NCBI GenBank assembly: GCA_964421975.1
Contig: CAYQZL010000004.1
Span: 818-64,817, forward strand
Length of the DNA: 64,000 bases
DNA from: an uncultured Rikenellaceae bacterium
GTDB taxonomy: Bacteria; Bacteroidota; Bacteroidia; Bacteroidales; VadinHA17
Reading direction: 5' to 3'
Shown: piece after piece, positions 1-64,000 of the stretch
Layout of the letters: each line of letters opens with the position of its first letter
How positions within the stretch are numbered: the stretch's first letter is position 1
Program-made: the position numbers and the translations under genes
Notes under the pieces: generated by a model
The model's database searches: none
Seen by the model: the letters and a program-made list of their open reading frames with translations, nothing else
What the model was told of the DNA's origin: nothing

Positions 1-1083
1 CAGTTCATAGAAAGGTCCCATTTGTGAACCATCTTCAAGCGGACCGTCATTATATGAATTAAGTGCATCACCCGAATAAGGATCCTCCTGGATCTGCCAT
101 GCAGAATTTACATAACCGGTTTTACCTTCAGGCTGATCGCAGATAAGCAGTGTCAGAATATTGTTTGCAGAATCATAACTTCCCATTATACCCTTCGACC
201 TGAGAGGAGGAAGACCTATTTTCCCGCGACTTTTGCCATCACATCTGAAAAATATGTGATTTCCCTTTACTTTCAGCCTGTCGGGAGCGATCTTTCCGAA
301 GTAATTATCATTTACCGGAGGACCCATTATATTTGCATCTCCCGGATTGAAAGGGATGGCAACGATAACGGAAGGGGAGGGGGTGAACATACCTAACATC
401 CATACAGAGAGCAATCCTGTTTCTTTCTGCCATTCATTTGAACCTGTGTTGATGATGGTATTATCCGATCTGTAAGCAATAATATTCAGTCCTTCAGGAT
501 CTATGGCCGCCTGTTTCCTTATTGCATCATCTCCAAGGATCACAACTTCTCTTTCGAGCCTGAATCTGAGAGCTGTGCCGCTGTAATTGTCGACACCGGC
601 ATCACAGACGAAGAATGCCGATGTATCGGTCTGGTTTACAACTTCATAAGGATCTGTATCCAGAAATGATGGCGTCTGCCAGTTATCATAAACAAAATCA
701 TCCCCTTTTTTGAAAAAAATAGAGAACTGACCTCCTTCAGGCCCCAGCCATAATCTCTCTTCTCCTCCGAATGCATTTATATGAGGCTGAATGATCCCTG
801 ATTCAATAAGCTTATGGTTAATCCATCCGAAACTGAAACCCTTGTCTCCTTCAGCCGTACTTGTCATTACCCTGCCCTGCCATGCCGGAATGAGTACAAG
901 TGCCGAATTACCTTTTTTCAGTTCAATAACCTGAACATATTTTTTCAGGAAGTCGCGATTATAAGCATACTGACTTGCTGTATCTGTTGTCATATCATTT
1001 GGTTTTTGATTTTCATTCTTTGTTCTCCCGCCGCAGGAATAAATGAGCACAGGGATAATCAGAAAAATAATTAACCGTTTCAT
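1..1083 (-). CDS. Conserved hypothetical lipoprotein; its 3' end lies beyond the window edge
   Basis: The reverse-strand frame is open from the ATG (rc of cat at 1081-1083) to position 1, giving 361 codons with no stop. The N-terminus MKRLIIFLIIPVLIYSCGG looks like a signal peptide plus lipobox Cys. It is missing from the supplied ORF track because it has no stop inside the window. The + strand ORF 814..1074 is its low-complexity shadow. Confidence 0.6.
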   Translation of the reverse strand, partial: MKRLIIFLIIPVLIYSCGGRTKNENQKPNDMTTDTASQYAYNRDFLKKYVQVIELKKGNSALVLIPAWQGRVMTSTAEGDKGFSFGWINHKLIESGIIQPHINAFGGEERLWLGPEGGQFSIFFKKGDDFVYDNWQTPSFLDTDPYEVVNQTDTSAFFVCDAGVDNYSGTALRFRLEREVVILGDDAIRKQAAIDPEGLNIIAYRSDNTIINTGSNEWQKETGLLSVWMLGMFTPSPSVIVAIPFNPGDANIMGPPVNDNYFGKIAPDRLKVKGNHIFFRCDGKSRGKIGLPPLRSKGIMGSYDSANNILTLLICDQPEGKTGYVNSAWQIQEDPYSGDALNSYNDGPLEDGSQMGPFYEL

Positions 1084-1109
1084 AGGTCAGAATATTATAT
1101 ATTTCTTAA

Positions 1110-1188
1110 CTTAGTTAACCTTAGTGATTTTGTATATCAGTTATATATTAATTGACATAAATACCCGAAGACACTAAGATACACAAAG
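1110..1188. repeat. Weak 2+2 member of the word-hairpin family (CTTAGTt/CTTAGTG ... CACTAAG/CACAAAG)
   Basis: Words at 1110 and 1120 and at 1172 and 1182, with 10-bp spacing in each arm and a 45-nt loop. It lies in the divergent region upstream of rlmN. Confidence 0.5.
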
Positions 1189-1207
1189 AAATTTTTAATA
1201 TCTGAAA

Positions 1208-1215
1208 TAAATTTG
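1208..1215 (+). promoter_or_regulatory. Candidate Bacteroidota -7 promoter box (TAAATTTG) for rlmN
   Basis: Exact match to TAnnTTTG, 15 nt upstream of the ATG at 1230. Confidence 0.4.
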
Positions 1216-1229
1216 CACTACTTTCTGTA

Positions 1230-2246
1230 ATGGACAAAAGATATCTCTGCGGACTCAATCTTGAAGAGATCACTGATCTGATAAGACCAGGCGGGTATAC
1301 ACGCAGTCAGGCAGTTATTGTCGCAGGTATTCTGTACAGAAAAGGAGAATCAGGACTGATCCGGACAACACGGATCCCTGTCATGCTGAAGAAATTCCTG
1401 TTTGAAACTGCTTCCGCCGGGATCTATAGCCCGGTGAAATCGGAAAAATCAGTTGACGGTACCATAAAATATCTGTTTGCATCTCCTGATGGAAAGAAGT
1501 ATGAATCGGTATATATTCCTGAAGAAAAGCGCAAGACCGTATGCGTTTCCACACAGTCGGGATGCAGAATGGGATGCCCTTTCTGTGTTACTGCAGGATA
1601 TGGTTTTCATGGGAATCTTTCAGCAGGGGATATAGTAAACCAGGTACTCGCCAATCCGTTTCATGAAAAGATCACTCATGTGGTTTTCATGGGAATGGGA
1701 GAACCGATGGATAATCTTGATAATGTTCTGAAAGCTGTAAATATACTGACTGCTGAATGGGGTCTGGCAATCAGCAACAGGAATATCACAGTTTCGACTG
1801 TCGGGATAACATCGCAGGTGAAAAGATTTCTGCAGGAATCAGAATGCAACCTTGCACTTAGTCTCTATTCTCCTTTCCCCGGTGAAAGAATTAATGTCAT
1901 ACCAATTGAAAAAGCCTTTCCGGTGAAGGAAATAATCAGCTTTATGGCAGATTATCCCCTTAGGAAAAAAAGACGGCTCAGTATTGCATATATAATGATA
2001 AAAGGGATTAATGATACTGAAACTCACCTCACTGAACTTAAGAATATACTGGTCAATACCGGTATAAGAGTTAACCTGATGCCATATCATTCAGTGCAGG
2101 GTGATAAAGGAGAATCATCATCCGACGAGCGGATGCAGTATTTCAGGCATGATCTGATCATGGCAGGGATATCGGCTTCTGTGAGGAAGTCAAGGGGAGC
2201 TGATATTTCCGCTGCATGCGGATTACTGGCATCAGGGATGAGATAA
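1230..2246 (+). CDS. rlmN: 23S rRNA/tRNA (adenine-C2)-methyltransferase, radical SAM RlmN/Cfr family
   Basis: 338 aa. Radical-SAM CxxxCxxC motif (CRMGCPFC), GMGEPMDN, and the C-terminal DISAACGLL motif typical of RlmN. Confidence 0.85.
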   Translation: MDKRYLCGLNLEEITDLIRPGGYTRSQAVIVAGILYRKGESGLIRTTRIPVMLKKFLFETASAGIYSPVKSEKSVDGTIKYLFASPDGKKYESVYIPEEKRKTVCVSTQSGCRMGCPFCVTAGYGFHGNLSAGDIVNQVLANPFHEKITHVVFMGMGEPMDNLDNVLKAVNILTAEWGLAISNRNITVSTVGITSQVKRFLQESECNLALSLYSPFPGERINVIPIEKAFPVKEIISFMADYPLRKKRRLSIAYIMIKGINDTETHLTELKNILVNTGIRVNLMPYHSVQGDKGESSSDERMQYFRHDLIMAGISASVRKSRGADISAACGLLASGMR

Positions 2247-2251
2247 TCAGG

Positions 2252-2773
2252 TTAATGATTATTAACCAGCTGGAACATATATTCGTCCAGGTATCCGTCG
2301 GCTGTCTTCACCCAATCCTTTTTGATACCGATCTCTATAAATCCAATCTTTCTGAACAGGTCAATGCTTTCGCAGTTGTTTGCAAGGATATTACAGTAAA
2401 GCTGGTGCAGCTGAAGGGTATCGAAACAGTAAGCGATCAGGCATCTGAGTGCCATTGTTGCATAACCTTTTCTTCTCTGGTCTTCATCGGCAATCAGTAT
2501 ACCCATTCCGGCCCTGAGATGAAAAGGATCAAAATCAAAAATATCTATTGTCCCGATTGTCTGTTTTTTGTCAGTCAGGTCAATCATCAACCTCAGTTGC
2601 CCCGTTTCATAAATATTCTTGTGAGAGTTCTTGATATACCTTTTGAGAGTATATTTTGAGAACGGGGCAACTGTATTGCTGATGATCCAGTAGGAGTTAT
2701 TATTTTCCCATTCATAGAGCAGTTCCAGATCTTCCGGCTCAATAGCCCTCAATCTGATTTTTTCATATTTCAT
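2252..2773 (-). CDS. GNAT family N-acetyltransferase (RimJ/RimL-like)
   Basis: 173 aa. N-terminus IRLRAIEPEDLELLYEWENN and a QRRKGYATMAL acetyl-CoA-binding-type motif. Starts 27 nt downstream of the stop of paralog P1, on the same strand. Confidence 0.7.
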   Translation of the reverse strand: MKYEKIRLRAIEPEDLELLYEWENNNSYWIISNTVAPFSKYTLKRYIKNSHKNIYETGQLRLMIDLTDKKQTIGTIDIFDFDPFHLRAGMGILIADEDQRRKGYATMALRCLIAYCFDTLQLHQLYCNILANNCESIDLFRKIGFIEIGIKKDWVKTADGYLDEYMFQLVNNH

Positions 2774-2800
2774 ATATTGTCTTTACTGCTCCTGTTTCAG

Positions 2801-5032
2801 TTATTCTGTTTCGGTTATATATGCTTCGTTGTATCCTTTTCCTTTGACATAGTTCAGATACTTTTCAGCATCGGCTTTGTCGAAGAATACACCGATAATA
2901 TATTTCGTTTCTGTGCCTTCTTCTTTTGTCCTGATGACCAGTTTGCCACTCAGGTCAAGATTGCTGAAATAGCCTGAAGATAGCTTTTGAGGTGATTGTA
3001 TCAGTACGATATAGAATTTGTCAGTTGCAGGATTCACCAGTTCTTTTGGTGTTTCCGTATCATGTCTTATTATTACACCGGTACCGGGATCGATGACACC
3101 GATTGTTGCTCTTCTGTTGTATTTTCTTCCTTCAGGATTATCAGTACCGTTCCTGTTGGTATTGATTGCGGCAAAATTGGATTCACCGAATGCTCTCTTT
3201 ATCATTCTGTCTGCAGGGATACCCGATGCGGTGATATGATCAATAACTGACTGGGCCCTTTTGTCTGCAAGCTTTCTGTTATAGATTATGGTTCCGAGTG
3301 CATCTGTATAACCGGCGACTTCTATTTTAAGCTCGGGATAATTCCTGAGGATGGTCTTAAGGGTCTCCAGGCTCTCCTTAGCTTCGCTGTCAAGTGCATG
3401 GCTGTCGAATGCAAAAAGGACATTTTTTATCAGCAGGAATTCCCCTGTCACAGCTTTTTCAGGTATCAGAACCGGATTTACATTCATGTAATGATTCAGG
3501 AAATAAAGAGGAAGGCTCAGGTTCGTAGTATCGGTCCTGTATCCTATATGGCTTACTATCAGGTGATAATCGCCGGGTTTGAGGTCAAATTTGAATGATC
3601 CGTCATTGTTGACGGGGATAGTCTGAAGGACAGTTCCCTTTTTCAGTTCCTTAAGGATCATTTGTGCCTGTGACGGAGTTATATTCATACCGTCGCCCAG
3701 TTTGACAACCCCTTCAGTAACGGTTATCTCATCAGCGGGATCAACTCCGACAATAGCGTAAATATTCCTCGTTCCCGTCTTCTCATCATAGAGACTTGTA
3801 ATAAAGCCCGGAGCATTATTATTGAGATGGAAAAAGATATTATCATCCGTTGTGTTGAAAGCGAAAGGCATACCAACCGGCCTGTCCCAGTTCCCGAATC
3901 TGTTTATTGTTGATCTGAAAAGATCATATTTCCCCATACTCATATGTCCTACAGAACTGAAAAGAAGGGCATTATTATCAGGATCGAAGAATGGTGCATC
4001 TTCATCCTGTGCAGTATTTATAACATCTCCGAGGTTCACCGGTTCACCCCATGTTCCTGAAGCTGTTTTCTCGGATACCCATATATCCAGTTTGCCGAAA
4101 CCGCCGGGACGGTTACTTGAGAGATATAGTTTTGTTGCATCCGGAGTTATAAAACCATGTGATTCCCAGTAGATTGTATTGACCGGTTTCCCGAAATTCC
4201 TGATTTTTGTCCAGGTTTTTCCCTGTCTTTCGCTGAAATACAGGTTTCCGTCATTACCATCGTTTATATAGAGTACAAGAAAACGGCCATCACCCGAAAC
4301 AGAGTTTGTATATAGCCTTTCGAGACCTCCCAGTTGCTGGGTAATATCTTCCGGTTCTTCCCAGTTGCCGCTCTTATAGGCACACATGATACGGTTCTTA
4401 CCATCCACCCTTTGCGTAAAAACGAATACGGAATCATTTTTCGAAATAACCGGATTCATTGCTCCGGGGTAATTGCTGATCCATGGTGTAAACAGGTCGG
4501 GCAGAACTCTCACAGGTTTCTTTTTTGCTTCCATTGCATATCTGCAGTCTCTTATCTGCAGATCGTAATATTCCGCCATTTCAAGGTCTTCTTCGCTGTT
4601 ACCGAGTTTGTTTTTCAGGTCGTTAAATATTGAAAGAGCCTTTTCCAGGTTATTATTAAGGTGATATGCTTCTGCCAGGTAGCGGTAGGTATCCACCGGG
4701 GCTTTCTGACCTGTCTCTGTGTATTCCTTTTTGTTTGCTGCGACATTTTCAGAAGCAGATTCAAGAAGTTTCAGGGCTTCGGCTTTTTTACCGTCCATTT
4801 TCAGGTAGCACATCCCGAGCTTTGCCTGGATATTTGAATTATCAGGAAAAGCTTTCAGGATCGGTTCATACAGGGAAGCAGCTTTCTCATAATCGTTGTC
4901 GAAATAAAAGACAACATCGGCATTCTGAACGGATCTGGCAAAATCCTTCAGGGTGATCTCCTGCGAGCTCAGTGCAGTGAAACAGCTGATCAGCAGGATC
5001 AAACTTAAAATTCTCTTCGTTAAATGGGTCAT
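2801..5032 (-). CDS. Envelope protein P1: TPR + PD40/TolB-like propeller + CarboxypepD_reg-like + OmpA_C + SPOR-like C-terminus (paralog 1 of 4)
   Basis: 743 aa with a signal peptide. TPR core FPDNSNIQAKLGMCYLKM. Propeller blade ESHGFITPDATKLYLSSNRPGGFGKLDIWVS. OmpA_C motif FAFDSHALD...IEVAGYTDALGTIIYNRKLADKRAQSV...NRRATIGV. C-terminal FYIVL...YIIGVFFDKADAEKYLNYVKGKGYNEAYI resembles a SPOR domain. Confidence 0.8.
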   Translation of the reverse strand: MTHLTKRILSLILLISCFTALSSQEITLKDFARSVQNADVVFYFDNDYEKAASLYEPILKAFPDNSNIQAKLGMCYLKMDGKKAEALKLLESASENVAANKKEYTETGQKAPVDTYRYLAEAYHLNNNLEKALSIFNDLKNKLGNSEEDLEMAEYYDLQIRDCRYAMEAKKKPVRVLPDLFTPWISNYPGAMNPVISKNDSVFVFTQRVDGKNRIMCAYKSGNWEEPEDITQQLGGLERLYTNSVSGDGRFLVLYINDGNDGNLYFSERQGKTWTKIRNFGKPVNTIYWESHGFITPDATKLYLSSNRPGGFGKLDIWVSEKTASGTWGEPVNLGDVINTAQDEDAPFFDPDNNALLFSSVGHMSMGKYDLFRSTINRFGNWDRPVGMPFAFNTTDDNIFFHLNNNAPGFITSLYDEKTGTRNIYAIVGVDPADEITVTEGVVKLGDGMNITPSQAQMILKELKKGTVLQTIPVNNDGSFKFDLKPGDYHLIVSHIGYRTDTTNLSLPLYFLNHYMNVNPVLIPEKAVTGEFLLIKNVLFAFDSHALDSEAKESLETLKTILRNYPELKIEVAGYTDALGTIIYNRKLADKRAQSVIDHITASGIPADRMIKRAFGESNFAAINTNRNGTDNPEGRKYNRRATIGVIDPGTGVIIRHDTETPKELVNPATDKFYIVLIQSPQKLSSGYFSNLDLSGKLVIRTKEEGTETKYIIGVFFDKADAEKYLNYVKGKGYNEAYITETE

Positions 5033-6969
5033 TATCTTAGTACTTTTTTAATGAATATCTCGTCGGGATATCCTCTTCTGATCAGTTCAAGCCTCCATGC
5101 CTTTGCCTCATCCTGTGTACTGAACTGGCCGGTAGTGTACCTGTAAAATCTGTCCTTCTCATTAAACATTACTTTGATATCAGCAATGTACCTGAAATAA
5201 CTGATGTCAACAGGGTTATACAATGCCATCACCTGGACAGTATAGTATAGTACTCCCGGCTCGTCAGCGGAATCAGTTATATTGAGCACATTCAGGTTCC
5301 TTATGAGCATGCTTGAATCAACCGAAGCAACCGATGGTATTCCTGCCAGATTTATTCTTTCATACTCAGCTTCGATCAGTGAAGAGTCTCTCATTAGGAG
5401 TATATCACCCAGAGTTATAAGCAGATCGGGGCTGTCGGCTTTGATTGTGGTATCAATTGTCGATGGCAGGTATCCCTCTCCCGAGAAAACTATCCGGAAT
5501 TCTCCGGGAGCCACTGTAAGATTGTATGATCCTGATTGTTTGTCGGGAGATGTTCTGTAGAGTGTTTCTCCCGATGTTCTGTTAAGCACAGCCACATAAC
5601 AATTTTTCTCCCCTGCAGAAGTTGTATCATCAAGCCTTATCCGTCCTGTTATTTCATATATCTGATTCACATCAGGCCCGCTTAATCCAAGATAGAAAAT
5701 ATCTCTTTTCTTATAATCAGTTTTCATGGAATAATAAGCGTTGATCCCGTTGTTGGCAGGCTGGAAAAACTTGTCATCATCGGTTGAATTGACCGGTGAT
5801 CCCAGGTTCTCCGGCTTGTCCCATCCCGGGCCTGTTATCCGGCTTTTGAAATTATCGAATCCGCCCATCGAATTATGACCTTCCGAACAGAAATATAATA
5901 AGGAATCATTGGCTGTTATGAAAGGATTATCCTCGTTATATGCAGTATTTACCGTAACTCCCAGGTTAAGCGGAATACCCCAGTCGCCTGTGGCATCAAT
6001 TTCAGATACATAAATATCCAGTCCTCCCTGTCCGCCTTCCCTGTTACTTGTGAAATAAAGCTTCTTGCCGTCAGCAGACACGGATGCATGCGATTCATAG
6101 AATTTTGTATTTATATTCCTGTTGAGCCTGGTGATGGGTGTCCAGTTATCATTCACATATTTTGAAGAATAAATATTTCCGTCAAAATCATCATTCTTAT
6201 AGATGAAAAGTTCTGTTCCGTCATTATTGAGAGAGCATGTAGAGCAATCTTCTCCCGCGTTCAGCTGTTCGGTTATTTCAACCGGTGTCTGCCAGCGGCC
6301 TCTTATTCTTTTGGAGAAATAGATCACATTTACCAGTCCTCGTCTTTCAGTATAGGCAATTGTGTTTCCATCGAAACTTACAACGGGATTTTCATTCATG
6401 GATCCCTGACTGAATTCTTCTCCGAGCATACGTTTACTCAGAGGCACAGGATTTTCAGCATATGACCTTGCATTTTCGCAGGCCAGTATCTGCTGGTCGA
6501 CAAACGCAAGGTTTTCGATGCCGCCTTTTGATTCTGTTTCCTGTGCAAGTGTCTTGAACTGTCTGAAAGTGGCAAGGCTCTTCTCATATTCATTATTGAT
6601 CATATAGGCCCGGGCAAGATAAAACCATGCATCAAGAGGAGCTCTTTCTTCTTTCAGGGATTTCGTTTTTGCATTATAACTTGCGTTTTTGACCGCTTCC
6701 TCAAGATAGGGAACAGCCTTTTCCTTTTCATCCGGAATATTCAGATAACATGTCCCGATTTTGTACTTCAGATTCATGTTTTCCGGATCTTCCAGCAGTA
6801 TATAGAGCTGGTTTGCCAGATCATATTCCTCGTACAGATAATGAGCTTCAGCCTGTTTATAGAGTTCCCTGATCTCTTTTGCAGATTGAGAACAGACAAC
6901 AACAGGAATAAAAATCAGAGTTAACAGCTGAAGTTTTAGGATCCGTGAATTTACTCTGAAACTATTCAT
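5032..6969 (-). CDS. Envelope protein P2: TPR + PD40 propeller + CarboxypepD_reg-like + SPOR-like C-terminus (paralog 2 of 4)
   Basis: 645 aa with a signal peptide. TPR core NMNLKYKIGTCYLNI. Propeller blade ESHASVSADGKKLYFTSNREGGQGGLDIYVS. C-terminus YYTVQVMALYNP...YRYTTGQFSTQDEAKAWRLELIRRGYPDEIFI is SPOR-like. Its stop overlaps the P1 start (TAATG). Confidence 0.8.
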   Translation of the reverse strand: MNSFRVNSRILKLQLLTLIFIPVVVCSQSAKEIRELYKQAEAHYLYEEYDLANQLYILLEDPENMNLKYKIGTCYLNIPDEKEKAVPYLEEAVKNASYNAKTKSLKEERAPLDAWFYLARAYMINNEYEKSLATFRQFKTLAQETESKGGIENLAFVDQQILACENARSYAENPVPLSKRMLGEEFSQGSMNENPVVSFDGNTIAYTERRGLVNVIYFSKRIRGRWQTPVEITEQLNAGEDCSTCSLNNDGTELFIYKNDDFDGNIYSSKYVNDNWTPITRLNRNINTKFYESHASVSADGKKLYFTSNREGGQGGLDIYVSEIDATGDWGIPLNLGVTVNTAYNEDNPFITANDSLLYFCSEGHNSMGGFDNFKSRITGPGWDKPENLGSPVNSTDDDKFFQPANNGINAYYSMKTDYKKRDIFYLGLSGPDVNQIYEITGRIRLDDTTSAGEKNCYVAVLNRTSGETLYRTSPDKQSGSYNLTVAPGEFRIVFSGEGYLPSTIDTTIKADSPDLLITLGDILLMRDSSLIEAEYERINLAGIPSVASVDSSMLIRNLNVLNITDSADEPGVLYYTVQVMALYNPVDISYFRYIADIKVMFNEKDRFYRYTTGQFSTQDEAKAWRLELIRRGYPDEIFIKKVLR

Positions 6970-7021
6970 ATTAACAAATGTAGCGTTTTATAAATGGTAA
7001 TCCTGATGATTTCCGATTATT

Positions 7022-8296
7022 TTACTTAAATGTGATTTTATATATATCGTAATTTCCGGAACCTTCTGCTTCCTTGAAGATGGCATGATAACCTGACCTG
7101 CCATTTGCCGCAGGCATAAAGAAAATGTTGTCGTCCGGGGTATTAAGAGGATAACCGAGGTTTACAGGTTTGCTCCAGATATTGTTTGTCTGGAGCTCGG
7201 ATCTGAACAGATCATAACCTCCGATTGTAATATGTCCCTGTGAACTGAAGAACAATGTTTTTCCGTTATTTATCAGAAAGGCACGGTCTTCGTTAAGTTC
7301 TGTGTTGATCTCCGGTCCGAGGTTGACAGCAGGGCCCCAGTCACCGTTTATTTTCTTTGATACATACAGGTCAAGTCCTCCGTATCCGCCAGGGCGATCA
7401 GAAGAGAAGATCAGTTTTTCACCATCCTCTGTCATGAAACCATGTGATTCCCAGTATCTGGTGTTTATATTCCTGTTAAGCATTCTGCAGGCACTCCATG
7501 CTGTTCCGTCGAATGTACTGGAATATATGTCGCTGTTAAAGTCGTCATCTCTTGAAAGAAACAACATCTTGCCGTCAGAAGAGAGGCAAGAGATATACAT
7601 GTCACCATCTGACATCAGTTCGGGTGTTATATTGACCGGAGGGCTCCATCTGCCTCCGTTGAGCCGGGATACCATAACAGCATCATAGAACTTGAGTGAT
7701 ACCATGAATGCAAAGGTCCTGCCATCAGATGAAATGACAGGATTGAAATTAGCTTTCTCATCATTGAACAGGATTCCGAGATTCTCTTCAATATATGAGA
7801 CAGGTTTATTTATTAGTTCACCGGCAGTGACACATGATCTGATGTGCTGTTCAACGATGGAACGGTTCTCATGATCTTCCTCAAGGAGGGTACTCCCGAA
7901 CCTGACAAAAGCATCTTCCGCTTTATCAAACTGGTAGTTTATCAGATAGGCACATCCGAGATCATAAAGAGCATCGTATGGTGCTTCCTTCTGGGTAATG
8001 GTTCCCTCTTTGTGACTTGCAGAAAGAAACTTTACAGCGGCTTCAAGATATTCTACAGCCAGATTCTTTTTCCCTGTAATATTAAGATAGCAGGCTCCTG
8101 TTCTGTAAGCAATATTTGAATTGTCGGGGATCTTTTCATAGAGCTCAAGATAAATGGGAAGTGCGTCCTGGTAATCACCGCTCATGAAAAAATATTCAGC
8201 TTCGATGAAGCTGTCCTGAAGTGAATTTGTTGCCTGAGGGAACAGAATTAACGGAAAGAATACCCAAAACAAGGCGGATATTATTCTGCGGCGCAT
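7022..8296 (-). CDS. Envelope protein P3: TPR + PD40 propeller only (paralog 3 of 4)
   Basis: The track ORF 7022..8317 begins at a TTG. The ATG at 8296 gives the signal peptide MRRRIISALFWVFFPLILF. TPR core IPDNSNIAYRTGACYLNI. Propeller blade ESHGFMTEDGEKLIFSSDRPGGYGGLDLYVS. The protein ends directly after the propeller. Confidence 0.75.
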   Translation of the reverse strand: MRRRIISALFWVFFPLILFPQATNSLQDSFIEAEYFFMSGDYQDALPIYLELYEKIPDNSNIAYRTGACYLNITGKKNLAVEYLEAAVKFLSASHKEGTITQKEAPYDALYDLGCAYLINYQFDKAEDAFVRFGSTLLEEDHENRSIVEQHIRSCVTAGELINKPVSYIEENLGILFNDEKANFNPVISSDGRTFAFMVSLKFYDAVMVSRLNGGRWSPPVNITPELMSDGDMYISCLSSDGKMLFLSRDDDFNSDIYSSTFDGTAWSACRMLNRNINTRYWESHGFMTEDGEKLIFSSDRPGGYGGLDLYVSKKINGDWGPAVNLGPEINTELNEDRAFLINNGKTLFFSSQGHITIGGYDLFRSELQTNNIWSKPVNLGYPLNTPDDNIFFMPAANGRSGYHAIFKEAEGSGNYDIYKITFK

Positions 8297-8416
8297 AACT
8301 ACTGGTTTTTTTAACAAATTTAAAAAAAATGCCGGAAAATAACAACCAAAGGGTTATTTAACAGCCCTTCACGGGATAAACATCCGTGCCGGGCTGCAGG
8401 TAAAGTACCCCTCAGA

Positions 8417-10534
8417 TTAATCTTTTTCCCCGTTTTTATCTTTCTTTCTTTTAAGAATCACAAATAAGAAAATAAGACCTGTACCTGCAATAAGCCATAA
8501 ATACCAATATCTGCAACCCTTTTTCTCTTTCTGTTCCGGGGCAGTTGTTATTACCTGATCTGCAGGGTTTTGTACTGTCGCTGCAGTACTGTCTGTACCG
8601 GCTTGCTTCTCCAGCCGTGTAATAGCTTCAGCCCTTTTTTCTGCGAGTATTTCGGGATGCTCCGGCCTTATGATCCGTCCTCTTTGAATTCTTTCAGCCT
8701 GTGAGATGAAAAACTCCTCGGAGCTTGTGTTCCCAAATTGATCCTTAAGTGTGAGCAACAACCTGCTTTCATCTTTTGAAGGCAATATTTTGTACCTGAA
8801 AAGTGTATCGGTAATATTGAATTGTTCGGTATAAAGTAAGGAATCTCCTTTCAGATGTTCTGCCGTAAGAACAGAATTTGATTCAACTATAAGCGGGATC
8901 ACAAGGGTATCTTTCCCGGAGGATACCAGGTTTCTTTCTTCTCCGGCCTGAAGAACTGCCACATCATCAGTTTTGGGCAGGATCGTCGGTGGCAGGATGA
9001 AAGAATCTGATTTGCTGGCAAGAGGCAGGTGAATATCCTTGCGAAATATCTCTTTACCGTTGATCTCATAGATGACGGTATGATCTCCGTGGTTTAAGAG
9101 GAGCTCATATTCTCCCGTTTCGGGATTTGCATAATCCTCTGCAGTATCTGCCGGATCTTTACTGTTGAAGGAGCTGACCCTTATTTTATCTTTTGTTTTA
9201 ATGTTCAGGCCGGCAACTTTTGCGATACCCCTGACCATGAATTTTCTGGGATGATTATCGGAAAATATTTCAAGCCTGTAAATATCCTGTTTGCCGAAAC
9301 CATCAGGACTGAGTTTTGAAAAATATCCTTCATAGCCCTGATTCAGCGGCATGAAAAACAGGTCATCATCGGTTGAATTCAGCGGATATCCCGCATTCAG
9401 AGGAACCGACCACTGGCCGTTGTCGAGAAGGGTTGAATAGAAAACATCGTGACCTCCCATTGTCATATGTCCCCTTGAGCTGAAAAAAAGCGTTTTGCCA
9501 TCCCTGCTCAGGAACGGAGTCTCCTCATTATACCTGGTATTGATCACCGGTCCCAGGTTTACAGCCGGACCCCAGTCCCCCGTTGTGTCTCTCCCCGAGA
9601 CATATATGTCGAGTCCTCCGTAGGTGCCTTTTCTGTTGCTGGTAAAAAAGAGTTTTTTATTATCGGGAGAAATCACTGCATGAGATTCCCAGTATTTGGT
9701 ATTTATATTGTCGTTAAGTCTTATTGCCGGGCTCCATGACCCGTTATTATATGTCGTTGTGTAAATGTTACCGTCATAGTTCTCGGAATTATAGAGATAG
9801 AGTACTTTGCCGTCGCCCGATAAAGATACCGGATAAATGTCCCTGTCGATCCTGAGTATCTCATTCATATTAAGCGGCCCGGTCCATGAACCATCCATCT
9901 TTACAGAATACAGAAGGGCATCATAGAATGGAAGGCTTCTGGAGAAAACCATCATTGTCTCATCGGCAGAAACAACCGGATTGTATTCGGAATTATTGTC
10001 ATTGATGGTGTTCCCGAGATTTACTTCCTTGATGAAGACAGGTGAAGCCATCAGCACTTTGGCATTCAGGCATGACTGGATCTGTAATGATACTATTACG
10101 GTATCGTATATTTCAGGATCAAGCTTTTCCATGAAAAGCTTATATGTTTCAATGGCTTTGTCCAGCTGATTATCGATCCTGTATGCATTTGCCAGATAAT
10201 ACAGTGCATCATATGGTGCTCCCTTTTCCCGGAAATTGTTTTCCCGGTAAGCGGGATTAATGTTTTCTACAGCCTCTTCAAGGAAGGAAATGGCTTTCTC
10301 TTTTTCTCCCGGCAGATTAAGATAGCACTGACCTATCCTGTATCTGATATTTGAATTATCGGGATAAGTACCAATAAGTTCCTGATATAACGGTAGTGCT
10401 TCCCTGTAATCCTCAAAAAGGATCCAGCTTTCAGCTTCATGGAAATTCATCCTGTTTTTTGCCTTTGACTGGGAAGACAGGCTGGCACTGAATATCAGGA
10501 AGAGAAAAATAATAGGTATAACCCTTCTTATCAT
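8417..10534 (-). CDS. Envelope protein P4: TPR + PD40 propeller + beta-sandwich region + charged linker + C-terminal TM anchor (paralog 4 of 4)
   Basis: 705 aa with the signal peptide MIRRVIPIIFLFLIFSASLSSQ. TPR core YPDNSNIRYRIGQCYLNL. Propeller blade ESHAVISPDNKKLFFTSNRKGTYGGLDIYVS. The C-terminus is the hydrophobic helix YWYLWLIAGTGLIFLFVIL followed by KRKKDKNGEKD. Confidence 0.8.
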   Translation of the reverse strand: MIRRVIPIIFLFLIFSASLSSQSKAKNRMNFHEAESWILFEDYREALPLYQELIGTYPDNSNIRYRIGQCYLNLPGEKEKAISFLEEAVENINPAYRENNFREKGAPYDALYYLANAYRIDNQLDKAIETYKLFMEKLDPEIYDTVIVSLQIQSCLNAKVLMASPVFIKEVNLGNTINDNNSEYNPVVSADETMMVFSRSLPFYDALLYSVKMDGSWTGPLNMNEILRIDRDIYPVSLSGDGKVLYLYNSENYDGNIYTTTYNNGSWSPAIRLNDNINTKYWESHAVISPDNKKLFFTSNRKGTYGGLDIYVSGRDTTGDWGPAVNLGPVINTRYNEETPFLSRDGKTLFFSSRGHMTMGGHDVFYSTLLDNGQWSVPLNAGYPLNSTDDDLFFMPLNQGYEGYFSKLSPDGFGKQDIYRLEIFSDNHPRKFMVRGIAKVAGLNIKTKDKIRVSSFNSKDPADTAEDYANPETGEYELLLNHGDHTVIYEINGKEIFRKDIHLPLASKSDSFILPPTILPKTDDVAVLQAGEERNLVSSGKDTLVIPLIVESNSVLTAEHLKGDSLLYTEQFNITDTLFRYKILPSKDESRLLLTLKDQFGNTSSEEFFISQAERIQRGRIIRPEHPEILAEKRAEAITRLEKQAGTDSTAATVQNPADQVITTAPEQKEKKGCRYWYLWLIAGTGLIFLFVILKRKKDKNGEKD

Positions 10535-10663
10535 ACTGAAACAGATATAAATGGTTTAACTAAACCTGGCAAATAAAAAAATTAAAACCTGATTTCGACA
10601 GTACACTGATCCGGTAATTTTTAACTGGTTTATTATTTTTAAACCAATAAATTAGCCGCAATA

Positions 10664-10698
10664 TAATAAAAAAGGACAAAAACAGCCTGTCCTTTTTA
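10664..10698 (-). terminator. Intrinsic terminator downstream of the E2 gene
   Basis: The minus strand reads AAAAAGGACA-GGCTGTT-TTTGTCCTTTTTTATT, a stem of 7-10 bp followed by a T-run. It lies about 70 nt after the stop at 10768. Confidence 0.6.
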
Positions 10699-10767
10699 TC
10701 AACTATTGTTAATATCTTCTCAACAGTAAGACTGGAGATAAGTACTTTTTCATCCGGGAGATATTGA

Positions 10768-12078
10768 TCAGGGTAAGATCACATCTGATGAATAGTTCTC
10801 AAGTATTTCTTTTACTTTCTTAAGGAAGCGGCCGGCAAGGGCTCCGTCAATGACCCTGTGGTCATAACTCAGGGATAATATCATCACATGCCTGATGGCT
10901 ATGACATCACCTTCGGGAGTTTCTATCACGGCGGGTGTTTTTCTGACAGCTCCCGTACCAAGGATGGCAGCCTGCGGCTGGTTAATAATGGGAGTACCGG
11001 CAAGATTGTCAAAGCTTCCGAAATTGGTAAGAGTAAATGTACCTCCCGTTATCTCATCGGGCTTTAATTTGTTGTTCCTGGCCCTTTCAGCAAGATCACT
11101 TACACTTCTTGCAATTCCGTTCAGATTCTTTTCATCGGCATTTTTGATGACCGGCACTATCAGATTACCATCGGGAAGAGCTGTAGCCATCCCTATATTG
11201 ATATTCTTTTTTCTGATTATATTATTACCGTCAACAGATATATTGAGCATTGGTAATTCGGACAAAGCTCTTGCTGCGGCATCTATAAATACAGGTGTGA
11301 GCGTAAGCTTATATCCTTCGGATGCATAAAATTTATCTTTTATTGAATTCCTCCACTTTACCAGTTTCGTTACATCAGCATCAATAAACGATGTTACATG
11401 GGGGGAGGTCTTTTTGGAGAGGACCATGTGTTCGGCAATCAGCCTTCTTACCCGGTCCATCTCAATAATTTCATCTCCTGATTCCTTTGTACTTCCGGTC
11501 TGCTTTACCTTTGAAGCGGATTTCGTTTCCGGTGTTTCTTCCTTTGCAACGTCCTCTTTTTTATTTTGTGTTTCAATAAAGGCTAAAATGTCATCTCTTG
11601 TTATCCTGCCGTCCATTCCCGTTCCGGTGATCTTATCCAGATCAGAATAGCTGACATTCTCCCTCGCAGCGATGCTTCTTACAAGTGGCGAAAGGAATTT
11701 ACCGGATGGTGTCCGGCTCTTCAGATTATGAGAAGTTATCTCAATCTCCTGTTTCTCTTTTTTTATTTCAGAGATCGTATCCCTGATCCTGTCGACCTCT
11801 TTCTGTACTTTGGCAGGTTCTCCGGAGGAAAGGGAGGTTTTACTTTCAATTATGGCAATTATCTCTCCCACTTTTACAACTGATCCTTCACGAACAGTAA
11901 TCTGTACAAGCTTTCCGTCGGCAGGAGCAGGTATCTCGGAGTCGACTTTGTCTGTTGCAACCTCAACAAGCGGATCATCTTCCTTTACAATTGATCCCTC
12001 ACTTACAAGCCATTTATTGATTGTAGCTTCTATAACACCTTCCCCCATTGCGGGAAGTAATATTTCAATTCTTGCCAT
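10768..12078 (-). CDS. 2-oxoacid dehydrogenase complex E2 component (dihydrolipoamide acyltransferase)
   Basis: 436 aa. Lipoyl domain (EVATDKVDSEIPAP), E3/E1-binding motif (SPLVRSIAAREN) and catalytic DHRVIDGA. Substrate class cannot be assigned from sequence alone. Confidence 0.85.
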   Translation of the reverse strand: MARIEILLPAMGEGVIEATINKWLVSEGSIVKEDDPLVEVATDKVDSEIPAPADGKLVQITVREGSVVKVGEIIAIIESKTSLSSGEPAKVQKEVDRIRDTISEIKKEKQEIEITSHNLKSRTPSGKFLSPLVRSIAARENVSYSDLDKITGTGMDGRITRDDILAFIETQNKKEDVAKEETPETKSASKVKQTGSTKESGDEIIEMDRVRRLIAEHMVLSKKTSPHVTSFIDADVTKLVKWRNSIKDKFYASEGYKLTLTPVFIDAAARALSELPMLNISVDGNNIIRKKNINIGMATALPDGNLIVPVIKNADEKNLNGIARSVSDLAERARNNKLKPDEITGGTFTLTNFGSFDNLAGTPIINQPQAAILGTGAVRKTPAVIETPEGDVIAIRHVMILSLSYDHRVIDGALAGRFLKKVKEILENYSSDVILP

Positions 12079-12207
12079 TCTTTTGTTAACTCTCTTTTTT
12101 GTAACAGAATAACATCCTGAACGGAAAAATGTTCGGAAATCCTGTAAGGTTTTTATAACATCAGCACGTGCATTATTTTGTTGTTTTGAAATACCTTTTC
12201 GGGCAGG

Positions 12208-13464
12208 TCATTTTACGGAAGCAGCAGTGACTGAACCGCTTCCGATCAGGTATCTTTCACAGGGAGAAGCTATTCTGAACCTGATCCTGTGATGTGATAA
12301 GAGATGCATGCAGTTTATTACTGATGAAAATTTCATCTGTCCCGGCGAGAAAATGACCTGACGGATCCTGTTATTTTTGATGCATTCTTCGATGTCAGTG
12401 ATAATTTTGCTTATGTTATCATCTTCATCATCAGGGTCTTTGTTTATCCTGATGTGAATGTCCTTTTTAATGCCATAAGGGACTAGCAATTCCTTTATTC
12501 TTTGATATCCCCTGTCATCCGATATAACCATCATTCCGCTTTTCGGTATATCGCAGGTTCCTTTCAGGCGAAAGACAATTTTTAACTTCCGGAAAGGAAC
12601 CAGTATTTTTCTGAACAGACGGTGTGTCACAGACAATGCTGCCCTGAAAAGTATTGCGATCCTGACGGGAAGAATTATTTTTCTGAGGTTTCCGTTGTTG
12701 AAATGCTTCTTTACAAAGATCAGCATTGCATTATAGAAGTTGATCACAAAATCCATATCTTCCTTCTTTGTGCTCTCACCTTTGAAATGAAGTATTTTTA
12801 CTTCAGGGAAATAGTAATTCTTATAACCTGCCTTTAACAACCTGTAGCTGTAATCGATATCCTCTCCATACATAAAATAGCTTTCATCCAGCAAACCTGT
12901 TTTTTTAACAGCTTCCGAGCGGATGAACATAAAAGCCCCGGCAATTACATCAGCGTAATTGATCTCTCTGCAATCGAGATGCCCCATGTAATATCTGTTG
13001 AATCGTGGCGAGCGGGAAAACAGGTAGGACAGTCCTGAGATCTTATAAAAAGCTGTTTCCGGATCAGGAATGGCTCTTTTTGATTCCGGAAGGTATTTCC
13101 CTGAGCCGTTTATCATCATCACCCCTGCAGCACCTGCATCAATATGTTCATCCATGAAAGCAATACATTTCCTGAATGTATCCTCACCGATTATTGTATC
13201 AGGATTAAGCAGAAGTATATATTTCCCCGAAGCGATTTTAATTGCCTGGTTATTGGCAGCAGAGAATCCTCTGTTGTCATTATTGGCTATCAGTTTTACT
13301 TCCGGGAAATCTTTATATACCATTTCACAGGAGCTGTCGGAAGAATTATTGTCAACGACAAAAATCTCGCATTTTAATCCACGGGCTGCATTCTGTACGG
13401 AACAGAGGCATACAGAGAGATAATATCTGACATTGTAGCTGACAATAATGACTGAAAGGTCCAT
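12208..13464 (-). CDS. Family 2 glycosyltransferase with a C-terminal extension
   Basis: 418 aa. LSVIIVSYNVRYYL...FVVDNNSSDSS, a GT2-like core with GEDIDY, and about 130 extra C-terminal residues. Confidence 0.75.
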   Translation of the reverse strand: MDLSVIIVSYNVRYYLSVCLCSVQNAARGLKCEIFVVDNNSSDSSCEMVYKDFPEVKLIANNDNRGFSAANNQAIKIASGKYILLLNPDTIIGEDTFRKCIAFMDEHIDAGAAGVMMINGSGKYLPESKRAIPDPETAFYKISGLSYLFSRSPRFNRYYMGHLDCREINYADVIAGAFMFIRSEAVKKTGLLDESYFMYGEDIDYSYRLLKAGYKNYYFPEVKILHFKGESTKKEDMDFVINFYNAMLIFVKKHFNNGNLRKIILPVRIAILFRAALSVTHRLFRKILVPFRKLKIVFRLKGTCDIPKSGMMVISDDRGYQRIKELLVPYGIKKDIHIRINKDPDDEDDNISKIITDIEECIKNNRIRQVIFSPGQMKFSSVINCMHLLSHHRIRFRIASPCERYLIGSGSVTAASVK

Positions 13465-13536
13465 ATGGCCGGGATGGTTTTTAAAAATCAGGAAAGTATG
13501 GGTGATGCATAAAAGTGGCTGGTGATTGTTTTGTTA

Positions 13537-14151
13537 TTATTGCTGATAAGGATTTCTGTTGTTTATTGCTTTTCCAAGCGTTATCTCGTCTGTATATTCA
13601 AGTTCATCACCCACGGCAACGCCTCTGGCAAGCGTTGTTATAACTGGATTATATTTGCTGAGTTTCCTGTAAAGGTAATAATTTGTTGTATCACCTTCCA
13701 TGGTTGCACTAAGTGCAAGAATGACCTCAGTAATGTTACCTGATTGTACCTTCTCTTCAAGCGAATCGATCTTAAGATCTGCCGGACCGATACCTTCGAT
13801 CGGGGATATTATTCCGCCGAGGACATGATAAAGGCCCCTGTATTGCCGTGTGTTCTCAATTGCCATAACATCCTGAATGTTTTCAACCACACAGATTATT
13901 GATCTGTCACGTTTTGTATCGTTGCAAATACTGCATATCTCCGTATCTGAAATGTTATTGCAAATCCTGCAGTATTTAATTTCTGACCGAAGTCTGATTA
14001 TACTCTCACCGAATTTTATGACCTCTCCCGGATCTCTTCTCAGCAGGTTCATAACCAGCCTGAAAGCGGTTTTTCTTCCGATACCCGGGAGGGATGCAAA
14101 TTCATTTACCGCGTTCTCAAGCAGTCTGGAAGGGAATTCGGTAAAACTCAT
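13537..14151 (-). CDS. recR: Recombination protein RecR
   Basis: HhH motif [13 protein letters not shown]4 zinc finger [18 protein letters not shown], and a Toprim region ([14 protein letters not shown]). The ATG at 14151 ([15 protein letters not shown]) is preferred over the track start at 14169. Confidence 0.9.
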
Positions 14152-14319
14152 GATTTGTGTTTTTAGCAAAATTAATTCAATTTTTGATTAAGTAACCGGT
14201 TGAAAGTATCCCTTTTGAGAAGTAGCAGCACTGTAAATTGAATAATTTACATCAAACAGGCAGGATAATTTTTCAGCATCCATTCTTTTTAGTATCCTTG
14301 CAGATTAAAACAGCAACTT

Positions 14320-15783
14320 ATGTCGCCCTATCTTATTTTAGGAATCTTCCTTGCCTATACGATATTACTCTTTCTGGTCACATGGATTACAGCCAGAAAA
14401 GCTGACAGCCAGTCATTTTTCATTGGTAACAGGGTATCACCATGGTTTGTTGTGGCATATGGAATGATCGGGGCCTCCCTTTCAGGTGTCACATTCATGT
14501 CGGTACCCGGGTGGGTAACCGAGACTCAGTTCAGTTATATGGTAGTAGTGTTTGGTTACCTGGTAGGATATTTTATTATTGCACTTGTTCTGCTGCCACT
14601 GTATTACAGGCTGAGACTTACCTCCATTTATACCTATCTCGAGAGACGTTTCGGATTCTGGTCATATAAGACCGGAGCAGGATTCTTCATACTTTCGCGT
14701 ACACTCGGAGCTTCACTCAGGATGTTTCTCGTTATAAATGTCCTGCAGCTTTTTGTTTTTGATGCTTGGAACATACCTTTCTGGGTAAATGCAATGATCT
14801 TCATCATCCTGATAATACTCTATACTTTCAAAGGAGGAATAAGAACAATTATCTGGACTGATACCCTTCAGACTACATTTATGCTTCTTGCTGTTGTATT
14901 GTCAATAATATATATAAGTAAGGATCTGCATACTCCCATCGGGAAATTATTTGCAAATATCTGGAACAGTGATATGTCAAGGATGTTCATCACCGACTGG
15001 CATCATGAACGCTATTTCCTCAAACAGTTCTTCTCCGGAATGTTCATTACAATAACAATGACCGGCCTGGACCAGGAGATGATGCAGAAAAACCTGAGCT
15101 GCCGCAATATAAAGGAAGCACAGAAGAATATGTTCACATTCAGCGGAATACTGGTTTTTGTCAATTTCCTGTTCCTGATCCTGGGTGCTTTCCTTGTCCT
15201 TTATGCAGCGAATAAAGGCATACAGGTCGGAATGTCTGATGAGCTGTTCCCGACCATAGCTTTTAAATATATGAGTCCCCTTGCAGGTATAGTTTTTATG
15301 ATAGGACTGATTTCAGCAGCATTTCCCAGTGCAGATGGCGCCCTGACTTCCCTTACGACTTCCGTCAGTATTGATTTCCTGGGACTTGATAAAAGAAAGG
15401 ATCTTACTGAAAAGCAGGCTACGAGGATCAGATACATAGTACATCTTACAATTGCAACATTGTTTTTTATCTGCGTGATGATATTCAGCCTTGTGAATGA
15501 CGAGGCTGTAATAGACAAGATATTCACAATAGCCGGTTATACTTATGGTCCTCTTCTCGGGCTGTATACTTTCGGACTTTTCACAAAGAGGAAAGCCAGG
15601 GACCGCTTTACACCCTATATTGCAATTCTTTCACCTGTAATCTGTTATTTGTTAAGTGAATATTCAGTTCAGCTTTTTAACGGGTATAAATTCGGATTTG
15701 AGCTTATTCTTCTTAACGGATTCCTGACATTCATGGGATTGCTGATATTCAGCAACAGGAATGATGATCACCAGGCATTATGA
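14320..15783 (+). CDS. Sodium:solute symporter (SSF) family transporter
   Basis: 487 aa, highly hydrophobic with many predicted TM helices and an SSF-like layout. Substrate unknown. Confidence 0.7.
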   Translation: MSPYLILGIFLAYTILLFLVTWITARKADSQSFFIGNRVSPWFVVAYGMIGASLSGVTFMSVPGWVTETQFSYMVVVFGYLVGYFIIALVLLPLYYRLRLTSIYTYLERRFGFWSYKTGAGFFILSRTLGASLRMFLVINVLQLFVFDAWNIPFWVNAMIFIILIILYTFKGGIRTIIWTDTLQTTFMLLAVVLSIIYISKDLHTPIGKLFANIWNSDMSRMFITDWHHERYFLKQFFSGMFITITMTGLDQEMMQKNLSCRNIKEAQKNMFTFSGILVFVNFLFLILGAFLVLYAANKGIQVGMSDELFPTIAFKYMSPLAGIVFMIGLISAAFPSADGALTSLTTSVSIDFLGLDKRKDLTEKQATRIRYIVHLTIATLFFICVMIFSLVNDEAVIDKIFTIAGYTYGPLLGLYTFGLFTKRKARDRFTPYIAILSPVICYLLSEYSVQLFNGYKFGFELILLNGFLTFMGLLIFSNRNDDHQAL

Positions 15784-16593
15784 TCATCTGATACGCATTC
15801 CGGGCCTGTTTCCTCCAAGGCTCTGTGAATTGGTATTCACTCCCGTTTCCTCCGTTTCCTCTTCATCAAGAGGTTCTTCGGGCTCTTCCTTTTTAACGGC
15901 CACCCGGATTTTCTTATAGGGAATATTCCATGAAATAAAATAACCGGCTCCGACACTTACCGATTCTCCTGATCCGTATCCCGGGAAGTAGAGCGGCCTG
16001 ATATCTTTTTTTGAACCGGGCCAGATCAGTTTCCTCAGACTAATGGACCAGCCTATGCTGAAATTCCTGAACAGTTCCGCCCTGAAACCGGGAGATAATT
16101 CTATGAAATGCGCCCAGCTTTTGGTTGATTCAATTGAGGATTGTGTTATTCCCCAGTAGTTTTCATGAGTGAATGAGGGTGTGGCTGAAGTGAAATTGCT
16201 TATACCATATCTTATACCTGTACCAGCCCAGTATCTGCCTGCAGAAACTTCAGGTTTCAGAATATTGAGATCAATACCTGCCTTTACAAAAAATCCCCTG
16301 CTCAGATAATCATAATTATACTGGGAATAATTGTAATCGGAATACCCTGCACCAAAATATAATGAGGATGTCTCATTTAAATCGGTGGAAATATATGCTT
16401 CAGCATTGAAGATATTCTTATCTGTAAACCAGATAACCGGTCCGGCTATATCAATACCTGTCCTTATCTTGAGAGCAATGTCCACACTGTCCGGTTCCTC
16501 AGTGCTACCGCCCGGCTGTGAATAGGCATAGCCCGACATTAGAATTGCAAAAAGAAGAAGATCAGTAATATATAAAAATGTTCGGTGCATCAA
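15784..16593 (-). CDS. Hypothetical outer-membrane beta-barrel-like protein with an acidic C-terminal tail
   Basis: 269 aa with a signal peptide (LLLFAILMSGYAYSQ). Alternating aromatic/Gly-rich strands, then KKEEPEEPLDEEETEE. Overlaps the upstream lipoprotein gene by 32 nt. Confidence 0.45.
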   Translation of the reverse strand: MMHRTFLYITDLLLFAILMSGYAYSQPGGSTEEPDSVDIALKIRTGIDIAGPVIWFTDKNIFNAEAYISTDLNETSSLYFGAGYSDYNYSQYNYDYLSRGFFVKAGIDLNILKPEVSAGRYWAGTGIRYGISNFTSATPSFTHENYWGITQSSIESTKSWAHFIELSPGFRAELFRNFSIGWSISLRKLIWPGSKKDIRPLYFPGYGSGESVSVGAGYFISWNIPYKKIRVAVKKEEPEEPLDEEETEETGVNTNSQSLGGNRPGMRIR

Positions 16594-17026
16594 GGGTTGT
16601 TATAGTTCTGAGTTTGATCTGAATGGTGTCAATAATATTTCTGGTTGAAACCACTGAATCGAGACCGTGGTAATATGTATATCCGCATTCTTTTGAGATA
16701 AGATGAACAAAAGTGGAGTAGGCGAATGAAATTGTGTCATTCACTCCGTTGATCCTTATTACAAAACCGCATCTGCGTGCTGAAGCATCAAGTGGTATCA
16801 GTGCGGATTTGACACCTTGTGTTTTTTTGTATCTGGCTGTATCCTTCCCGATACCATAAAGGGTAAGACTGTCAGGTGCAAGGGGTTTGCCTGTGGAGTT
16901 AAGGTAAAATGATGCTTTCAGAAAAGCATTGGTTTCTTCAAAACATGATCCGGGTGTACAGGCAACAGAGAGTGCAAGAACACATAAAATAAAAAAACCC
17001 GGAATTATATTAAAAAAACTTCTCAT
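16562..17026 (-). CDS. Hypothetical small lipoprotein
   Basis: 154 aa. The signal peptide ends in LSVAC (lipobox-like). Co-directional with and overlapping the barrel gene. Confidence 0.45.
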   Translation of the reverse strand: MRSFFNIIPGFFILCVLALSVACTPGSCFEETNAFLKASFYLNSTGKPLAPDSLTLYGIGKDTARYKKTQGVKSALIPLDASARRCGFVIRINGVNDTISFAYSTFVHLISKECGYTYYHGLDSVVSTRNIIDTIQIKLRTITTLDAPNIFIYY

Positions 17027-17047
17027 GACCTTCTGTTACCGAAGCCT

Positions 17048-17055
17048 CAAAAGTA
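17048..17055 (-). promoter_or_regulatory. Candidate -7 box (TACTTTTG on the minus strand) for the lipoprotein/barrel pair
   Basis: The + strand reads CAAAAGTA, whose reverse complement is TAnnTTTG. It lies 22 nt upstream of the ATG at 17026. Confidence 0.4.
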
Positions 17056-17087
17056 TAAAAAATCCTTCTTACACCTCTCTCTGCCGC

Positions 17088-17171
17088 TCACTTCTTTCCT
17101 CCCCATCTCTCACCGCTCACCTCTCATCTCTCATCTCTCATCGCTAATCTCTCACCCCTCACTCCTCACCC
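17088..17171. repeat. Degenerate CTCACCT/CTCATCT heptamer tract (left flank of the nested inverted-repeat element)
   Basis: The sequence reads ctcaccgctcacctctcatctctcatctctcatcgctaatctctcacccctcactcctcacc. Confidence 0.85.
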
Positions 17172-17582
17172 CATAGCCGTCAACATAAGCAATATTTTAG
17201 TTACAATAACAACTGTAATTATCTGGATTTTAACTAAATAAATTTCCCCTCCTTTCAAAGGAGGGGTGGCCGGGATTACTAATTTTGAAGCGTTTACAAT
17301 TGTCCTTTCCCCGGCCGGGGTGGTTGATCTTTGTTGTCTTCTGAACTTGCTTCCCTCAGGATTTTTTGACTTTAATTGATTCCATAAAGCGGATTCTGGA
17401 GAAGTGGAATTATTTCTCAGAATTTAATTAACCACCCCGGCCAGACAATATAAATTTCTGCAAGTCCGACGATTTCTGCGTCTGGCCACCCCTCCTTGAA
17501 AAAAGGAGGGGAAATGTATGTTCGTATATACCTCTTAATTACAGTAGTTTTCGTTGTTGATATACTTTAGTTGACGGCTATG
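17172..17582. repeat. Nested inverted-repeat element of about 411 bp, non-coding (MITE-like, inverton-like or structured RNA)
   Basis: Perfect 13-bp termini: catagccgtcaac at 17172-17184 and gttgacggctatg at 17570-17582. Two collinear inner arm pairs are present. The first is atttcccctcctttcaaaggaggggtggccgg (17242-17273) against ctggccacccctccttgaaaaaaggaggggaaat (17482-17515). The second is ccccggccggggtggtt (17310-17326) against ttaaccaccccggccag (17428-17444). No ORF of 60 aa or more lies inside. Confidence 0.8.
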
Positions 17583-17668
17583 CTCCTCAGCACTCGACAC
17601 TCACCACTCACCTCTCACCTCTCACCTCTCACCGCTCACCTCTCACCGCTCACCTCTCACCTCTCACC
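17583..17668. repeat. CTCACCT/GCTCACC heptamer tract (right flank), in the same orientation as the left tract
   Basis: The sequence reads cactcaccactcacctctcacctctcacctctcaccgctcacctctcaccgctcacctctcacctctcacc. It contains the alaS stop codon and the last codons of alaS. Confidence 0.85.
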
Positions 17669-20299
17669 TATGTGTTCCCTGACATATTTTTCAGCTCTCA
17701 TTATGGCATTCTGAATACCTCCGGGATTCTTACCACCGGCAGTTGCGAGGAAAGGCTGACCACCACCTCCGCCGTTTATTTCACCTGCAATTTCCCGGAT
17801 GATATCTGTGGCGCTCAGATCCTTTTCCTTTACCAGACGGTCACTGACCATGACAATCAGACTGGCTTTATCTCCGATCGGGGACCCAAGTACCGCGATA
17901 CTGTCAGCGGGTATTTTCCTTAATTCAAAAGCAATTGATTTTAGGGTTTCGGCAGAATCAGTTTCTATCTGACCACTTATAAATTTGAAATCATTAATTT
18001 GCCGGGCTTTTTCAATAAGATCCCTGATGATATCTCCGGCAATCCGGGATTTATATTTTTCGACCGTTTTCCTGAGAGATGCATTTTCAGTTAAAAGCTT
18101 TTCCACGCTTTCCCTGGCGCTCCCGGTGCTCTTAAGAAGTGATGCAATATCTTCAAGTTCCGATATCTTTTCATTCACATATTCGTCGGCTTCGGGTCCT
18201 GTTACCGCTTCTATCCTTCTGACTCCGGCTGCAATGGCGCTTTCGGATATTATTTTGATAAGTCCGATACCGGATGTTGATTCGACATGAGTGCCTCCGC
18301 ACAGTTCAACTGAATCTCCGAAGCGGACCACTCTTACCGTATCACCGTATTTTTCCCCGAAAAGTGCCATAGCTCCCATGGAAAGAGCTTCTTTCAGCGG
18401 TATGTTTTCAGTCACCTCTTTTGTGAAATTCTCCCTTACCAGTTGGTTGGCAATGCTTTCAACCGCGAGTATCTCTTCCCTGGTGAGTTTGCTGAAATGG
18501 CTGAAATCGAACCTTAGCCGGCCGGGTGTTACGAGTGAACCTTTCTGTTCAACATGTGATCCCAGGACTTTTCTCAGTGCATAATGAAGAAGGTGGGTGG
18601 CAGTATGGTTATTGGCTGCCATTTTACGCTTAGCCTCATCAACGGTTGCAGTGAATCCTGCATCGGGGTGGGAGGGAGCTTTCTTTGTGAGATGTATTAT
18701 CAGATCATTCTCCTTTATTGTATCATTGATCTCAATTTTTTCGAATTCCGAGACAATAATACCTGTATCGCCTGCCTGTCCGCCTGATTCTGCATAAAAA
18801 GGTGTTCTGTCGAATACAAGCTGGCATATCTCCTTTCCTTTGGTTTTTACAACACGGTATTTTGTAATCAGGATATTATCCACCGTCCTGTCATATCCCG
18901 TAAATACCGTATCATCGTTTTCCCTTATTATTATCCAGTCGCCTGCATCCAGTATGCCGTCTGCTCTCGACCGGTCTTTCTGATTCTTCATTTCTGTTTC
19001 GAATCCTTCTGTATCCAGAGTCATGCCATTCTCTTTCAGAATAAGCTGGGTCAGGTCAGCGGGAAATCCATAGGTATCGTAGAGCTCAAAAGCGATTTTC
19101 CCTGACAGGATACTTTCATTCTTCTCCTTAAGATCAGAGATCATCTTATCTATCATCCTGAGGCCTTTCCCCAGGGTTTTTAGAAAAGCTGTTTCTTCTT
19201 CAAAGATTATTTTAGATATCTGTTCTCCTGAAGATTTCAGTTCAGGATACTGATCTCCCATTACTGAAGCAAGTGCGGGGACAAGCTTATACATGAATGG
19301 TTCATCAGTGCCGAGGTAGTTATAAGCATACCTTACGGCTCTCCTGAGTATCCTGCGTATTACATATCCGGCTTTATTATTGGATGGAAGCTGCCCGTCG
19401 GCTATTGAAAATGAGACTGCCCTGAGATGATCCGCTATAACCCTCATGGCAGTATCCTGTTCCTCGTTCCTGCCATATTCCTTGCCGGTGAGGACACATA
19501 TTTCCTTAATTACGGACTGAAAAATATCTGTATCATAATTTGATTTTTTCCCCTGAACGACCATGCACAGTCTTTCAAAGCCCATACCCGTATCAACATG
19601 CCTGTCGGGCAACAGTTCAAGTGATCCGTCGGCTTTGCGTTTATACTGAATAAATACAAGGTTCCATACTTCTATTACCAGGGGATGTCCTTTATTAACA
19701 AGAGTGTGTCCGGGTATCTTTTTTCTTTCGGAGTCATCACGTATGTCCACATGGATCTCGGAGCATGGGCCACAGGGGCCGGTATCTCCCATCTCCCAGA
19801 AATTGTCTTTTTTCGATCCTTCAAGTATCCTGTCCGGATCTGCCTGAAAACACTTCTGCCACCAGCTGTATGCTTCATCATCACGCGGTACATTTTCTGA
19901 GGGACTTCCGGTAAAGATGGTTGCATACAGCCTGTCTGCCGGTATACCCAGTCTGCCGTTAAGGAATTCCCAGGCCCATTCTATGGCTTCCTTCTTGAAA
20001 TAATCGCCGAAAGACCAGTTCCCCAGCATCTCGAACATTGTATGATGATAAGTGTCATGTCCCACTTCTTCAAGATCGTTGTGCTTGCCTGAAACCCTGA
20101 GACATTTCTGTGAATCGGCAATCCTCCTGTACTTAGGCTGCATATTGCCCAGAAATATATCCTTGAACTGGTTCATTCCGGCATTTGTGAACATCAGAGT
20201 CGGATCATTCTTGATTACCATCGGGGCAGATGATACTATCTCATGTCCTTTTTCCCGGAAAAAGTCAAAGAATAACTGCCTCAGTTGCTGTGATTTCAT
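17657..20299 (-). CDS. alaS: Alanine--tRNA ligase
   Basis: FTNAGMNQFKD, editing-domain HTATHLLH, and C-terminal DHHA1-type GGGGGQP. The ATG at 20299 (MKSQQLRQLFFDFF) is preferred over the track start at 20332. Confidence 0.95.
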   Translation of the reverse strand: MKSQQLRQLFFDFFREKGHEIVSSAPMVIKNDPTLMFTNAGMNQFKDIFLGNMQPKYRRIADSQKCLRVSGKHNDLEEVGHDTYHHTMFEMLGNWSFGDYFKKEAIEWAWEFLNGRLGIPADRLYATIFTGSPSENVPRDDEAYSWWQKCFQADPDRILEGSKKDNFWEMGDTGPCGPCSEIHVDIRDDSERKKIPGHTLVNKGHPLVIEVWNLVFIQYKRKADGSLELLPDRHVDTGMGFERLCMVVQGKKSNYDTDIFQSVIKEICVLTGKEYGRNEEQDTAMRVIADHLRAVSFSIADGQLPSNNKAGYVIRRILRRAVRYAYNYLGTDEPFMYKLVPALASVMGDQYPELKSSGEQISKIIFEEETAFLKTLGKGLRMIDKMISDLKEKNESILSGKIAFELYDTYGFPADLTQLILKENGMTLDTEGFETEMKNQKDRSRADGILDAGDWIIIRENDDTVFTGYDRTVDNILITKYRVVKTKGKEICQLVFDRTPFYAESGGQAGDTGIIVSEFEKIEINDTIKENDLIIHLTKKAPSHPDAGFTATVDEAKRKMAANNHTATHLLHYALRKVLGSHVEQKGSLVTPGRLRFDFSHFSKLTREEILAVESIANQLVRENFTKEVTENIPLKEALSMGAMALFGEKYGDTVRVVRFGDSVELCGGTHVESTSGIGLIKIISESAIAAGVRRIEAVTGPEADEYVNEKISELEDIASLLKSTGSARESVEKLLTENASLRKTVEKYKSRIAGDIIRDLIEKARQINDFKFISGQIETDSAETLKSIAFELRKIPADSIAVLGSPIGDKASLIVMVSDRLVKEKDLSATDIIREIAGEINGGGGGQPFLATAGGKNPGGIQNAIMRAEKYVREHIGER

Positions 20300-20371
20300 A
20301 TTTTTTTTCTTATACATGTAACATTTCGTCAAACTCTTCGTAAATTGGTTTGTAAAATTAAATTATTTGTT

Positions 20372-20379
20372 TAGATTTG
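20372..20379 (+). promoter_or_regulatory. Candidate -7 box (TAGATTTG) upstream of the first M23 peptidase gene
   Basis: Exact TAnnTTTG match, 35-44 nt upstream of the candidate starts. Confidence 0.35.
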
Positions 20380-20413
20380 AAGTTTTCGGCCCTAAAATAT
20401 TGCAAAAACCCAA

Positions 20414-21385
20414 GTGTGGAGTATGACTAGAAAAAGATATTATCTTGACCCTAAAGATTTGCAGTATAAGCAATTAAGGCTTCCCTGGAAACAGAAGCTC
20501 TTAAGGCTTCTGCTCTGGTTTACAGCAACTGTCATTATTACGGTTATTTATTCCTCGATCTTCCATAGTATTTTCGGTTCTCCAAAGGAAAAGATACTGA
20601 CACGTCAGATATCAGATCTTAATTTCAATTATAACTTTGCAAACAGGGAACTGGATAATACGCTTGCCATGATCAATGACCTTAGGATGTCGGATGAGGT
20701 AAGGTACCGTCCCATTCTTGAAATGGAGAGTCTCTCTGAAGCTTTCAGGAATCCGGGATTCGGAGGTATAGACCGGTTCAGGGATCTGAACGGTTATCCG
20801 AGTTCATCGATCATGAAATCGACCAGAACAAGGATAGAAGAGATGAAGAACATGGTTGAAGTACAGCAGACTTCTTTCAGGGAAATATCCGAAAAAGAAT
20901 CTGAATGGTCAAGGATGTACAGTTATCTTCCGCTTATCTGTCCGGTTTCAGTTAAGATAAGAAGAGGTGACGGGCTGAAGTTCAGAGAAGTCCATCCTGT
21001 TCTCGGAACGGCTCAGTGGCATCACGGACAGGATTTCAGCGCTCCGTACGGAACGGAGGTATATGCAACAGGTAACGGCCGCGTTATAGAATCGGGATGG
21101 AACAACGGTGGTTTCGGTAACTATGTGGTTGTCGACCATGGTTACGGATACCAGACTACTTATGGACATCTCAGCAGTATTAAAGTCTCGAGAGGAACAG
21201 AAGTGAAGCGCGGTGACCTGATTGGCCTCACCGGAAGCTCAGGAATATCTTCAGGCCCACATCTGCATTACCAGATCGATTTCTACGGGAGACACCAGAA
21301 TCCTCTTCATTTCTTCAATGACGATCTTAATGAAGATGAATATTTCGAGATGATCTCTCTTCTTACTTCAAGTAAAAAATTCTGA
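20414..21385 (+). CDS. M23 (LytM-domain) peptidase, membrane-anchored, paralog A
   Basis: 323 aa by the track (GTG start at 20414; an alternative ATG is at 20423). N-terminal TM helix, a coiled-coil-like middle, HHGQD (HxxxD) and GPHLHYQI (HxH). Confidence 0.8.
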   Translation: MWSMTRKRYYLDPKDLQYKQLRLPWKQKLLRLLLWFTATVIITVIYSSIFHSIFGSPKEKILTRQISDLNFNYNFANRELDNTLAMINDLRMSDEVRYRPILEMESLSEAFRNPGFGGIDRFRDLNGYPSSSIMKSTRTRIEEMKNMVEVQQTSFREISEKESEWSRMYSYLPLICPVSVKIRRGDGLKFREVHPVLGTAQWHHGQDFSAPYGTEVYATGNGRVIESGWNNGGFGNYVVVDHGYGYQTTYGHLSSIKVSRGTEVKRGDLIGLTGSSGISSGPHLHYQIDFYGRHQNPLHFFNDDLNEDEYFEMISLLTSSKKF

Positions 21386-21462
21386 GGTCTGCCAGCTTAT
21401 GGCTGACAAAAAAATCATAAATACAGTTAAAAAAATACAGTTTTGTATTTTCATTTATTGAT

Positions 21463-21470
21463 TATCTTTG
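21463..21470 (+). promoter_or_regulatory. Candidate -7 box (TATCTTTG) for the second M23 peptidase gene
   Basis: Exact TAnnTTTG match ending 8 nt before the ATG at 21478. Confidence 0.4.
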
Positions 21471-21477
21471 TGCTGCT

Positions 21478-22449
21478 ATGCCAAAGTCAAAATATAAATT
21501 CAATCCTGATTCCCTGAGCTTTGACAAAGTTACGCTCGGAGCAAGGGATCTCCTTCTCAGGCTTCTGGCCTTCTTTGTGGGATCACTTCTGATAGCTGTA
21601 GTTTATTATGTGGTCTTTGCCCTTTTCTTTAATTCACCAAAGGAAAAAGCAATGCTCAGAGAGATAGAACAGCTTACACTGCAGTACGAAATAATCCAGA
21701 GGGATATGGGAAATCTGGAAAAAGTGATAGTACAGCTGCAGGAAACAGATGACAATCTTTACAGGACCATCTTTGAAGCAGAACCCATACCAATAACACT
21801 TCGTGAAGGAGGAGTAGGGGGTGTGAACAGATATAAGGAACTGGAGGGTTTCAATAATTCGGATATTGTGGTCGAAACAGCCAAAAAGCTCGACAAGCTC
21901 AGGAAACAGGTCTATATCCAGTCAAAATCATTCGACGAACTTATTAATCTGTCCAGGAGGAAAGAAGATATGCTCGCTGCAATACCGGCAATTCTTCCGA
22001 TCAGCAATAAAGACCTGACAAGAACTGCATCTGGATTTGGCAACAGGGTTCATCCGATCTATAAGATTATTAAATTCCATGCCGGCATGGACTTTACTGC
22101 TCCTACCGGAACCGAAATATATGCCACGGGAAACGGCAGGATTGAAACAGTCAATTCATCTAAAAGAGGCCTTGGAAATCATATTATTGTCGACCATGGA
22201 TTCGGTTATTCAACAGTCTATGCCCATCTCGACAGATTCAATATCCGGCAGGGACAAAAGGTTAAAAGAGGAGATGTGATCGGATATGTAGGTAATACAG
22301 GTCTGTCGGTTGCACCACACCTTCACTATGAGGTCAAGCTCAACGGGGTGAATGTCGATCCGGTCAATTACTATTTCAATGACCTTTCTCCGGAAGAATA
22401 CGAACGCATGATCGAAATAGCTTCCAAAACAGGCCAGTCCTTTGATTAA
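21478..22449 (+). CDS. M23 (LytM-domain) peptidase, membrane-anchored, paralog B
   Basis: 323 aa. N-terminal TM helix, FHAGMD (HxxxD) and APHLHYEV (HxH). Confidence 0.8.
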   Translation: MPKSKYKFNPDSLSFDKVTLGARDLLLRLLAFFVGSLLIAVVYYVVFALFFNSPKEKAMLREIEQLTLQYEIIQRDMGNLEKVIVQLQETDDNLYRTIFEAEPIPITLREGGVGGVNRYKELEGFNNSDIVVETAKKLDKLRKQVYIQSKSFDELINLSRRKEDMLAAIPAILPISNKDLTRTASGFGNRVHPIYKIIKFHAGMDFTAPTGTEIYATGNGRIETVNSSKRGLGNHIIVDHGFGYSTVYAHLDRFNIRQGQKVKRGDVIGYVGNTGLSVAPHLHYEVKLNGVNVDPVNYYFNDLSPEEYERMIEIASKTGQSFD

Positions 22450-22468
22450 GATTTTCCAGGATCTGTGC

Positions 22469-23617
22469 ATGAAACGATACAGGTTTCCTGTTATTGCAAT
22501 TCTGATTTTTTCAGCTTTGTGTTGCATAAATGCTTATCCGCAGATTGCTGATACACTTTTGGTACCTGAAAAACTCCTGTGTGATTCCCTTATACTGACA
22601 GATCAGACAGAAGTAAATGCTTCAGATTCACTTAAGCTTGAAAGGAGGCTGATAATAACCGGTGTCGGAGATATCATGTTCGGGACCTCATTCCCTTCTG
22701 AACGCTTTCTTCCAAAACACGACGATCCTCTTGTACTGCTCGGTGATCTGGCAGATACACTTGCATTGTCAGATATCACTTTCGGTAACCTTGAGGGATC
22801 ATTCCTAGATAAAGGTGATCCCGCGAAAAAATGCAGGGACACGACGATATGCTATCTTTTCAGAATGCCTGAAAGATATGCAGGTGCCCTGAATGTTGCC
22901 GGGTTCGATATAATGAGCCTGGCGAATAACCATTTCGGCGACTTTGGAATGCCTTCACGCAGAACCACAATGAAACTTCTCGATTCACTCGGGATCGAAT
23001 ACGCGGGACTTATCGAGAAACCATATTCAATTTTCACACGCGATTCCGTGGTTTACGGATTTTGTGCCTTTGCTCCTAATGCAGGCACAGTCAGTATAGT
23101 CAATATTCCCGAAGCTGAAGCCCTGGTCAGGTTCCTGGGCGATACCTGTGATATTGTTATTGTATCATTTCACGGAGGTGCAGAAGGAGCTGAATATCAG
23201 CATGTAACCCGGAAGGAAGAAATGTCATTCGGCGAAAGCAGGGGTAATGTGTATGATTTCTCCCACAGGATGATCGATGCAGGAGCCGATATTGTGTTCG
23301 GACATGGCCCCCATGTGACAAGAGCCATCGAAGTATACAGGGACAGATTCATCGCTTACAGCCTTGGTAACTTCTGTACATATGGCAGATTTAACCTGTC
23401 CGGACCAAACGGAATAGCTCCAATAATAAAGCTGAATGTTGACACTGCAGGAAAATTCATTTCAGGAAGGATAATCCCGGTGTATCAGATATACTTCGGA
23501 GGAGTGAAAGTAGATCCTGAGAAAAAGGTGATAAAGAAAATAAAAGAGCTTACGGCTCAGGATTTCCCGGAATCTGTAATTAATATTTCAGACGATGGTG
23601 AAATTACCTTTAATTAG
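22469..23617 (+). CDS. CapA/PGA_cap family metallophosphatase-like protein
   Basis: Signal peptide MKRYRFPVIAILIFSALCC. Motifs GVGDIMFG, NLEGS, SLANNH, SFHGGAEG and HGPH. The track ORF begins at a TTG at 22442. Confidence 0.7.
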   Translation: MKRYRFPVIAILIFSALCCINAYPQIADTLLVPEKLLCDSLILTDQTEVNASDSLKLERRLIITGVGDIMFGTSFPSERFLPKHDDPLVLLGDLADTLALSDITFGNLEGSFLDKGDPAKKCRDTTICYLFRMPERYAGALNVAGFDIMSLANNHFGDFGMPSRRTTMKLLDSLGIEYAGLIEKPYSIFTRDSVVYGFCAFAPNAGTVSIVNIPEAEALVRFLGDTCDIVIVSFHGGAEGAEYQHVTRKEEMSFGESRGNVYDFSHRMIDAGADIVFGHGPHVTRAIEVYRDRFIAYSLGNFCTYGRFNLSGPNGIAPIIKLNVDTAGKFISGRIIPVYQIYFGGVKVDPEKKVIKKIKELTAQDFPESVINISDDGEITFN

Positions 23618-23638
23618 TAAATACTTACCGAAACAACT

Positions 23639-23646
23639 TATATTTG
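23639..23646 (+). promoter_or_regulatory. Candidate -7 box (TATATTTG) for the merR-nif3-zinc ribbon operon
   Basis: Exact TAnnTTTG match, 74 nt upstream of the ATG at 23720. Confidence 0.35.
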
Positions 23647-23719
23647 TATGACAGATGTCTGGTTTTACCCGAAAATCAGATAAACTGTTGTGATCGTCGC
23701 CATAAAGAAAAAATAAACA

Positions 23720-24055
23720 ATGCCGTATAAGGAGAAAAAGATAGAAAAGCTCTATTATTCAATTGGAGAAGTATCGGAAATGCTGGATGTCCCGGTGTCG
23801 ACCGTCAGATTCTGGGAGAATGAGTTCAGTATCCTGAAACCTATGAAAAACAAAAAGGGGAACAGGATGTTCACTCCGGATGATATCAGGAACCTGAAGA
23901 TCATTCACCGTATGCTCAAAGAGGAAGGAATGACCCTTCAGGGTGTAAAAAAGAAACTTGCCGGAAAATGGGAAGAAGCAGATTCAAAATACGAGATCAC
24001 CGAATCGTTGAAGAAAATAAGGGATCTGCTGACAGATTTACGCGATAATATTTAA
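23720..24055 (+). CDS. MerR family transcriptional regulator
   Basis: 111 aa. N-terminal HTH YSIGEVSEMLDVPVSTVRFWENEF. Confidence 0.8.
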   Translation: MPYKEKKIEKLYYSIGEVSEMLDVPVSTVRFWENEFSILKPMKNKKGNRMFTPDDIRNLKIIHRMLKEEGMTLQGVKKKLAGKWEEADSKYEITESLKKIRDLLTDLRDNI

Positions 24056-24057
24056 AA

Positions 24058-25152
24058 ATGAAACTTAAGGAGCTTACCGGCTTTCTGGATTCCGTGATCC
24101 CTCTCTCATTCCAGGAAGATTATGACAATTCGGGACTGCAGTATGGTCTGCCGGAAATGGAGATCAGTTCGGCTCTTCTCACACTCGACATCACGGAAGA
24201 AATTGTCAGTGAGGCAAGCTGTACAGGATGTGGTCTGATCATTTCACATCATCCTGTGATTTTCAGGCCTCTGAAGAGGATCTCAGGCCATACTCCGTCG
24301 GAACGTATAATATATAAGGCGATAAAACAGGATATTGCAATTTATTCAGCTCACACCAATCTTGATATGATCGGAAATGGTGTAAGCAGAAAAATGGCTG
24401 AAAAGATTGGACTGAAAAGGGTTAAGATTCTGTCTCCTCTCAGGGACCGCTTGTGTAAGCTGGTTACTTTCATTCCTGATGGTCATCTGGATAAGGTGCG
24501 TCAGGCTCTGTTCGATGCAGGAGCAGGTGTCACCGGTAATTATGACAGCTGTGGTTTTACGGTAAGCGGGACCGGCAGTTTCAGAGGGAATGATGATTCA
24601 AATCCTTATGCGGGAGAAAAAGGAAAGATGCATTTTGAAAAGGAGACCAGATTCGAAACGATACTGTTTTCACATCAGAAATCAAAAATAATAAAAGCTC
24701 TTCTTGAAGCTCATCCTTATGAGGAAGTGGCATATGACATATACCCTCTCGAAAATCAGAATATCAATGCCGGACTGGGTTGTATAGGCGATCTGCCGGC
24801 CGGAATGGATGAAAAAGAATTTCTCCGCTTCATTTCCGGAGTGTTTGATCTGAAGGGGCTCAGGCATTCATCCCTGAACGGAAGAATGATTAACAGAGTA
24901 GCCCTGTGCGGAGGATCAGGAGGTTCTCTTACGGAAATTGCAGCAGATTCCGGTGCTGATGCTTTTATTTCGGCTGATATTAAATACCATACATTCCTTG
25001 ATTCGGGAAACCGTATACTTATTGCAGATATCGGACACTTTGAAAGCGAAAAATTCTCTGTAGAGATTTTATACGATCTAATTATCAAAAAATTCCCTAA
25101 ATTTGCACTCCGGTTTTCAGAGATAAATACGAATCCGATAAATTACATATAA
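24058..25152 (+). CDS. Nif3-like dinuclear metal center protein (GTP cyclohydrolase 1 type 2 homolog)
   Basis: 364 aa. ISHHPVIF, AHTNLD, and a C-terminal GHFESE-type motif, with an inserted PII-like domain. Confidence 0.85.
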   Translation: MKLKELTGFLDSVIPLSFQEDYDNSGLQYGLPEMEISSALLTLDITEEIVSEASCTGCGLIISHHPVIFRPLKRISGHTPSERIIYKAIKQDIAIYSAHTNLDMIGNGVSRKMAEKIGLKRVKILSPLRDRLCKLVTFIPDGHLDKVRQALFDAGAGVTGNYDSCGFTVSGTGSFRGNDDSNPYAGEKGKMHFEKETRFETILFSHQKSKIIKALLEAHPYEEVAYDIYPLENQNINAGLGCIGDLPAGMDEKEFLRFISGVFDLKGLRHSSLNGRMINRVALCGGSGGSLTEIAADSGADAFISADIKYHTFLDSGNRILIADIGHFESEKFSVEILYDLIIKKFPKFALRFSEINTNPINYI

Positions 25153-25153
25153 T

Positions 25154-25918
25154 ATGGAAAAAGTCAAAACACATGAGACAGAGGTTTCCGTGGAGGATAG
25201 ATTACGTGCCCTGTACAGCCTTCAGCTGGTTGATTCAGAAATCGATAAGATAAAGACACTTAGAGGCGAGCTGCCACTTGAAGTTCAGGATCTGGAAGAC
25301 GAAATAGCGGGACTGGAAACAAGACTGGGTAATCTGAGAGAAGAAGTTGTTGTCCTTGAAAAATCGGTACAGAAAAAGAATATAGAAATAAGTGAAGCTG
25401 AATCTCTTATAAAGAAATACGAAGAACAGCAGAAAAACGTAAGAAATAACAGGGAATTCGATTCATTATCAAAAGAAATAGAGTTTCAGAACCTCGAAAT
25501 TGAGTTGTTCAATAAGAAAATAAGAGAGTTTAACAACCAGATTGATGATAAGAAAAAGCTGATCACCGACTCTGAAGCTACTCTTGCCGAACGTAAAAGC
25601 GATCTGGATAACAAAAGATCCGAACTGGATGAGATAATTTCAGATACACAGAAAGAAGAAGAAACCCTTTTCAAAAAACTTGAAGAAGTACAGGCTGTTA
25701 TCGAAGAACGCCTGCTTACCGCATACAAACGTATCCGTTCAAATGCAAGAAACGGTCTGGCTGTCGTTCCTGTGGAGCGTGACGCATGCGGAGGATGCTT
25801 CAACCAGATACCACCCCAGCGTCAGCTCGATATCAGATCCAGAAAGAAAATCATCGTCTGTGAATATTGCGGAAGAATACTCGTCGATGACGAAATAATA
25901 AAGGAAGCCAAAATCTGA
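25154..25918 (+). CDS. Coiled-coil zinc-ribbon protein (COG1579-type), the usual partner of Nif3
   Basis: 254 aa. Long heptad-rich N-terminal part, then CGGCF...CEYCGRIL. Starts 2 nt after the nif3 stop. Confidence 0.7.
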   Translation: MEKVKTHETEVSVEDRLRALYSLQLVDSEIDKIKTLRGELPLEVQDLEDEIAGLETRLGNLREEVVVLEKSVQKKNIEISEAESLIKKYEEQQKNVRNNREFDSLSKEIEFQNLEIELFNKKIREFNNQIDDKKKLITDSEATLAERKSDLDNKRSELDEIISDTQKEEETLFKKLEEVQAVIEERLLTAYKRIRSNARNGLAVVPVERDACGGCFNQIPPQRQLDIRSRKKIIVCEYCGRILVDDEIIKEAKI

Positions 25919-25937
25919 TAAGCATATTAAAATATTG

Positions 25938-25975
25938 AACGCCGTCACGGATTCAACTGTGACGGCGTTCTTTTA
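25938..25975 (+). terminator. Intrinsic terminator after the zinc-ribbon gene
   Basis: gaacgccgtcac-ggattcaact-gtgacggcgttc followed by tttt. The 12-bp stem is perfect. Confidence 0.8.
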
Positions 25976-25995
25976 TGTTGACCAGTCAATAAAAA

Positions 25996-26055
25996 ATATG
26001 TATTAAAATATGTATTAAAATATGTCTTTTAATATGTCTTTTAATACGTAGACGC
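25996..26055. repeat. 12-bp tandem repeat (atatgtattaaa x2, atatgtctttta x2, plus a degenerate fifth unit) upstream of hutU
   Basis: Read directly: units at 25996, 26008, 26020 and 26032, with a partial unit at 26044. Confidence 0.9.
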
Positions 26056-26101
26056 TCATTCCGGTGAATTCCTTAACTTTATGATATGAAATTAACCATT
26101 T

Positions 26102-28111
26102 ATGGAAGACATTATTTTCAGAAAGAGCATCACCGAAGGCATCCCTGCGGTTTTACCTCCCCCGAAGCCTTATGAAAAAAACATAAACCATGCCCCGGCA
26201 AGAAAGGATATTCTTACTGCAGGGGAGAAAAAACTCGCTGTCAGGAATGCCCTGAGATATTTTCCTGAGGAATTTCATACAGTTCTGGCACCCGAATTCG
26301 CCGGAGAGCTTACGGAATACGGGAGAATTTATATGTACAGGTTCCGTCCCGGATATGAAATGAAAGCACGGCCGGTATCTGAAATTCCCCACAGGTCACT
26401 GAAGGCAGCTGCGATTATGATGATGATACTGAATAATCTCGATCCTGCTGTTGCCCAGCATCCGCATGAACTGATAACTTACGGAGGTAACGGCGCGGTA
26501 TTCCAGAACTGGGCACAATATCTTCTGACTATGAAGTATTTGTCGGAAATGACAGATGACCAGACACTTGTAATGTATTCAGGACATCCCCTGGGTTTGT
26601 TTCCTTCACATAATGATGCTCCGAGAGTCGTTGTAACAAACGGAATGGTCATCCCAAACTATTCCTCACAGGATCACTGGGAAAAATTCAATGCACTTGG
26701 AGTATCTCAGTACGGGCAGATGACTGCCGGCTCATTCATGTATATCGGTCCTCAGGGTATTGTTCACGGGACCACAATTACACTTCTCAATGCGGGAAGG
26801 AAAATAAGTAGTGGCGATAACAGTTTTAAAGGGAAACTCTTTGTTTCATCAGGTCTGGGGGGAATGTCGGGGGCACAACCAAAAGCAGCATCGATTGCCG
26901 GTATGACATCAGTTATCGCCGAAATAAATCCCAGGGCAATGAAAAAAAGGTATGAACAGGGATGGGTCGATGAGGTGATAACCGGTCCTGACAGACTTGT
27001 GGCAAGAAGCATGAATGCCGTAAAAAAACATGAGACGATATCAATCGGTTACCTTGGCAATATAGTGGATGTATGGGAAAAATTTGCTGATGAGGGCATT
27101 ATGGTTGATATCGGATCTGATCAGACTTCTCTTCATAATCCCTGGGCAGGAGGCTATTATCCGGCCGGACTTACATTCGAAGAATCTGTACGTATGATGA
27201 CGACTGATCCTGAAGAGTTCAGGAAAAGAGTAAAGTCATCTCTCGTCAGGCAGGTTGATGCGATCAACAGGCATACTGCACGGGGAACTTATTTCTTCGA
27301 TTATGGTAATGCCTTTCTTCTGGAAGCTTCACGCGCAGGTGCTGATATATTACAACCCGGTGGGAGCTTCAGGTATCCTTCATATGTTCAGGATATTATG
27401 GGACCAGTCTGTTTTGATTACGGTTTTGGTCCCTTCAGATGGATTTGCTGTTCAAATGATCCGGAAGATCTGAAAATCACAGATACTGTTGCAATAAATG
27501 TACTTGAGGATCTGAAGAAGGATTCGCCGGCTGAAATAAGCCGCCAGATGGCTGATAATATTCACTGGATAAGAGAAGCAGGCAGGAACCGCCTGGTAGT
27601 TGGTTCCCAGGCAAGGATACTTTATGCTGATGCTGCAGGAAGGATTTCAATTGCAGAGGCATTTAACAAAGCAGTCGCATCAGGAAAAATATCCGCTCCG
27701 GTTGTAATCGGGAGGGATCATCATGATGTTTCGGGTACTGATTCTCCGTTCAGGGAAACTTCGGATATTTACGACGGTTCAAAATTTACGGCAGACATGG
27801 CTGTCCAGAATGTGATCGGAGATGCCTTCCGCGGAGCTACCTGGGTCTCGTTGCATAACGGAGGCGGAGTTGGATGGGGCGAAGTCATAAACGGGGGATT
27901 CGGTATGGTGATTGATGGTACAGAGGAAACTTTACAAAAGATAAGACTGATGCTCCACTGGGATGTAAACAATGGTATTGCCAGAAGAAGCTGGGCCAGG
28001 AACAAAGGGGCAATATTTACTCTTAAAAGAGAAATGGAACGGACACCGGGGCTTAAGGTTACAATTCCGCATATCGCTGATGACAAAATAATTGATCAGG
28101 CATTCAGGTAA
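26102..28111 (+). CDS. hutU: Urocanate hydratase (long form)
   Basis: 669 aa. YGGNGAVFQNWAQY, MTAGSFMYIGPQGIVHGT and GLGGMSGAQP. Confidence 0.9.
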   Translation: MEDIIFRKSITEGIPAVLPPPKPYEKNINHAPARKDILTAGEKKLAVRNALRYFPEEFHTVLAPEFAGELTEYGRIYMYRFRPGYEMKARPVSEIPHRSLKAAAIMMMILNNLDPAVAQHPHELITYGGNGAVFQNWAQYLLTMKYLSEMTDDQTLVMYSGHPLGLFPSHNDAPRVVVTNGMVIPNYSSQDHWEKFNALGVSQYGQMTAGSFMYIGPQGIVHGTTITLLNAGRKISSGDNSFKGKLFVSSGLGGMSGAQPKAASIAGMTSVIAEINPRAMKKRYEQGWVDEVITGPDRLVARSMNAVKKHETISIGYLGNIVDVWEKFADEGIMVDIGSDQTSLHNPWAGGYYPAGLTFEESVRMMTTDPEEFRKRVKSSLVRQVDAINRHTARGTYFFDYGNAFLLEASRAGADILQPGGSFRYPSYVQDIMGPVCFDYGFGPFRWICCSNDPEDLKITDTVAINVLEDLKKDSPAEISRQMADNIHWIREAGRNRLVVGSQARILYADAAGRISIAEAFNKAVASGKISAPVVIGRDHHDVSGTDSPFRETSDIYDGSKFTADMAVQNVIGDAFRGATWVSLHNGGGVGWGEVINGGFGMVIDGTEETLQKIRLMLHWDVNNGIARRSWARNKGAIFTLKREMERTPGLKVTIPHIADDKIIDQAFR

Positions 28112-28148
28112 TAGAAAATTCTGATTTGGATGAGACTTTTATTAGTTA

Positions 28149-28239
28149 CACAGAGTTACACAGAGGGTTCACAGAGTTTCACAGAGTTTCAAAGTATTAA
28201 CCTCTGTGGCCCTCTGTGAATCCTCTGTGTAACTCTGTG
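28149..28239. repeat. 4+4 word-hairpin array: (CACAGAG)x4 in 10/11/10-bp register, a 15-nt loop, then (CTCTGTG)x4
   Basis: CACAGAG at 28149, 28159, 28170 and 28180. CTCTGTG at 28202, 28212, 28223 and 28233. The outer 17 bp pair perfectly (cacagagttacacagag with ctctgtgtaactctgtg). The array sits between the convergent hutU and ispF genes and abuts the ispF stop. Confidence 0.9.
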
Positions 28240-28725
28240 TTATTTCTTAAAATTCTCCAGTAATACAGAAGCCATTGCCGCTATACCTTCCTCACGACCG
28301 ACAAATCCCATTTTTTCTGTAGTAGTGGCTTTAACTGATACAGCATCAATATTAATGCCGAGGATCGATGAAATAACCGATCTCATTTCGTGAATGTACG
28401 GGGCTATTTTTGGTTTCTCCAGACAGACGGTGCTGTCGATATTGATGACTGAAAATCCTTTTTCCCTTATTATTTCCAATGTTCTTTTAAGGAGTATCTT
28501 GCTGTCAATATTCCTGAATTCCGGGCTGGTATCGGGGAAATGATGTCCGATATCTCCAAGTGCTGCTGCACCGAGCATTGAATCGCATATAGCATGCAGA
28601 AGAACATCACCATCGGAATGAGCCACGCAGCCTTTATCCGATGGTATCAGGATACCTCCGAGCCATAATTTTAAACCTGTTTCGAGCCGGTGGAAGTCAA
28701 TACCCTGACCTGTCCTCAGGTTCAT
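28240..28725 (-). CDS. ispF: 2-C-methyl-D-erythritol 2,4-cyclodiphosphate synthase
   Basis: 161 aa. GIDFHR, HSDGDVLLHA and GDIGHHFPD. Its start overlaps the porV stop (ATGA). Confidence 0.95.
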   Translation of the reverse strand: MNLRTGQGIDFHRLETGLKLWLGGILIPSDKGCVAHSDGDVLLHAICDSMLGAAALGDIGHHFPDTSPEFRNIDSKILLKRTLEIIREKGFSVINIDSTVCLEKPKIAPYIHEMRSVISSILGINIDAVSVKATTTEKMGFVGREEGIAAMASVLLENFKK

Positions 28726-29915
28726 ATAGTTGAATTGACTGGTTTTCTCAGGGAGCTGATATCAAATGCAAGAGAAAAACGAAGGGTCCTCGCGAGAGGA
28801 TGGTTCTGGACAGTAGGCATCAGATATGAGAAATCGACTGTGAATCCGCTCAGTCTGAAGCCTGCACCTGCCGTAAAATACTTTCTGTTCCCCTTGGTCT
28901 CATTCTCATGGAAATAACCTGCTCTTATTGCGAACTGATTGTTATACCAGTATTCTGTTCCGACTGAAAGGGTGAATTCACGTAATTCTTCCCTGAAACC
29001 GTCCGGAGCATCATAGAAAGACTGGAAAATAGCTAGCGGTACCGAAACATTGGGATCTTTGCCTGCTATAATGCTGTCGGGATTATTTATATCATAATAC
29101 GGAGGTGTCGGAACAAGCAGCTTATTAATGTCTGCCGTGAGGGTAATCTGGTTATAAAGATCAAGATCGAGTGTAAGTGCTGTACCGAATCTCATGTTCA
29201 TAGGTATGAAGTCGGAAGTCTGTGCATCAGAATAGCTCATTTTGGATCCTATGTTTGAGAAGTTCAGTCCGAAGGCCAGCTGGCTGTCCTTTGTAAAAAG
29301 CGTGAGATCCGTATTATGGTAAAGCGAAATGTCGGCACCGACCGAAAGACCCGGTTTTGTAGCTTCCCCACCGGAATAGGATCCTCCGGTAAGATTTGAA
29401 TATATCATGCGGAATGCAATGCCACCCGACAGATTGTCTGTGAATAACCTTGAATATGCAAGATCGAATGCCCATTCATTGGGAGTGAAGGTTCTTTCAA
29501 GGTTCCCGTAAATATCTGTAAAGTCAACATCTCCCAGCGATGAATACAGAAGGCTTCCGCTGAGAACCTGTTTTGTATCTATTCTGTAAAATCCCGAAAG
29601 ATATGCTATGTTAATATCGGGAACCAGGTTGCGCAGCCACGGTGAATATGATATTCCAACTCCTCCATTTCCTTCGATAAATGCAAATTTAGCCGGATTC
29701 CAGTGCATACTGTAAACATCGGGGGATGTTGCAACACCTGCATCACCCATTGCTCCGGCCCTTGAATCGGGTGCAATTGTCAGGAAAGGTACAACTGTCT
29801 GGATGGCATTAAGTTCACCATCACTTACCTGACTGTAAAGGTTAATGGGCGCAGACAGTACAACTGTCATCAGGATCAATCCAATTAGTCTGTTTTTCAT
29901 TCCGATACGTGTCAT
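28722..29915 (-). CDS. porV: Type IX secretion outer-membrane protein PorV (LptO)
   Basis: 397 aa with an alternative ATG at 29900 (MKNRLIGLILM). VVPFLTIAPDSRAGAMGDAGVATSPDVYSMHWNPAKFAF is typical of PorV. Beta-barrel sequence character, and adjacent to porU. Confidence 0.85.
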   Translation of the reverse strand: MTRIGMKNRLIGLILMTVVLSAPINLYSQVSDGELNAIQTVVPFLTIAPDSRAGAMGDAGVATSPDVYSMHWNPAKFAFIEGNGGVGISYSPWLRNLVPDINIAYLSGFYRIDTKQVLSGSLLYSSLGDVDFTDIYGNLERTFTPNEWAFDLAYSRLFTDNLSGGIAFRMIYSNLTGGSYSGGEATKPGLSVGADISLYHNTDLTLFTKDSQLAFGLNFSNIGSKMSYSDAQTSDFIPMNMRFGTALTLDLDLYNQITLTADINKLLVPTPPYYDINNPDSIIAGKDPNVSVPLAIFQSFYDAPDGFREELREFTLSVGTEYWYNNQFAIRAGYFHENETKGNRKYFTAGAGFRLSGFTVDFSYLMPTVQNHPLARTLRFSLAFDISSLRKPVNSTI

Positions 29916-29968
29916 TCAAGAAAAATGTAAATATAAAACTAATTTTTTTGTGAGTTATTATCTGTTGT

Positions 29969-32900
29969 TCATAAAATGATTAATCTGCCGGTCCCTGCAG
30001 CCTCTTCTCCTTCGTCTGTCCTGACAGTTACCGAGTAGATGTACATGCCCTTTCCGACCCTCTTTCCGCCATCGGTATTGCCATCCCAGATTATTGGAGA
30101 TAAACGGTAACCTGTTGAATATGTTTCTTCTTTGATCTGTTTTATTATTCTTCCGCTCATGTCGAGTATGCTTACAGTGATCTCCAGTTTACAGTCAGGA
30201 CGATTATGATCCGCACTGAACCTGGTATCGCTGATAACCGGATTGGGATAGTTGATAACATCTTTCAGAATGAATTTTCCTTCCGGTTCAACTATGAACT
30301 GAATCGACTCCTGCGATGAATTGTTGAAATTATCCCAGGCCTTAAGGGTAAGAATATGACTGCCTTCCTGTAAATCCGAAAGGTCATAGCTTACTTTTCC
30401 CCTTATATAACTGTCAAAATCGCTCTCAAAGTAATTATTAAGTATTATTGTTGTTCTGGGATCGTTATTGAAATATGCAATAATATCATGCCCTATTCCG
30501 GCTCCGGTCGTGTTTATTCCACCTGCATCTTCAATTATCGCCAGGATACGCGGATCAGAAGAGGTAATCCCGCCGCTCCTGAAAAGGGTATCGTTAAGAT
30601 ATAGCTTTATAAGCGGACCTTCATTATCATTACCCGTTATGTTGGCAAATCCTCCTACAATGATACCGGAATAATATCCGTTCATATCCTGATTATCGTC
30701 CATGGCATAATAACTGATCTTGCCGGGTCCGTATGAATAGTTTATATCGCGCGGGACAATGAAGGTAAAGCTGAAATTTCCATTTAAGGCAGAAGTTTTT
30801 CCGCTGAAAAGAATATTATTCCTCATTTCAAAGGTCATCGGAAGCCCTCCGTCGTTTGCCAGTGTCTTTATCGTTGTACTTTTATCAAAAACGACCGGGG
30901 ATACTGTTCCGCTGAAGCCGCTCATTAATGTCCCGTTCCGATTTTCAATATGTCCGGAGACGGTTATTCTTGATAGCGCTTTCAGGGTGTCGGTGCTGCT
31001 GGTAACCGGTACATTGTTGATCGAATCGGTGACAACTTTTCCGTGCCATGGATATGAAAGTACGATCGCAGGATCGCCAAGCAGGGAAAAATTTCTCTTA
31101 TTGGGGCCGTTTCCCGAATTGTTCTTTGCAATTCTGATAATATCTCCCAATGCCATCGGACCACCTGATCCGTTCTCATCAAACAGTGCATCGTAAATAT
31201 TACGGTTCAGGTAATAGTTGGGTGCGGAATAGACAACACGTGTGGTTGACATAAGTGCTATTCCACCTCCCTCCGGGTTTAACAATACCATTTCACCTGC
31301 CGATGTCCTTGGCGTCAGGATCTTTGTAGCTAAATTCATATCAGCGTCATCGAATCTGCTGAATTCACATGTTGCAGTAATGAAAAGTGGAAGCCTGCTG
31401 CCGTTTTTCCAAGAATTTATATCTTCTGTCTTCATAACCCTTTCGTGAGCAAGCCCGTTCTCATTCCCATGACCAACATAATTGAAAATCAGACATCCCG
31501 AATTTATACGGTTATTGACAGCTATTGTTGCGTCCGGATAGGTCTGGCCATTGGCCGAGGTCTCCTGCCTGAATGCATCAAGATATATCTTATCCGTATT
31601 ATATTCCGGCACACTATCCTGGAGGATCTGCGCAAGTCCTTCAGCATCTGCCATATGTGCATTCCCATCCTCATCGTCCGCAACAATGCATATCGTGTTT
31701 TTCCATTCACCGTTATTTGACGGATCGAGGTAATTGATTATTTTGTTTACCACTATACGTGCCTGAGAAGTATCTGATGCCGGAATACGGCCAATTCCAA
31801 TATCCTCGGTGCCCTCAGCTTCTCCTTCTCCGTCTTCAAGAAGCCCGTAGAAATCATCCGATGTAAACGATGAAACAATTATATTTGAATTCTGTGACTG
31901 GTAGGTTGGTATAAAATTCGGATTATCAGGCGGTTGGGTTTTGTTTTCATAAGATCCATCACCGAAAAGAAGAAGGTATTTCAGTGGAGTGGATGTGTCT
32001 TCCTGCTTCATATATTTCATTCTCAGGAAGTTCCTTATAGCCGCTATGTCGGGGATCCCTCCTGAGAACTCATTATAGATCTGTCCCGGTGTAACCACCT
32101 GTGAAATCAGTCCGCTATTATTGAAATGAAAATCAGCCAGTTGCTGTGCATAATTTTTAAACAGCGGATGGGTGACAATGACCATTCCGGCAGGTTCCGA
32201 TGCATGAAGATCCTGGTTAGCAACAGCACCCCGTACGAATGAAGGCTTAATGAAATTTGTTTCGCTGAAAATGACAAATTTCCTGAGAGAATCAGAATAT
32301 GCCCTGAACAGGATATTTTCCCCGTTTCTGGACCATAATATATTTCTTGGATTTGCGGGATCTGTAATATCCCAGACCATTGGATTCTTATCAGGACTCT
32401 TTATCGAGTATTCAGTCAGGATTCCCTGACCGAAGACCCTGGAATCAGATACAAAAAGAGTATTACCTGTAAAAATATTGTGTTTTCTTGCATGAAGTGA
32501 TACGAAGTCAAGCCATCCTTTTGCACCCGGATCTTTTTCATTCCTGAATCCGATTTTAAAGACGGGTGTGGCTGAGGATGGAATAATAAATCCCGATGAA
32601 TCGGTTATTTCTGCATAGGTGCCGGTATAATTATACATATTGACATCCTGTACAAGAATTGTTTTCAGAGGTGTATCTCCTTCGAGGAGACTGAACTCTG
32701 AAACAGACGGAGCCCTGGCAAGTACTCTTAATCTGTATTTCACCGCTTCACCGCTTACCAGATCTGTAAATCCGGGTTTGATATCAATCTTTGCAACCGG
32801 AGACACAGGCTGGTACCATTCCCGTCCGGATTTGATTATATTTTCATTTTCCAGTTCATGTATATAGAGGAGATCAGATTCTGAGGAATAATGATCCGGT

Positions 32901-33409
32901 TCACCTGTTGATGCAGTCGCAGCAGATATATATTTCCCGGGTGTGTTTCCCGAAGTTATGAAATAATATGCCGTATCAGAATAATTGTGCCTGATAAAAT
33001 CGTACCTGCCGGCTGTTTTGTTGTAAGTCCACCTGTGTGTAGCCTGTCCGTAGAACAACAAATAATCACCTTCATTGAAAATCCCGTCACTGCCTTTTAC
33101 AAGCATCACCGGTATTTCCTTCAGATCGTCAGGGGCAGGATCGCTTGTACGGTATGATAGCTGTCCGGCATTATTGGCGAAAAGTCTGGGATTTGCAGGA
33201 CTTTCCAGACCGGCCTGTCTGAGCATTGAATAGTCGATCCTGTAAATACCATCATGGATAAGGGCTATCTTAGACCATTCACCTTTTGACAGAACGGATG
33301 ATAAAGAATAGTTATCTTTGGCCGTCTGTGAGTACAGAATGCCGGGTATAAAAATGAATATAAGTGATATTTTATGTAACAATCTGATCATCATTACGTA
33401 CAAAGACAC
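29969..33409 (-). CDS. porU: Type IX secretion C-terminal-signal peptidase/sortase PorU
   Basis: 1146 aa with a signal peptide. Gingipain (C25)-like core with His (VGHGNENG) and Cys (ITATCEFSRF). Beta-sandwich C-terminal domain ending GRLIIL. Confidence 0.8.
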   Translation of the reverse strand: MSLYVMMIRLLHKISLIFIFIPGILYSQTAKDNYSLSSVLSKGEWSKIALIHDGIYRIDYSMLRQAGLESPANPRLFANNAGQLSYRTSDPAPDDLKEIPVMLVKGSDGIFNEGDYLLFYGQATHRWTYNKTAGRYDFIRHNYSDTAYYFITSGNTPGKYISAATASTGEPDHYSSESDLLYIHELENENIIKSGREWYQPVSPVAKIDIKPGFTDLVSGEAVKYRLRVLARAPSVSEFSLLEGDTPLKTILVQDVNMYNYTGTYAEITDSSGFIIPSSATPVFKIGFRNEKDPGAKGWLDFVSLHARKHNIFTGNTLFVSDSRVFGQGILTEYSIKSPDKNPMVWDITDPANPRNILWSRNGENILFRAYSDSLRKFVIFSETNFIKPSFVRGAVANQDLHASEPAGMVIVTHPLFKNYAQQLADFHFNNSGLISQVVTPGQIYNEFSGGIPDIAAIRNFLRMKYMKQEDTSTPLKYLLLFGDGSYENKTQPPDNPNFIPTYQSQNSNIIVSSFTSDDFYGLLEDGEGEAEGTEDIGIGRIPASDTSQARIVVNKIINYLDPSNNGEWKNTICIVADDEDGNAHMADAEGLAQILQDSVPEYNTDKIYLDAFRQETSANGQTYPDATIAVNNRINSGCLIFNYVGHGNENGLAHERVMKTEDINSWKNGSRLPLFITATCEFSRFDDADMNLATKILTPRTSAGEMVLLNPEGGGIALMSTTRVVYSAPNYYLNRNIYDALFDENGSGGPMALGDIIRIAKNNSGNGPNKRNFSLLGDPAIVLSYPWHGKVVTDSINNVPVTSSTDTLKALSRITVSGHIENRNGTLMSGFSGTVSPVVFDKSTTIKTLANDGGLPMTFEMRNNILFSGKTSALNGNFSFTFIVPRDINYSYGPGKISYYAMDDNQDMNGYYSGIIVGGFANITGNDNEGPLIKLYLNDTLFRSGGITSSDPRILAIIEDAGGINTTGAGIGHDIIAYFNNDPRTTIILNNYFESDFDSYIRGKVSYDLSDLQEGSHILTLKAWDNFNNSSQESIQFIVEPEGKFILKDVINYPNPVISDTRFSADHNRPDCKLEITVSILDMSGRIIKQIKEETYSTGYRLSPIIWDGNTDGGKRVGKGMYIYSVTVRTDEGEEAAGTGRLIIL

Positions 33410-33507
33410 AAATTTTAAGGTGTTCTTTGACTTATTTTATTGTTTGAAGCCAGGCAAAATTAAAATAATAACGCTTTAAAAACGTTGATATTGCAGCGCG
33501 TAAAATT

Positions 33508-34476
33508 ATGATAAAACAGCTTAAAAGTATCATATTCCTGATTTTTATCATTGAAGGGATCATATGCGGGCAGTATTCTGATGCAGGCCTTGATTATCAG
33601 ATGATTATGCGTAATAATCCCGGGCTCACCGGTGCTGAGGGTGACGGTTTCCTGAGGCTGTCATATCTGAATTATTATCCGGGGCAGGGTTATAATCTTT
33701 TTTCGGGAAGTATTTCTTATGACGGATATTTTCCGGCACTTCACGGCGGTGCGGGTTTTTATGTCTCGAATGACTACATGGGAGGGATCATTAATGATTT
33801 TCAGGGCGGATTTTCTTACGCGTATTATTTTCAGGCAGGAAAAGGTTTGTTTATAAGTGCCGGACTATCAGCTTCATTGTATCACAGGGGATATAATTTA
33901 AGCGGTTCCGTGCTTCCTGAACAGATCGATCCGGTAAGTGGTGTCATTTTTCCTTCAGGAGAAACAATATCAGGGGAAGGTAAAAATGTTCTTGACCTGG
34001 GTACCGGCTTCCTGTTTATGACGGGAAGATTTTTCTGGGGTATCTCAGTCAGCCACCTTACCGAGCCGGATATTGATTATTCCGGTGATGCTGCAGGGAA
34101 GCTGGGAAGAAAGCTGTTGCTGCATGCTGCGGGTGATTATAGCCTCGGTAATGATAAGGAGCTGAAGATAAGACCTGTGATAAAATGTGAGATCATGAAG
34201 GATTTTATTATGGCGGGAGCCGGTGCAGTTCTTGAAGGCAGACACCTTTCAGTCAGTGCAATGATCTTCGGTGACAGGGGAAAAAACTACGACCTGCAGG
34301 CCGGATTTGCTGTTGAAACGGGGATCACTAAATTCTTTTACAATTACCGTTTCAATATGGCGTCGGGTAAAAATCTTCTGCCGTTCTCACTGTTCCATCA
34401 AACCGGTATAACACTCGGTTTAAACAATGTTGAAAAAAGGAGAGTCATTAAAACAATAAAATACCCTAATTTGTAG
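33508..34476 (+). CDS. PorP/SprF family type IX secretion membrane protein
   Basis: 322 aa with a signal peptide. N-terminal MRNNPGLTGA (the NPAxxG-like family motif) and beta-barrel sequence character. Confidence 0.65.
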   Translation: MIKQLKSIIFLIFIIEGIICGQYSDAGLDYQMIMRNNPGLTGAEGDGFLRLSYLNYYPGQGYNLFSGSISYDGYFPALHGGAGFYVSNDYMGGIINDFQGGFSYAYYFQAGKGLFISAGLSASLYHRGYNLSGSVLPEQIDPVSGVIFPSGETISGEGKNVLDLGTGFLFMTGRFFWGISVSHLTEPDIDYSGDAAGKLGRKLLLHAAGDYSLGNDKELKIRPVIKCEIMKDFIMAGAGAVLEGRHLSVSAMIFGDRGKNYDLQAGFAVETGITKFFYNYRFNMASGKNLLPFSLFHQTGITLGLNNVEKRRVIKTIKYPNL

Positions 34477-34477
34477 T

Positions 34478-34519
34478 TATCTTTGATGTTTTAAATATTT
34501 TTGGAATTAGTTATCTTTG
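34478..34519 (+). promoter_or_regulatory. Duplicated -7 boxes (two TATCTTTG inside a 12-bp direct repeat tagttatctttg) upstream of gldJ
   Basis: TATCTTTG at 34478-34485 and 34512-34519. The gldJ ATG is at 34552. Confidence 0.45.
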
Positions 34520-34551
34520 TAAACTGATAAAAGTCAAAAAACCAAAGTAAT

Positions 34552-36042
34552 ATGTACAAAATGAAAGTCTTGCCAGTCGTTTTGATCGCTGGATTAGTTC
34601 TCATTTCATGTAAAGGAGGTAAGCAGGCGGGTGTATCATCCACCACCGGATGGGAATATAATAATCCTGATAATGGCGGTTTTGAAGTGGTTATGGGTGC
34701 AGAACAAAAAACCGGACCAGGTCTTGTCCTTATAGAAGGAGGCCGGTTCACGATGGGACAGGTGCAGCAGGATGTTCTGTTTGACTGGAACAATAAGCCG
34801 AGGACTGTCACAGTATCATCATTTTATATGGATGAAACTGAAATAAGCAACGTTGATTACCGGGAGTATCTGTACTGGTTGAGGCGTGTTTATGTTGATT
34901 ATCCCGAAGTATACAGGAAGGCATTGCCTGATACTCTGGTATGGAGAAGTCCGATGGGCTTTAACGATCCTTATGTTCAGTATTATTTTCGTCATCCTGC
35001 ATATAACACTTATCCTGTTGTCGGTGTCAGCTGGCTCCAGGCCAATGATTACTGCCTGTGGAGAAGTGACAGGGTCAATGAGCAGTTACTTATTGATGAG
35101 GGTGAACTGAATCCTGATCCTGAACAGAAAAACCAGAATAACTTCAATACTGAAGCATATCTGGTGGGTCAGTATGAAGGTGTGGTAAATCAGCTCAGGG
35201 AGAGCCTGAATCCCAATCAGACCGAGAGAAGAACAACATTTGAAGACGGTGTCCTTCTTCCCAATTACCGGCTGCCTACTGAAGCAGAATGGGAATTTGC
35301 TGCATATGCTCTCAGAGGTAATACATATCAGGAGAGGATCTATGAAAGAAGAATATATCCATGGGATGGCCATAATGTAAGGAATTCCCAGAAAAGAAGC
35401 CGGGGTGAGATGATGTCAAACTTTGTCCGCGGAAGAGGAGATATGATGGGTGTTGCAGGAAGCCTTAACGATAATGCAAGTATTACAAGCGATGTAAAAT
35501 CATACTGGCCAAACGATTATGGTCTTTACTGCATGGCTGGTAACGTTAACGAATGGGTACAGGATGTATATCGTCCTCTGACCTCAGAAGATGTTGATGG
35601 TTTCAATCCTTTCAGGGGTAACGTATATACTGACCTTCGCCGTGACGCAAACGGAAGAGTCGTTACCAAAAATAACCTTGGTAAACTTTATATCGATACA
35701 GTTAAGGATATTGATGTGGCTAACAGATATAATTATCAGAAGGGCGATTACAGGAACTACAGGGATGGAGACCTTCAGTCTTCAATATCCACCGACTGGA
35801 GAGTTGATGACGGAGAAAAGGGTTCAAACAGAATGTATTCCCAGGATCAGGGAGCCGAAAGCCAGAGCGACTTTGTGACATTGATAAATGACAATGCAAG
35901 AGTATACAAGGGCGGATCATGGAAAGACAGGGCCTACTGGCTCAATCCTTCCACAAGAAGATTCCTTGACCAGGAAAGTTGCAGAGACGACCTGGGATTC
36001 AGATGTGCAATGATAAGAGTTGGAAGTCCGGCAGGATTCTGA
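34552..36042 (+). CDS. gldJ: Gliding motility lipoprotein GldJ (SUMF1/FGE-fold, non-enzymatic family)
   Basis: 496 aa with the lipobox LISCKGG. FGE-fold motifs RLPTEAEWEFAA, GNVNEWVQD, YKGGSW and GFRCA. The porV-porU / gldJ-murF neighbourhood matches Flavobacterium johnsoniae. Confidence 0.75.
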   Translation: MYKMKVLPVVLIAGLVLISCKGGKQAGVSSTTGWEYNNPDNGGFEVVMGAEQKTGPGLVLIEGGRFTMGQVQQDVLFDWNNKPRTVTVSSFYMDETEISNVDYREYLYWLRRVYVDYPEVYRKALPDTLVWRSPMGFNDPYVQYYFRHPAYNTYPVVGVSWLQANDYCLWRSDRVNEQLLIDEGELNPDPEQKNQNNFNTEAYLVGQYEGVVNQLRESLNPNQTERRTTFEDGVLLPNYRLPTEAEWEFAAYALRGNTYQERIYERRIYPWDGHNVRNSQKRSRGEMMSNFVRGRGDMMGVAGSLNDNASITSDVKSYWPNDYGLYCMAGNVNEWVQDVYRPLTSEDVDGFNPFRGNVYTDLRRDANGRVVTKNNLGKLYIDTVKDIDVANRYNYQKGDYRNYRDGDLQSSISTDWRVDDGEKGSNRMYSQDQGAESQSDFVTLINDNARVYKGGSWKDRAYWLNPSTRRFLDQESCRDDLGFRCAMIRVGSPAGF

Positions 36043-36064
36043 TTAAAAAAATAAATTATCTTTA

Positions 36065-36098
36065 GCCCCATTATGGATCATAATGGGGCATTTTTTTT
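36065..36098 (+). terminator. Intrinsic terminator after gldJ
   Basis: gccccattatg-gat-cataatggggc followed by a and then eight T. It ends 10 nt before the murF ATG. Confidence 0.8.
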
Positions 36099-36107
36099 AA
36101 TAAGATA

Positions 36108-37397
36108 ATGACTGAACAGATTTACACACTTTTCAGAGAATCAAAAGGTTTATCAACCGATTCAAGAACTGTATCAGAGGGTCAGATGTTCTTTGCCCTC
36201 TGGGGAGAAAAATTCAACGGGAATAAATATGCTGCCGATGCCCTGAAAAAAGGAGCATCATGGGCAGTTATAGATGACCCGGCTTTCGAAACAGAAAAGA
36301 CCATTCTGGTTGATGATACTCTTGCTGAGCTTCAGAAACTGGCTACACATCACAGAAAGGAACTAAAATGCCCGCTTATCGCAGTAACCGGTACCAACGG
36401 AAAAACGACCACTAAAGAACTACTTGCTGCCGTCCTTTCAAAAAAATTCAGGGTCCATTATACAAATAAAAACTTCAATAACCAGATAGGTGTTCCGCTT
36501 ACAATCCTTTCTGCTCCGGAAGGTACTGAAATGATGATAATCGAAATGGGGGCCAGCCATATAGGTGAGATCCGGACATTATGCCTTATTGCCAGACCCG
36601 ATTACGGGATCATTACCAATATAGGTACCGCACATATTGAAGGTTTCGGATCATTCGACGGCGTCATAAAAGCAAAAACGGAATTGTTTGAATACCTCCG
36701 TAAGGTTAATGGCATCGCTTTTTACAACGACAAGGATAAGCTGATAAGCGAAAAGATATACGGTCTGGTAAACCGTGCAGTCCCTTTCTCGGGCCCTGCC
36801 GGAATACCTCTGAAAATCACTCCTGAACCTGCAGGCCTGAATCTCATACTGAATGTAAAGTATCAGAACAGTAAAATAAGGATCAGTACAAAGCTCTTCG
36901 GAAACTATAATACGGATAATATCAGGGCAGCTATGGCTACAGGGCTGTTCTTCGGGATTGCTTTAGACGATATTGCAGATGCTGTTGAAAGCTATGTGCC
37001 CGAAAATGACCGCTCACAGGTCCTGATTACTGAAAATAACACTATAATAAGTGATTCCTATAATGCAAATCCGGTAAGCATGAAGCTGGCTCTTGAATCG
37101 TTTGCTGCAATTGAGACCGAAAAGAAGCTATGTATACTGGGCGATATGCTTGAACTTGGTGACAGAAGCGAGGAAGAACATAAGAAGATACATAAAGTGC
37201 TTACCGATCATAACCTTCAGAACGTAATGCTGGCAGGTCCGGTATTTACAAAAGTATCAGCCGGATTCAGATTCAAGACTTTTTCAAATGTCAGCAGACT
37301 AAAGGAATACCTTAAGCTAAAACCAGTAAGAGGATATCATATACTTATCAAAGGATCGAGGGGAATGGCTTTGGAACAGATCTATGATCTGCTGTAA
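36108..37397 (+). CDS. murF: UDP-N-acetylmuramoyl-tripeptide--D-alanyl-D-alanine ligase
   Basis: 429 aa. P-loop GTNGKTTTKE and the Mur ligase layout. Confidence 0.9.
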   Translation: MTEQIYTLFRESKGLSTDSRTVSEGQMFFALWGEKFNGNKYAADALKKGASWAVIDDPAFETEKTILVDDTLAELQKLATHHRKELKCPLIAVTGTNGKTTTKELLAAVLSKKFRVHYTNKNFNNQIGVPLTILSAPEGTEMMIIEMGASHIGEIRTLCLIARPDYGIITNIGTAHIEGFGSFDGVIKAKTELFEYLRKVNGIAFYNDKDKLISEKIYGLVNRAVPFSGPAGIPLKITPEPAGLNLILNVKYQNSKIRISTKLFGNYNTDNIRAAMATGLFFGIALDDIADAVESYVPENDRSQVLITENNTIISDSYNANPVSMKLALESFAAIETEKKLCILGDMLELGDRSEEEHKKIHKVLTDHNLQNVMLAGPVFTKVSAGFRFKTFSNVSRLKEYLKLKPVRGYHILIKGSRGMALEQIYDLL

Positions 37398-37403
37398 TAT
37401 TTA

Positions 37404-38561
37404 TCAGTTCATGCCTGTACCTGTGAATTCCACATCTATCTGAAGCACTTCGGATCGCCCTGATGTTCTTACCCTCGGCCCCCACAAACCATATCCTGAA
37501 GAGACAATAATCTGGGTTTTACCTTTAAGGTGGTATCCATATCCTACTTCGAAAACTTTGTTAATGAGGAAATTGAGAGGCCACAGCTGCCCCTTATGTG
37601 TATGGCCGGATAGCTGAAGGTCGATACCGTTCTTTTCCGCTTCATCCAGTTGTGCCGGCTGATGATCCAGAAGGATCAAAGGATATGAATGATCGGCATT
37701 TTTTATTAGTTCTTCAACACTCATTCTCTTTTTTCCGGAATGTCTGAATGAATCTTTGTCAATTCTTCCGATAACCTGTATACCTCCCGGAAGGACAATC
37801 ATTTCATCTTTTATTATTCTGATTCCCTTACTCTCTATATAGGGAATGGTCCTTTCAGCTCCCCCGATATATTCATGATTACCTGTTATTGCAAAAAGTC
37901 CGTCTTTTGTATGAGGTCCTGTGAAATATTGCAGCAGATCACCTCTCAGAACCGGGCCAAGTTCCCCGTCAATAATATCACCCAGTAAAAAAACGGCATC
38001 AGGCTTCAGCTCTTCAAGAACTTCTGAAAGCTTTCTTATACTCCTTTTTCGTATAATACTTCCGAGATGAATATCCGAAACCGCAGCAATTCGCAGATTA
38101 TTTAATCCGTCTGCATGCTTTGCTATTTTTATTTCATATTTCTTCACCACAGGACTGACAGCATTGATGAATCCTCCCAGTATTAACAATAATGAAGCAG
38201 AAACGCTTATAATGAAAACCCATTTCCTGAATAAGGGAATATTGGCGGCCTGAAGAGTACCGGTCAGTTTCAGGATCATTAATAGTATATCGGAAAAAAG
38301 GAAGAAGATAAAGCCATAAAAAAGAAAAGCCAGCCAGAATCCGCCTGTAATGTTCAGAATATCGGAAAAGATAGTCGAATGTTTTGATTCCAGGAATTTG
38401 GCAGCAATGAAAGTTGCAGCAAGTATTATGAATACGAGGGTGTATAACAGCCTTCCGCTGCGGGGTATGAGATTATAACCCTTAAAGAAGAGATACAGAT
38501 TTCCAATAAAATAAATTGTAAATACAACTGTAAAGAATATTACGAACTGGGATACTTTCAT
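37404..38561 (-). CDS. Membrane-bound metallophosphoesterase (YkuE-like)
   Basis: 385 aa. About four N-terminal TM helices, then AAVSDIHLG, LLGDIIDG, GNHEY and GHTH. Confidence 0.75.
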   Translation of the reverse strand: MKVSQFVIFFTVVFTIYFIGNLYLFFKGYNLIPRSGRLLYTLVFIILAATFIAAKFLESKHSTIFSDILNITGGFWLAFLFYGFIFFLFSDILLMILKLTGTLQAANIPLFRKWVFIISVSASLLLILGGFINAVSPVVKKYEIKIAKHADGLNNLRIAAVSDIHLGSIIRKRSIRKLSEVLEELKPDAVFLLGDIIDGELGPVLRGDLLQYFTGPHTKDGLFAITGNHEYIGGAERTIPYIESKGIRIIKDEMIVLPGGIQVIGRIDKDSFRHSGKKRMSVEELIKNADHSYPLILLDHQPAQLDEAEKNGIDLQLSGHTHKGQLWPLNFLINKVFEVGYGYHLKGKTQIIVSSGYGLWGPRVRTSGRSEVLQIDVEFTGTGMN

Positions 38562-39583
38562 TAGGATATCAGTGTTTTGTAAGTTCTTTTCTTTTTGAGA
38601 TAAAACTCAAAAACCAGGAATTTGTTCAGTAGCAATCCTTCGGATTCCGACTGACCCAGTTTTTTGACGATGGTTCTTTTCTTTTTAAGTTGATCTAAAC
38701 TCCTGTAATAATGTACATGGGCTTTAAGAACAGCCAGAGAACTGCTGAATTGTCCCTTTGAAAAAAACCAGACTGCAGCAATACCGTCGAGTATTTTTCT
38801 TTTAAACAGTGTACTCCTCAGTGTTATGTCAGGCAGGTTTTTATAAAGCAGGAAGAGGCTGTTGCGGAAGTTCAGATATGTTTTAAGTGGAGAATCATAT
38901 GGAAGAGCTCCTCCTCCGACATGGAAGACAACCGTATCGGGTATGAAAGAGACACGATAACCGGCTTTATGGAAGCGCCAGCACAGATCTATTTCTTCCA
39001 TATGTGCAAAGAAAGCGGGATCGAAACCTCCGCACTTTTTCCAGGCAGCTGATCTGACTATCATGCAGGCACCTGTCGACCAGAAAATGTCTGCTGCCGA
39101 ATCATACTGACCGCTGTCTTTTTCTATCTCGAAAAGTATACGACCCCTGCAAAGCGGATATCCGTATTTGTCGAGAAAACCTCCTGCAGCTCCGGCATAT
39201 TCAAAATGATCCTTCCTGTTATATGAAAGTATTTTAGGCTGGCAGGAAGCTACATCAGGATTCCTGTCCATATGATCAACAAGATGATTGAGCCAGCCGG
39301 AGGTAACTTCTATATCTGAATTAAGAAGCACATAATATTGTGCTTCTATCTGTGATAGTGCAAGATTATAACCTTCGGCAAACCCGTGATTATATTCAAA
39401 CCGTATAAGCCTTACATCTCCGAATTCTGAAGCTATCCATTCACAGGACCCGTCAGTGGAACCATTATCTGCCACATATATACCGGTATCCGGTCCGGCA
39501 GTATGTTTTACAACACCCGGGAGGAACATTTTCAGGTACTTGAGACCATTCCAGTTCAATATGACCAATGCTGTTTTAGCCAT
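38561..39583 (-). CDS. Family 2 glycosyltransferase
   Basis: 340 aa. LVILNWNG, VADNGSTDGS and EEIDLCWR. Its stop overlaps the start of the downstream phosphoesterase gene (TAATG). Confidence 0.8.
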   Translation of the reverse strand: MAKTALVILNWNGLKYLKMFLPGVVKHTAGPDTGIYVADNGSTDGSCEWIASEFGDVRLIRFEYNHGFAEGYNLALSQIEAQYYVLLNSDIEVTSGWLNHLVDHMDRNPDVASCQPKILSYNRKDHFEYAGAAGGFLDKYGYPLCRGRILFEIEKDSGQYDSAADIFWSTGACMIVRSAAWKKCGGFDPAFFAHMEEIDLCWRFHKAGYRVSFIPDTVVFHVGGGALPYDSPLKTYLNFRNSLFLLYKNLPDITLRSTLFKRKILDGIAAVWFFSKGQFSSSLAVLKAHVHYYRSLDQLKKKRTIVKKLGQSESEGLLLNKFLVFEFYLKKKRTYKTLIS

Positions 39584-39596
39584 TTATTTTCCCGCT

Positions 39597-40460
39597 TTAA
39601 TATTTCCATCTCCTGTGGCTCCATAACCAGTATTCGGGCTTCTGGTTTATTATTTCCTCGAGCCTTTTTACATGTGTATCGGTTATAAGATATTCCGGCA
39701 ATCCTTTTGTATGTTCAAAAAGGAGTTCCATGGTATAAGTATAATAACCTCTGCGAACCTTCTGAATATTCAGAAACAGTACAGGCATATCGTATTTTGC
39801 AGCTATTTTTTCTGCTCCAAGGTATACCGGTGTATCCTGGTTCAGAAAGGTAGTCCTGTACTTTATTTCTGCCCTGGGTGGTGTCTGGTCGGATATAAGG
39901 CCGTATAGTGCTTTAATATTGTTCCTCCGGTTTGTAAGGATTTCTCTTACTATGTTGGCCATCGCGACAGGTTTACAAACATTACGTGATCTTATATTAA
40001 ACATAAACCTGTCGAAGTGCTTATTGTTCAATGGTCTGTAAACAGGGACATTAAGGTGTCTGGTAACAGCAGGTGAGATATTCGTCCATTCCCAGTTGCA
40101 ATAGTGACTGAAAATTACAACTACATCACGGCCTTCGTCGTACAGTCTGTTAAGCAGTTCAGGGTTTGTATAGTGCATACGTTCTGCAAGTTGTTCATTG
40201 CTCATATTGGTGAGCTTAAGGATCTCGACGATCAGGTCGCAGAAATGGTGGTAAAATTTCCTCCGGATTTTTGAACGTTCCTTATCACTTTTATCCGGGA
40301 ATGCATTTTTAAGGTTTGTTGCCACCACTTTTCGCCGGTAGCCGGGGAAATAACAGGCCAATGGGTACAGGAGATCGGAAAACAGATACAATACTCTCAG
40401 CGGCAATAGTGTAATGATCCGGTTTATTCCATAAAAGATATAGAATCCGACAGTTCCCAT
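39597..40460 (-). CDS. Lysophospholipid/lipid A late acyltransferase family protein (LpxL/HtrB-like)
   Basis: 287 aa. N-terminal TM helix and the HX4E motif in SHYCNWEW. Confidence 0.7.
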   Translation of the reverse strand: MGTVGFYIFYGINRIITLLPLRVLYLFSDLLYPLACYFPGYRRKVVATNLKNAFPDKSDKERSKIRRKFYHHFCDLIVEILKLTNMSNEQLAERMHYTNPELLNRLYDEGRDVVVIFSHYCNWEWTNISPAVTRHLNVPVYRPLNNKHFDRFMFNIRSRNVCKPVAMANIVREILTNRRNNIKALYGLISDQTPPRAEIKYRTTFLNQDTPVYLGAEKIAAKYDMPVLFLNIQKVRRGYYTYTMELLFEHTKGLPEYLITDTHVKRLEEIINQKPEYWLWSHRRWKY

Positions 40461-40470
40461 TCAACTTAAA

Positions 40471-41268
40471 TTATGTATGCATAAAATTACTCACAATTTT
40501 CAGAAATTCAGGATATAGCAGTTTATTGGATGCGATCACATCGGATCCTGAAAGGTTCTTTTGATCACCGGTGAAATCGCTTACCATTCCTCCGGCCTCT
40601 CTTACAATGATTGTTGCAGCTGCAATGTCCCAGGGATGAAGTCCGTATTCATAGAAAGTTTCAAACCTGCCGCACGCAACATAAGCCATATCAATTGCAG
40701 CCGATCCCAGTCTTCTTATCCCGTGAGTGGTTTTACAGAAATGTTTAAGGCAATCCATGAATTTATCAAGTCTGCCGAAATCATTGTACGGGAAACCGGT
40801 AGCCACAAGGCTTTCAGACAGGGAGCTTACACCCGATACATGAATGGGTTTATCGTTGAGCCATGCTCCTCCGTTTTTCCAGGCACTGAAGATCTCTGAT
40901 CCCAATACTTCATAAACGACTCCGGCAACCGGTTCATTATCTTCCATAAGGCCAATGCTTATGGCATAAGGATGAACACCGTGAACAAAGTTTGTTGTTC
41001 CGTCCAGAGGATCGATTACCCAGCAATATTTTGCGCCGTTTCCTGAAGATGTCCCTTCTTCTGCCAGGAAACCGGCTTCGGGAAGGATCTGTGCAAGCTT
41101 TTTTACAAGCATTTCTTCAGATCTTTTGTCTACATAACTTACAAGATCATGGAGTCCCTTTTTCTCTGTCCTCCGGATATCAAATACTTCAGATTCTGCA
41201 AGTATGAATTTCCCGGTCTCTGTTGCAGCTTCTGCCACTTCACTCACTATGGTCTTTAAATCTTTCAT
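40471..41268 (-). CDS. Inositol monophosphatase family protein
   Basis: 265 aa. WVIDPLDGTTNF and GSAAIDMAYVACG. Confidence 0.85.
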   Translation of the reverse strand: MKDLKTIVSEVAEAATETGKFILAESEVFDIRRTEKKGLHDLVSYVDKRSEEMLVKKLAQILPEAGFLAEEGTSSGNGAKYCWVIDPLDGTTNFVHGVHPYAISIGLMEDNEPVAGVVYEVLGSEIFSAWKNGGAWLNDKPIHVSGVSSLSESLVATGFPYNDFGRLDKFMDCLKHFCKTTHGIRRLGSAAIDMAYVACGRFETFYEYGLHPWDIAAATIIVREAGGMVSDFTGDQKNLSGSDVIASNKLLYPEFLKIVSNFMHT

Positions 41269-42580
41269 TATCGTTATTTAATTCAATCGTCATATTGCCT
41301 GAAGAAGAAATATCATGTAACCTGACTGCCCTTATACTTCCTGCCAGTTTAGCCTCCCATGGATATTCAACCCTGATGTAATTTCCCGTAAAACCATAAA
41401 TAAGTCCTTTGCTCCTTACATGTTCGAAGAGCACTTCTGCAGTTTTTCCCCTGTTCATTTCCCTGAATCGCTGCGCTTTCTTCTGAGAGAGTGCTATAAG
41501 TATTTTGCTTCTTCTGTTCTTTTCTTCAGGACTTACCTTTGCCGGCATTTTGTCAGCTTCTGTACCGGGCCTTGCGGAGAACGGAAATACATGCAGGTAC
41601 GAAACATACAGACCGTTAAGGAAACTGTAAGTCTCTTCAAAATCCTCTTCGGTTTCTCCCGGGAAGCCTGTAATGACGTCAGCCCCGATACCTGCAAGGG
41701 GGATTATTTCCCGGATACGGTTTACCCTTTCTGCAAATATGTCCCTTCTGTATCTCCTTTTCATGAGTCCCAGTATCCTGTCCGAACCGTTCTGCAGAGG
41801 TATATGGAAATGTGGCATGATCTTCGGTTCCGAGGAACATATACCGATAAGTTTGTCAGTGAGAAGATTGGGCTCAATTGATGATATTCTGAAACGTTCT
41901 ATTCCCCTGACCTTTACCATTTCCTCAAGAAGTCCCGCAAACGACTCTCCTGTTGATTTGCCGAAGTCACCGGTATTAACTCCTGTGAGAACGATCTCCC
42001 TGATGCCTTTTGCAGCAATTGCTTCTGCTTCTTCAACGAGTGTTCTTATTTCCGGATTACGGCTCCGGCCCCGGGCGAGCGGGATTGTACAATAGGAACA
42101 ATTGTAATCACATCCGTCCTGTATCTTCAGGAAGGATCGTGTACGGTCACCTGCAGACCAGGAATGTATGAATTTATCATTCCCGGAAAGTCCACAGGAA
42201 TGTATTTCAGCCCCGGGCTTCTTAACAGTATCAGTAAGAAATTTTGCAATATCAAATCTTTCATTGGTACCCAGGACCAGGTCGACACCTGGTATTGATG
42301 CAAGTTCTTCAGGTCTGAGCTGGGCATAACATCCTGTTACAGCTATAAATGCATCCGGTGAACGGTGTATGAATTTCTTTACCGCCTGGCGGCATTTTCT
42401 GTCAGCGACATCGGTTACCGTGCATGTATTGATTATATAAATATCTGCTTTCTGGCTGACAGCTACCCTTTCGAATCTGTCTTCCGGGAAAAGCCTGGCC
42501 AGAGTTGATGTTTCAGCGAAATTCAGCTTACAGCCGAGTGTATGAAATGCTATTTTTTTCTTCTGATACTGTTCATGCAT
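41240..42580 (-). CDS. mtaB: Radical SAM methylthiotransferase, MtaB-like
   Basis: 446 aa. N-terminal MTTase Cys triad (GCKLN, NTCTV, TGCY), the radical SAM motif CDYNCSYC, and a TRAM-like C-terminus. The MtaB versus MiaB/RimO assignment rests on size and layout only. Confidence 0.7.
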   Translation of the reverse strand: MHEQYQKKKIAFHTLGCKLNFAETSTLARLFPEDRFERVAVSQKADIYIINTCTVTDVADRKCRQAVKKFIHRSPDAFIAVTGCYAQLRPEELASIPGVDLVLGTNERFDIAKFLTDTVKKPGAEIHSCGLSGNDKFIHSWSAGDRTRSFLKIQDGCDYNCSYCTIPLARGRSRNPEIRTLVEEAEAIAAKGIREIVLTGVNTGDFGKSTGESFAGLLEEMVKVRGIERFRISSIEPNLLTDKLIGICSSEPKIMPHFHIPLQNGSDRILGLMKRRYRRDIFAERVNRIREIIPLAGIGADVITGFPGETEEDFEETYSFLNGLYVSYLHVFPFSARPGTEADKMPAKVSPEEKNRRSKILIALSQKKAQRFREMNRGKTAEVLFEHVRSKGLIYGFTGNYIRVEYPWEAKLAGSIRAVRLHDISSSGNMTIELNNDNERFKDHSE

Positions 42581-42593
42581 AATTTCTGCAGGC

Positions 42594-43277
42594 TTATTTT
42601 TTAAGCCTGGTTATATAGACATTCCTGAATTCGATGTCTTTGCCTTCGCTCTGCAGGCATATATGACCCTGCTTCAGTGTAATTCCGGTAGCCTTGTTCA
42701 TCAGAACGCCGTTCACCATCACATCGATATTGTCAGAGATACAAGTGACTTCCATTGTATTCCATTCGCCCACGGCTTTTTCAGTCGATTCAGCTTTTTT
42801 TGCCACAACGCGTGATGATTTATCAATCCTTTCATTCATATCTGATCCTCCCATACATACAAAATCTCCGGCATTACCTGCTTTTAACTGGCATTCAAAG
42901 CATGCGGGCCATATTGTATCGGGAAGCTGGGTATGAATAAAAACGCCGCTGTTTGACGCTTCAACCGGATATCTCCATTCAAGATGAAGAGTATAATCGG
43001 AATATGCTTCATTGGTTCTCATATATCCGAAAGGATCGCCTGTTATATGGATAACATCATTCTGAACTGTAAATACCTTTGAAGCATCAGCAGAAGGATC
43101 TCTTAGAAAGAATGACCAGTTGCTGAGATCTTTGCCATTGAAGAGAAGTATTTTTTCGGTGGCTGAAACAGTTCCGGCTGTTTCTTTTTTGGCTTTTGAA
43201 CGGCCACATGAGCTGAATGAAAATACTGTAACGACTGCTAACAGTATTACCGTAAGTTGTGCGGGTCTGGTTTTCAT
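42594..43277 (-). CDS. DUF1080 (3-keto-disaccharide hydrolase-like) lipoprotein
   Basis: 227 aa with the lipobox FSSCG. LFNGKDLSNW, NSGVFI and IEFRNVYI. Confidence 0.65.
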   Translation of the reverse strand: MKTRPAQLTVILLAVVTVFSFSSCGRSKAKKETAGTVSATEKILLFNGKDLSNWSFFLRDPSADASKVFTVQNDVIHITGDPFGYMRTNEAYSDYTLHLEWRYPVEASNSGVFIHTQLPDTIWPACFECQLKAGNAGDFVCMGGSDMNERIDKSSRVVAKKAESTEKAVGEWNTMEVTCISDNIDVMVNGVLMNKATGITLKQGHICLQSEGKDIEFRNVYITRLKK

Positions 43278-43329
43278 AGCGATTTGATTTTAATTTATTT
43301 ATATTGACAAATTCCTGGTATCACAGTTG

Positions 43330-44664
43330 TTATAGCAGCTTGCTGGCCAGTTCTGCAAGATAGCTGCGTTCTCCTTTCACAAGATTAACATGTGCAAAAA
43401 TATCCTGGTTCTTCATTTTATCCGACAGATAGCTTAATCCGTTTGAAGCCGTATCGAGGTAAGGGGAGTCGATCTGTTCAATATCTCCGGTAAAAACCAT
43501 TTTGGTGCCTTCTCCGGCACGGGTAATTATTGTTTTTATCTCATGAGGGGTAAGATTCTGGGCTTCATCCACTATGAAAAAGATGCTCGAAAGGCTTCTT
43601 CCCCTTATGTAGGCTAAAGGAGTGATCACAAGCTTTTCCTCTTTCATCATATCATTGATCCTTAGGAATTCAGGACTCTGATGACTGAATTTATGCTTGA
43701 TAACGGTAAGATTATCATAAAGTGGCTGCATATAAGGATCCATCTTTTCCTTAACATCACCCGGAAGGAAACCCAGATCGCGGTTTGCAAGCGGAACGAT
43801 GGGCCTCGCCAGGAAGATCTGCTTGTATCTTTTATGCTGTGCCAGTGCAGCTGCAAGCGCGAGAAGAGTCTTTCCCGTTCCTGCTTTGCCTGTAAGGGAT
43901 ACCAGCTGTACGTCTGGATTGGACAGTGCATCAATTGCAAAAGTCTGTTCCGCATTCCTTGGATCAATTCCGTATGTGGTCTGTTTTATCACCCTGTTCA
44001 GGAGTTTGTTAGCAGGATTATAATGTGCAAGTGCACTTGAACCATTATTCTTCATGATGAAGAACTGGTGCCCTTTCAGTTCAGGATCCAGACTGAACTC
44101 CGATGCACTTACCCCTTCCGGATAATCATATAACTTGCTGATCAGCGATTGATCCATACCTTCAATGACAGTAATGCCTTTATAAAGATCATCTATGTTT
44201 GCAACCTTGTCATTCTGATAGTCCTGAGCCACAATACCGAGGGATTTGGCTTTCATCCTCAGATTGATGTCTTTCGTTATCAGGACCACGGATTTGTTTT
44301 TATTGGCAGTGCAGACATAATCGGCAATTGCCAGGATACGATGATCTGAAGTCCTTTCGGGGAATGACTGGCTCACTTTATCCGAAAAGTCCTTTCCCGT
44401 CTCAATGTGAAGATTTCCCAGGTTTTCCCCCAGCGGAATATTGGCTGTAAGAAGCATGTCTCCCGATAATTTGTCAAGTTCCCTTGTAAACTCCCTGGCA
44501 TGAAAATTTATCTGATCATTTCCTTTTTTAAATTTGTCGAGTTCCTCCAATACTACTATGGGAATGATAACATCATTCTCCTCGAAATTGTAAATGCACT
44601 TGTAATCATGTAAAAGAACATTCGTGTCAATTATGAACAGTTTTTTATTATGTTTTTTCGGCAT
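43330..44664 (-). CDS. PhoH-family ATPase with an N-terminal PIN domain (YlaK-like)
   Basis: PIN motif FIIDTNVLL, Walker A GKAGTGKT and Walker B IFFIVDEAQN. The ATG at 44664 is preferred over the TTG track start at 44685. Confidence 0.85.
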   Translation of the reverse strand: MPKKHNKKLFIIDTNVLLHDYKCIYNFEENDVIIPIVVLEELDKFKKGNDQINFHAREFTRELDKLSGDMLLTANIPLGENLGNLHIETGKDFSDKVSQSFPERTSDHRILAIADYVCTANKNKSVVLITKDINLRMKAKSLGIVAQDYQNDKVANIDDLYKGITVIEGMDQSLISKLYDYPEGVSASEFSLDPELKGHQFFIMKNNGSSALAHYNPANKLLNRVIKQTTYGIDPRNAEQTFAIDALSNPDVQLVSLTGKAGTGKTLLALAAALAQHKRYKQIFLARPIVPLANRDLGFLPGDVKEKMDPYMQPLYDNLTVIKHKFSHQSPEFLRINDMMKEEKLVITPLAYIRGRSLSSIFFIVDEAQNLTPHEIKTIITRAGEGTKMVFTGDIEQIDSPYLDTASNGLSYLSDKMKNQDIFAHVNLVKGERSYLAELASKLL

Positions 44665-44722
44665 GTTTAAGAACTTAATTATCAAATTGATACAATATCA
44701 ATCCTCCTCCGGAGGTGAATTG

Positions 44723-44730
44723 CAAAAATA
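44723..44730 (-). promoter_or_regulatory. Candidate -7 box (TATTTTTG on the minus strand) for the PhoH/PIN gene
   Basis: The + strand reads CAAAAATA. It lies about 59 nt upstream of the ATG at 44664. Confidence 0.35.
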
Positions 44731-44780
44731 AAGAAAATATGGGATTGTTGGTATGGATGTTGAAAGTTAGTTATTTTGTA

Positions 44781-44825
44781 GTACTTAAAGTATTTAAAGT
44801 ACTTAGAGTACTTAGAGTACTTAGA
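44781..44825. repeat. 9-bp tandem repeat x5 (gtacttaaa, gtatttaaa, gtacttaga x3)
   Basis: Read directly from the sequence. Confidence 0.9.
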
Positions 44826-44870
44826 GTTTTTAACGTGGAACTCCGCTTTCGCCAGGGCTTAGGCTGGCAA

Positions 44871-44950
44871 ACACTGAAACACTGAAACACTGAAACTCTG
44901 AAACTCTGAAACACTGAAACTCTGAAACTCTGAAACACTGAAACTCTGAA
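44871..44950. repeat. 8-bp tandem repeat x10 (A = acactgaa, B = actctgaa, order AAABBABBAB), ending 10 nt before the folC ATG
   Basis: Read directly. An eleventh partial unit (acataatg) follows. Confidence 0.9.
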
Positions 44951-44960
44951 ACATAATGTA

Positions 44961-46250
44961 ATGAATTACAAAGAAACAATTGAATATTTATACAGCCGGT
45001 TGCCGGCGTATCACAGGATAGGGAAGGCGGCTTATAAGAACAATCTTGATAATACACTCGCCCTTGATGATTATTTCGGGCATCCTCACAGGAAATACCA
45101 GTGTATCCATATTGCCGGAACCAATGGAAAGGGTTCAGTCTCACATATGACTGCTTCAATACTTATGGAAGCCGGTTACATTACCGGGCTTTATACTTCA
45201 CCACATCTCAGGGATTTCAGGGAAAGGATAAAAATTGATGGAAAAATGATCCCGGAGGAAGAAGTTATAAGGTTTGTTGATATTCACAGAAGTATCATTG
45301 AGTCTGTGAAACCATCTTTTTTTGAAGTGACGGCAGCAATGGCTTTTGATTATTTCATGCGGGAAAAAGTGGATGTGGCAGTTATTGAAACAGGAATGGG
45401 AGGGAGGCTCGATTCAACGAACATAATAACACCTGTTGTCTCTGTAATTACAAATATCGGGCATGATCATATGGATCTGCTTGGTGATACATTTGAAAAA
45501 GTTGCACGGGAAAAAGCGGGGATCATCAAAAAAAATATTCCGGTTGTTATAGGAGAGACACATCCTGAGACAGCGGGAGTTTTTACTGCAGCAGCAGGAT
45601 TAGCGGGATCAGAAATCTCTTTTGCCGATCAGTCCTTTCGATGTCTTCCTGCTGATGTTACCGATGATATGGAAGATAATCTATTTTCTGTTGAGTCTCT
45701 GAAAGACGGTAGAAAAACAAAAATCATCTTACCCCTGGGTGGTAATTACCAGGCTAAAAATATCCAGACTGTTTTTCAGCTTTTCAGCTTCCTTAAGGGC
45801 CATTATCAGATAAATGAAAAGACAGTTAAGGAAGGTTTGGGAAAGGTTATTTCCAATACCGGTCTTATGGGACGCTGGCAGATATTGAAGAAGCAGCCTC
45901 TGGTCATTTGTGACACAGGGCATAACAGGGAAGGACTGGAATATGTGACCAGACAGTTGGAGAAAATGAATATTAAACGGATGCATATTGTTCTCGGTTT
46001 TGTAAGCGACAAAGATCTCTCTCTTGTCCTCCCTCTGTTTCCGGTTAAGGCGCAATATTATTTCACGAAAGCATCAGTCCCCCGTGCACTTGACGAAAAG
46101 ATACTTCAGAAAGAGGCTCAGACTTTTGGTCTCAGCGGAGAGTGTTACAATACGGTGGATGATGCCTATAAATCAGCACTGAGCAATGCTTCAACCGAAG
46201 ATCTTATATTTATCGGCGGAAGTACCTTTGTAGTGGCGGAAGTATTGTAA
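44961..46250 (+). CDS. folC: Folylpolyglutamate synthase/dihydrofolate synthase
   Basis: 429 aa. P-loop AGTNGKGS, TSPHL, and the Mur-ligase-like layout. Confidence 0.85.
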   Translation: MNYKETIEYLYSRLPAYHRIGKAAYKNNLDNTLALDDYFGHPHRKYQCIHIAGTNGKGSVSHMTASILMEAGYITGLYTSPHLRDFRERIKIDGKMIPEEEVIRFVDIHRSIIESVKPSFFEVTAAMAFDYFMREKVDVAVIETGMGGRLDSTNIITPVVSVITNIGHDHMDLLGDTFEKVAREKAGIIKKNIPVVIGETHPETAGVFTAAAGLAGSEISFADQSFRCLPADVTDDMEDNLFSVESLKDGRKTKIILPLGGNYQAKNIQTVFQLFSFLKGHYQINEKTVKEGLGKVISNTGLMGRWQILKKQPLVICDTGHNREGLEYVTRQLEKMNIKRMHIVLGFVSDKDLSLVLPLFPVKAQYYFTKASVPRALDEKILQKEAQTFGLSGECYNTVDDAYKSALSNASTEDLIFIGGSTFVVAEVL

Positions 46251-46265
46251 TATTTCTTAAATTTA

Positions 46266-48080
46266 ATGATTAATTTCAGTCAAATGAAAAGATCTCTGAT
46301 CACCCTCCTGCTTATTCTGATTGCAGTGAATGTTTCGGCTCAGACCGGACAAAAGATAGTCATAATACACACAAACGATCTGCATTCACATCTTACAGGC
46401 TTTGCTCCCGAACTCGATTATTCCCCGCTTGTTGTCCACAATGATAAAACTATCGGCGGATTTGCACGGATAGCATCGGTAATAAAAAATGAAAAAGAAC
46501 AGAACGAAGGGATCACACTTGTTTTGGATGCAGGTGATTTCCTGATGGGTACACTTTTTCAGGGAGTAGAAGTAAAAACAGGATTTCAGCTGCGACTGAT
46601 GAAAATAATGGGATATGATGTTCTCGCCATTGGTAATCATGAGTTTGATTATGGTCCCGTAAAGCTTGCTGAAATAATTAATTCAGCTGTTAAGGCAGGT
46701 GAGATACCCGGATTGCTTCTCGGGAATGCGGTTTTCAGTCCGTCTGATCCGTCTGATGACGCGCTTGAGAAACTGACTTCCGAAAATATTTTGGGCCGGA
46801 CAATGATAATCAACAGGGGAGGTATTAAGTTCGGTTTCTTCTCCCTTCTCGGGAAAGTTGCTGACGACAATGCCGCCTATGCTCCTCCTGTCACATTTTC
46901 AAAGCAGGTTGCTGCTGCACGCCTGCTGGTGAAGGAGCTGAAGGATGAGAATTGTGATATTATCATTTGCCTGTCTCATTCGGGAGTATCAAAGGATAAG
47001 AATGGAAACTGGGCGGGAGAAGATGTCGAACTTGCAAATAAGGTGAAGGATATTGATGTGATAATAAGCGGACATACTCATACATATCTCAAAGATCCCA
47101 TTATGGTAAATGGAATACCGGTAGTCCAGACCGGAGAGTATGGAGTAAATGTCGGCAAACTGTCACTGGAATATGCTGATGGTAAAGTGAAAGTTACAGG
47201 ATATTCCCTTATACCTGTCGATGACAATATTGCCGGAGACAGATATGTTAATGATCTGATAGAAGCACAGAAAGATAAAGTTACAGAAGAGATACTGAAG
47301 CCTATAGGACTGAGTTATAAGAAACCGGTGGTTGAAGCCGGATTTTTACTTGAATGTATGGAAAGCGGGGATATAAAGAACAGCAATCTCGGTCCGCTTG
47401 TGGCTGATGCAATTCACAGTTATGTAAACAATCATGTGAGTACCGGCACGGATATGAGCATGGTAGCTGTTGGTGTTATACGCGACAGGATCGTTCCGGG
47501 ATATCAGTCAGCTCCGGATATCTTCAGAATAATGTCAATGGGAACAGGAAATGATGCGGTCCCGGGATATCCACTTTCAAGGATCTGGCTGACAGGCAAG
47601 GAACTGAAGAGCATTCTTGAGATACTTCAGGTTGCATATAAATCAACTCCTGCCAATTACTGCTATTATTCCGGGATAAAAGTTAATTATGATCCTGACA
47701 AAATGATGCTCAGGAAGATCAAAAGCATAGATCTGGTCAGATCCGGAGGAGATGTCATTAAAATGGATTTTTCGAAAAAGAAAAAGTCTCTTTATTCGGT
47801 TACAGCTAATTCCTATATGCTGGAATTTGTAAGTATTATAAAAAAGATGAGCTTTGGTCTGATAAATGTGGTGCCGAAGGATAAGAACGGTATTCCGCTT
47901 AAGGATATGAAACAGGCTGTTCTGGACATTGATGAAAATGAGGAAGGTCTGCAGGAAGGAAAAGAATGGCTGGCTTTGATTGAGTACCTTTCATCAATGG
48001 AGGACACAAATTCGAATAATATCCCTGATATAAGCAACAAATATAAGGAAGCTGTTCAAACATTTATTCCGGTCAGATAA
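46266..48080 (+). CDS. Secreted 5'-nucleotidase/metallophosphatase family protein (UshA-like)
   Basis: 604 aa with an alternative ATG at 46284 (MKRSLITLLLIL). HTNDLHS, DAGD, GNHEFD and GHTH, followed by a C-terminal nucleotidase-like domain. Confidence 0.75.
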   Translation: MINFSQMKRSLITLLLILIAVNVSAQTGQKIVIIHTNDLHSHLTGFAPELDYSPLVVHNDKTIGGFARIASVIKNEKEQNEGITLVLDAGDFLMGTLFQGVEVKTGFQLRLMKIMGYDVLAIGNHEFDYGPVKLAEIINSAVKAGEIPGLLLGNAVFSPSDPSDDALEKLTSENILGRTMIINRGGIKFGFFSLLGKVADDNAAYAPPVTFSKQVAAARLLVKELKDENCDIIICLSHSGVSKDKNGNWAGEDVELANKVKDIDVIISGHTHTYLKDPIMVNGIPVVQTGEYGVNVGKLSLEYADGKVKVTGYSLIPVDDNIAGDRYVNDLIEAQKDKVTEEILKPIGLSYKKPVVEAGFLLECMESGDIKNSNLGPLVADAIHSYVNNHVSTGTDMSMVAVGVIRDRIVPGYQSAPDIFRIMSMGTGNDAVPGYPLSRIWLTGKELKSILEILQVAYKSTPANYCYYSGIKVNYDPDKMMLRKIKSIDLVRSGGDVIKMDFSKKKKSLYSVTANSYMLEFVSIIKKMSFGLINVVPKDKNGIPLKDMKQAVLDIDENEEGLQEGKEWLALIEYLSSMEDTNSNNIPDISNKYKEAVQTFIPVR

Positions 48081-48092
48081 AACCGGCTTTAT

Positions 48093-49724
48093 TCACCATT
48101 TGCTGAACGGATTATTGACTTTCAGCCTGGATTTGTTGTTTGCCACATTATAGCCGATCCGGAACATAGCTTCGGTTATTTTTTCCAGTTTACTGAAATT
48201 GATCTTATCAACAACATCCCGGGGCGAGTGATAATCAGTATGTAATCCTGTGGTAAAAAAGAGTACCGGGATATCCTTTTTTACGAAATTGTAATGATCA
48301 CTTCTCGCAAAAAGCTGAAGCGGATGGTTCCTGCCACTTAATGAATAATCAAAATCCAGCTGGATTTCATCATCCACATCCTCGGCAATTTTCCTTAGTT
48401 CCCTGCTCTGATTGCCTGTGATGACAAATACTTCATTCAAGTCTGTCATGGGATTATCAGAAGTGGAGTCGGCTATGCCTTTCACCCTCCCGATCATATC
48501 AGCATTTAAATCTGCAACAGTATTTTCAAGAGGAACGAGGGGATTATTTACATAATATTCTGATCCGAATAATCCTATCTCTTCGCCGGAAACCCACAGG
48601 AACAATAAGGATCTCAGAGGTTTTTTCTCAAGAGCCTGGAAGGCTTCTGCAATGGAAAGCAGGGCTGCACAGCCTGTAGCATTATCGTCAGCCCCTGTAT
48701 TGATCCGCTTACCTGAACCTCCAATGTGGTCGGAATGGCAGGAAAAAATAACATATTCATTTTTTAACACCGGATCACTGCCTTCAATAACCGCTGCAAC
48801 ATTGTTCAGTGTAATTTCCTCGGTACCTGTTCTGACATTTATTGCCAGGTTTTTCCCGGGTATGACAAATGAATGAGGCCTGAGTTCATTGTCGATTTTC
48901 TTCTGAAGACCGGCAAGGCTTTCTCCTGTTCCTTCCAGTAAGCGGTCAGCAACACTACGATCGACAAAAAGAATTCTCATCATTCCAGGAAGTGAGAATA
49001 CCGGCTGACTGCTGCCCTTAAGGCTGAGGGACGAATTCAATGATGAGACTATTCCCGGCTCCTGTTCTTCAAGTGTGTTAAAACCTGATTTGGGATCAGT
49101 GACAAATAGAATGGCTTTTGCCTTTGAGAAAAGCAGACTTCTGAGCTTGATTGCATAGCTTCTGAAATCGGACCAGTCGTCTCCTTCAAAAAGATATTTT
49201 CCGCCATCTTCGGTTGTCGGTGATCTTGTCATCACCAGCAGTATCTTCCCTTCTGTGGGAATTCCTTCAAAATCATTATATCTGTATTTCTCTCTTATAA
49301 GCCCATATCCGGCAAATACCACCTCTCCTTCAAGTGTAATATCCTCCGGATCAGGCGGGAACAACTGGAATATTTTCTCGCTTATCCTGACCGTATCACC
49401 CTGGCTGTCTGAAATTCGTATACCTGATTTTTGATGATCAATACTCTTGCTGATAACCTGATAGGGCTGAAAATAACTTGAACCATTAACCGGTTTCAAT
49501 CCCAGCAGCTTTGCATTGGATGCTATGTATTCCTGTGCAATATCAAGACCTGGCATTCCGTTTTTCCTTCCCATCAGCAGAGGTGAGGCAAGAAATGAAA
49601 CATGTGCTTCCAGATCTGCAGGTGTTATAATATCAATACCTGTATATTTTTTCTGGGAATATGAACCGGTTGGTAATACCAACGAAATTATTGATATTAA
49701 AAAGGCAAAGTGATAAAGCTTCAT
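48093..49724 (-). CDS. M28 family metallopeptidase with a PA-like insert
   Basis: The ATG at 49724 gives the signal peptide MKLYHFAFLISIISLVL. GADDNATG and SGEEIGLFGS. Confidence 0.8.
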   Translation of the reverse strand: MKLYHFAFLISIISLVLPTGSYSQKKYTGIDIITPADLEAHVSFLASPLLMGRKNGMPGLDIAQEYIASNAKLLGLKPVNGSSYFQPYQVISKSIDHQKSGIRISDSQGDTVRISEKIFQLFPPDPEDITLEGEVVFAGYGLIREKYRYNDFEGIPTEGKILLVMTRSPTTEDGGKYLFEGDDWSDFRSYAIKLRSLLFSKAKAILFVTDPKSGFNTLEEQEPGIVSSLNSSLSLKGSSQPVFSLPGMMRILFVDRSVADRLLEGTGESLAGLQKKIDNELRPHSFVIPGKNLAINVRTGTEEITLNNVAAVIEGSDPVLKNEYVIFSCHSDHIGGSGKRINTGADDNATGCAALLSIAEAFQALEKKPLRSLLFLWVSGEEIGLFGSEYYVNNPLVPLENTVADLNADMIGRVKGIADSTSDNPMTDLNEVFVITGNQSRELRKIAEDVDDEIQLDFDYSLSGRNHPLQLFARSDHYNFVKKDIPVLFFTTGLHTDYHSPRDVVDKINFSKLEKITEAMFRIGYNVANNKSRLKVNNPFSKW

Positions 49725-49860
49725 CAGGGAGATCTGTTTTAATTTAATGAAGAGCAAATGTAAAAAAAGTTTTGCTACTGTGGTCATATGTATTCCAGAC
49801 CTGTAGTTTCCGGGTGTTTCATAATTCTGATCGTGAGTTTTATCAGGGATCTGCTTTCCG

Positions 49861-49868
49861 TAATTTTG
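49861..49868 (+). promoter_or_regulatory. Candidate -7 box (TAATTTTG) for the histidine kinase gene
   Basis: Exact TAnnTTTG match, 83 nt upstream of the ATG at 49951. Confidence 0.35.
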
Positions 49869-49950
49869 TATATTATTTTAAGGAAAATGTTAAATTTACG
49901 GCATTTGATGAAAGTTCAGGTTTGTTTTTCCTGGAAGAGAAAAGAGAATA

Positions 49951-52446
49951 ATGAATTCCCAGAAGCAGAAACCGGCTATTCCATGGCCACTGATCATTCT
50001 ATTTTTGGCGCTGTCGGCAGGTGAACTTGTTGTCGGTCTTTTGTATTACAGGCACCAGAGAACTCATATGCTCAACGACAGCAAACAGGAATTATCGGCA
50101 ATTGCCAATCTTATGGTCAGAACACTTACCCAATGGCGAAATGAGCGTATTAATGACGGCAATTCACTCAGGGAAAATATGTCGGTTTACACAAGATTTT
50201 CGGAATATGTTAATAATCAGAATGATAGTAAGCTGCGTAATGAACTTACCCGGAATCTGCAGGCACTGGTTGATAATTATGACTATGCTTCAGCGATCTT
50301 TCTTGACAGTGATTTCCTGGTAAGGCTTAATTATCCCGAAAAGGACTCCATAATTGGTAGCCGCCTCAGAAAAACACTACCGGAGATCTTAAAGAAGGGA
50401 GAAGTCAGAATAACGGATATTCACAGGATAAGCGAGGTAAACTATGATCACCTCGATCTGGTGATCCCCTTAAGTAAAAAGGATCAGACAGAGATTTCAA
50501 TTTTCGGTACTTTGGTTCTCAGGATCGATCCCCGGGAAGTATTATTCCCTCTCATACGTACATGGCCTTTGCCCAGTCGCACTTCCGAAGCTTATATTGT
50601 CCGGCAGGATGGTAATGAAGTGATTTACCTCAGCAGGCTGAAATATTCCGACAGTACAGGTTATCTCAGGAAGTCCATTACTGAAGAGAAGCTTGAAGCC
50701 GCTATGGCCTTACAGGGTATACAGGAGAGTCATGATGCCATCGATTACCGTGGGATAAAAGTTGTGGCAGCCATGAAGAAAGTTCCGGAATTGCCATGGT
50801 TCATGGTAGCAAAAGTTGACCGTGAGGAGATACTGGGAACACTGAATAATGAGATGCGCCAGATATTCATGATCACCTTCCTCTTCATCTTGATCACGGC
50901 GCTTCTGCTGGGTTTATTATGGTGGAATCAGCGGGTTAGGTTTTACAGGAGCAGATATGAGATCGAACTCGAACATCTTGCCCTGGTGAGGCATTTTGAC
51001 TATATCCTCAAATATGCCAACGATGTCATAATGTTATTCAATAAAGATCTTGAAGTAATAGAAGCCAACGACCAGGCTCTTGATAAATACCAGTTTGAAA
51101 GGAACGAACTTATCGGGAAAAGGCTTACAGATCTGTTGCCGGAAAAGAAACTGGATAATTATAAAGATATCCTGGTAAGACTCGATAGTGAAGGACACCA
51201 TACCTTCGAAGGTGAACATATCAGGAAAGACGGAACAATATTCCCGATAGAGATCAGTGCCAGACGAATACTGATGGAGGGAATGGTTTATTACCAAACC
51301 ATCGGCAGGGATATTACTGAAAGAAAACAATCTGAAGAAACACTCAGGGAAAGCGAGGAAAGGTTCAGAAAGATATTCGAGGAGAGTCCGATAGGGATGG
51401 CTATGACAGGCAAGGATCTTGTTATTATAAGAGCTAATTCAGCTTTCTGCAAAATGATGGGATATTCCGAGGATGAACTCCCTGGAATGACATTTAAAAG
51501 TTTCACTCATCCTGATTATATAGTCCGCGATGAATATGAGCTTCTGCGATTGATTGCCAATGAGATACCAATTTATCATACAGAGAATGAATATATAAGG
51601 AAAGACGGACTGATGATATGGGGTTCAACAACCGTCAGTATTGTAAGGAATAACAATGATGAGGTCCAGTTCTTTCTGGGAATGGTCGAGGATGTCACAT
51701 CCAGGAAGATGGCGGAAGCCGAGCTTATTGCAGCCAAAGAGAAAGCTGAAGAAAGCGACAGGCTTAAAACGGCATTCCTGCATAATGTTTCCCACGAGAT
51801 ACGTACACCAATGAATGCAATACTCGGATTCTCATCTCTCCTCAGTGAACCCGGGGTCACTGAGGCAGAAAAGAACCAGTACATTGATATTATCTTCCAG
51901 AGTGGGAACCAGCTGTTGTCGATAATTAATGATATCGTAGACCTGGCAGGGATTGAAAGCGGACATGTCAAGATTAAAATAGGAAAGGTGAATATTAATT
52001 CAGTTCTGCGGGATTTATCGGAACAGTATGCATATAAAGTCAAAGCCCAGAATATAGGACTGATCCTGCATGCACCTCTGTCTGATGAAAAGTCAGAGAT
52101 CCTGACCGACAGAACAAGGCTTATCCAGATCGTCTCGAACCTCCTGACCAATGCATTCAAGTTTACAAAGACAGGTAAGATAGATTTTGGTTATGAGATG
52201 AAAAACGGATTTTTCGAGTTTTTTGTAAGTGATACAGGAATAGGAATACCTCAGGAATATCATTCTCTCATCTTTGAGAGGTTCTACCAGGTCGACAGCA
52301 CTGTCTCACGCCAGTATGCAGGCACCGGACTTGGACTTTCAATATGCAAGGCATTTGTGGGCCTACTTGGCGGTGATATCTGGGTTAACTCAAAACCGGG
52401 TGAGGGATCGACTTTTTGTTTTACCATTCCATACAACCGGGAATGA
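49951..52446 (+). CDS. Sensor histidine kinase: two TM helices flanking a periplasmic sensor domain, two PAS domains, HisKA and HATPase_c
   Basis: 831 aa. H-box SHEIRTPMN, G1 box DTGIGI and G2 box GTGLGLS. PAS-like segments are present. No receiver domain and no adjacent response regulator. Confidence 0.85.
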   Translation: MNSQKQKPAIPWPLIILFLALSAGELVVGLLYYRHQRTHMLNDSKQELSAIANLMVRTLTQWRNERINDGNSLRENMSVYTRFSEYVNNQNDSKLRNELTRNLQALVDNYDYASAIFLDSDFLVRLNYPEKDSIIGSRLRKTLPEILKKGEVRITDIHRISEVNYDHLDLVIPLSKKDQTEISIFGTLVLRIDPREVLFPLIRTWPLPSRTSEAYIVRQDGNEVIYLSRLKYSDSTGYLRKSITEEKLEAAMALQGIQESHDAIDYRGIKVVAAMKKVPELPWFMVAKVDREEILGTLNNEMRQIFMITFLFILITALLLGLLWWNQRVRFYRSRYEIELEHLALVRHFDYILKYANDVIMLFNKDLEVIEANDQALDKYQFERNELIGKRLTDLLPEKKLDNYKDILVRLDSEGHHTFEGEHIRKDGTIFPIEISARRILMEGMVYYQTIGRDITERKQSEETLRESEERFRKIFEESPIGMAMTGKDLVIIRANSAFCKMMGYSEDELPGMTFKSFTHPDYIVRDEYELLRLIANEIPIYHTENEYIRKDGLMIWGSTTVSIVRNNNDEVQFFLGMVEDVTSRKMAEAELIAAKEKAEESDRLKTAFLHNVSHEIRTPMNAILGFSSLLSEPGVTEAEKNQYIDIIFQSGNQLLSIINDIVDLAGIESGHVKIKIGKVNINSVLRDLSEQYAYKVKAQNIGLILHAPLSDEKSEILTDRTRLIQIVSNLLTNAFKFTKTGKIDFGYEMKNGFFEFFVSDTGIGIPQEYHSLIFERFYQVDSTVSRQYAGTGLGLSICKAFVGLLGGDIWVNSKPGEGSTFCFTIPYNRE

Positions 52447-52509
52447 TCATATTCAGCTGTTTCCCTGATAATACTTCTTTTGCTTCCTTCTGATGCTTTG
52501 GATATATGT

Positions 52510-53157
52510 TCAGAACCGTATAAAGATGTTCAGACTTCCTGTGAAAAGCACAGGAGATACGGGATTACCCTGGTTCCTGTTACGTGCAAGAGGGAATCCG
52601 GGTCCAATATCTGCATTGATACCTGCATTTCTTGAAAAATAAAACGACCTGCCTGCACGGGGGTAAACCAGATATTTATATTCCTTAACATATTCAACTT
52701 TAAATAAATATCCTGTAAATCCACCTGAAAAATACCATGGCGACTGGTCCATCAGCCTCGGTTTTTTGCCGATATGGTAATATAATTCAATACCAGTCGG
52801 TCCGGGCCCCCTTGTATCAAATGACTGTACCAGCCCTGCCTGGAACTGATTCCCATATTTGAATTTGATGCCTGTTGCTTCAGGGAAACCATATCCAATG
52901 TCAGCTTCAAGCCTGTACCTGGGTTTATTTCGGATCTTACCCGAGACAGAAGTAGTTGTAAATGTTAATCCCGTCAGAACAAACAGGAATACATATAAAC
53001 CGGGCAAAGGATATTTTTGAAACGGGCAGGATTTCCTTCCCAGTTTCCCTTTCCCGGAATGCAGGGCTTCTGATATTGATTGGAATGCGGGCATACTGTG
53101 GTTCTGTAAATAAAAACGCAAATATCTGTCAAATATTAAGAAAGCCTTAAAAATCAT
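52510..53157 (-). CDS. Hypothetical small outer-membrane beta-barrel-like protein
   Basis: 215-aa ORF. The hydrophobic signal-like segment begins only near residue 50, so the start codon is uncertain. Gly/aromatic-rich strands, and the C-terminal residue is Phe. Confidence 0.35.
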   Translation of the reverse strand: MIFKAFLIFDRYLRFYLQNHSMPAFQSISEALHSGKGKLGRKSCPFQKYPLPGLYVFLFVLTGLTFTTTSVSGKIRNKPRYRLEADIGYGFPEATGIKFKYGNQFQAGLVQSFDTRGPGPTGIELYYHIGKKPRLMDQSPWYFSGGFTGYLFKVEYVKEYKYLVYPRAGRSFYFSRNAGINADIGPGFPLARNRNQGNPVSPVLFTGSLNIFIRF

Positions 53158-53224
53158 TCTTTATCCTATCAATACTTGAAAGATGATTCTATTTTGTATA
53201 TTTTTAAGTGAATTAAATCAGAGT

Positions 53225-54661
53225 ATGAACAATACAGCTATTAACCCGGTTCCCGTATTAACTTTCGGGCTTATCGGAAACTTACTGCTTTCGTGTTCCT
53301 CCGGGACCGGTAAAACTGAGAGAAACACATCAGGACCTAACCTGATTTATGTTTTTGCCGATCAATGGAGGGCCGAAGCAACAGGGTATTCAGGGAACAG
53401 GCAGGTCAGAACGCCGAATCTTGACAGACTTGCAGGAGAATCGGTAAATTTCGTAACGGCAATTTCAAACTGTCCTGTAAGCAGCCCGGCCAGAGCTTCG
53501 ATGATGACAGGTCAGTATCCTCTTACTCATGGAATCTTCTTCAACGATAAACCTTTGGGGGATGACAGAATTTCTATAGCTGAAATTTATCGTGAACATG
53601 GATATAATACCGCCTATATCGGTAAATGGCATCTGAACGGGCATCCGAAAGGAGAGAGCCGCGACGAACACCGAAAATTACCTGTGCCATCTGAAAGACG
53701 TCAGGGTTTTGATTACTGGAAGGTACTTGAATGTACACACGATTATAATAATTCACTTTATTATGATAATGACAATGTTCAACATATCTGGCAGGGATAT
53801 GATGCAGAGATTCAGACCGATTCTGCAATAGCTTATATCAGGGCCGGAAAAGATTCACCATTTATACTGTTTTTATCCTGGGGGCCGCCTCATGAACCAT
53901 ATCATACAGCACCAGACAAATACAGGGATATGTATTCTGACTGGCAGAGTATACTGTTACGTCCAAATGTTCCTGACAGCTTGTCGGAGAGAGCAAAAAA
54001 AGATATTGCAGGTTATTATGCCCATATCGCAGCCCTTGATGAATATCTGGGAAAAATACTGGCTGCCGTAAAAGAATCAGGTATTGAAGAAAATACCATC
54101 TTCGTATTTACCAGTGACCATGGGGATATGCTTTTATCGCATGGTTTGACAAAAAAACAGAAACCATGGGATGAATCAATAAGAGTTCCTTTGCTGCTCA
54201 GGTATCCCTTAAAGATAAAAAAAGCCCGGAAAGTAAAAATCCCTTTCGGTACAGTGGATATTATGCCAACATTGCTTGGACTGAGTGGTTTGCCTGTACC
54301 GGATGGGGTCGAAGGAACAGATTTCTCTGATTATCTGTTGGGTAAGAACAAACCGGATATAAAATCAACACTGATAATGTGCCCCGTTCCTTTTCACCAA
54401 TGGAGTTTTGATAACGGAGGTAAAGAATACCGGGGTGTCAGGACAGAAAGATATACCTTTGCAAGAGATCTGAATGGTCCCTGGTTGTTATATGATAATA
54501 AAACTGATCCTTTTCAGATGAAAAACCTGGTAAATAAGGTTGACTATAAAAAGATACAGAATGAACTTGAAGTTGAACTGAACCGGTTACTGGATAAATC
54601 AGGAGACAAATTTATGGAAGCGGATTATTACATGAAAAAATGGAATTATGATTACGATTAA
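53225..54661 (+). CDS. Sulfatase family S1 lipoprotein, Ser-type
   Basis: The ATG at 53225 gives MNNTAINP... with the lipobox LLSCSSG. Signature CPVSSPARASMMTGQYP places Ser at the formylglycine position (SxPxR). DHGD is present. Confidence 0.85.
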   Translation: MNNTAINPVPVLTFGLIGNLLLSCSSGTGKTERNTSGPNLIYVFADQWRAEATGYSGNRQVRTPNLDRLAGESVNFVTAISNCPVSSPARASMMTGQYPLTHGIFFNDKPLGDDRISIAEIYREHGYNTAYIGKWHLNGHPKGESRDEHRKLPVPSERRQGFDYWKVLECTHDYNNSLYYDNDNVQHIWQGYDAEIQTDSAIAYIRAGKDSPFILFLSWGPPHEPYHTAPDKYRDMYSDWQSILLRPNVPDSLSERAKKDIAGYYAHIAALDEYLGKILAAVKESGIEENTIFVFTSDHGDMLLSHGLTKKQKPWDESIRVPLLLRYPLKIKKARKVKIPFGTVDIMPTLLGLSGLPVPDGVEGTDFSDYLLGKNKPDIKSTLIMCPVPFHQWSFDNGGKEYRGVRTERYTFARDLNGPWLLYDNKTDPFQMKNLVNKVDYKKIQNELEVELNRLLDKSGDKFMEADYYMKKWNYDYD

Positions 54662-54783
54662 CGCGGCCTCTGTATAAGTTTATTATCAAAATATTCAGAC
54701 AAAACACAACAACTAAAGGCAATCCGGCTTTATATTTGGAGTTTTAAATTTCCCTCTGAATACCAATGGGAGCTTTAAAAAAC

Positions 54784-54880
54784 CTTTGTGTCCCTTTGTG
54801 TGTACTTTGTGTCCTTTGTGGTTATAAAGCATTGTTGTTTAACCACAAAGAGCACTAAGGAAATCACAAAGAGCACAATG
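54784..54880. repeat. 4+4 word-hairpin array, CACAAAG variant: (CTTTGTG)x4, a 17-nt loop, then CACAAAG/CACTAAG/CACAAAG/CACAATG
   Basis: CTTTGTG at 54784, 54794, 54805 and 54814. The inverted words are at 54844, 54853, 54865 and 54874. The inner 10-bp stem is perfect (ctttgtggtt with aaccacaaag). Confidence 0.9.
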
Positions 54881-54941
54881 GGGTAGTAATTATTTTACTA
54901 TGCATTTAAGGATAATATTTTGATTTATAAATAGATAAAAG

Positions 54942-56093
54942 ATGGGAAAGAAAAGAAGCATTGAGGAGATCAACGGGAAGATCCGCAGCGGAAAAGCTGT
55001 GGTTCTGACTGCTGAACAGGTATCAGCTATGGCAAAAAAAATGACCCCTGCAGAGGTATTCGACAGGGTTGATGTGGTAACAACAGCAACATTCGGACCT
55101 ATGTGCTCGTCGGGTGTTTTTATCAATTTTGGTCATACCACTCCTCCTATGCGCATGGAAAGGATAACACTTAATAACGTTCCCGCATATGGCGGAATAG
55201 CTGCTGTTGATGCATATCTTGGAGCTACAGAAACAGCGATGCCACAGGATGAATATGGAGGCGCGCATGTTATTGAGGAACTTATTGCCGGAAAGGATGT
55301 TCTGCTTCAGGCTTCTGCGAAAGGGACAGATTGTTACCCCAGGACTGAATTAAAGACTCTGATAAACAAAAGCACGATCAATGAATTCATAATGTTCAAT
55401 CCGCGGAACGCTTATCAGAACTATAATGTTGCGGTAAACAGTACAAAAAAGATCAAATACACCTACATGGGTACTCTTCTTCCCTCATTCGGGAATGCAA
55501 ATTTCTCGACTTCGGGTGAACTGAGCCCCCTCCTTAATGATCCTGAACTGCGGACAATAGGGATAGGAACAAGGATCCTTATGGGAGGTACCATAGGATA
55601 TGTTGCCTGGCACGGGACGCAATTCAACACCGGAAAACCTTTGAATGAAAACGGTATTCCGGTCGGTAATGCTGCAACCCTGGCACTTATAGGTGATGCA
55701 AAACAGATGAGCACGAGGTTCATAAAAGCAGCATATTTCGAAAAATACGGTGTGTCAATGTTCGTTGGAATAGGGATACCGGTTCCCGTTATTGATGATG
55801 ATATGGCCCGCAGGGTCTCTGTCTGCAACCGCCAGATAGAAACCAATGTTATGGATTACGGATCGGAAAATCACGATATACTGGGACGTGCCGATTATGA
55901 ATCCCTTTTCTCCGGAAAAATTCGTCTGGATGGGAAAATGATACGTACAGCACCTCTGTCGAGTGTTAAAATAGCACGCGAAATTGCTGATATCCTCAGA
56001 AATGAAATTGCCTCGGGCCGGTTTTTACTTACTCAGCCGGTTTCATCTTTCACTAAGACAAGCGGACTGAATAGTCTGGAGATCAGAATTTGA
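54942..56093 (+). CDS. DUF39/COG1900 homocysteine biosynthesis protein (MA1821-like)
   Basis: 383 aa. VDVVTTATFGPMCSSG, GGAHVIEELIAGK and NPRNAYQNY... are typical of the COG1900 family. No CBS domains. Confidence 0.8.
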   Translation: MGKKRSIEEINGKIRSGKAVVLTAEQVSAMAKKMTPAEVFDRVDVVTTATFGPMCSSGVFINFGHTTPPMRMERITLNNVPAYGGIAAVDAYLGATETAMPQDEYGGAHVIEELIAGKDVLLQASAKGTDCYPRTELKTLINKSTINEFIMFNPRNAYQNYNVAVNSTKKIKYTYMGTLLPSFGNANFSTSGELSPLLNDPELRTIGIGTRILMGGTIGYVAWHGTQFNTGKPLNENGIPVGNAATLALIGDAKQMSTRFIKAAYFEKYGVSMFVGIGIPVPVIDDDMARRVSVCNRQIETNVMDYGSENHDILGRADYESLFSGKIRLDGKMIRTAPLSSVKIAREIADILRNEIASGRFLLTQPVSSFTKTSGLNSLEIRI

Positions 56094-56211
56094 TGTTTAA
56101 CTTTAAAAGAAAACCATGAAACCCACATGATTGAACACTATCACAAACACGTATAAATTTAATATACAATCATGTGTGGTTCAATCATACCATGAAAATT
56201 AAAATTATATT

Positions 56212-56625
56212 ATGATGAAAAGCAAAAGATTTGTTCTGACATTTCCCCCGGATGCAACCGGTCAGCCTATAACATATAACCTTATCAAGAAATATGATAT
56301 AATGGTTAATATCGTAAAAGCCAATGTTTCTCCGGGAGAAATAGGACACCTGGTAATAGAGATGACGGCTCCTGCCAAAGTGCTGAAGGAAGGAATGGAC
56401 TATATCAAGCAAAATAATGTTGAATGTGAGCCTATCGATAAGAAAATAACCTGCAGACAGGATCTCTGTATCCACTGCGGAGCCTGCTCTGCTGTTTGTT
56501 TTGCCGGTGCCCTTACAATGAAATCCGACACAGCCGAACTTCTTTTTGAACCCGAAAAATGTGTGGTATGTGAGCTTTGTCTGAAAGCCTGTCCGTTGAA
56601 ACTCTTTTCAATCGATCTTGGCTAA
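56212..56625 (+). CDS. NIL domain + 2x[4Fe-4S] ferredoxin protein (MA1822-like)
   Basis: 137 aa. NIL-like N-terminus (QPITYNLIKKYDIMVNIVKANV), then CIHCGACSAVC and CVVCELCLKACP. Confidence 0.8.
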   Translation: MMKSKRFVLTFPPDATGQPITYNLIKKYDIMVNIVKANVSPGEIGHLVIEMTAPAKVLKEGMDYIKQNNVECEPIDKKITCRQDLCIHCGACSAVCFAGALTMKSDTAELLFEPEKCVVCELCLKACPLKLFSIDLG

Positions 56626-57379
56626 AAATCATGAATATCAGCCCAGATTCTACCGCCAGTCAATGGGTAACCACAGGTGGAAGAGCTTCAGATCGGTTTA
56701 CAGGGAAACCGATCTGTGGATCGCAGTAGATACAGAAAGCTATTCAGAAACAACCGTAAATTATACATCTGACCGTATCAGATATTACCGGAATATACTT
56801 GATAAATATATCAGGAATCACCCTGAATTCAGGGATTCACTTGTACCTGTTGAAACAGGAAAAAACACACACAGGATTATCAGGGAAATGTCAGGTGCTG
56901 CACGTAAAGCCGGTACCGGACCTATGAGTGCCGTGGCAGGCGCAATAGCGGAATTTATATGTAAAGACCTTTGTAAGGAATCCGGAGCTTCTGAAGTAAT
57001 TATTGAAAATGGAGGAGATATCTTTTTGAAGCTGAAAAATCAGGCAACCATATCGGTTTATGCAGGCAATTCACCCCTTTCGGGGAAAATACGCCTTGTC
57101 ATCAAACCTGAAGACACACCTCTTTCCGTATGTACCTCATCCGGAACAACAGGTCATTCTCTTAGTTTCGGTAATGCAGATGCATGTACAATAGCCTGCC
57201 GCTCAGGAGCACTGGCTGATGCATATGCAACTGCATTCTGCAACGAAGTCAAAAATAAAGATATGGTTCCTGAAATTACAGAAAAAGTCCTTCAAAAGCC
57301 TGATATTATTTCCGTTGTGATCATTATGGATGACAAGGTGGGTCTCGGCGGAAAGTTAACAGTCAATTTGCATTCCTGA
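56618..57379 (+). CDS. UPF0280/COG2122 ApbE-like protein
   Basis: 253 aa. The TTG start overlaps the upstream stop (cTTGgcTAA). Motifs PRFYR, ETDLWI, GPMSAVAGAIAE, ENGGDI, SSGTTGHSLSFGNADA and ADAYATA. Confidence 0.75.
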   Translation: MAKNHEYQPRFYRQSMGNHRWKSFRSVYRETDLWIAVDTESYSETTVNYTSDRIRYYRNILDKYIRNHPEFRDSLVPVETGKNTHRIIREMSGAARKAGTGPMSAVAGAIAEFICKDLCKESGASEVIIENGGDIFLKLKNQATISVYAGNSPLSGKIRLVIKPEDTPLSVCTSSGTTGHSLSFGNADACTIACRSGALADAYATAFCNEVKNKDMVPEITEKVLQKPDIISVVIIMDDKVGLGGKLTVNLHS

Positions 57380-57423
57380 TAATTGTTGAGTATCTTTAAC
57401 TATTTCACCGTTAACATAAGACT

Positions 57424-57834
57424 ATGAGCAGGATAATAATGAACAGACTGGATTATTCCAGGATTTTGAAATGTATAGATGATGCGAAAAACCTGAAAAC
57501 AATAAACGTTGACGAAGCCGAAAAGCTTCTGAACGAACTCAATTCAGCAACTATTGTTGATCCTCATGAAGTTCCTGTTGATGTTGTTACGATGAATTCC
57601 ATAGTTAAGATCAGATTCGTGAATACAAACAAACAGGTTCAGTTCCGGATCGTTTATCCCGATGAGGCTAATGTCAGAGAAAATAAAATATCTATTTTTT
57701 CTCCCGTGGCCACAGCTCTTATCGGATATAAGGTCAACGATGAAATAGAATGGATTGTTCCTTCCGGGATGACTAAAATAAGGATTGAAGAGATCATTTA
57801 TCAGCCTGAAGCGGCAGGAGATTATAATCTTTAG
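57424..57834 (+). CDS. GreA/GreB C-terminal-domain protein (Rnk-like regulator)
   Basis: 136 aa. VTMNSIVKIRF...ISIFSPVATALIGYKVNDEIEW matches the Rnk/GreA C-terminal fold signature. Confidence 0.75.
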   Translation: MSRIIMNRLDYSRILKCIDDAKNLKTINVDEAEKLLNELNSATIVDPHEVPVDVVTMNSIVKIRFVNTNKQVQFRIVYPDEANVRENKISIFSPVATALIGYKVNDEIEWIVPSGMTKIRIEEIIYQPEAAGDYNL

Positions 57835-57922
57835 ATCATTTCCGGGAACCAGCTTCTTCCCCTCTTTATGTTCTTTTGTGATCGCCCTGGTGCCCTACTA
57901 TATAACTAATTTAAAAAACTTA

Positions 57923-58042
57923 CACAGAGATCCACAGAGGTTCACAGAGATCCACAGAGAATCGATTTACTAACTCTGTGGAACTCTGTGACTTTTTCAC
58001 CCACCGAAGCCTTGGCGCAGGTGGGCTCTGTGGGACTCAGTG
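57923..58042. repeat. 4+4 word-hairpin array (CACAGAG x4 at an exact 10-bp period) whose right arm is split by a 35-bp insert carrying its own hairpin
   Basis: CACAGAG at 57923, 57933, 57943 and 57953. CTCTGTG at 57974, 57984 and 58026, and CTCAGTG at 58036. The insert at 57991-58025 contains cccacc...ggtggg. Confidence 0.9.
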
Positions 58043-58109
58043 TAATTGAGAGTTATTTTTTTTGATGTTCCCATTTTTTATTGATGGGTGTAAACTTCGT
58101 GGCAAATTC

Positions 58110-59546
58110 TTATTCCTTTCCTCCAGATCTAAATGGGACTTCCTCAACATTCAGTTCCGGGAATGACTTACCCAGTTCTTTTTTGATGTTGTTATATTCC
58201 GGATCACCTGCAAGGTTTTTCCATTCCAAGGGGTCATTCTCGTGATCGTAAAGCTCTTCGGAACCATCTTCATATCTTATATACCTCCATCTTTCCGAAC
58301 GGATTGAATGACGGTTTCGACCCTTGGTAGTCAAAGCCGGATAATCCCACTTTTCATTAACATTCTTAAGCAGAGGTACAATACTACGTCCCTCATTTTC
58401 TGTGTTACCGGGAATTCCGCAAAGCGCTGTCAGAGTGGGATAAAGATCTAACAGGTTTACCATTGCTTTACAGCGCTGTCCGGGCTTTGTCATACCGGGC
58501 ACTTTGATTATCAGGGGCATGCGGCATGATTCTTCCCATAATGTGAATTTTTTATACCTCAGTTTCTCACCGAGATGCCATCCATGATCTCCCCAGAGAA
58601 CCACAACAGTATTGTCAGCATATTTGCTTTTTGCAAGGGCATTGAGAACAACGCCGACACAAGTATCAGCATAGTTTATACATGCGAGATATGCCCGGAT
58701 TGCTTCTTTCTGCTTATTGTATTTTTTTACCGAGAAGTAATTCTTCTGAGGCTGAAGAGCAGCAGAAGGAATATCATCATAATCATTTTCATTTACTTCG
58801 GGAAGAACCAGGATTTCCGGATCAAATTTGTCATAAAATTCCTTCGGAACAAACCATGTGAGATGAGGCCGGAATATCCCGCAGGCAAGAAAGAATGGTT
58901 TATCATGATCCAATGACAACTGATCTGCCGCCCATTTTGCATTAAGATAGTCCGGGGTATCTTCCAATACCCCATCTGTAGGTCCCCAGTCGAGATTGCC
59001 ATCCACCTCCCCCACAGGTATACCGTTTACCATATAGCCTTCCTGATTAACAGTATTCCCATAACTCCCTTCAGTGTTAACATGGAGATCCCATGACTGT
59101 GGATCTGCCCATGGACCGTTGGCATTATGAAATATTTTGCCTCTGGCCATTGAGAAGTAACCATTATTCGAAAACCATTTCGGGAGGGTAACGGCATTTT
59201 TCAGGAGCTCTGAATCCCGCATAAAGCTCTCATTTTCATAAATACCACTTGTTGAAGGTCTGTATCCCGTCAGAAGGGCAACTCTTGATGGATTGCTCAG
59301 CGGGGCAGCACAATAAGCCCTTTCAAAAACAACACCCTCCGATGCCAGCCTGTCCATATTCGGAGTCTGTGTCTGCGGATGCCCTCCAAGAAAACCTGTC
59401 CAGTCATTAAGATCGTCAATGGCTATAAACAGGATATTATAAGGCTGCTTCTGCTCTTTTCCGGTTTTATTCCCACAGGAAGACAAAAGACCAGCTAATG
59501 CAGCACCAATAAGAATGGTACCGGTATTTAATGTCGGACAGTTCAT
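58110..59546 (-). CDS. Sulfatase family S1 lipoprotein, Ser-type, iduronate-2-sulfatase-like
   Basis: 478 aa with the lipobox LLSSCGN. The signature APLSNPSRVALLTGYRPSTSGIY has Ser at the formylglycine position and resembles the IDS motif [20 protein letters not shown]. Confidence 0.8.
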   Translation of the reverse strand: MNCPTLNTGTILIGAALAGLLSSCGNKTGKEQKQPYNILFIAIDDLNDWTGFLGGHPQTQTPNMDRLASEGVVFERAYCAAPLSNPSRVALLTGYRPSTSGIYENESFMRDSELLKNAVTLPKWFSNNGYFSMARGKIFHNANGPWADPQSWDLHVNTEGSYGNTVNQEGYMVNGIPVGEVDGNLDWGPTDGVLEDTPDYLNAKWAADQLSLDHDKPFFLACGIFRPHLTWFVPKEFYDKFDPEILVLPEVNENDYDDIPSAALQPQKNYFSVKKYNKQKEAIRAYLACINYADTCVGVVLNALAKSKYADNTVVVLWGDHGWHLGEKLRYKKFTLWEESCRMPLIIKVPGMTKPGQRCKAMVNLLDLYPTLTALCGIPGNTENEGRSIVPLLKNVNEKWDYPALTTKGRNRHSIRSERWRYIRYEDGSEELYDHENDPLEWKNLAGDPEYNNIKKELGKSFPELNVEEVPFRSGGKE

Positions 59547-59548
59547 GT

Positions 59549-60667
59549 TCAGATCTTAATAAATAACTTGTTTTTATACAGCCAGTAACATAAATACCAG
59601 AAACCTGCCCATACTGCGAGACTGGTCAGGATACTCACCGTAAGATCCCCGGTCGGGGATAAAAACAATTTTATAAACGGTCCTGTAATTTTTTCTATCA
59701 GATCTCCGCTTCCTATGTGGAAAAATATATAAATGAAGATACTGTTCATCCCTACTACAATAAAGAACCATGCAATTTTCGGGAATAATTTCTTAACATC
59801 TATAAGCCAGTAGCATAAGCAAAGGGCAAGGATCGTCCATCCTCCGCTGGCAAATACAAATGACGATGTGGCGATTTTCTTGATAATAGGTGTTACACTC
59901 AGAAGATCGAGAGCATAACCTATTGCCAGCGCAGTTATCCCGGCAAATAAAAGTATTTTAATTTTCTCTTTAGGTTTTTTTTCACTCATCAATACTTTAC
60001 CACAAAGGACACCCCATACAGTATGTGCTGTAGTTGATACGAAGTTCAGAGTTGCCCATATACTTGCTTTATCCACTCCTTCTATAGTATTGTTGAACCA
60101 TGAACCCAGGTTTTTATAGGGAACCCATGGCTGATTGAATCCCTCGACCGGGAAAAAACGATAGGCAAGATCAATCAGCAGCAGGATAATCAGAGTGAAC
60201 AGGATCTGAAACTTAAAACTCTTATTCCTTATAAGGAAGGCAACAATGTAGGTCACGGACAGTTGTGCAAGAACATTCTGGAACCTGAACACAAGATGAT
60301 CAGCCTCTATAAAATATAATGCCCAACCGAAAAATAACAACAGAAATGATCTTTTGAATGCATGCCGGTAAATTTTATTTATACTGTCACCTTTTCTTAT
60401 CCTGTTGGCAACTGCAAAAGGGATTGCAACACCCACAATAAACATAAAGAATGGCTGAATAAGATCCCAGAAGTGAAGACCATGCCATTCATGATGTTCA
60501 AGTTGTGTGCCGAGAAACTGAAAGAACCCGCTGTCAATCTTAAGCAGTTTACCATAAAGGTGAGTGGCTTCACCTGCAAGAAGAAACATTGTAAAACCGC
60601 GGAAGAAATCGACTGAAGTAACTCTTCCCGGCAAAGGAGAAAGTGGTGTTTGAGGATTTGAATTCAT
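59549..60667 (-). CDS. HGSNAT-like (DUF5009/COG4299) polytopic membrane acyl/acetyltransferase
   Basis: The ATG at 60667 (MNSNPQ...) is preferred over the track start at 60745. RVTSVDFFRGFTMFLL and HHEWHGLHFWDLIQPFFMFIVG match the family's N-terminal motifs. About 10 TM helices. Its stop lies 3 nt from the sulfatase start. Confidence 0.65.
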   Translation of the reverse strand: MNSNPQTPLSPLPGRVTSVDFFRGFTMFLLAGEATHLYGKLLKIDSGFFQFLGTQLEHHEWHGLHFWDLIQPFFMFIVGVAIPFAVANRIRKGDSINKIYRHAFKRSFLLLFFGWALYFIEADHLVFRFQNVLAQLSVTYIVAFLIRNKSFKFQILFTLIILLLIDLAYRFFPVEGFNQPWVPYKNLGSWFNNTIEGVDKASIWATLNFVSTTAHTVWGVLCGKVLMSEKKPKEKIKILLFAGITALAIGYALDLLSVTPIIKKIATSSFVFASGGWTILALCLCYWLIDVKKLFPKIAWFFIVVGMNSIFIYIFFHIGSGDLIEKITGPFIKLFLSPTGDLTVSILTSLAVWAGFWYLCYWLYKNKLFIKI

Positions 60668-60881
60668 ATCAGTTTTGGTTAGATTTGATCGTATAAAAAA
60701 CTTTTTTGATCTGGATTTCTGAAAAATAATAATTGAGTAAGTCAAACTTAAGAATTTTTAAAATCATATTTCAAACACCCTGAAATAAAAAAGATTTTCA
60801 GCAAAATTCATCCTGCCTGTAATTTTATTAGTTTTACAAAAATGACGGTCAGCAGGCAGAATTTAATAAAATTTAAAACCT

Positions 60882-61748
60882 ATGAATAAAGCATCCACTT
60901 CCGGAATTTCGGGATTTAAGATAATTATCCTGATCCTGTCAATAAACCTAATATGGATTGAAACTGGCAGATCTCAGACGAAGATTTATATAAATACTGA
61001 TCTTGAAGGAATAAGCGGTGTATTCAAATTCTCCCAGACAAGAGAGAAAGATACACCTCTTAATATACAGGCATGTGAGTATTTCATGGGTGATCTGGCT
61101 GCAGTTATCAGAGGTCTCCGTGATGGAGGAGCAGATGAAATTGTTGTCCTTGACGGACATGGCACGCAGGCAATTCTGCCTCACCTGATGGTCCCCGGAG
61201 CAAGATATATAACCGGACTCCCGAGATATGGAGCAGGAAATCTTACGGATCTGGATTCAACATTTGCAGGACAGATCCTTCTTGGGTTTCACGCAATGAT
61301 GGGTACGCCTGATGGAGTATTGTGCCATACACAATCATCTAGATCGGAAAACCGCTACTGGTATAACGGTGTTGAATCGGGAGAAATAGTTCAGAGCTCT
61401 GCTGTGGGAGGTTATTTCGGTGTACCCACAATTATGGTTACTGGAGATGAAGCAACATGTCGTGAAGCAAGAAAATTCCTGGGTGAAAACATAGTAACTG
61501 TTGCGACCAAGCGTGGCATTTCGAGGGAAGCTGCTGAGCTCTATCCTTTTGAGGAAACAAGGAAAGCTCTTTATGAAGGAGCCAAAAAAGCCATGAGTGT
61601 AATTAAATCATGTAAACTTTACATCCTTAAAACTCCAATTCATATAAAAGAACAGCGGCTTAACCTGGATCCCTCCCTGCCAAAACCAGTAGTTGTTACA
61701 AGAGAAGGTTATGCTGAGAATGCACTTCATATCTTTACCTGGAAATAA
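60882..61748 (+). CDS. M55 (DppA D-aminopeptidase-like) family protein with an N-terminal hydrophobic extension
   Basis: 288 aa. KIYINTDLEGISGV and GADEIVVLDGHGT match M55. These motifs are preceded by about 33 residues that include FKIIILILSINLIWI. Confidence 0.65.
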   Translation: MNKASTSGISGFKIIILILSINLIWIETGRSQTKIYINTDLEGISGVFKFSQTREKDTPLNIQACEYFMGDLAAVIRGLRDGGADEIVVLDGHGTQAILPHLMVPGARYITGLPRYGAGNLTDLDSTFAGQILLGFHAMMGTPDGVLCHTQSSRSENRYWYNGVESGEIVQSSAVGGYFGVPTIMVTGDEATCREARKFLGENIVTVATKRGISREAAELYPFEETRKALYEGAKKAMSVIKSCKLYILKTPIHIKEQRLNLDPSLPKPVVVTREGYAENALHIFTWK

Positions 61749-61764
61749 AAATATCATCCCCTTT

Positions 61765-63801
61765 ATGAAAAAGAATATTCTGACGTTCATTCCAGTCACT
61801 TTAATTACATTATTCTGTTCTTTGAACACTGGAAAATCACAAACCAATTCTCTGCCCATGATCGGTGCCCAGGTCTTTATCGAGCCCGGGCAAACAAAGC
61901 AGGATATTGAAACCTGGTTCAGAATCCTTGACAATTCAGGTATGAAGGTATGCCGGATAAGAATGTTCGAGACACACATGCACAGAGCTGACGGATCCTG
62001 GGATTATTCATTGTATGATGAAGCATTCAGAGCTGCAGAAAAATATGATATTAAGATCTTTGCCACACTTTTCCCTGCTGACTCCAAAAACAGCGTGGGA
62101 GGTGAAAAATTCCCGGAAAGTGAAGAGCATTTCAGACAGATAACAGCTTACATAAAAAATATGGCTGAACACTTCAGGCATTATAAATCACTATTTGGCT
62201 GGGTCTTGCAGAATGAACCGGGAACAGGAGGAAGCATACCTGACAATGATTTCACAAGGGAACAGCTCAAAAAGTGGAAGGCCAGTCAGGTGGCATCAGG
62301 ATATGACAGTAAGGGGTATATGACAGAGACTTTCGAATCAAAAAGGTTCCTGGTTGATTATGAGACATGGTATCTTAGATGGATCGCATCAGAGATCAGG
62401 AAGTATGATAAGGATCACTATCTGCATGTGAATAATCATCAGATCTTTGAAAATGTTGCGGAATATGATTTCCCTTCCTGGAGGAAATTCCTTACAACAC
62501 TTGGAGCATCGGCTCATGCAAGCTGGCATTTCGGTTATTTCAACCGCGATCAATATACGATGGCTCTGGCTGCAAATTGTGATATTATACGTTCCGGGGC
62601 AGGAAATCTCCCGTACTGGATTACTGAACTTCAGGGAGGAAATAATATATGGAGCGGTAATGCCCCCATGTGCCCTACCGGTGAAGAGATAACACAATGG
62701 CTGTGGACCGGTATTATGAGTGGTGCAAAGGGTGTCATCTTCTGGACACTTAATCCCCGTGGATCTGCTGATGAAGCTGGTGAATGGGCTATGATAACTT
62801 TTCAGAATGAACCTTCAGAAAGACTCAGCGCAGCTTCAGAGGTTATTAATGCTCTGAATAAAAATTCAAACCTTTTCAGCAATGCTGTACCGGCAGACAA
62901 AAAGATAAGCATTCTCTATACAAGAGAATCACTGTGGGCTGAATTGCGCAGCCAGATGGGCGGACAGCAGATTGAGGGACGTTCAAAGGGAGCTGTGATA
63001 AAATCAGCTCTCGCTTATTATGAAATATTATCGGAAAATGGTATCGGATGTAATTTCAGTGAAATTAATGAATTTGACTGGGAAAAAGAAGATTTTTCAG
63101 GTATGACGGTAATACTTGCTCATCAGATATCAATCCCTTCAATCTTCTGGAACAGGATTGAGAATTTTGTCAGTAAAGGTGGTAAGCTGATTGTAAGCGG
63201 GCTTACCGGATTTTTTGATGAAAACATGCATAATGTGATGAAAACTGGATTTCCTCCTGAAAAACTGTTTGGAAGTACCATAAGCGAGTTCAGACACATG
63301 GGTGATAAATTCGAAATTAATCTGATCAGTCCTGAAATAATATTACCTGCTCATTGGATGCAGGGGATAATAAAAAACCATAATTCTAAGGCTATCGGTA
63401 AATCCGGTGATGAAATAACTGCCATCCGAAATCACTATGGGAATGGTGAGGTGGTATGGATACCATCCATGATCGGTCTGGGAGCAAGAAGGGGAAGTAG
63501 TGAACCATTATCAGCTTTTCTCAGGCAGGAACTGGAGAATAGCCTCATTTACAACCCGGTCAATCTGAAAAAATATGAAAAAGGCATTCTGATGCGAACC
63601 ATGAAATCGAACAGGTCATATCTGAGTGTTATAATAAACAAGAATACGGATACCAGGAATCTGGAAATAAGTATTCCAGAGTCATTGAGACCTGTTGTTA
63701 TTTTTTCAAATAAATCTGGAAGTGTCAGCAACAGAAATATTTGTACTATTCATCCGGAAGAAACATTAATAATAAGGTGGGATCAGTTAGTCGATCCGTG
63801 A
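61765..63801 (+). CDS. GH42-like (clan GH-A) glycoside hydrolase, beta-galactosidase-like, secreted
   Basis: The ATG at 61765 gives the signal peptide MKKNILTFIPVTLITLFCS. VCRIRMFE...DGSWDYSLYDEAFRAAEKYDIKIF, the acid/base-type LQNEPG, the nucleophile-type ITELQGG, and a central GH42M-like domain. Confidence 0.6.
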   Translation: MKKNILTFIPVTLITLFCSLNTGKSQTNSLPMIGAQVFIEPGQTKQDIETWFRILDNSGMKVCRIRMFETHMHRADGSWDYSLYDEAFRAAEKYDIKIFATLFPADSKNSVGGEKFPESEEHFRQITAYIKNMAEHFRHYKSLFGWVLQNEPGTGGSIPDNDFTREQLKKWKASQVASGYDSKGYMTETFESKRFLVDYETWYLRWIASEIRKYDKDHYLHVNNHQIFENVAEYDFPSWRKFLTTLGASAHASWHFGYFNRDQYTMALAANCDIIRSGAGNLPYWITELQGGNNIWSGNAPMCPTGEEITQWLWTGIMSGAKGVIFWTLNPRGSADEAGEWAMITFQNEPSERLSAASEVINALNKNSNLFSNAVPADKKISILYTRESLWAELRSQMGGQQIEGRSKGAVIKSALAYYEILSENGIGCNFSEINEFDWEKEDFSGMTVILAHQISIPSIFWNRIENFVSKGGKLIVSGLTGFFDENMHNVMKTGFPPEKLFGSTISEFRHMGDKFEINLISPEIILPAHWMQGIIKNHNSKAIGKSGDEITAIRNHYGNGEVVWIPSMIGLGARRGSSEPLSAFLRQELENSLIYNPVNLKKYEKGILMRTMKSNRSYLSVIINKNTDTRNLEISIPESLRPVVIFSNKSGSVSNRNICTIHPEETLIIRWDQLVDP

Positions 63802-63887
63802 TTCTATTGTCAAACGAGAAGGATTTCTCATTACGCCAAACTTCGCAAGCTCTGTTTTGGCTTCATTCGAAATGACATTACATTTTA

Positions 63888-63993
63888 GGTGGATAGGGAG
63901 GGAAGCCGGGGCGTTTTGACGCTACCTTTCGTATTAAACTAAGGATTTTTCAAAACACCCCGGCTTCTCTCATATGCCTCCACTATACACCTG
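63888..63993. repeat. Long imperfect inverted repeat at the window edge
   Basis: Inner pair: gaagccggggcgttttga (63902-63919) against tcaaaacaccccggcttc (63950-63967), with one mismatch. Outer pair: aggtggatagggagg against cctccactatacacct. It shares the caccccggc core with the element at 17172-17582. Confidence 0.7.
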
Positions 63994-64000
63994 TCATCCC

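Follow-up and report, generated by a model that had tools for sequence, protein, structure and literature searches.

A conserved three-gene operon for predicted homocysteine synthesis from sulfide in uncultured Bacteroidales

Methanogens and Desulfovibrio are already known to form homocysteine by the DUF39 pathway, and genes of this kind are already annotated by public pipelines. According to genetic experiments in Desulfovibrio, homocysteine synthesis needs all of three protein families, namely COG1900 (DUF39), a NIL-domain ferredoxin and COG2122, and the mutants can be rescued with methionine (PMC5764234, PMC4045070). In the Methanosarcina acetivorans COG1900 protein MA1821, Cys54 is essential and Cys131 is conserved (PMC12068725). 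For MJ0100, the orthologue in M. jannaschii, work cited in PMC4045070 reports that the CBS domain senses S-adenosylmethionine (SAM). A literature search with the enzyme name and Bacteroid* retrieved no paper on any member from the Bacteroidota.

The DNA analyzed here (the window, i.e., the whole stretch of 64,000 nucleotides) encodes the same three families in a row at 54942-57379 on the forward strand, and all three reading frames were found where the original prediction had placed them (Table 1). The trio forms an operon of an ordinary kind that was inherited vertically, rather than an archaeal cassette of recent insertion. The operon is common to at least 80 Bacteroidales species, and every related Bacteroidales locus of sufficient length retains the gene order COG1900, NIL-ferredoxin, COG2122 at 75–87% identity. 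Judged from sequence features and from analogy with characterized systems, its product is very probably homocysteine, the precursor of methionine, made from aspartate semialdehyde and sulfide by a predicted L-aspartate-semialdehyde sulfurtransferase (hereafter L-ASST). The three family assignments were borne out by family-model searches, and the relationship to MA1821, MA1822 and MA1715 was judged through such models and archaeal proxies rather than by direct alignment.

Table 1. Coordinates of the operon and its surroundings in the window.
Feature	Position	Strand	Remarks
Sulfatase A (context)	53183..54661	+	PF00884, E=4e-55
Candidate Bacteroidetes-type -7 promoter box TAtaTTTG	54731..54738	+	Read from sequence; upstream of hairpin array
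Word-hairpin array	54779..54886		CTTTGTG words, then CACAAAG words; long bulged hairpin
COG1900a / HcyBio protein, 383 aa	54942..56093	+	Predicted sulfur-inserting subunit of L-aspartate semialdehyde sulfurtransferase; no CBS domain
Spacer between COG1900 and NIL-ferredoxin genes, 118 nt	56094..56211	+	Insert of ~100 nt with imperfect 24-nt inverted repeat, 56117-56140 / 56160-56183
NIL-domain + 2x[4Fe-4S] ferredoxin, 137 aa	56212..56625	+	Presumed electron-donating subunit (MA1822 type)
COG2122 / UPF0280 ApbE-like protein (MA1715 type), 253 aa	56618..57379	+	Proposed helper in sulfur trafficking or persulfide formation; starts with TTG
Rnk/GreA-like ORF	57424..57834	+	PF01272, E=1e-24; NF004396 'nucleoside diphosphate kinase regulator', 119 bits vs. 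cutoff 109
Word-hairpin array	57915..58050		Four CACAGAG copies, then CTCTGTG copies, inner GC hairpin; between convergent Rnk and sulfatase genes
Sulfatase B (context)	58110..59546	-	PF00884, E=7e-42

The HcyBio (DUF39) model PF01837 spans the COG1900 protein (E=1e-145, 485 bits; residues 19–363 on profile positions 1–349 of 349), and thousands of homologues with at least 80% identity carry the annotation "homocysteine biosynthesis protein" or "L-aspartate semialdehyde sulfurtransferase." Two of its cysteines, Cys55 (GPMCSSG) and Cys131 (GTDCYPR), align with cysteines of the homologue clusters P0121–P0124, including the archaeal DUF39+CBS representative, and match by reported position Cys54 and Cys131 of MA1821; more distant COG1900 clusters in the alignment are devoid of both. 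The relatives of P0124 recovered by homology search belong to Hadarchaeota, Methanobacteriota, and MSBL1, which identifies the DUF39+CBS cluster as archaeal. Archaea also have members of the COG1900a family, the identity to the archaeal representative being about 45%. The description of the trio as archaeal-type, and in this sense unusual for a bacterium, was nevertheless not borne out, since Desulfovibrio needs these three genes as well, as its genetics shows (PMC5764234, PMC4045070). No match to the CBS model PF00571 was obtained with the COG1900 protein, which stops at residue 383. This domain does not define the family, however, as functional COG1900 enzymes of Desulfovibrio also lack it (PMC4045070). 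Searching the PDB with the protein sequence gave no match. The AlphaFold2 model (pLDDT 95) likewise retrieved nothing significant in a PDB fold search (best E=0.065, TM below 0.12), and the predicted fold offers no mechanistic lead, which is true of the whole family and not just of this locus.

The second gene lies directly 3′ of the COG1900 gene in all related loci of sufficient extent. Its product combines an N-terminal NIL domain (PF09383, E=6e-16) with Fer4/Fer4_7 matches (E about 1e-9; Fer4_7 E=9e-10) and two complete CX2CX2CX3C motifs, CIHCGACSAVC and CVVCELCLKAC. The spacer preceding it has a length of 12–24 nt in most relatives and of 20–22 nt in the closest ones, which share with the window the initial "tgtttaac"; unrelated inserts of 90–130 nt occupy the same site in other lineages. 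The arms of the inverted repeat in the window's insert (I2) are 79% complementary, and the fold of the spacer is not significant (z=-1.7). A repeated element was considered for this insert and rejected, the arm of the 56117-56183 repeat having no convincing second copy in the window.

The third protein, by its sequence, clearly belongs to the UPF0280 family. It is matched by the NCBIfam PRK04334/UPF0280 models, best by NF003323 (255 bits, E=5e-76; curated equivalog cutoff 271), to which residues 3–249 align at profile positions 3–246 of 250, and by PDB entry 2O34 (E=5e-31). The Pfam copy used yielded no match, and a precomputed match to PF27030 (AbpE_bact) is on record for the gene. Its TTG start is situated within an 8-nt overlap with the ferredoxin gene, TTGGCTAA, which is kept, with the genes co-oriented, in 72 of 77 loci (a set that counts the window and two metagenome contigs from its species). 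Where the ferredoxin and COG2122 genes lie apart, which is the case in two loci, an ATG stands at the same aligned codon. Moreover, the stretch 5′ of the internal ATG encodes 15 residues that are conserved at the protein level, variation being greatest at third codon positions, and the N-terminal motif Y7-x-P9-R10-x-Y12-R13 is near-invariant. The predicted coupling was supported: the ferredoxin and COG2122 genes are judged to be translationally coupled via the TTG in TTGGCTAA. On a metagenome contig from the window's species, the recorded gene call begins COG2122 at the downstream ATG; unlike this call, the comparative evidence puts the start at the overlapping TTG.

By analogy with the characterized systems, whose literature supplies both the chemistry and the subunit roles given here, the COG1900a protein would carry a persulfide on Cys55 and pass its sulfur to aspartate semialdehyde at the aldehyde carbon. 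Electrons for reducing the thioaldehyde-type intermediate to homocysteine would come from the NIL-[4Fe-4S]2 ferredoxin, and the COG2122 protein would deliver or activate sulfide for the COG1900 cysteine. Besides the pattern of putative catalytic cysteines and the conserved operon, the predicted synthesis of homocysteine from aspartate semialdehyde and sulfide is supported by RNA elements in related species. A SAM-I riboswitch (RF00162) precedes the orthologous operon in about a quarter of these species (19 of 80; the 19 loci were detected by nhmmer with an hmmbuild profile, and Rfam confirmed 11 of them). The aptamers are located ~100–200 nt upstream on the same strand and score 67–73 bits against a gathering score of 44.4. 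Their presence in sister species links the operon to the methionine/SAM regulon by evidence other than protein homology, and constitutes RNA-level evidence for the pathway assignment as well as an RNA-level counterpart of the archaeal CBS domain. In the window itself no riboswitch was detected, either at the Rfam gathering score over the whole window or at E<=1 between 54500 and 58200. With both the SAM riboswitch and the CBS domain missing, the window operon is connected to methionine status solely through its orthologues. No other methionine gene was found in the 64-kb window.

The loss of the riboswitch found in sister species would suit a genuine L-ASST that serves as a back-up or under specific conditions, with a canonical O-acyl-homoserine sulfhydrylase or trans-sulfuration route encoded elsewhere as the main source of homocysteine. 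Redundancy of this kind has a precedent, since M. acetivorans grows methionine-free without L-ASST (PMC12068725). Such a subordinate role is compatible with the identity assigned to the enzyme, but we consider it rather unlikely, as identities of 75–87% and a conserved coupling across 80 species argue for strong selection on the operon.

The leader of the window operon shows features of its own. The Bacteroidetes -7 box has the consensus TAnnTTTG, and the segment "ggcaatccggctttatatttggag" around the candidate box is conserved upstream of COG1900 in the related loci L003 and L006; the L003 copy, with no array, lies about 38 nt from the ATG. A scan for sigma-70 promoters and terminators was no more informative than shuffled sequences, and its model is not appropriate for Bacteroidota. 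If the candidate box is used, the upstream array would sit in the ~200-nt 5′ leader of the operon. This array follows a pattern of 7-nt words with a period of ~10 nt, first as direct and then as inverted copies, and folds with a minimum free energy of -42 kcal/mol (z=-5.2; matched by none of 200 shuffles); in Rfam it retrieved only far-sub-threshold miRNA hairpin models. Arrays of the same kind are found upstream of COG1900 in L004, L006, and L008, and are absent in L003, L007, L075, and L079. One could speculate that the sub-clade of the window lost SAM-I and now carries in its leader a transcribed array, which could represent an undescribed REP-like family of environmental Bacteroidales acting in cis through mRNA stability, termination or protein binding. 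We regard this as an improbable reading, but if it were true, the window operon would be under a new form of regulation instead of being constitutive.

Substrates differ among the several COG1900 subfamilies, and L-ASST may be able to stand in partly for the coenzyme M synthase MMP16 (PMC12068725). The trio might thus perform another reductive sulfur insertion, either on another aldehyde, as in MMP16, or toward another thiol. This is very unlikely for the window proteins. On TIGR03287, the MMP16 model, the COG1900 protein scores 114 bits, far under the cutoff of 364, and Fer4 found no match in its 383 residues, so that it has no inserted ferredoxin domain. Its cysteine pattern is that of COG1900a, and the Bacteroidales share the partnership with NIL-ferredoxin and COG2122 as separate subunits that characterizes the homocysteine system. 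In addition, SAM-I riboswitches before the orthologues are what would be expected for an operon of the methionine pathway.

Homocysteine synthesis by an inherited operon also has to be weighed against the origin originally proposed for the trio, a mobile or recently acquired archaeal-type cassette in a sulfatase locus, delimited by two hairpin arrays. The trio does lie between two sulfatase genes with an array on either side, and it shares the COG1900a family with archaea at the identity given above. The sulfatase genes, however, are variable neighbors: sulfatase A is present upstream in four of the eight closest relatives (L003, L004, L005, L008) and absent in the other four (L006, L007, L075, L079). 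Sulfatase B opens a sulfated-glycan cluster with NagX (NF046061), an M55 peptidase, and a GH42-like gene, and its orthologue was found downstream of the trio in none of these eight and in no other related locus. A functional tie between the sulfatases and the module was rejected on the grounds that their adjacency is not conserved. The Rnk/GreA-like gene was likewise rejected as a part of the module, as it follows the trio just in the closest relatives (L003, L004, L005, L075).

Both arrays are real, the downstream one folding far better than shuffled sequences as well (-64.7 and -65.1 kcal/mol for the respective strands, z=-8.1 and -9.2), with the qualification that this second array comes after a fourth gene, the Rnk/GreA-like one, rather than directly after the trio. 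The two arrays differ in their words, a sister copy of the downstream one occurs 27 kb away at 28148-28240, also between convergent genes, and in L004 and L005 an array is placed between COG2122 and Rnk instead. L003 has the order sulfatase, trio, Rnk with no arrays, and L006 has an upstream array with no sulfatase. Hairpin arrays are thus dispersed elements at variable intergenic sites and not cassette ends. Given also that the trio is syntenic and not patchy in its occurrence, being present in every related locus long enough, that its GC content (0.42–0.45) is typical of the window (0.418) and of the AlaRS and urocanase genes (0.44–0.46), with GC3 matching housekeeping genes too, and that no tRNA, target-site duplication, terminal or flanking direct or inverted repeats were found and no integrase or transposase among the neighbors (sulfatases, histidine kinase, Rnk), a mobile or recent origin is scarcely credible.

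The analysis confirms that, among uncultured anaerobic Bacteroidales, a large clade carries the DUF39 route to homocysteine as a standard, conserved operon. Little in this is biologically new. Genome-based predictions of methionine auxotrophy in such organisms should allow for the operon.

Among the known systems, that of Desulfovibrio (DvMF_1464, DvMF_0262, DvMF_0044; Dde_3007; DVU2938) resembles the window in having the same three families, a COG1900 protein devoid of CBS, and a bacterial host living with sulfide. In D. vulgaris Miyazaki, however, the three genes are dispersed, as judged by their locus tags, whereas the window has them in one tight, translationally coupled operon; sister Bacteroidales add the SAM-I riboswitch. 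The L-ASST of M. acetivorans (MA1821-MA1822) likewise consists of a COG1900a protein with two conserved cysteines and an adjoining NIL + 2x[4Fe-4S] subunit (PMC12068725). Its COG2122 helper MA1715 is, according to the accounts in PMC12068725 and PMC5764234 (the latter citing Rauch et al.), linked to sulfide assimilation. Differences concern the C-terminal CBS pair of the archaeal enzyme, which has about 500 aa whereas the window protein stops behind its COG1900 domain, and the position of MA1715, which is not adjacent to MA1821-22 as opposed to the three co-oriented, coupled genes of the window. A bacterial cluster of neighboring genes predicted for the DUF39 pathway, DET0921-DET0919 of Dehalococcoides (PMC5764234), belongs to another phylum. 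Finally, the MMP16/ComF coenzyme M synthase (COG1900d) is a member of the same COG1900 superfamily with analogous aldehyde-to-thiol chemistry (PMC12068725), but differs from the window protein in the ferredoxin domain inserted in its COG1900 domain and in cysteines located elsewhere.

Three adjacent genes on one strand encode proteins of the COG1900, NIL-ferredoxin (NIL-Fd), and COG2122 families, which are those described in the literature for homocysteine synthesis in Desulfovibrio and Methanosarcina acetivorans. The ORF list, Pfam, and NCBIfam bear out the families, positions, and common strand of the original prediction, and family models place all three proteins with the MA1821, MA1822, and MA1715 families of M. 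acetivorans, a likeness judged through these models and through cluster representatives. PF01837 (Pfam [quoted passage not shown]) spans the COG1900 protein end to end (E = 1e-145). In the NIL-Fd protein, Pfam shows a di-cluster ferredoxin after a NIL domain, and both CX2CX2CX3C motifs read as intact. Aligned along its full length, the COG2122 protein scores 255 bits (E = 5e-76) with the NCBIfam PRK04334 (UPF0280) models, slightly below the 271-bit equivalog cutoff. It also matches PDB 2O34, a hypothetical protein of 250 aa (E = 5e-31), and its orthologue on a same-species metagenome contig carries a precomputed match to PF27030 (AbpE_bact).

Features of the probable homocysteine locus and of related loci (L numbers)
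Feature	Position	Strand	Remarks
COG1900 / HcyBio gene	54942-56093	+	383 aa, ATG start; mechanical ORF list
NIL-Fd gene	56212-56625	+	137 aa, ATG start; mechanical ORF list
COG2122 gene	56618-57379	+	253 aa, TTG start; mechanical ORF list
Sulfatase A	53183-54661	+	Pfam
Sulfatase B	58110-59546	-	Pfam
Rnk/GreA-like ORF	57424-57834		between trio and downstream array; Pfam, NCBIfam
Upstream array	54779-54886		strong fold, z = -5.2
Downstream array	57915-58050		strong fold, z = -8 to -9
Third array, CACAGAG type	28148-28240		between convergent genes
Arrays in relatives	L004 2340-2437, 4850-4945; L005 10350-10437; L006 7850-7939; L008 7901-7939		
SAM-I aptamer	L009 7793-7901; L010 7797-7904; L029 7797-7904; L050 7796-7904	same as operon	15 further loci

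The COG1900 protein possesses two cysteines, Cys55 in GPMCSSG and Cys131 in GTDCYPR, whose columns in an alignment with representatives of 50%-identity clusters are common to the nearest clusters and lost in more distant ones. Both are shared by P0124, the 504-aa DUF39+CBS representative of one of the nearest clusters (45% identity, E = 8.5e-103), whose relatives in a homology search are named Hadarchaeota, Methanobacteriota, and MSBL1 archaea. Because these columns are common with the archaeal DUF39+CBS cluster and TIGR03287 (MMP16, CoM synthase) scores only 114 bits (cutoff 364), the protein groups by sequence with the homocysteine-type enzymes of archaea rather than with MMP16. An AlphaFold2 model of it (mbfa0303243ec; pLDDT 95.2, pTM 0.92) has a mostly beta fold, and searches of the PDB by sequence and, with this model, by fold (Foldseek, best E = 0.065) gave no significant match. 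The COG1900 family as a whole, and not this locus in particular, appears to be without an experimentally solved structure, and its mechanism thus gets no help from any solved structure.

When one genome was scanned for each GTDB species, the best 80 of 90 confirmed stretches, nearly all from uncultured Bacteroidales or Rikenellaceae MAGs, contained orthologues with 75–87% identity. Every listed locus of sufficient length has the order COG1900, NIL-Fd, COG2122 on a single strand. Its presence is not patchy among these loci, and the description "archaeal-type" is not supported, since Desulfovibrio needs the three families for homocysteine synthesis (PMC5764234, PMC4045070).

The translational coupling noted for the last two genes is supported: the NIL-Fd gene ends ...ATC GAT CTT GGC TAA, and the COG2122 gene reads TTG GCT AAA AAT... 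in the other frame. Of 77 loci, among them the window and two same-species metagenome contigs, 72 have this 8-nt overlap with TTG. On one such contig (L001, 3647-4363), the recorded gene call starts COG2122 45 nt further on, at an ATG, which leaves 238 aa. The 15 residues ahead of this internal Met are conserved at the protein level across 71 related loci (Y7, P9, R10, Y12, and R13 hardly vary, if at all), and variation over these codons is highest at third positions (0.36 vs. 0.16 and 0.09), so the stretch reads as translated. Since, in addition, the overlap is kept, the NCBIfam profile alignment begins at residue 3, and two loci whose genes have drifted apart (L064, L069) carry ATG at the identical aligned codon, the evidence favours the overlapping TTG (253 aa) over the internal ATG.

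Evidence independent of protein homology comes from the leader. In 19 of the 80 listed loci, roughly one in four of the related Bacteroidales species listed, nhmmer detected a SAM-I riboswitch aptamer approximately 100–200 nt upstream of COG1900, and all 11 aptamers submitted to Rfam were confirmed as RF00162 (67–73 bits; gathering score 44.4). As a SAM-sensing leader is expected in a methionine pathway, this riboswitch control in sister species argues for such a role. The CBS domain of the M. jannaschii orthologue is reported to sense SAM (PMC4045070), and the SAM-I riboswitch may be its RNA-level counterpart. Whereas archaeal relatives of the P0124 type combine DUF39 with CBS, a Pfam scan found no CBS domain in the window protein; the aptamer is likewise absent from the window (Rfam) and from its closest relatives.

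The trio had also been regarded as a mobile or recently inserted cassette, framed by sulfatase genes and hairpin arrays. The sulfatase genes do lie on both sides, but composition, mobility marks, and synteny all speak against a recent insertion or a mobile cassette. GC contents of the three genes (0.449, 0.418, and 0.424) resemble those of the whole window (0.418), AlaRS (0.444), and urocanase (0.456), and GC3 is also typical. No integrase or transposase was found among the neighbours, no direct or inverted repeats bracketing the trio, and no tRNA in the 64-kb window, the remainder of which carries core chromosomal genes (AlaRS, RecR, IspF, Mur ligases, and PorV, PorU, and PorP of type IX secretion). 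Rather, the trio is what the related loci keep, and the sulfatases vary. Most of the eight closest relatives have a PAS histidine kinase upstream (49951-52446 in the window), usually with a 215-aa ORF; sulfatase A is present in L003, L004, L005, and L008 and absent from L006, L007, L075, and L079. In the wider clade, the surroundings differ considerably: upstream are presumably an ABC-2 permease gene and one of nuclease/phosphatase type, and convergent downstream genes are presumably FGGY kinase-like and FAD-oxidase-like. In none of the other loci examined is the trio followed by sulfatase B, NagX, or the genes beyond. The stretch 58110-63801 is probably a cluster for the use of sulfated glycans; besides sulfatase B, it encodes a NagX-like transmembrane acetyltransferase, an M55 D-aminopeptidase-like protein, and a GH42-like glycosidase. 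Neither this cluster nor an FGE-sulfatase-domain protein 20 kb from it (34552-36042) is related to the homocysteine operon.

Both hairpin arrays are real, although the downstream one lies past the Rnk/GreA-like gene and they are not cassette ends. Each is built of 7-nt words, CACAGAG or CACAAAG, repeated about every 10 nt, with three to four copies in direct orientation and then three to four inverted; the arrays form long bulged hairpins (z from -5 to -9) and match no Rfam family. Confined to intergenic DNA, often between convergent genes, they occur in eight of the 80 listed loci at shifting sites: upstream of COG1900 in L004, L006, and L008, in the COG2122–Rnk interval of L004 and L005, and not at all in L003, despite the same gene order as the window. 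In this they resemble a dispersed REP-like element, and they may represent a REP/BIME-like element of this Bacteroidales sub-clade. Upstream of the first array, a segment conserved in L003 and L006 holds TAtaTTTG (54731-54738), which we take to be a perfect Bacteroidetes-type -7 box; given this candidate, the array is probably transcribed within a leader of about 200 nt. That it replaced the SAM riboswitch there is speculative and quite unlikely. Word arrays of other kinds occur upstream of the AlaRS gene (17607-17669; about 6–7 direct copies of a GGTGAGA/CCTCTCAC-type unit) and of a Mur-ligase-like gene (44780-44953; about five copies in tandem of a unit of approximately 11 nt that contains CTGAAAC).

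Within the operon, the spacer between COG1900 and NIL-Fd (56094-56211) measures 118 nt, compared with 20–22 nt in the closest relatives and normally 12–24 nt, and by this comparison contains an insertion of about 100 nt with a weak 24-nt inverted repeat (56117-56140/56160-56183). Unrelated inserts of 90–130 nt occupy the same spot in other lineages (L044, L052, L053, L059, L064, L069, L076, and L080), which suggests an insertion hotspot.

Methionine rescues Desulfovibrio mutants in the three families, and the route does not pass through homoserine (PMC5764234); D. alaskensis requires the DUF39 protein Dde_3007 (PMC4045070). MA1821-MA1822 of M. acetivorans is now named L-aspartate semialdehyde sulfurtransferase, with MA1715 as sulfur-trafficking helper (PMC12068725). 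Earlier work, as cited in PMC5764234, found a conserved MA1821 cysteine persulfidated in vivo and proposed that sulfur passes to aspartate semialdehyde and that a reduction dependent on ferredoxin follows, COG2122 helping with sulfide use or persulfide formation. By analogy, the Bacteroidales proteins very probably perform the same chemistry: a COG1900 cysteine would pass sulfur to aspartate semialdehyde, NIL-Fd would supply the ferredoxin-dependent reduction to homocysteine, and COG2122 would aid sulfide use or persulfide formation. The families, cysteines, conserved operon, and riboswitches before orthologues all side with the homocysteine synthesis originally predicted. Our literature search found no paper on this pathway in Bacteroidota; in public annotation the orthologues already go by the names "homocysteine biosynthesis protein" or "L-aspartate semialdehyde sulfurtransferase". 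The essential Cys54 and conserved Cys131 of the M. acetivorans enzyme (PMC12068725) compare with Cys55 and Cys131 here, and the trio is very probably a further case of an already known homocysteine pathway.
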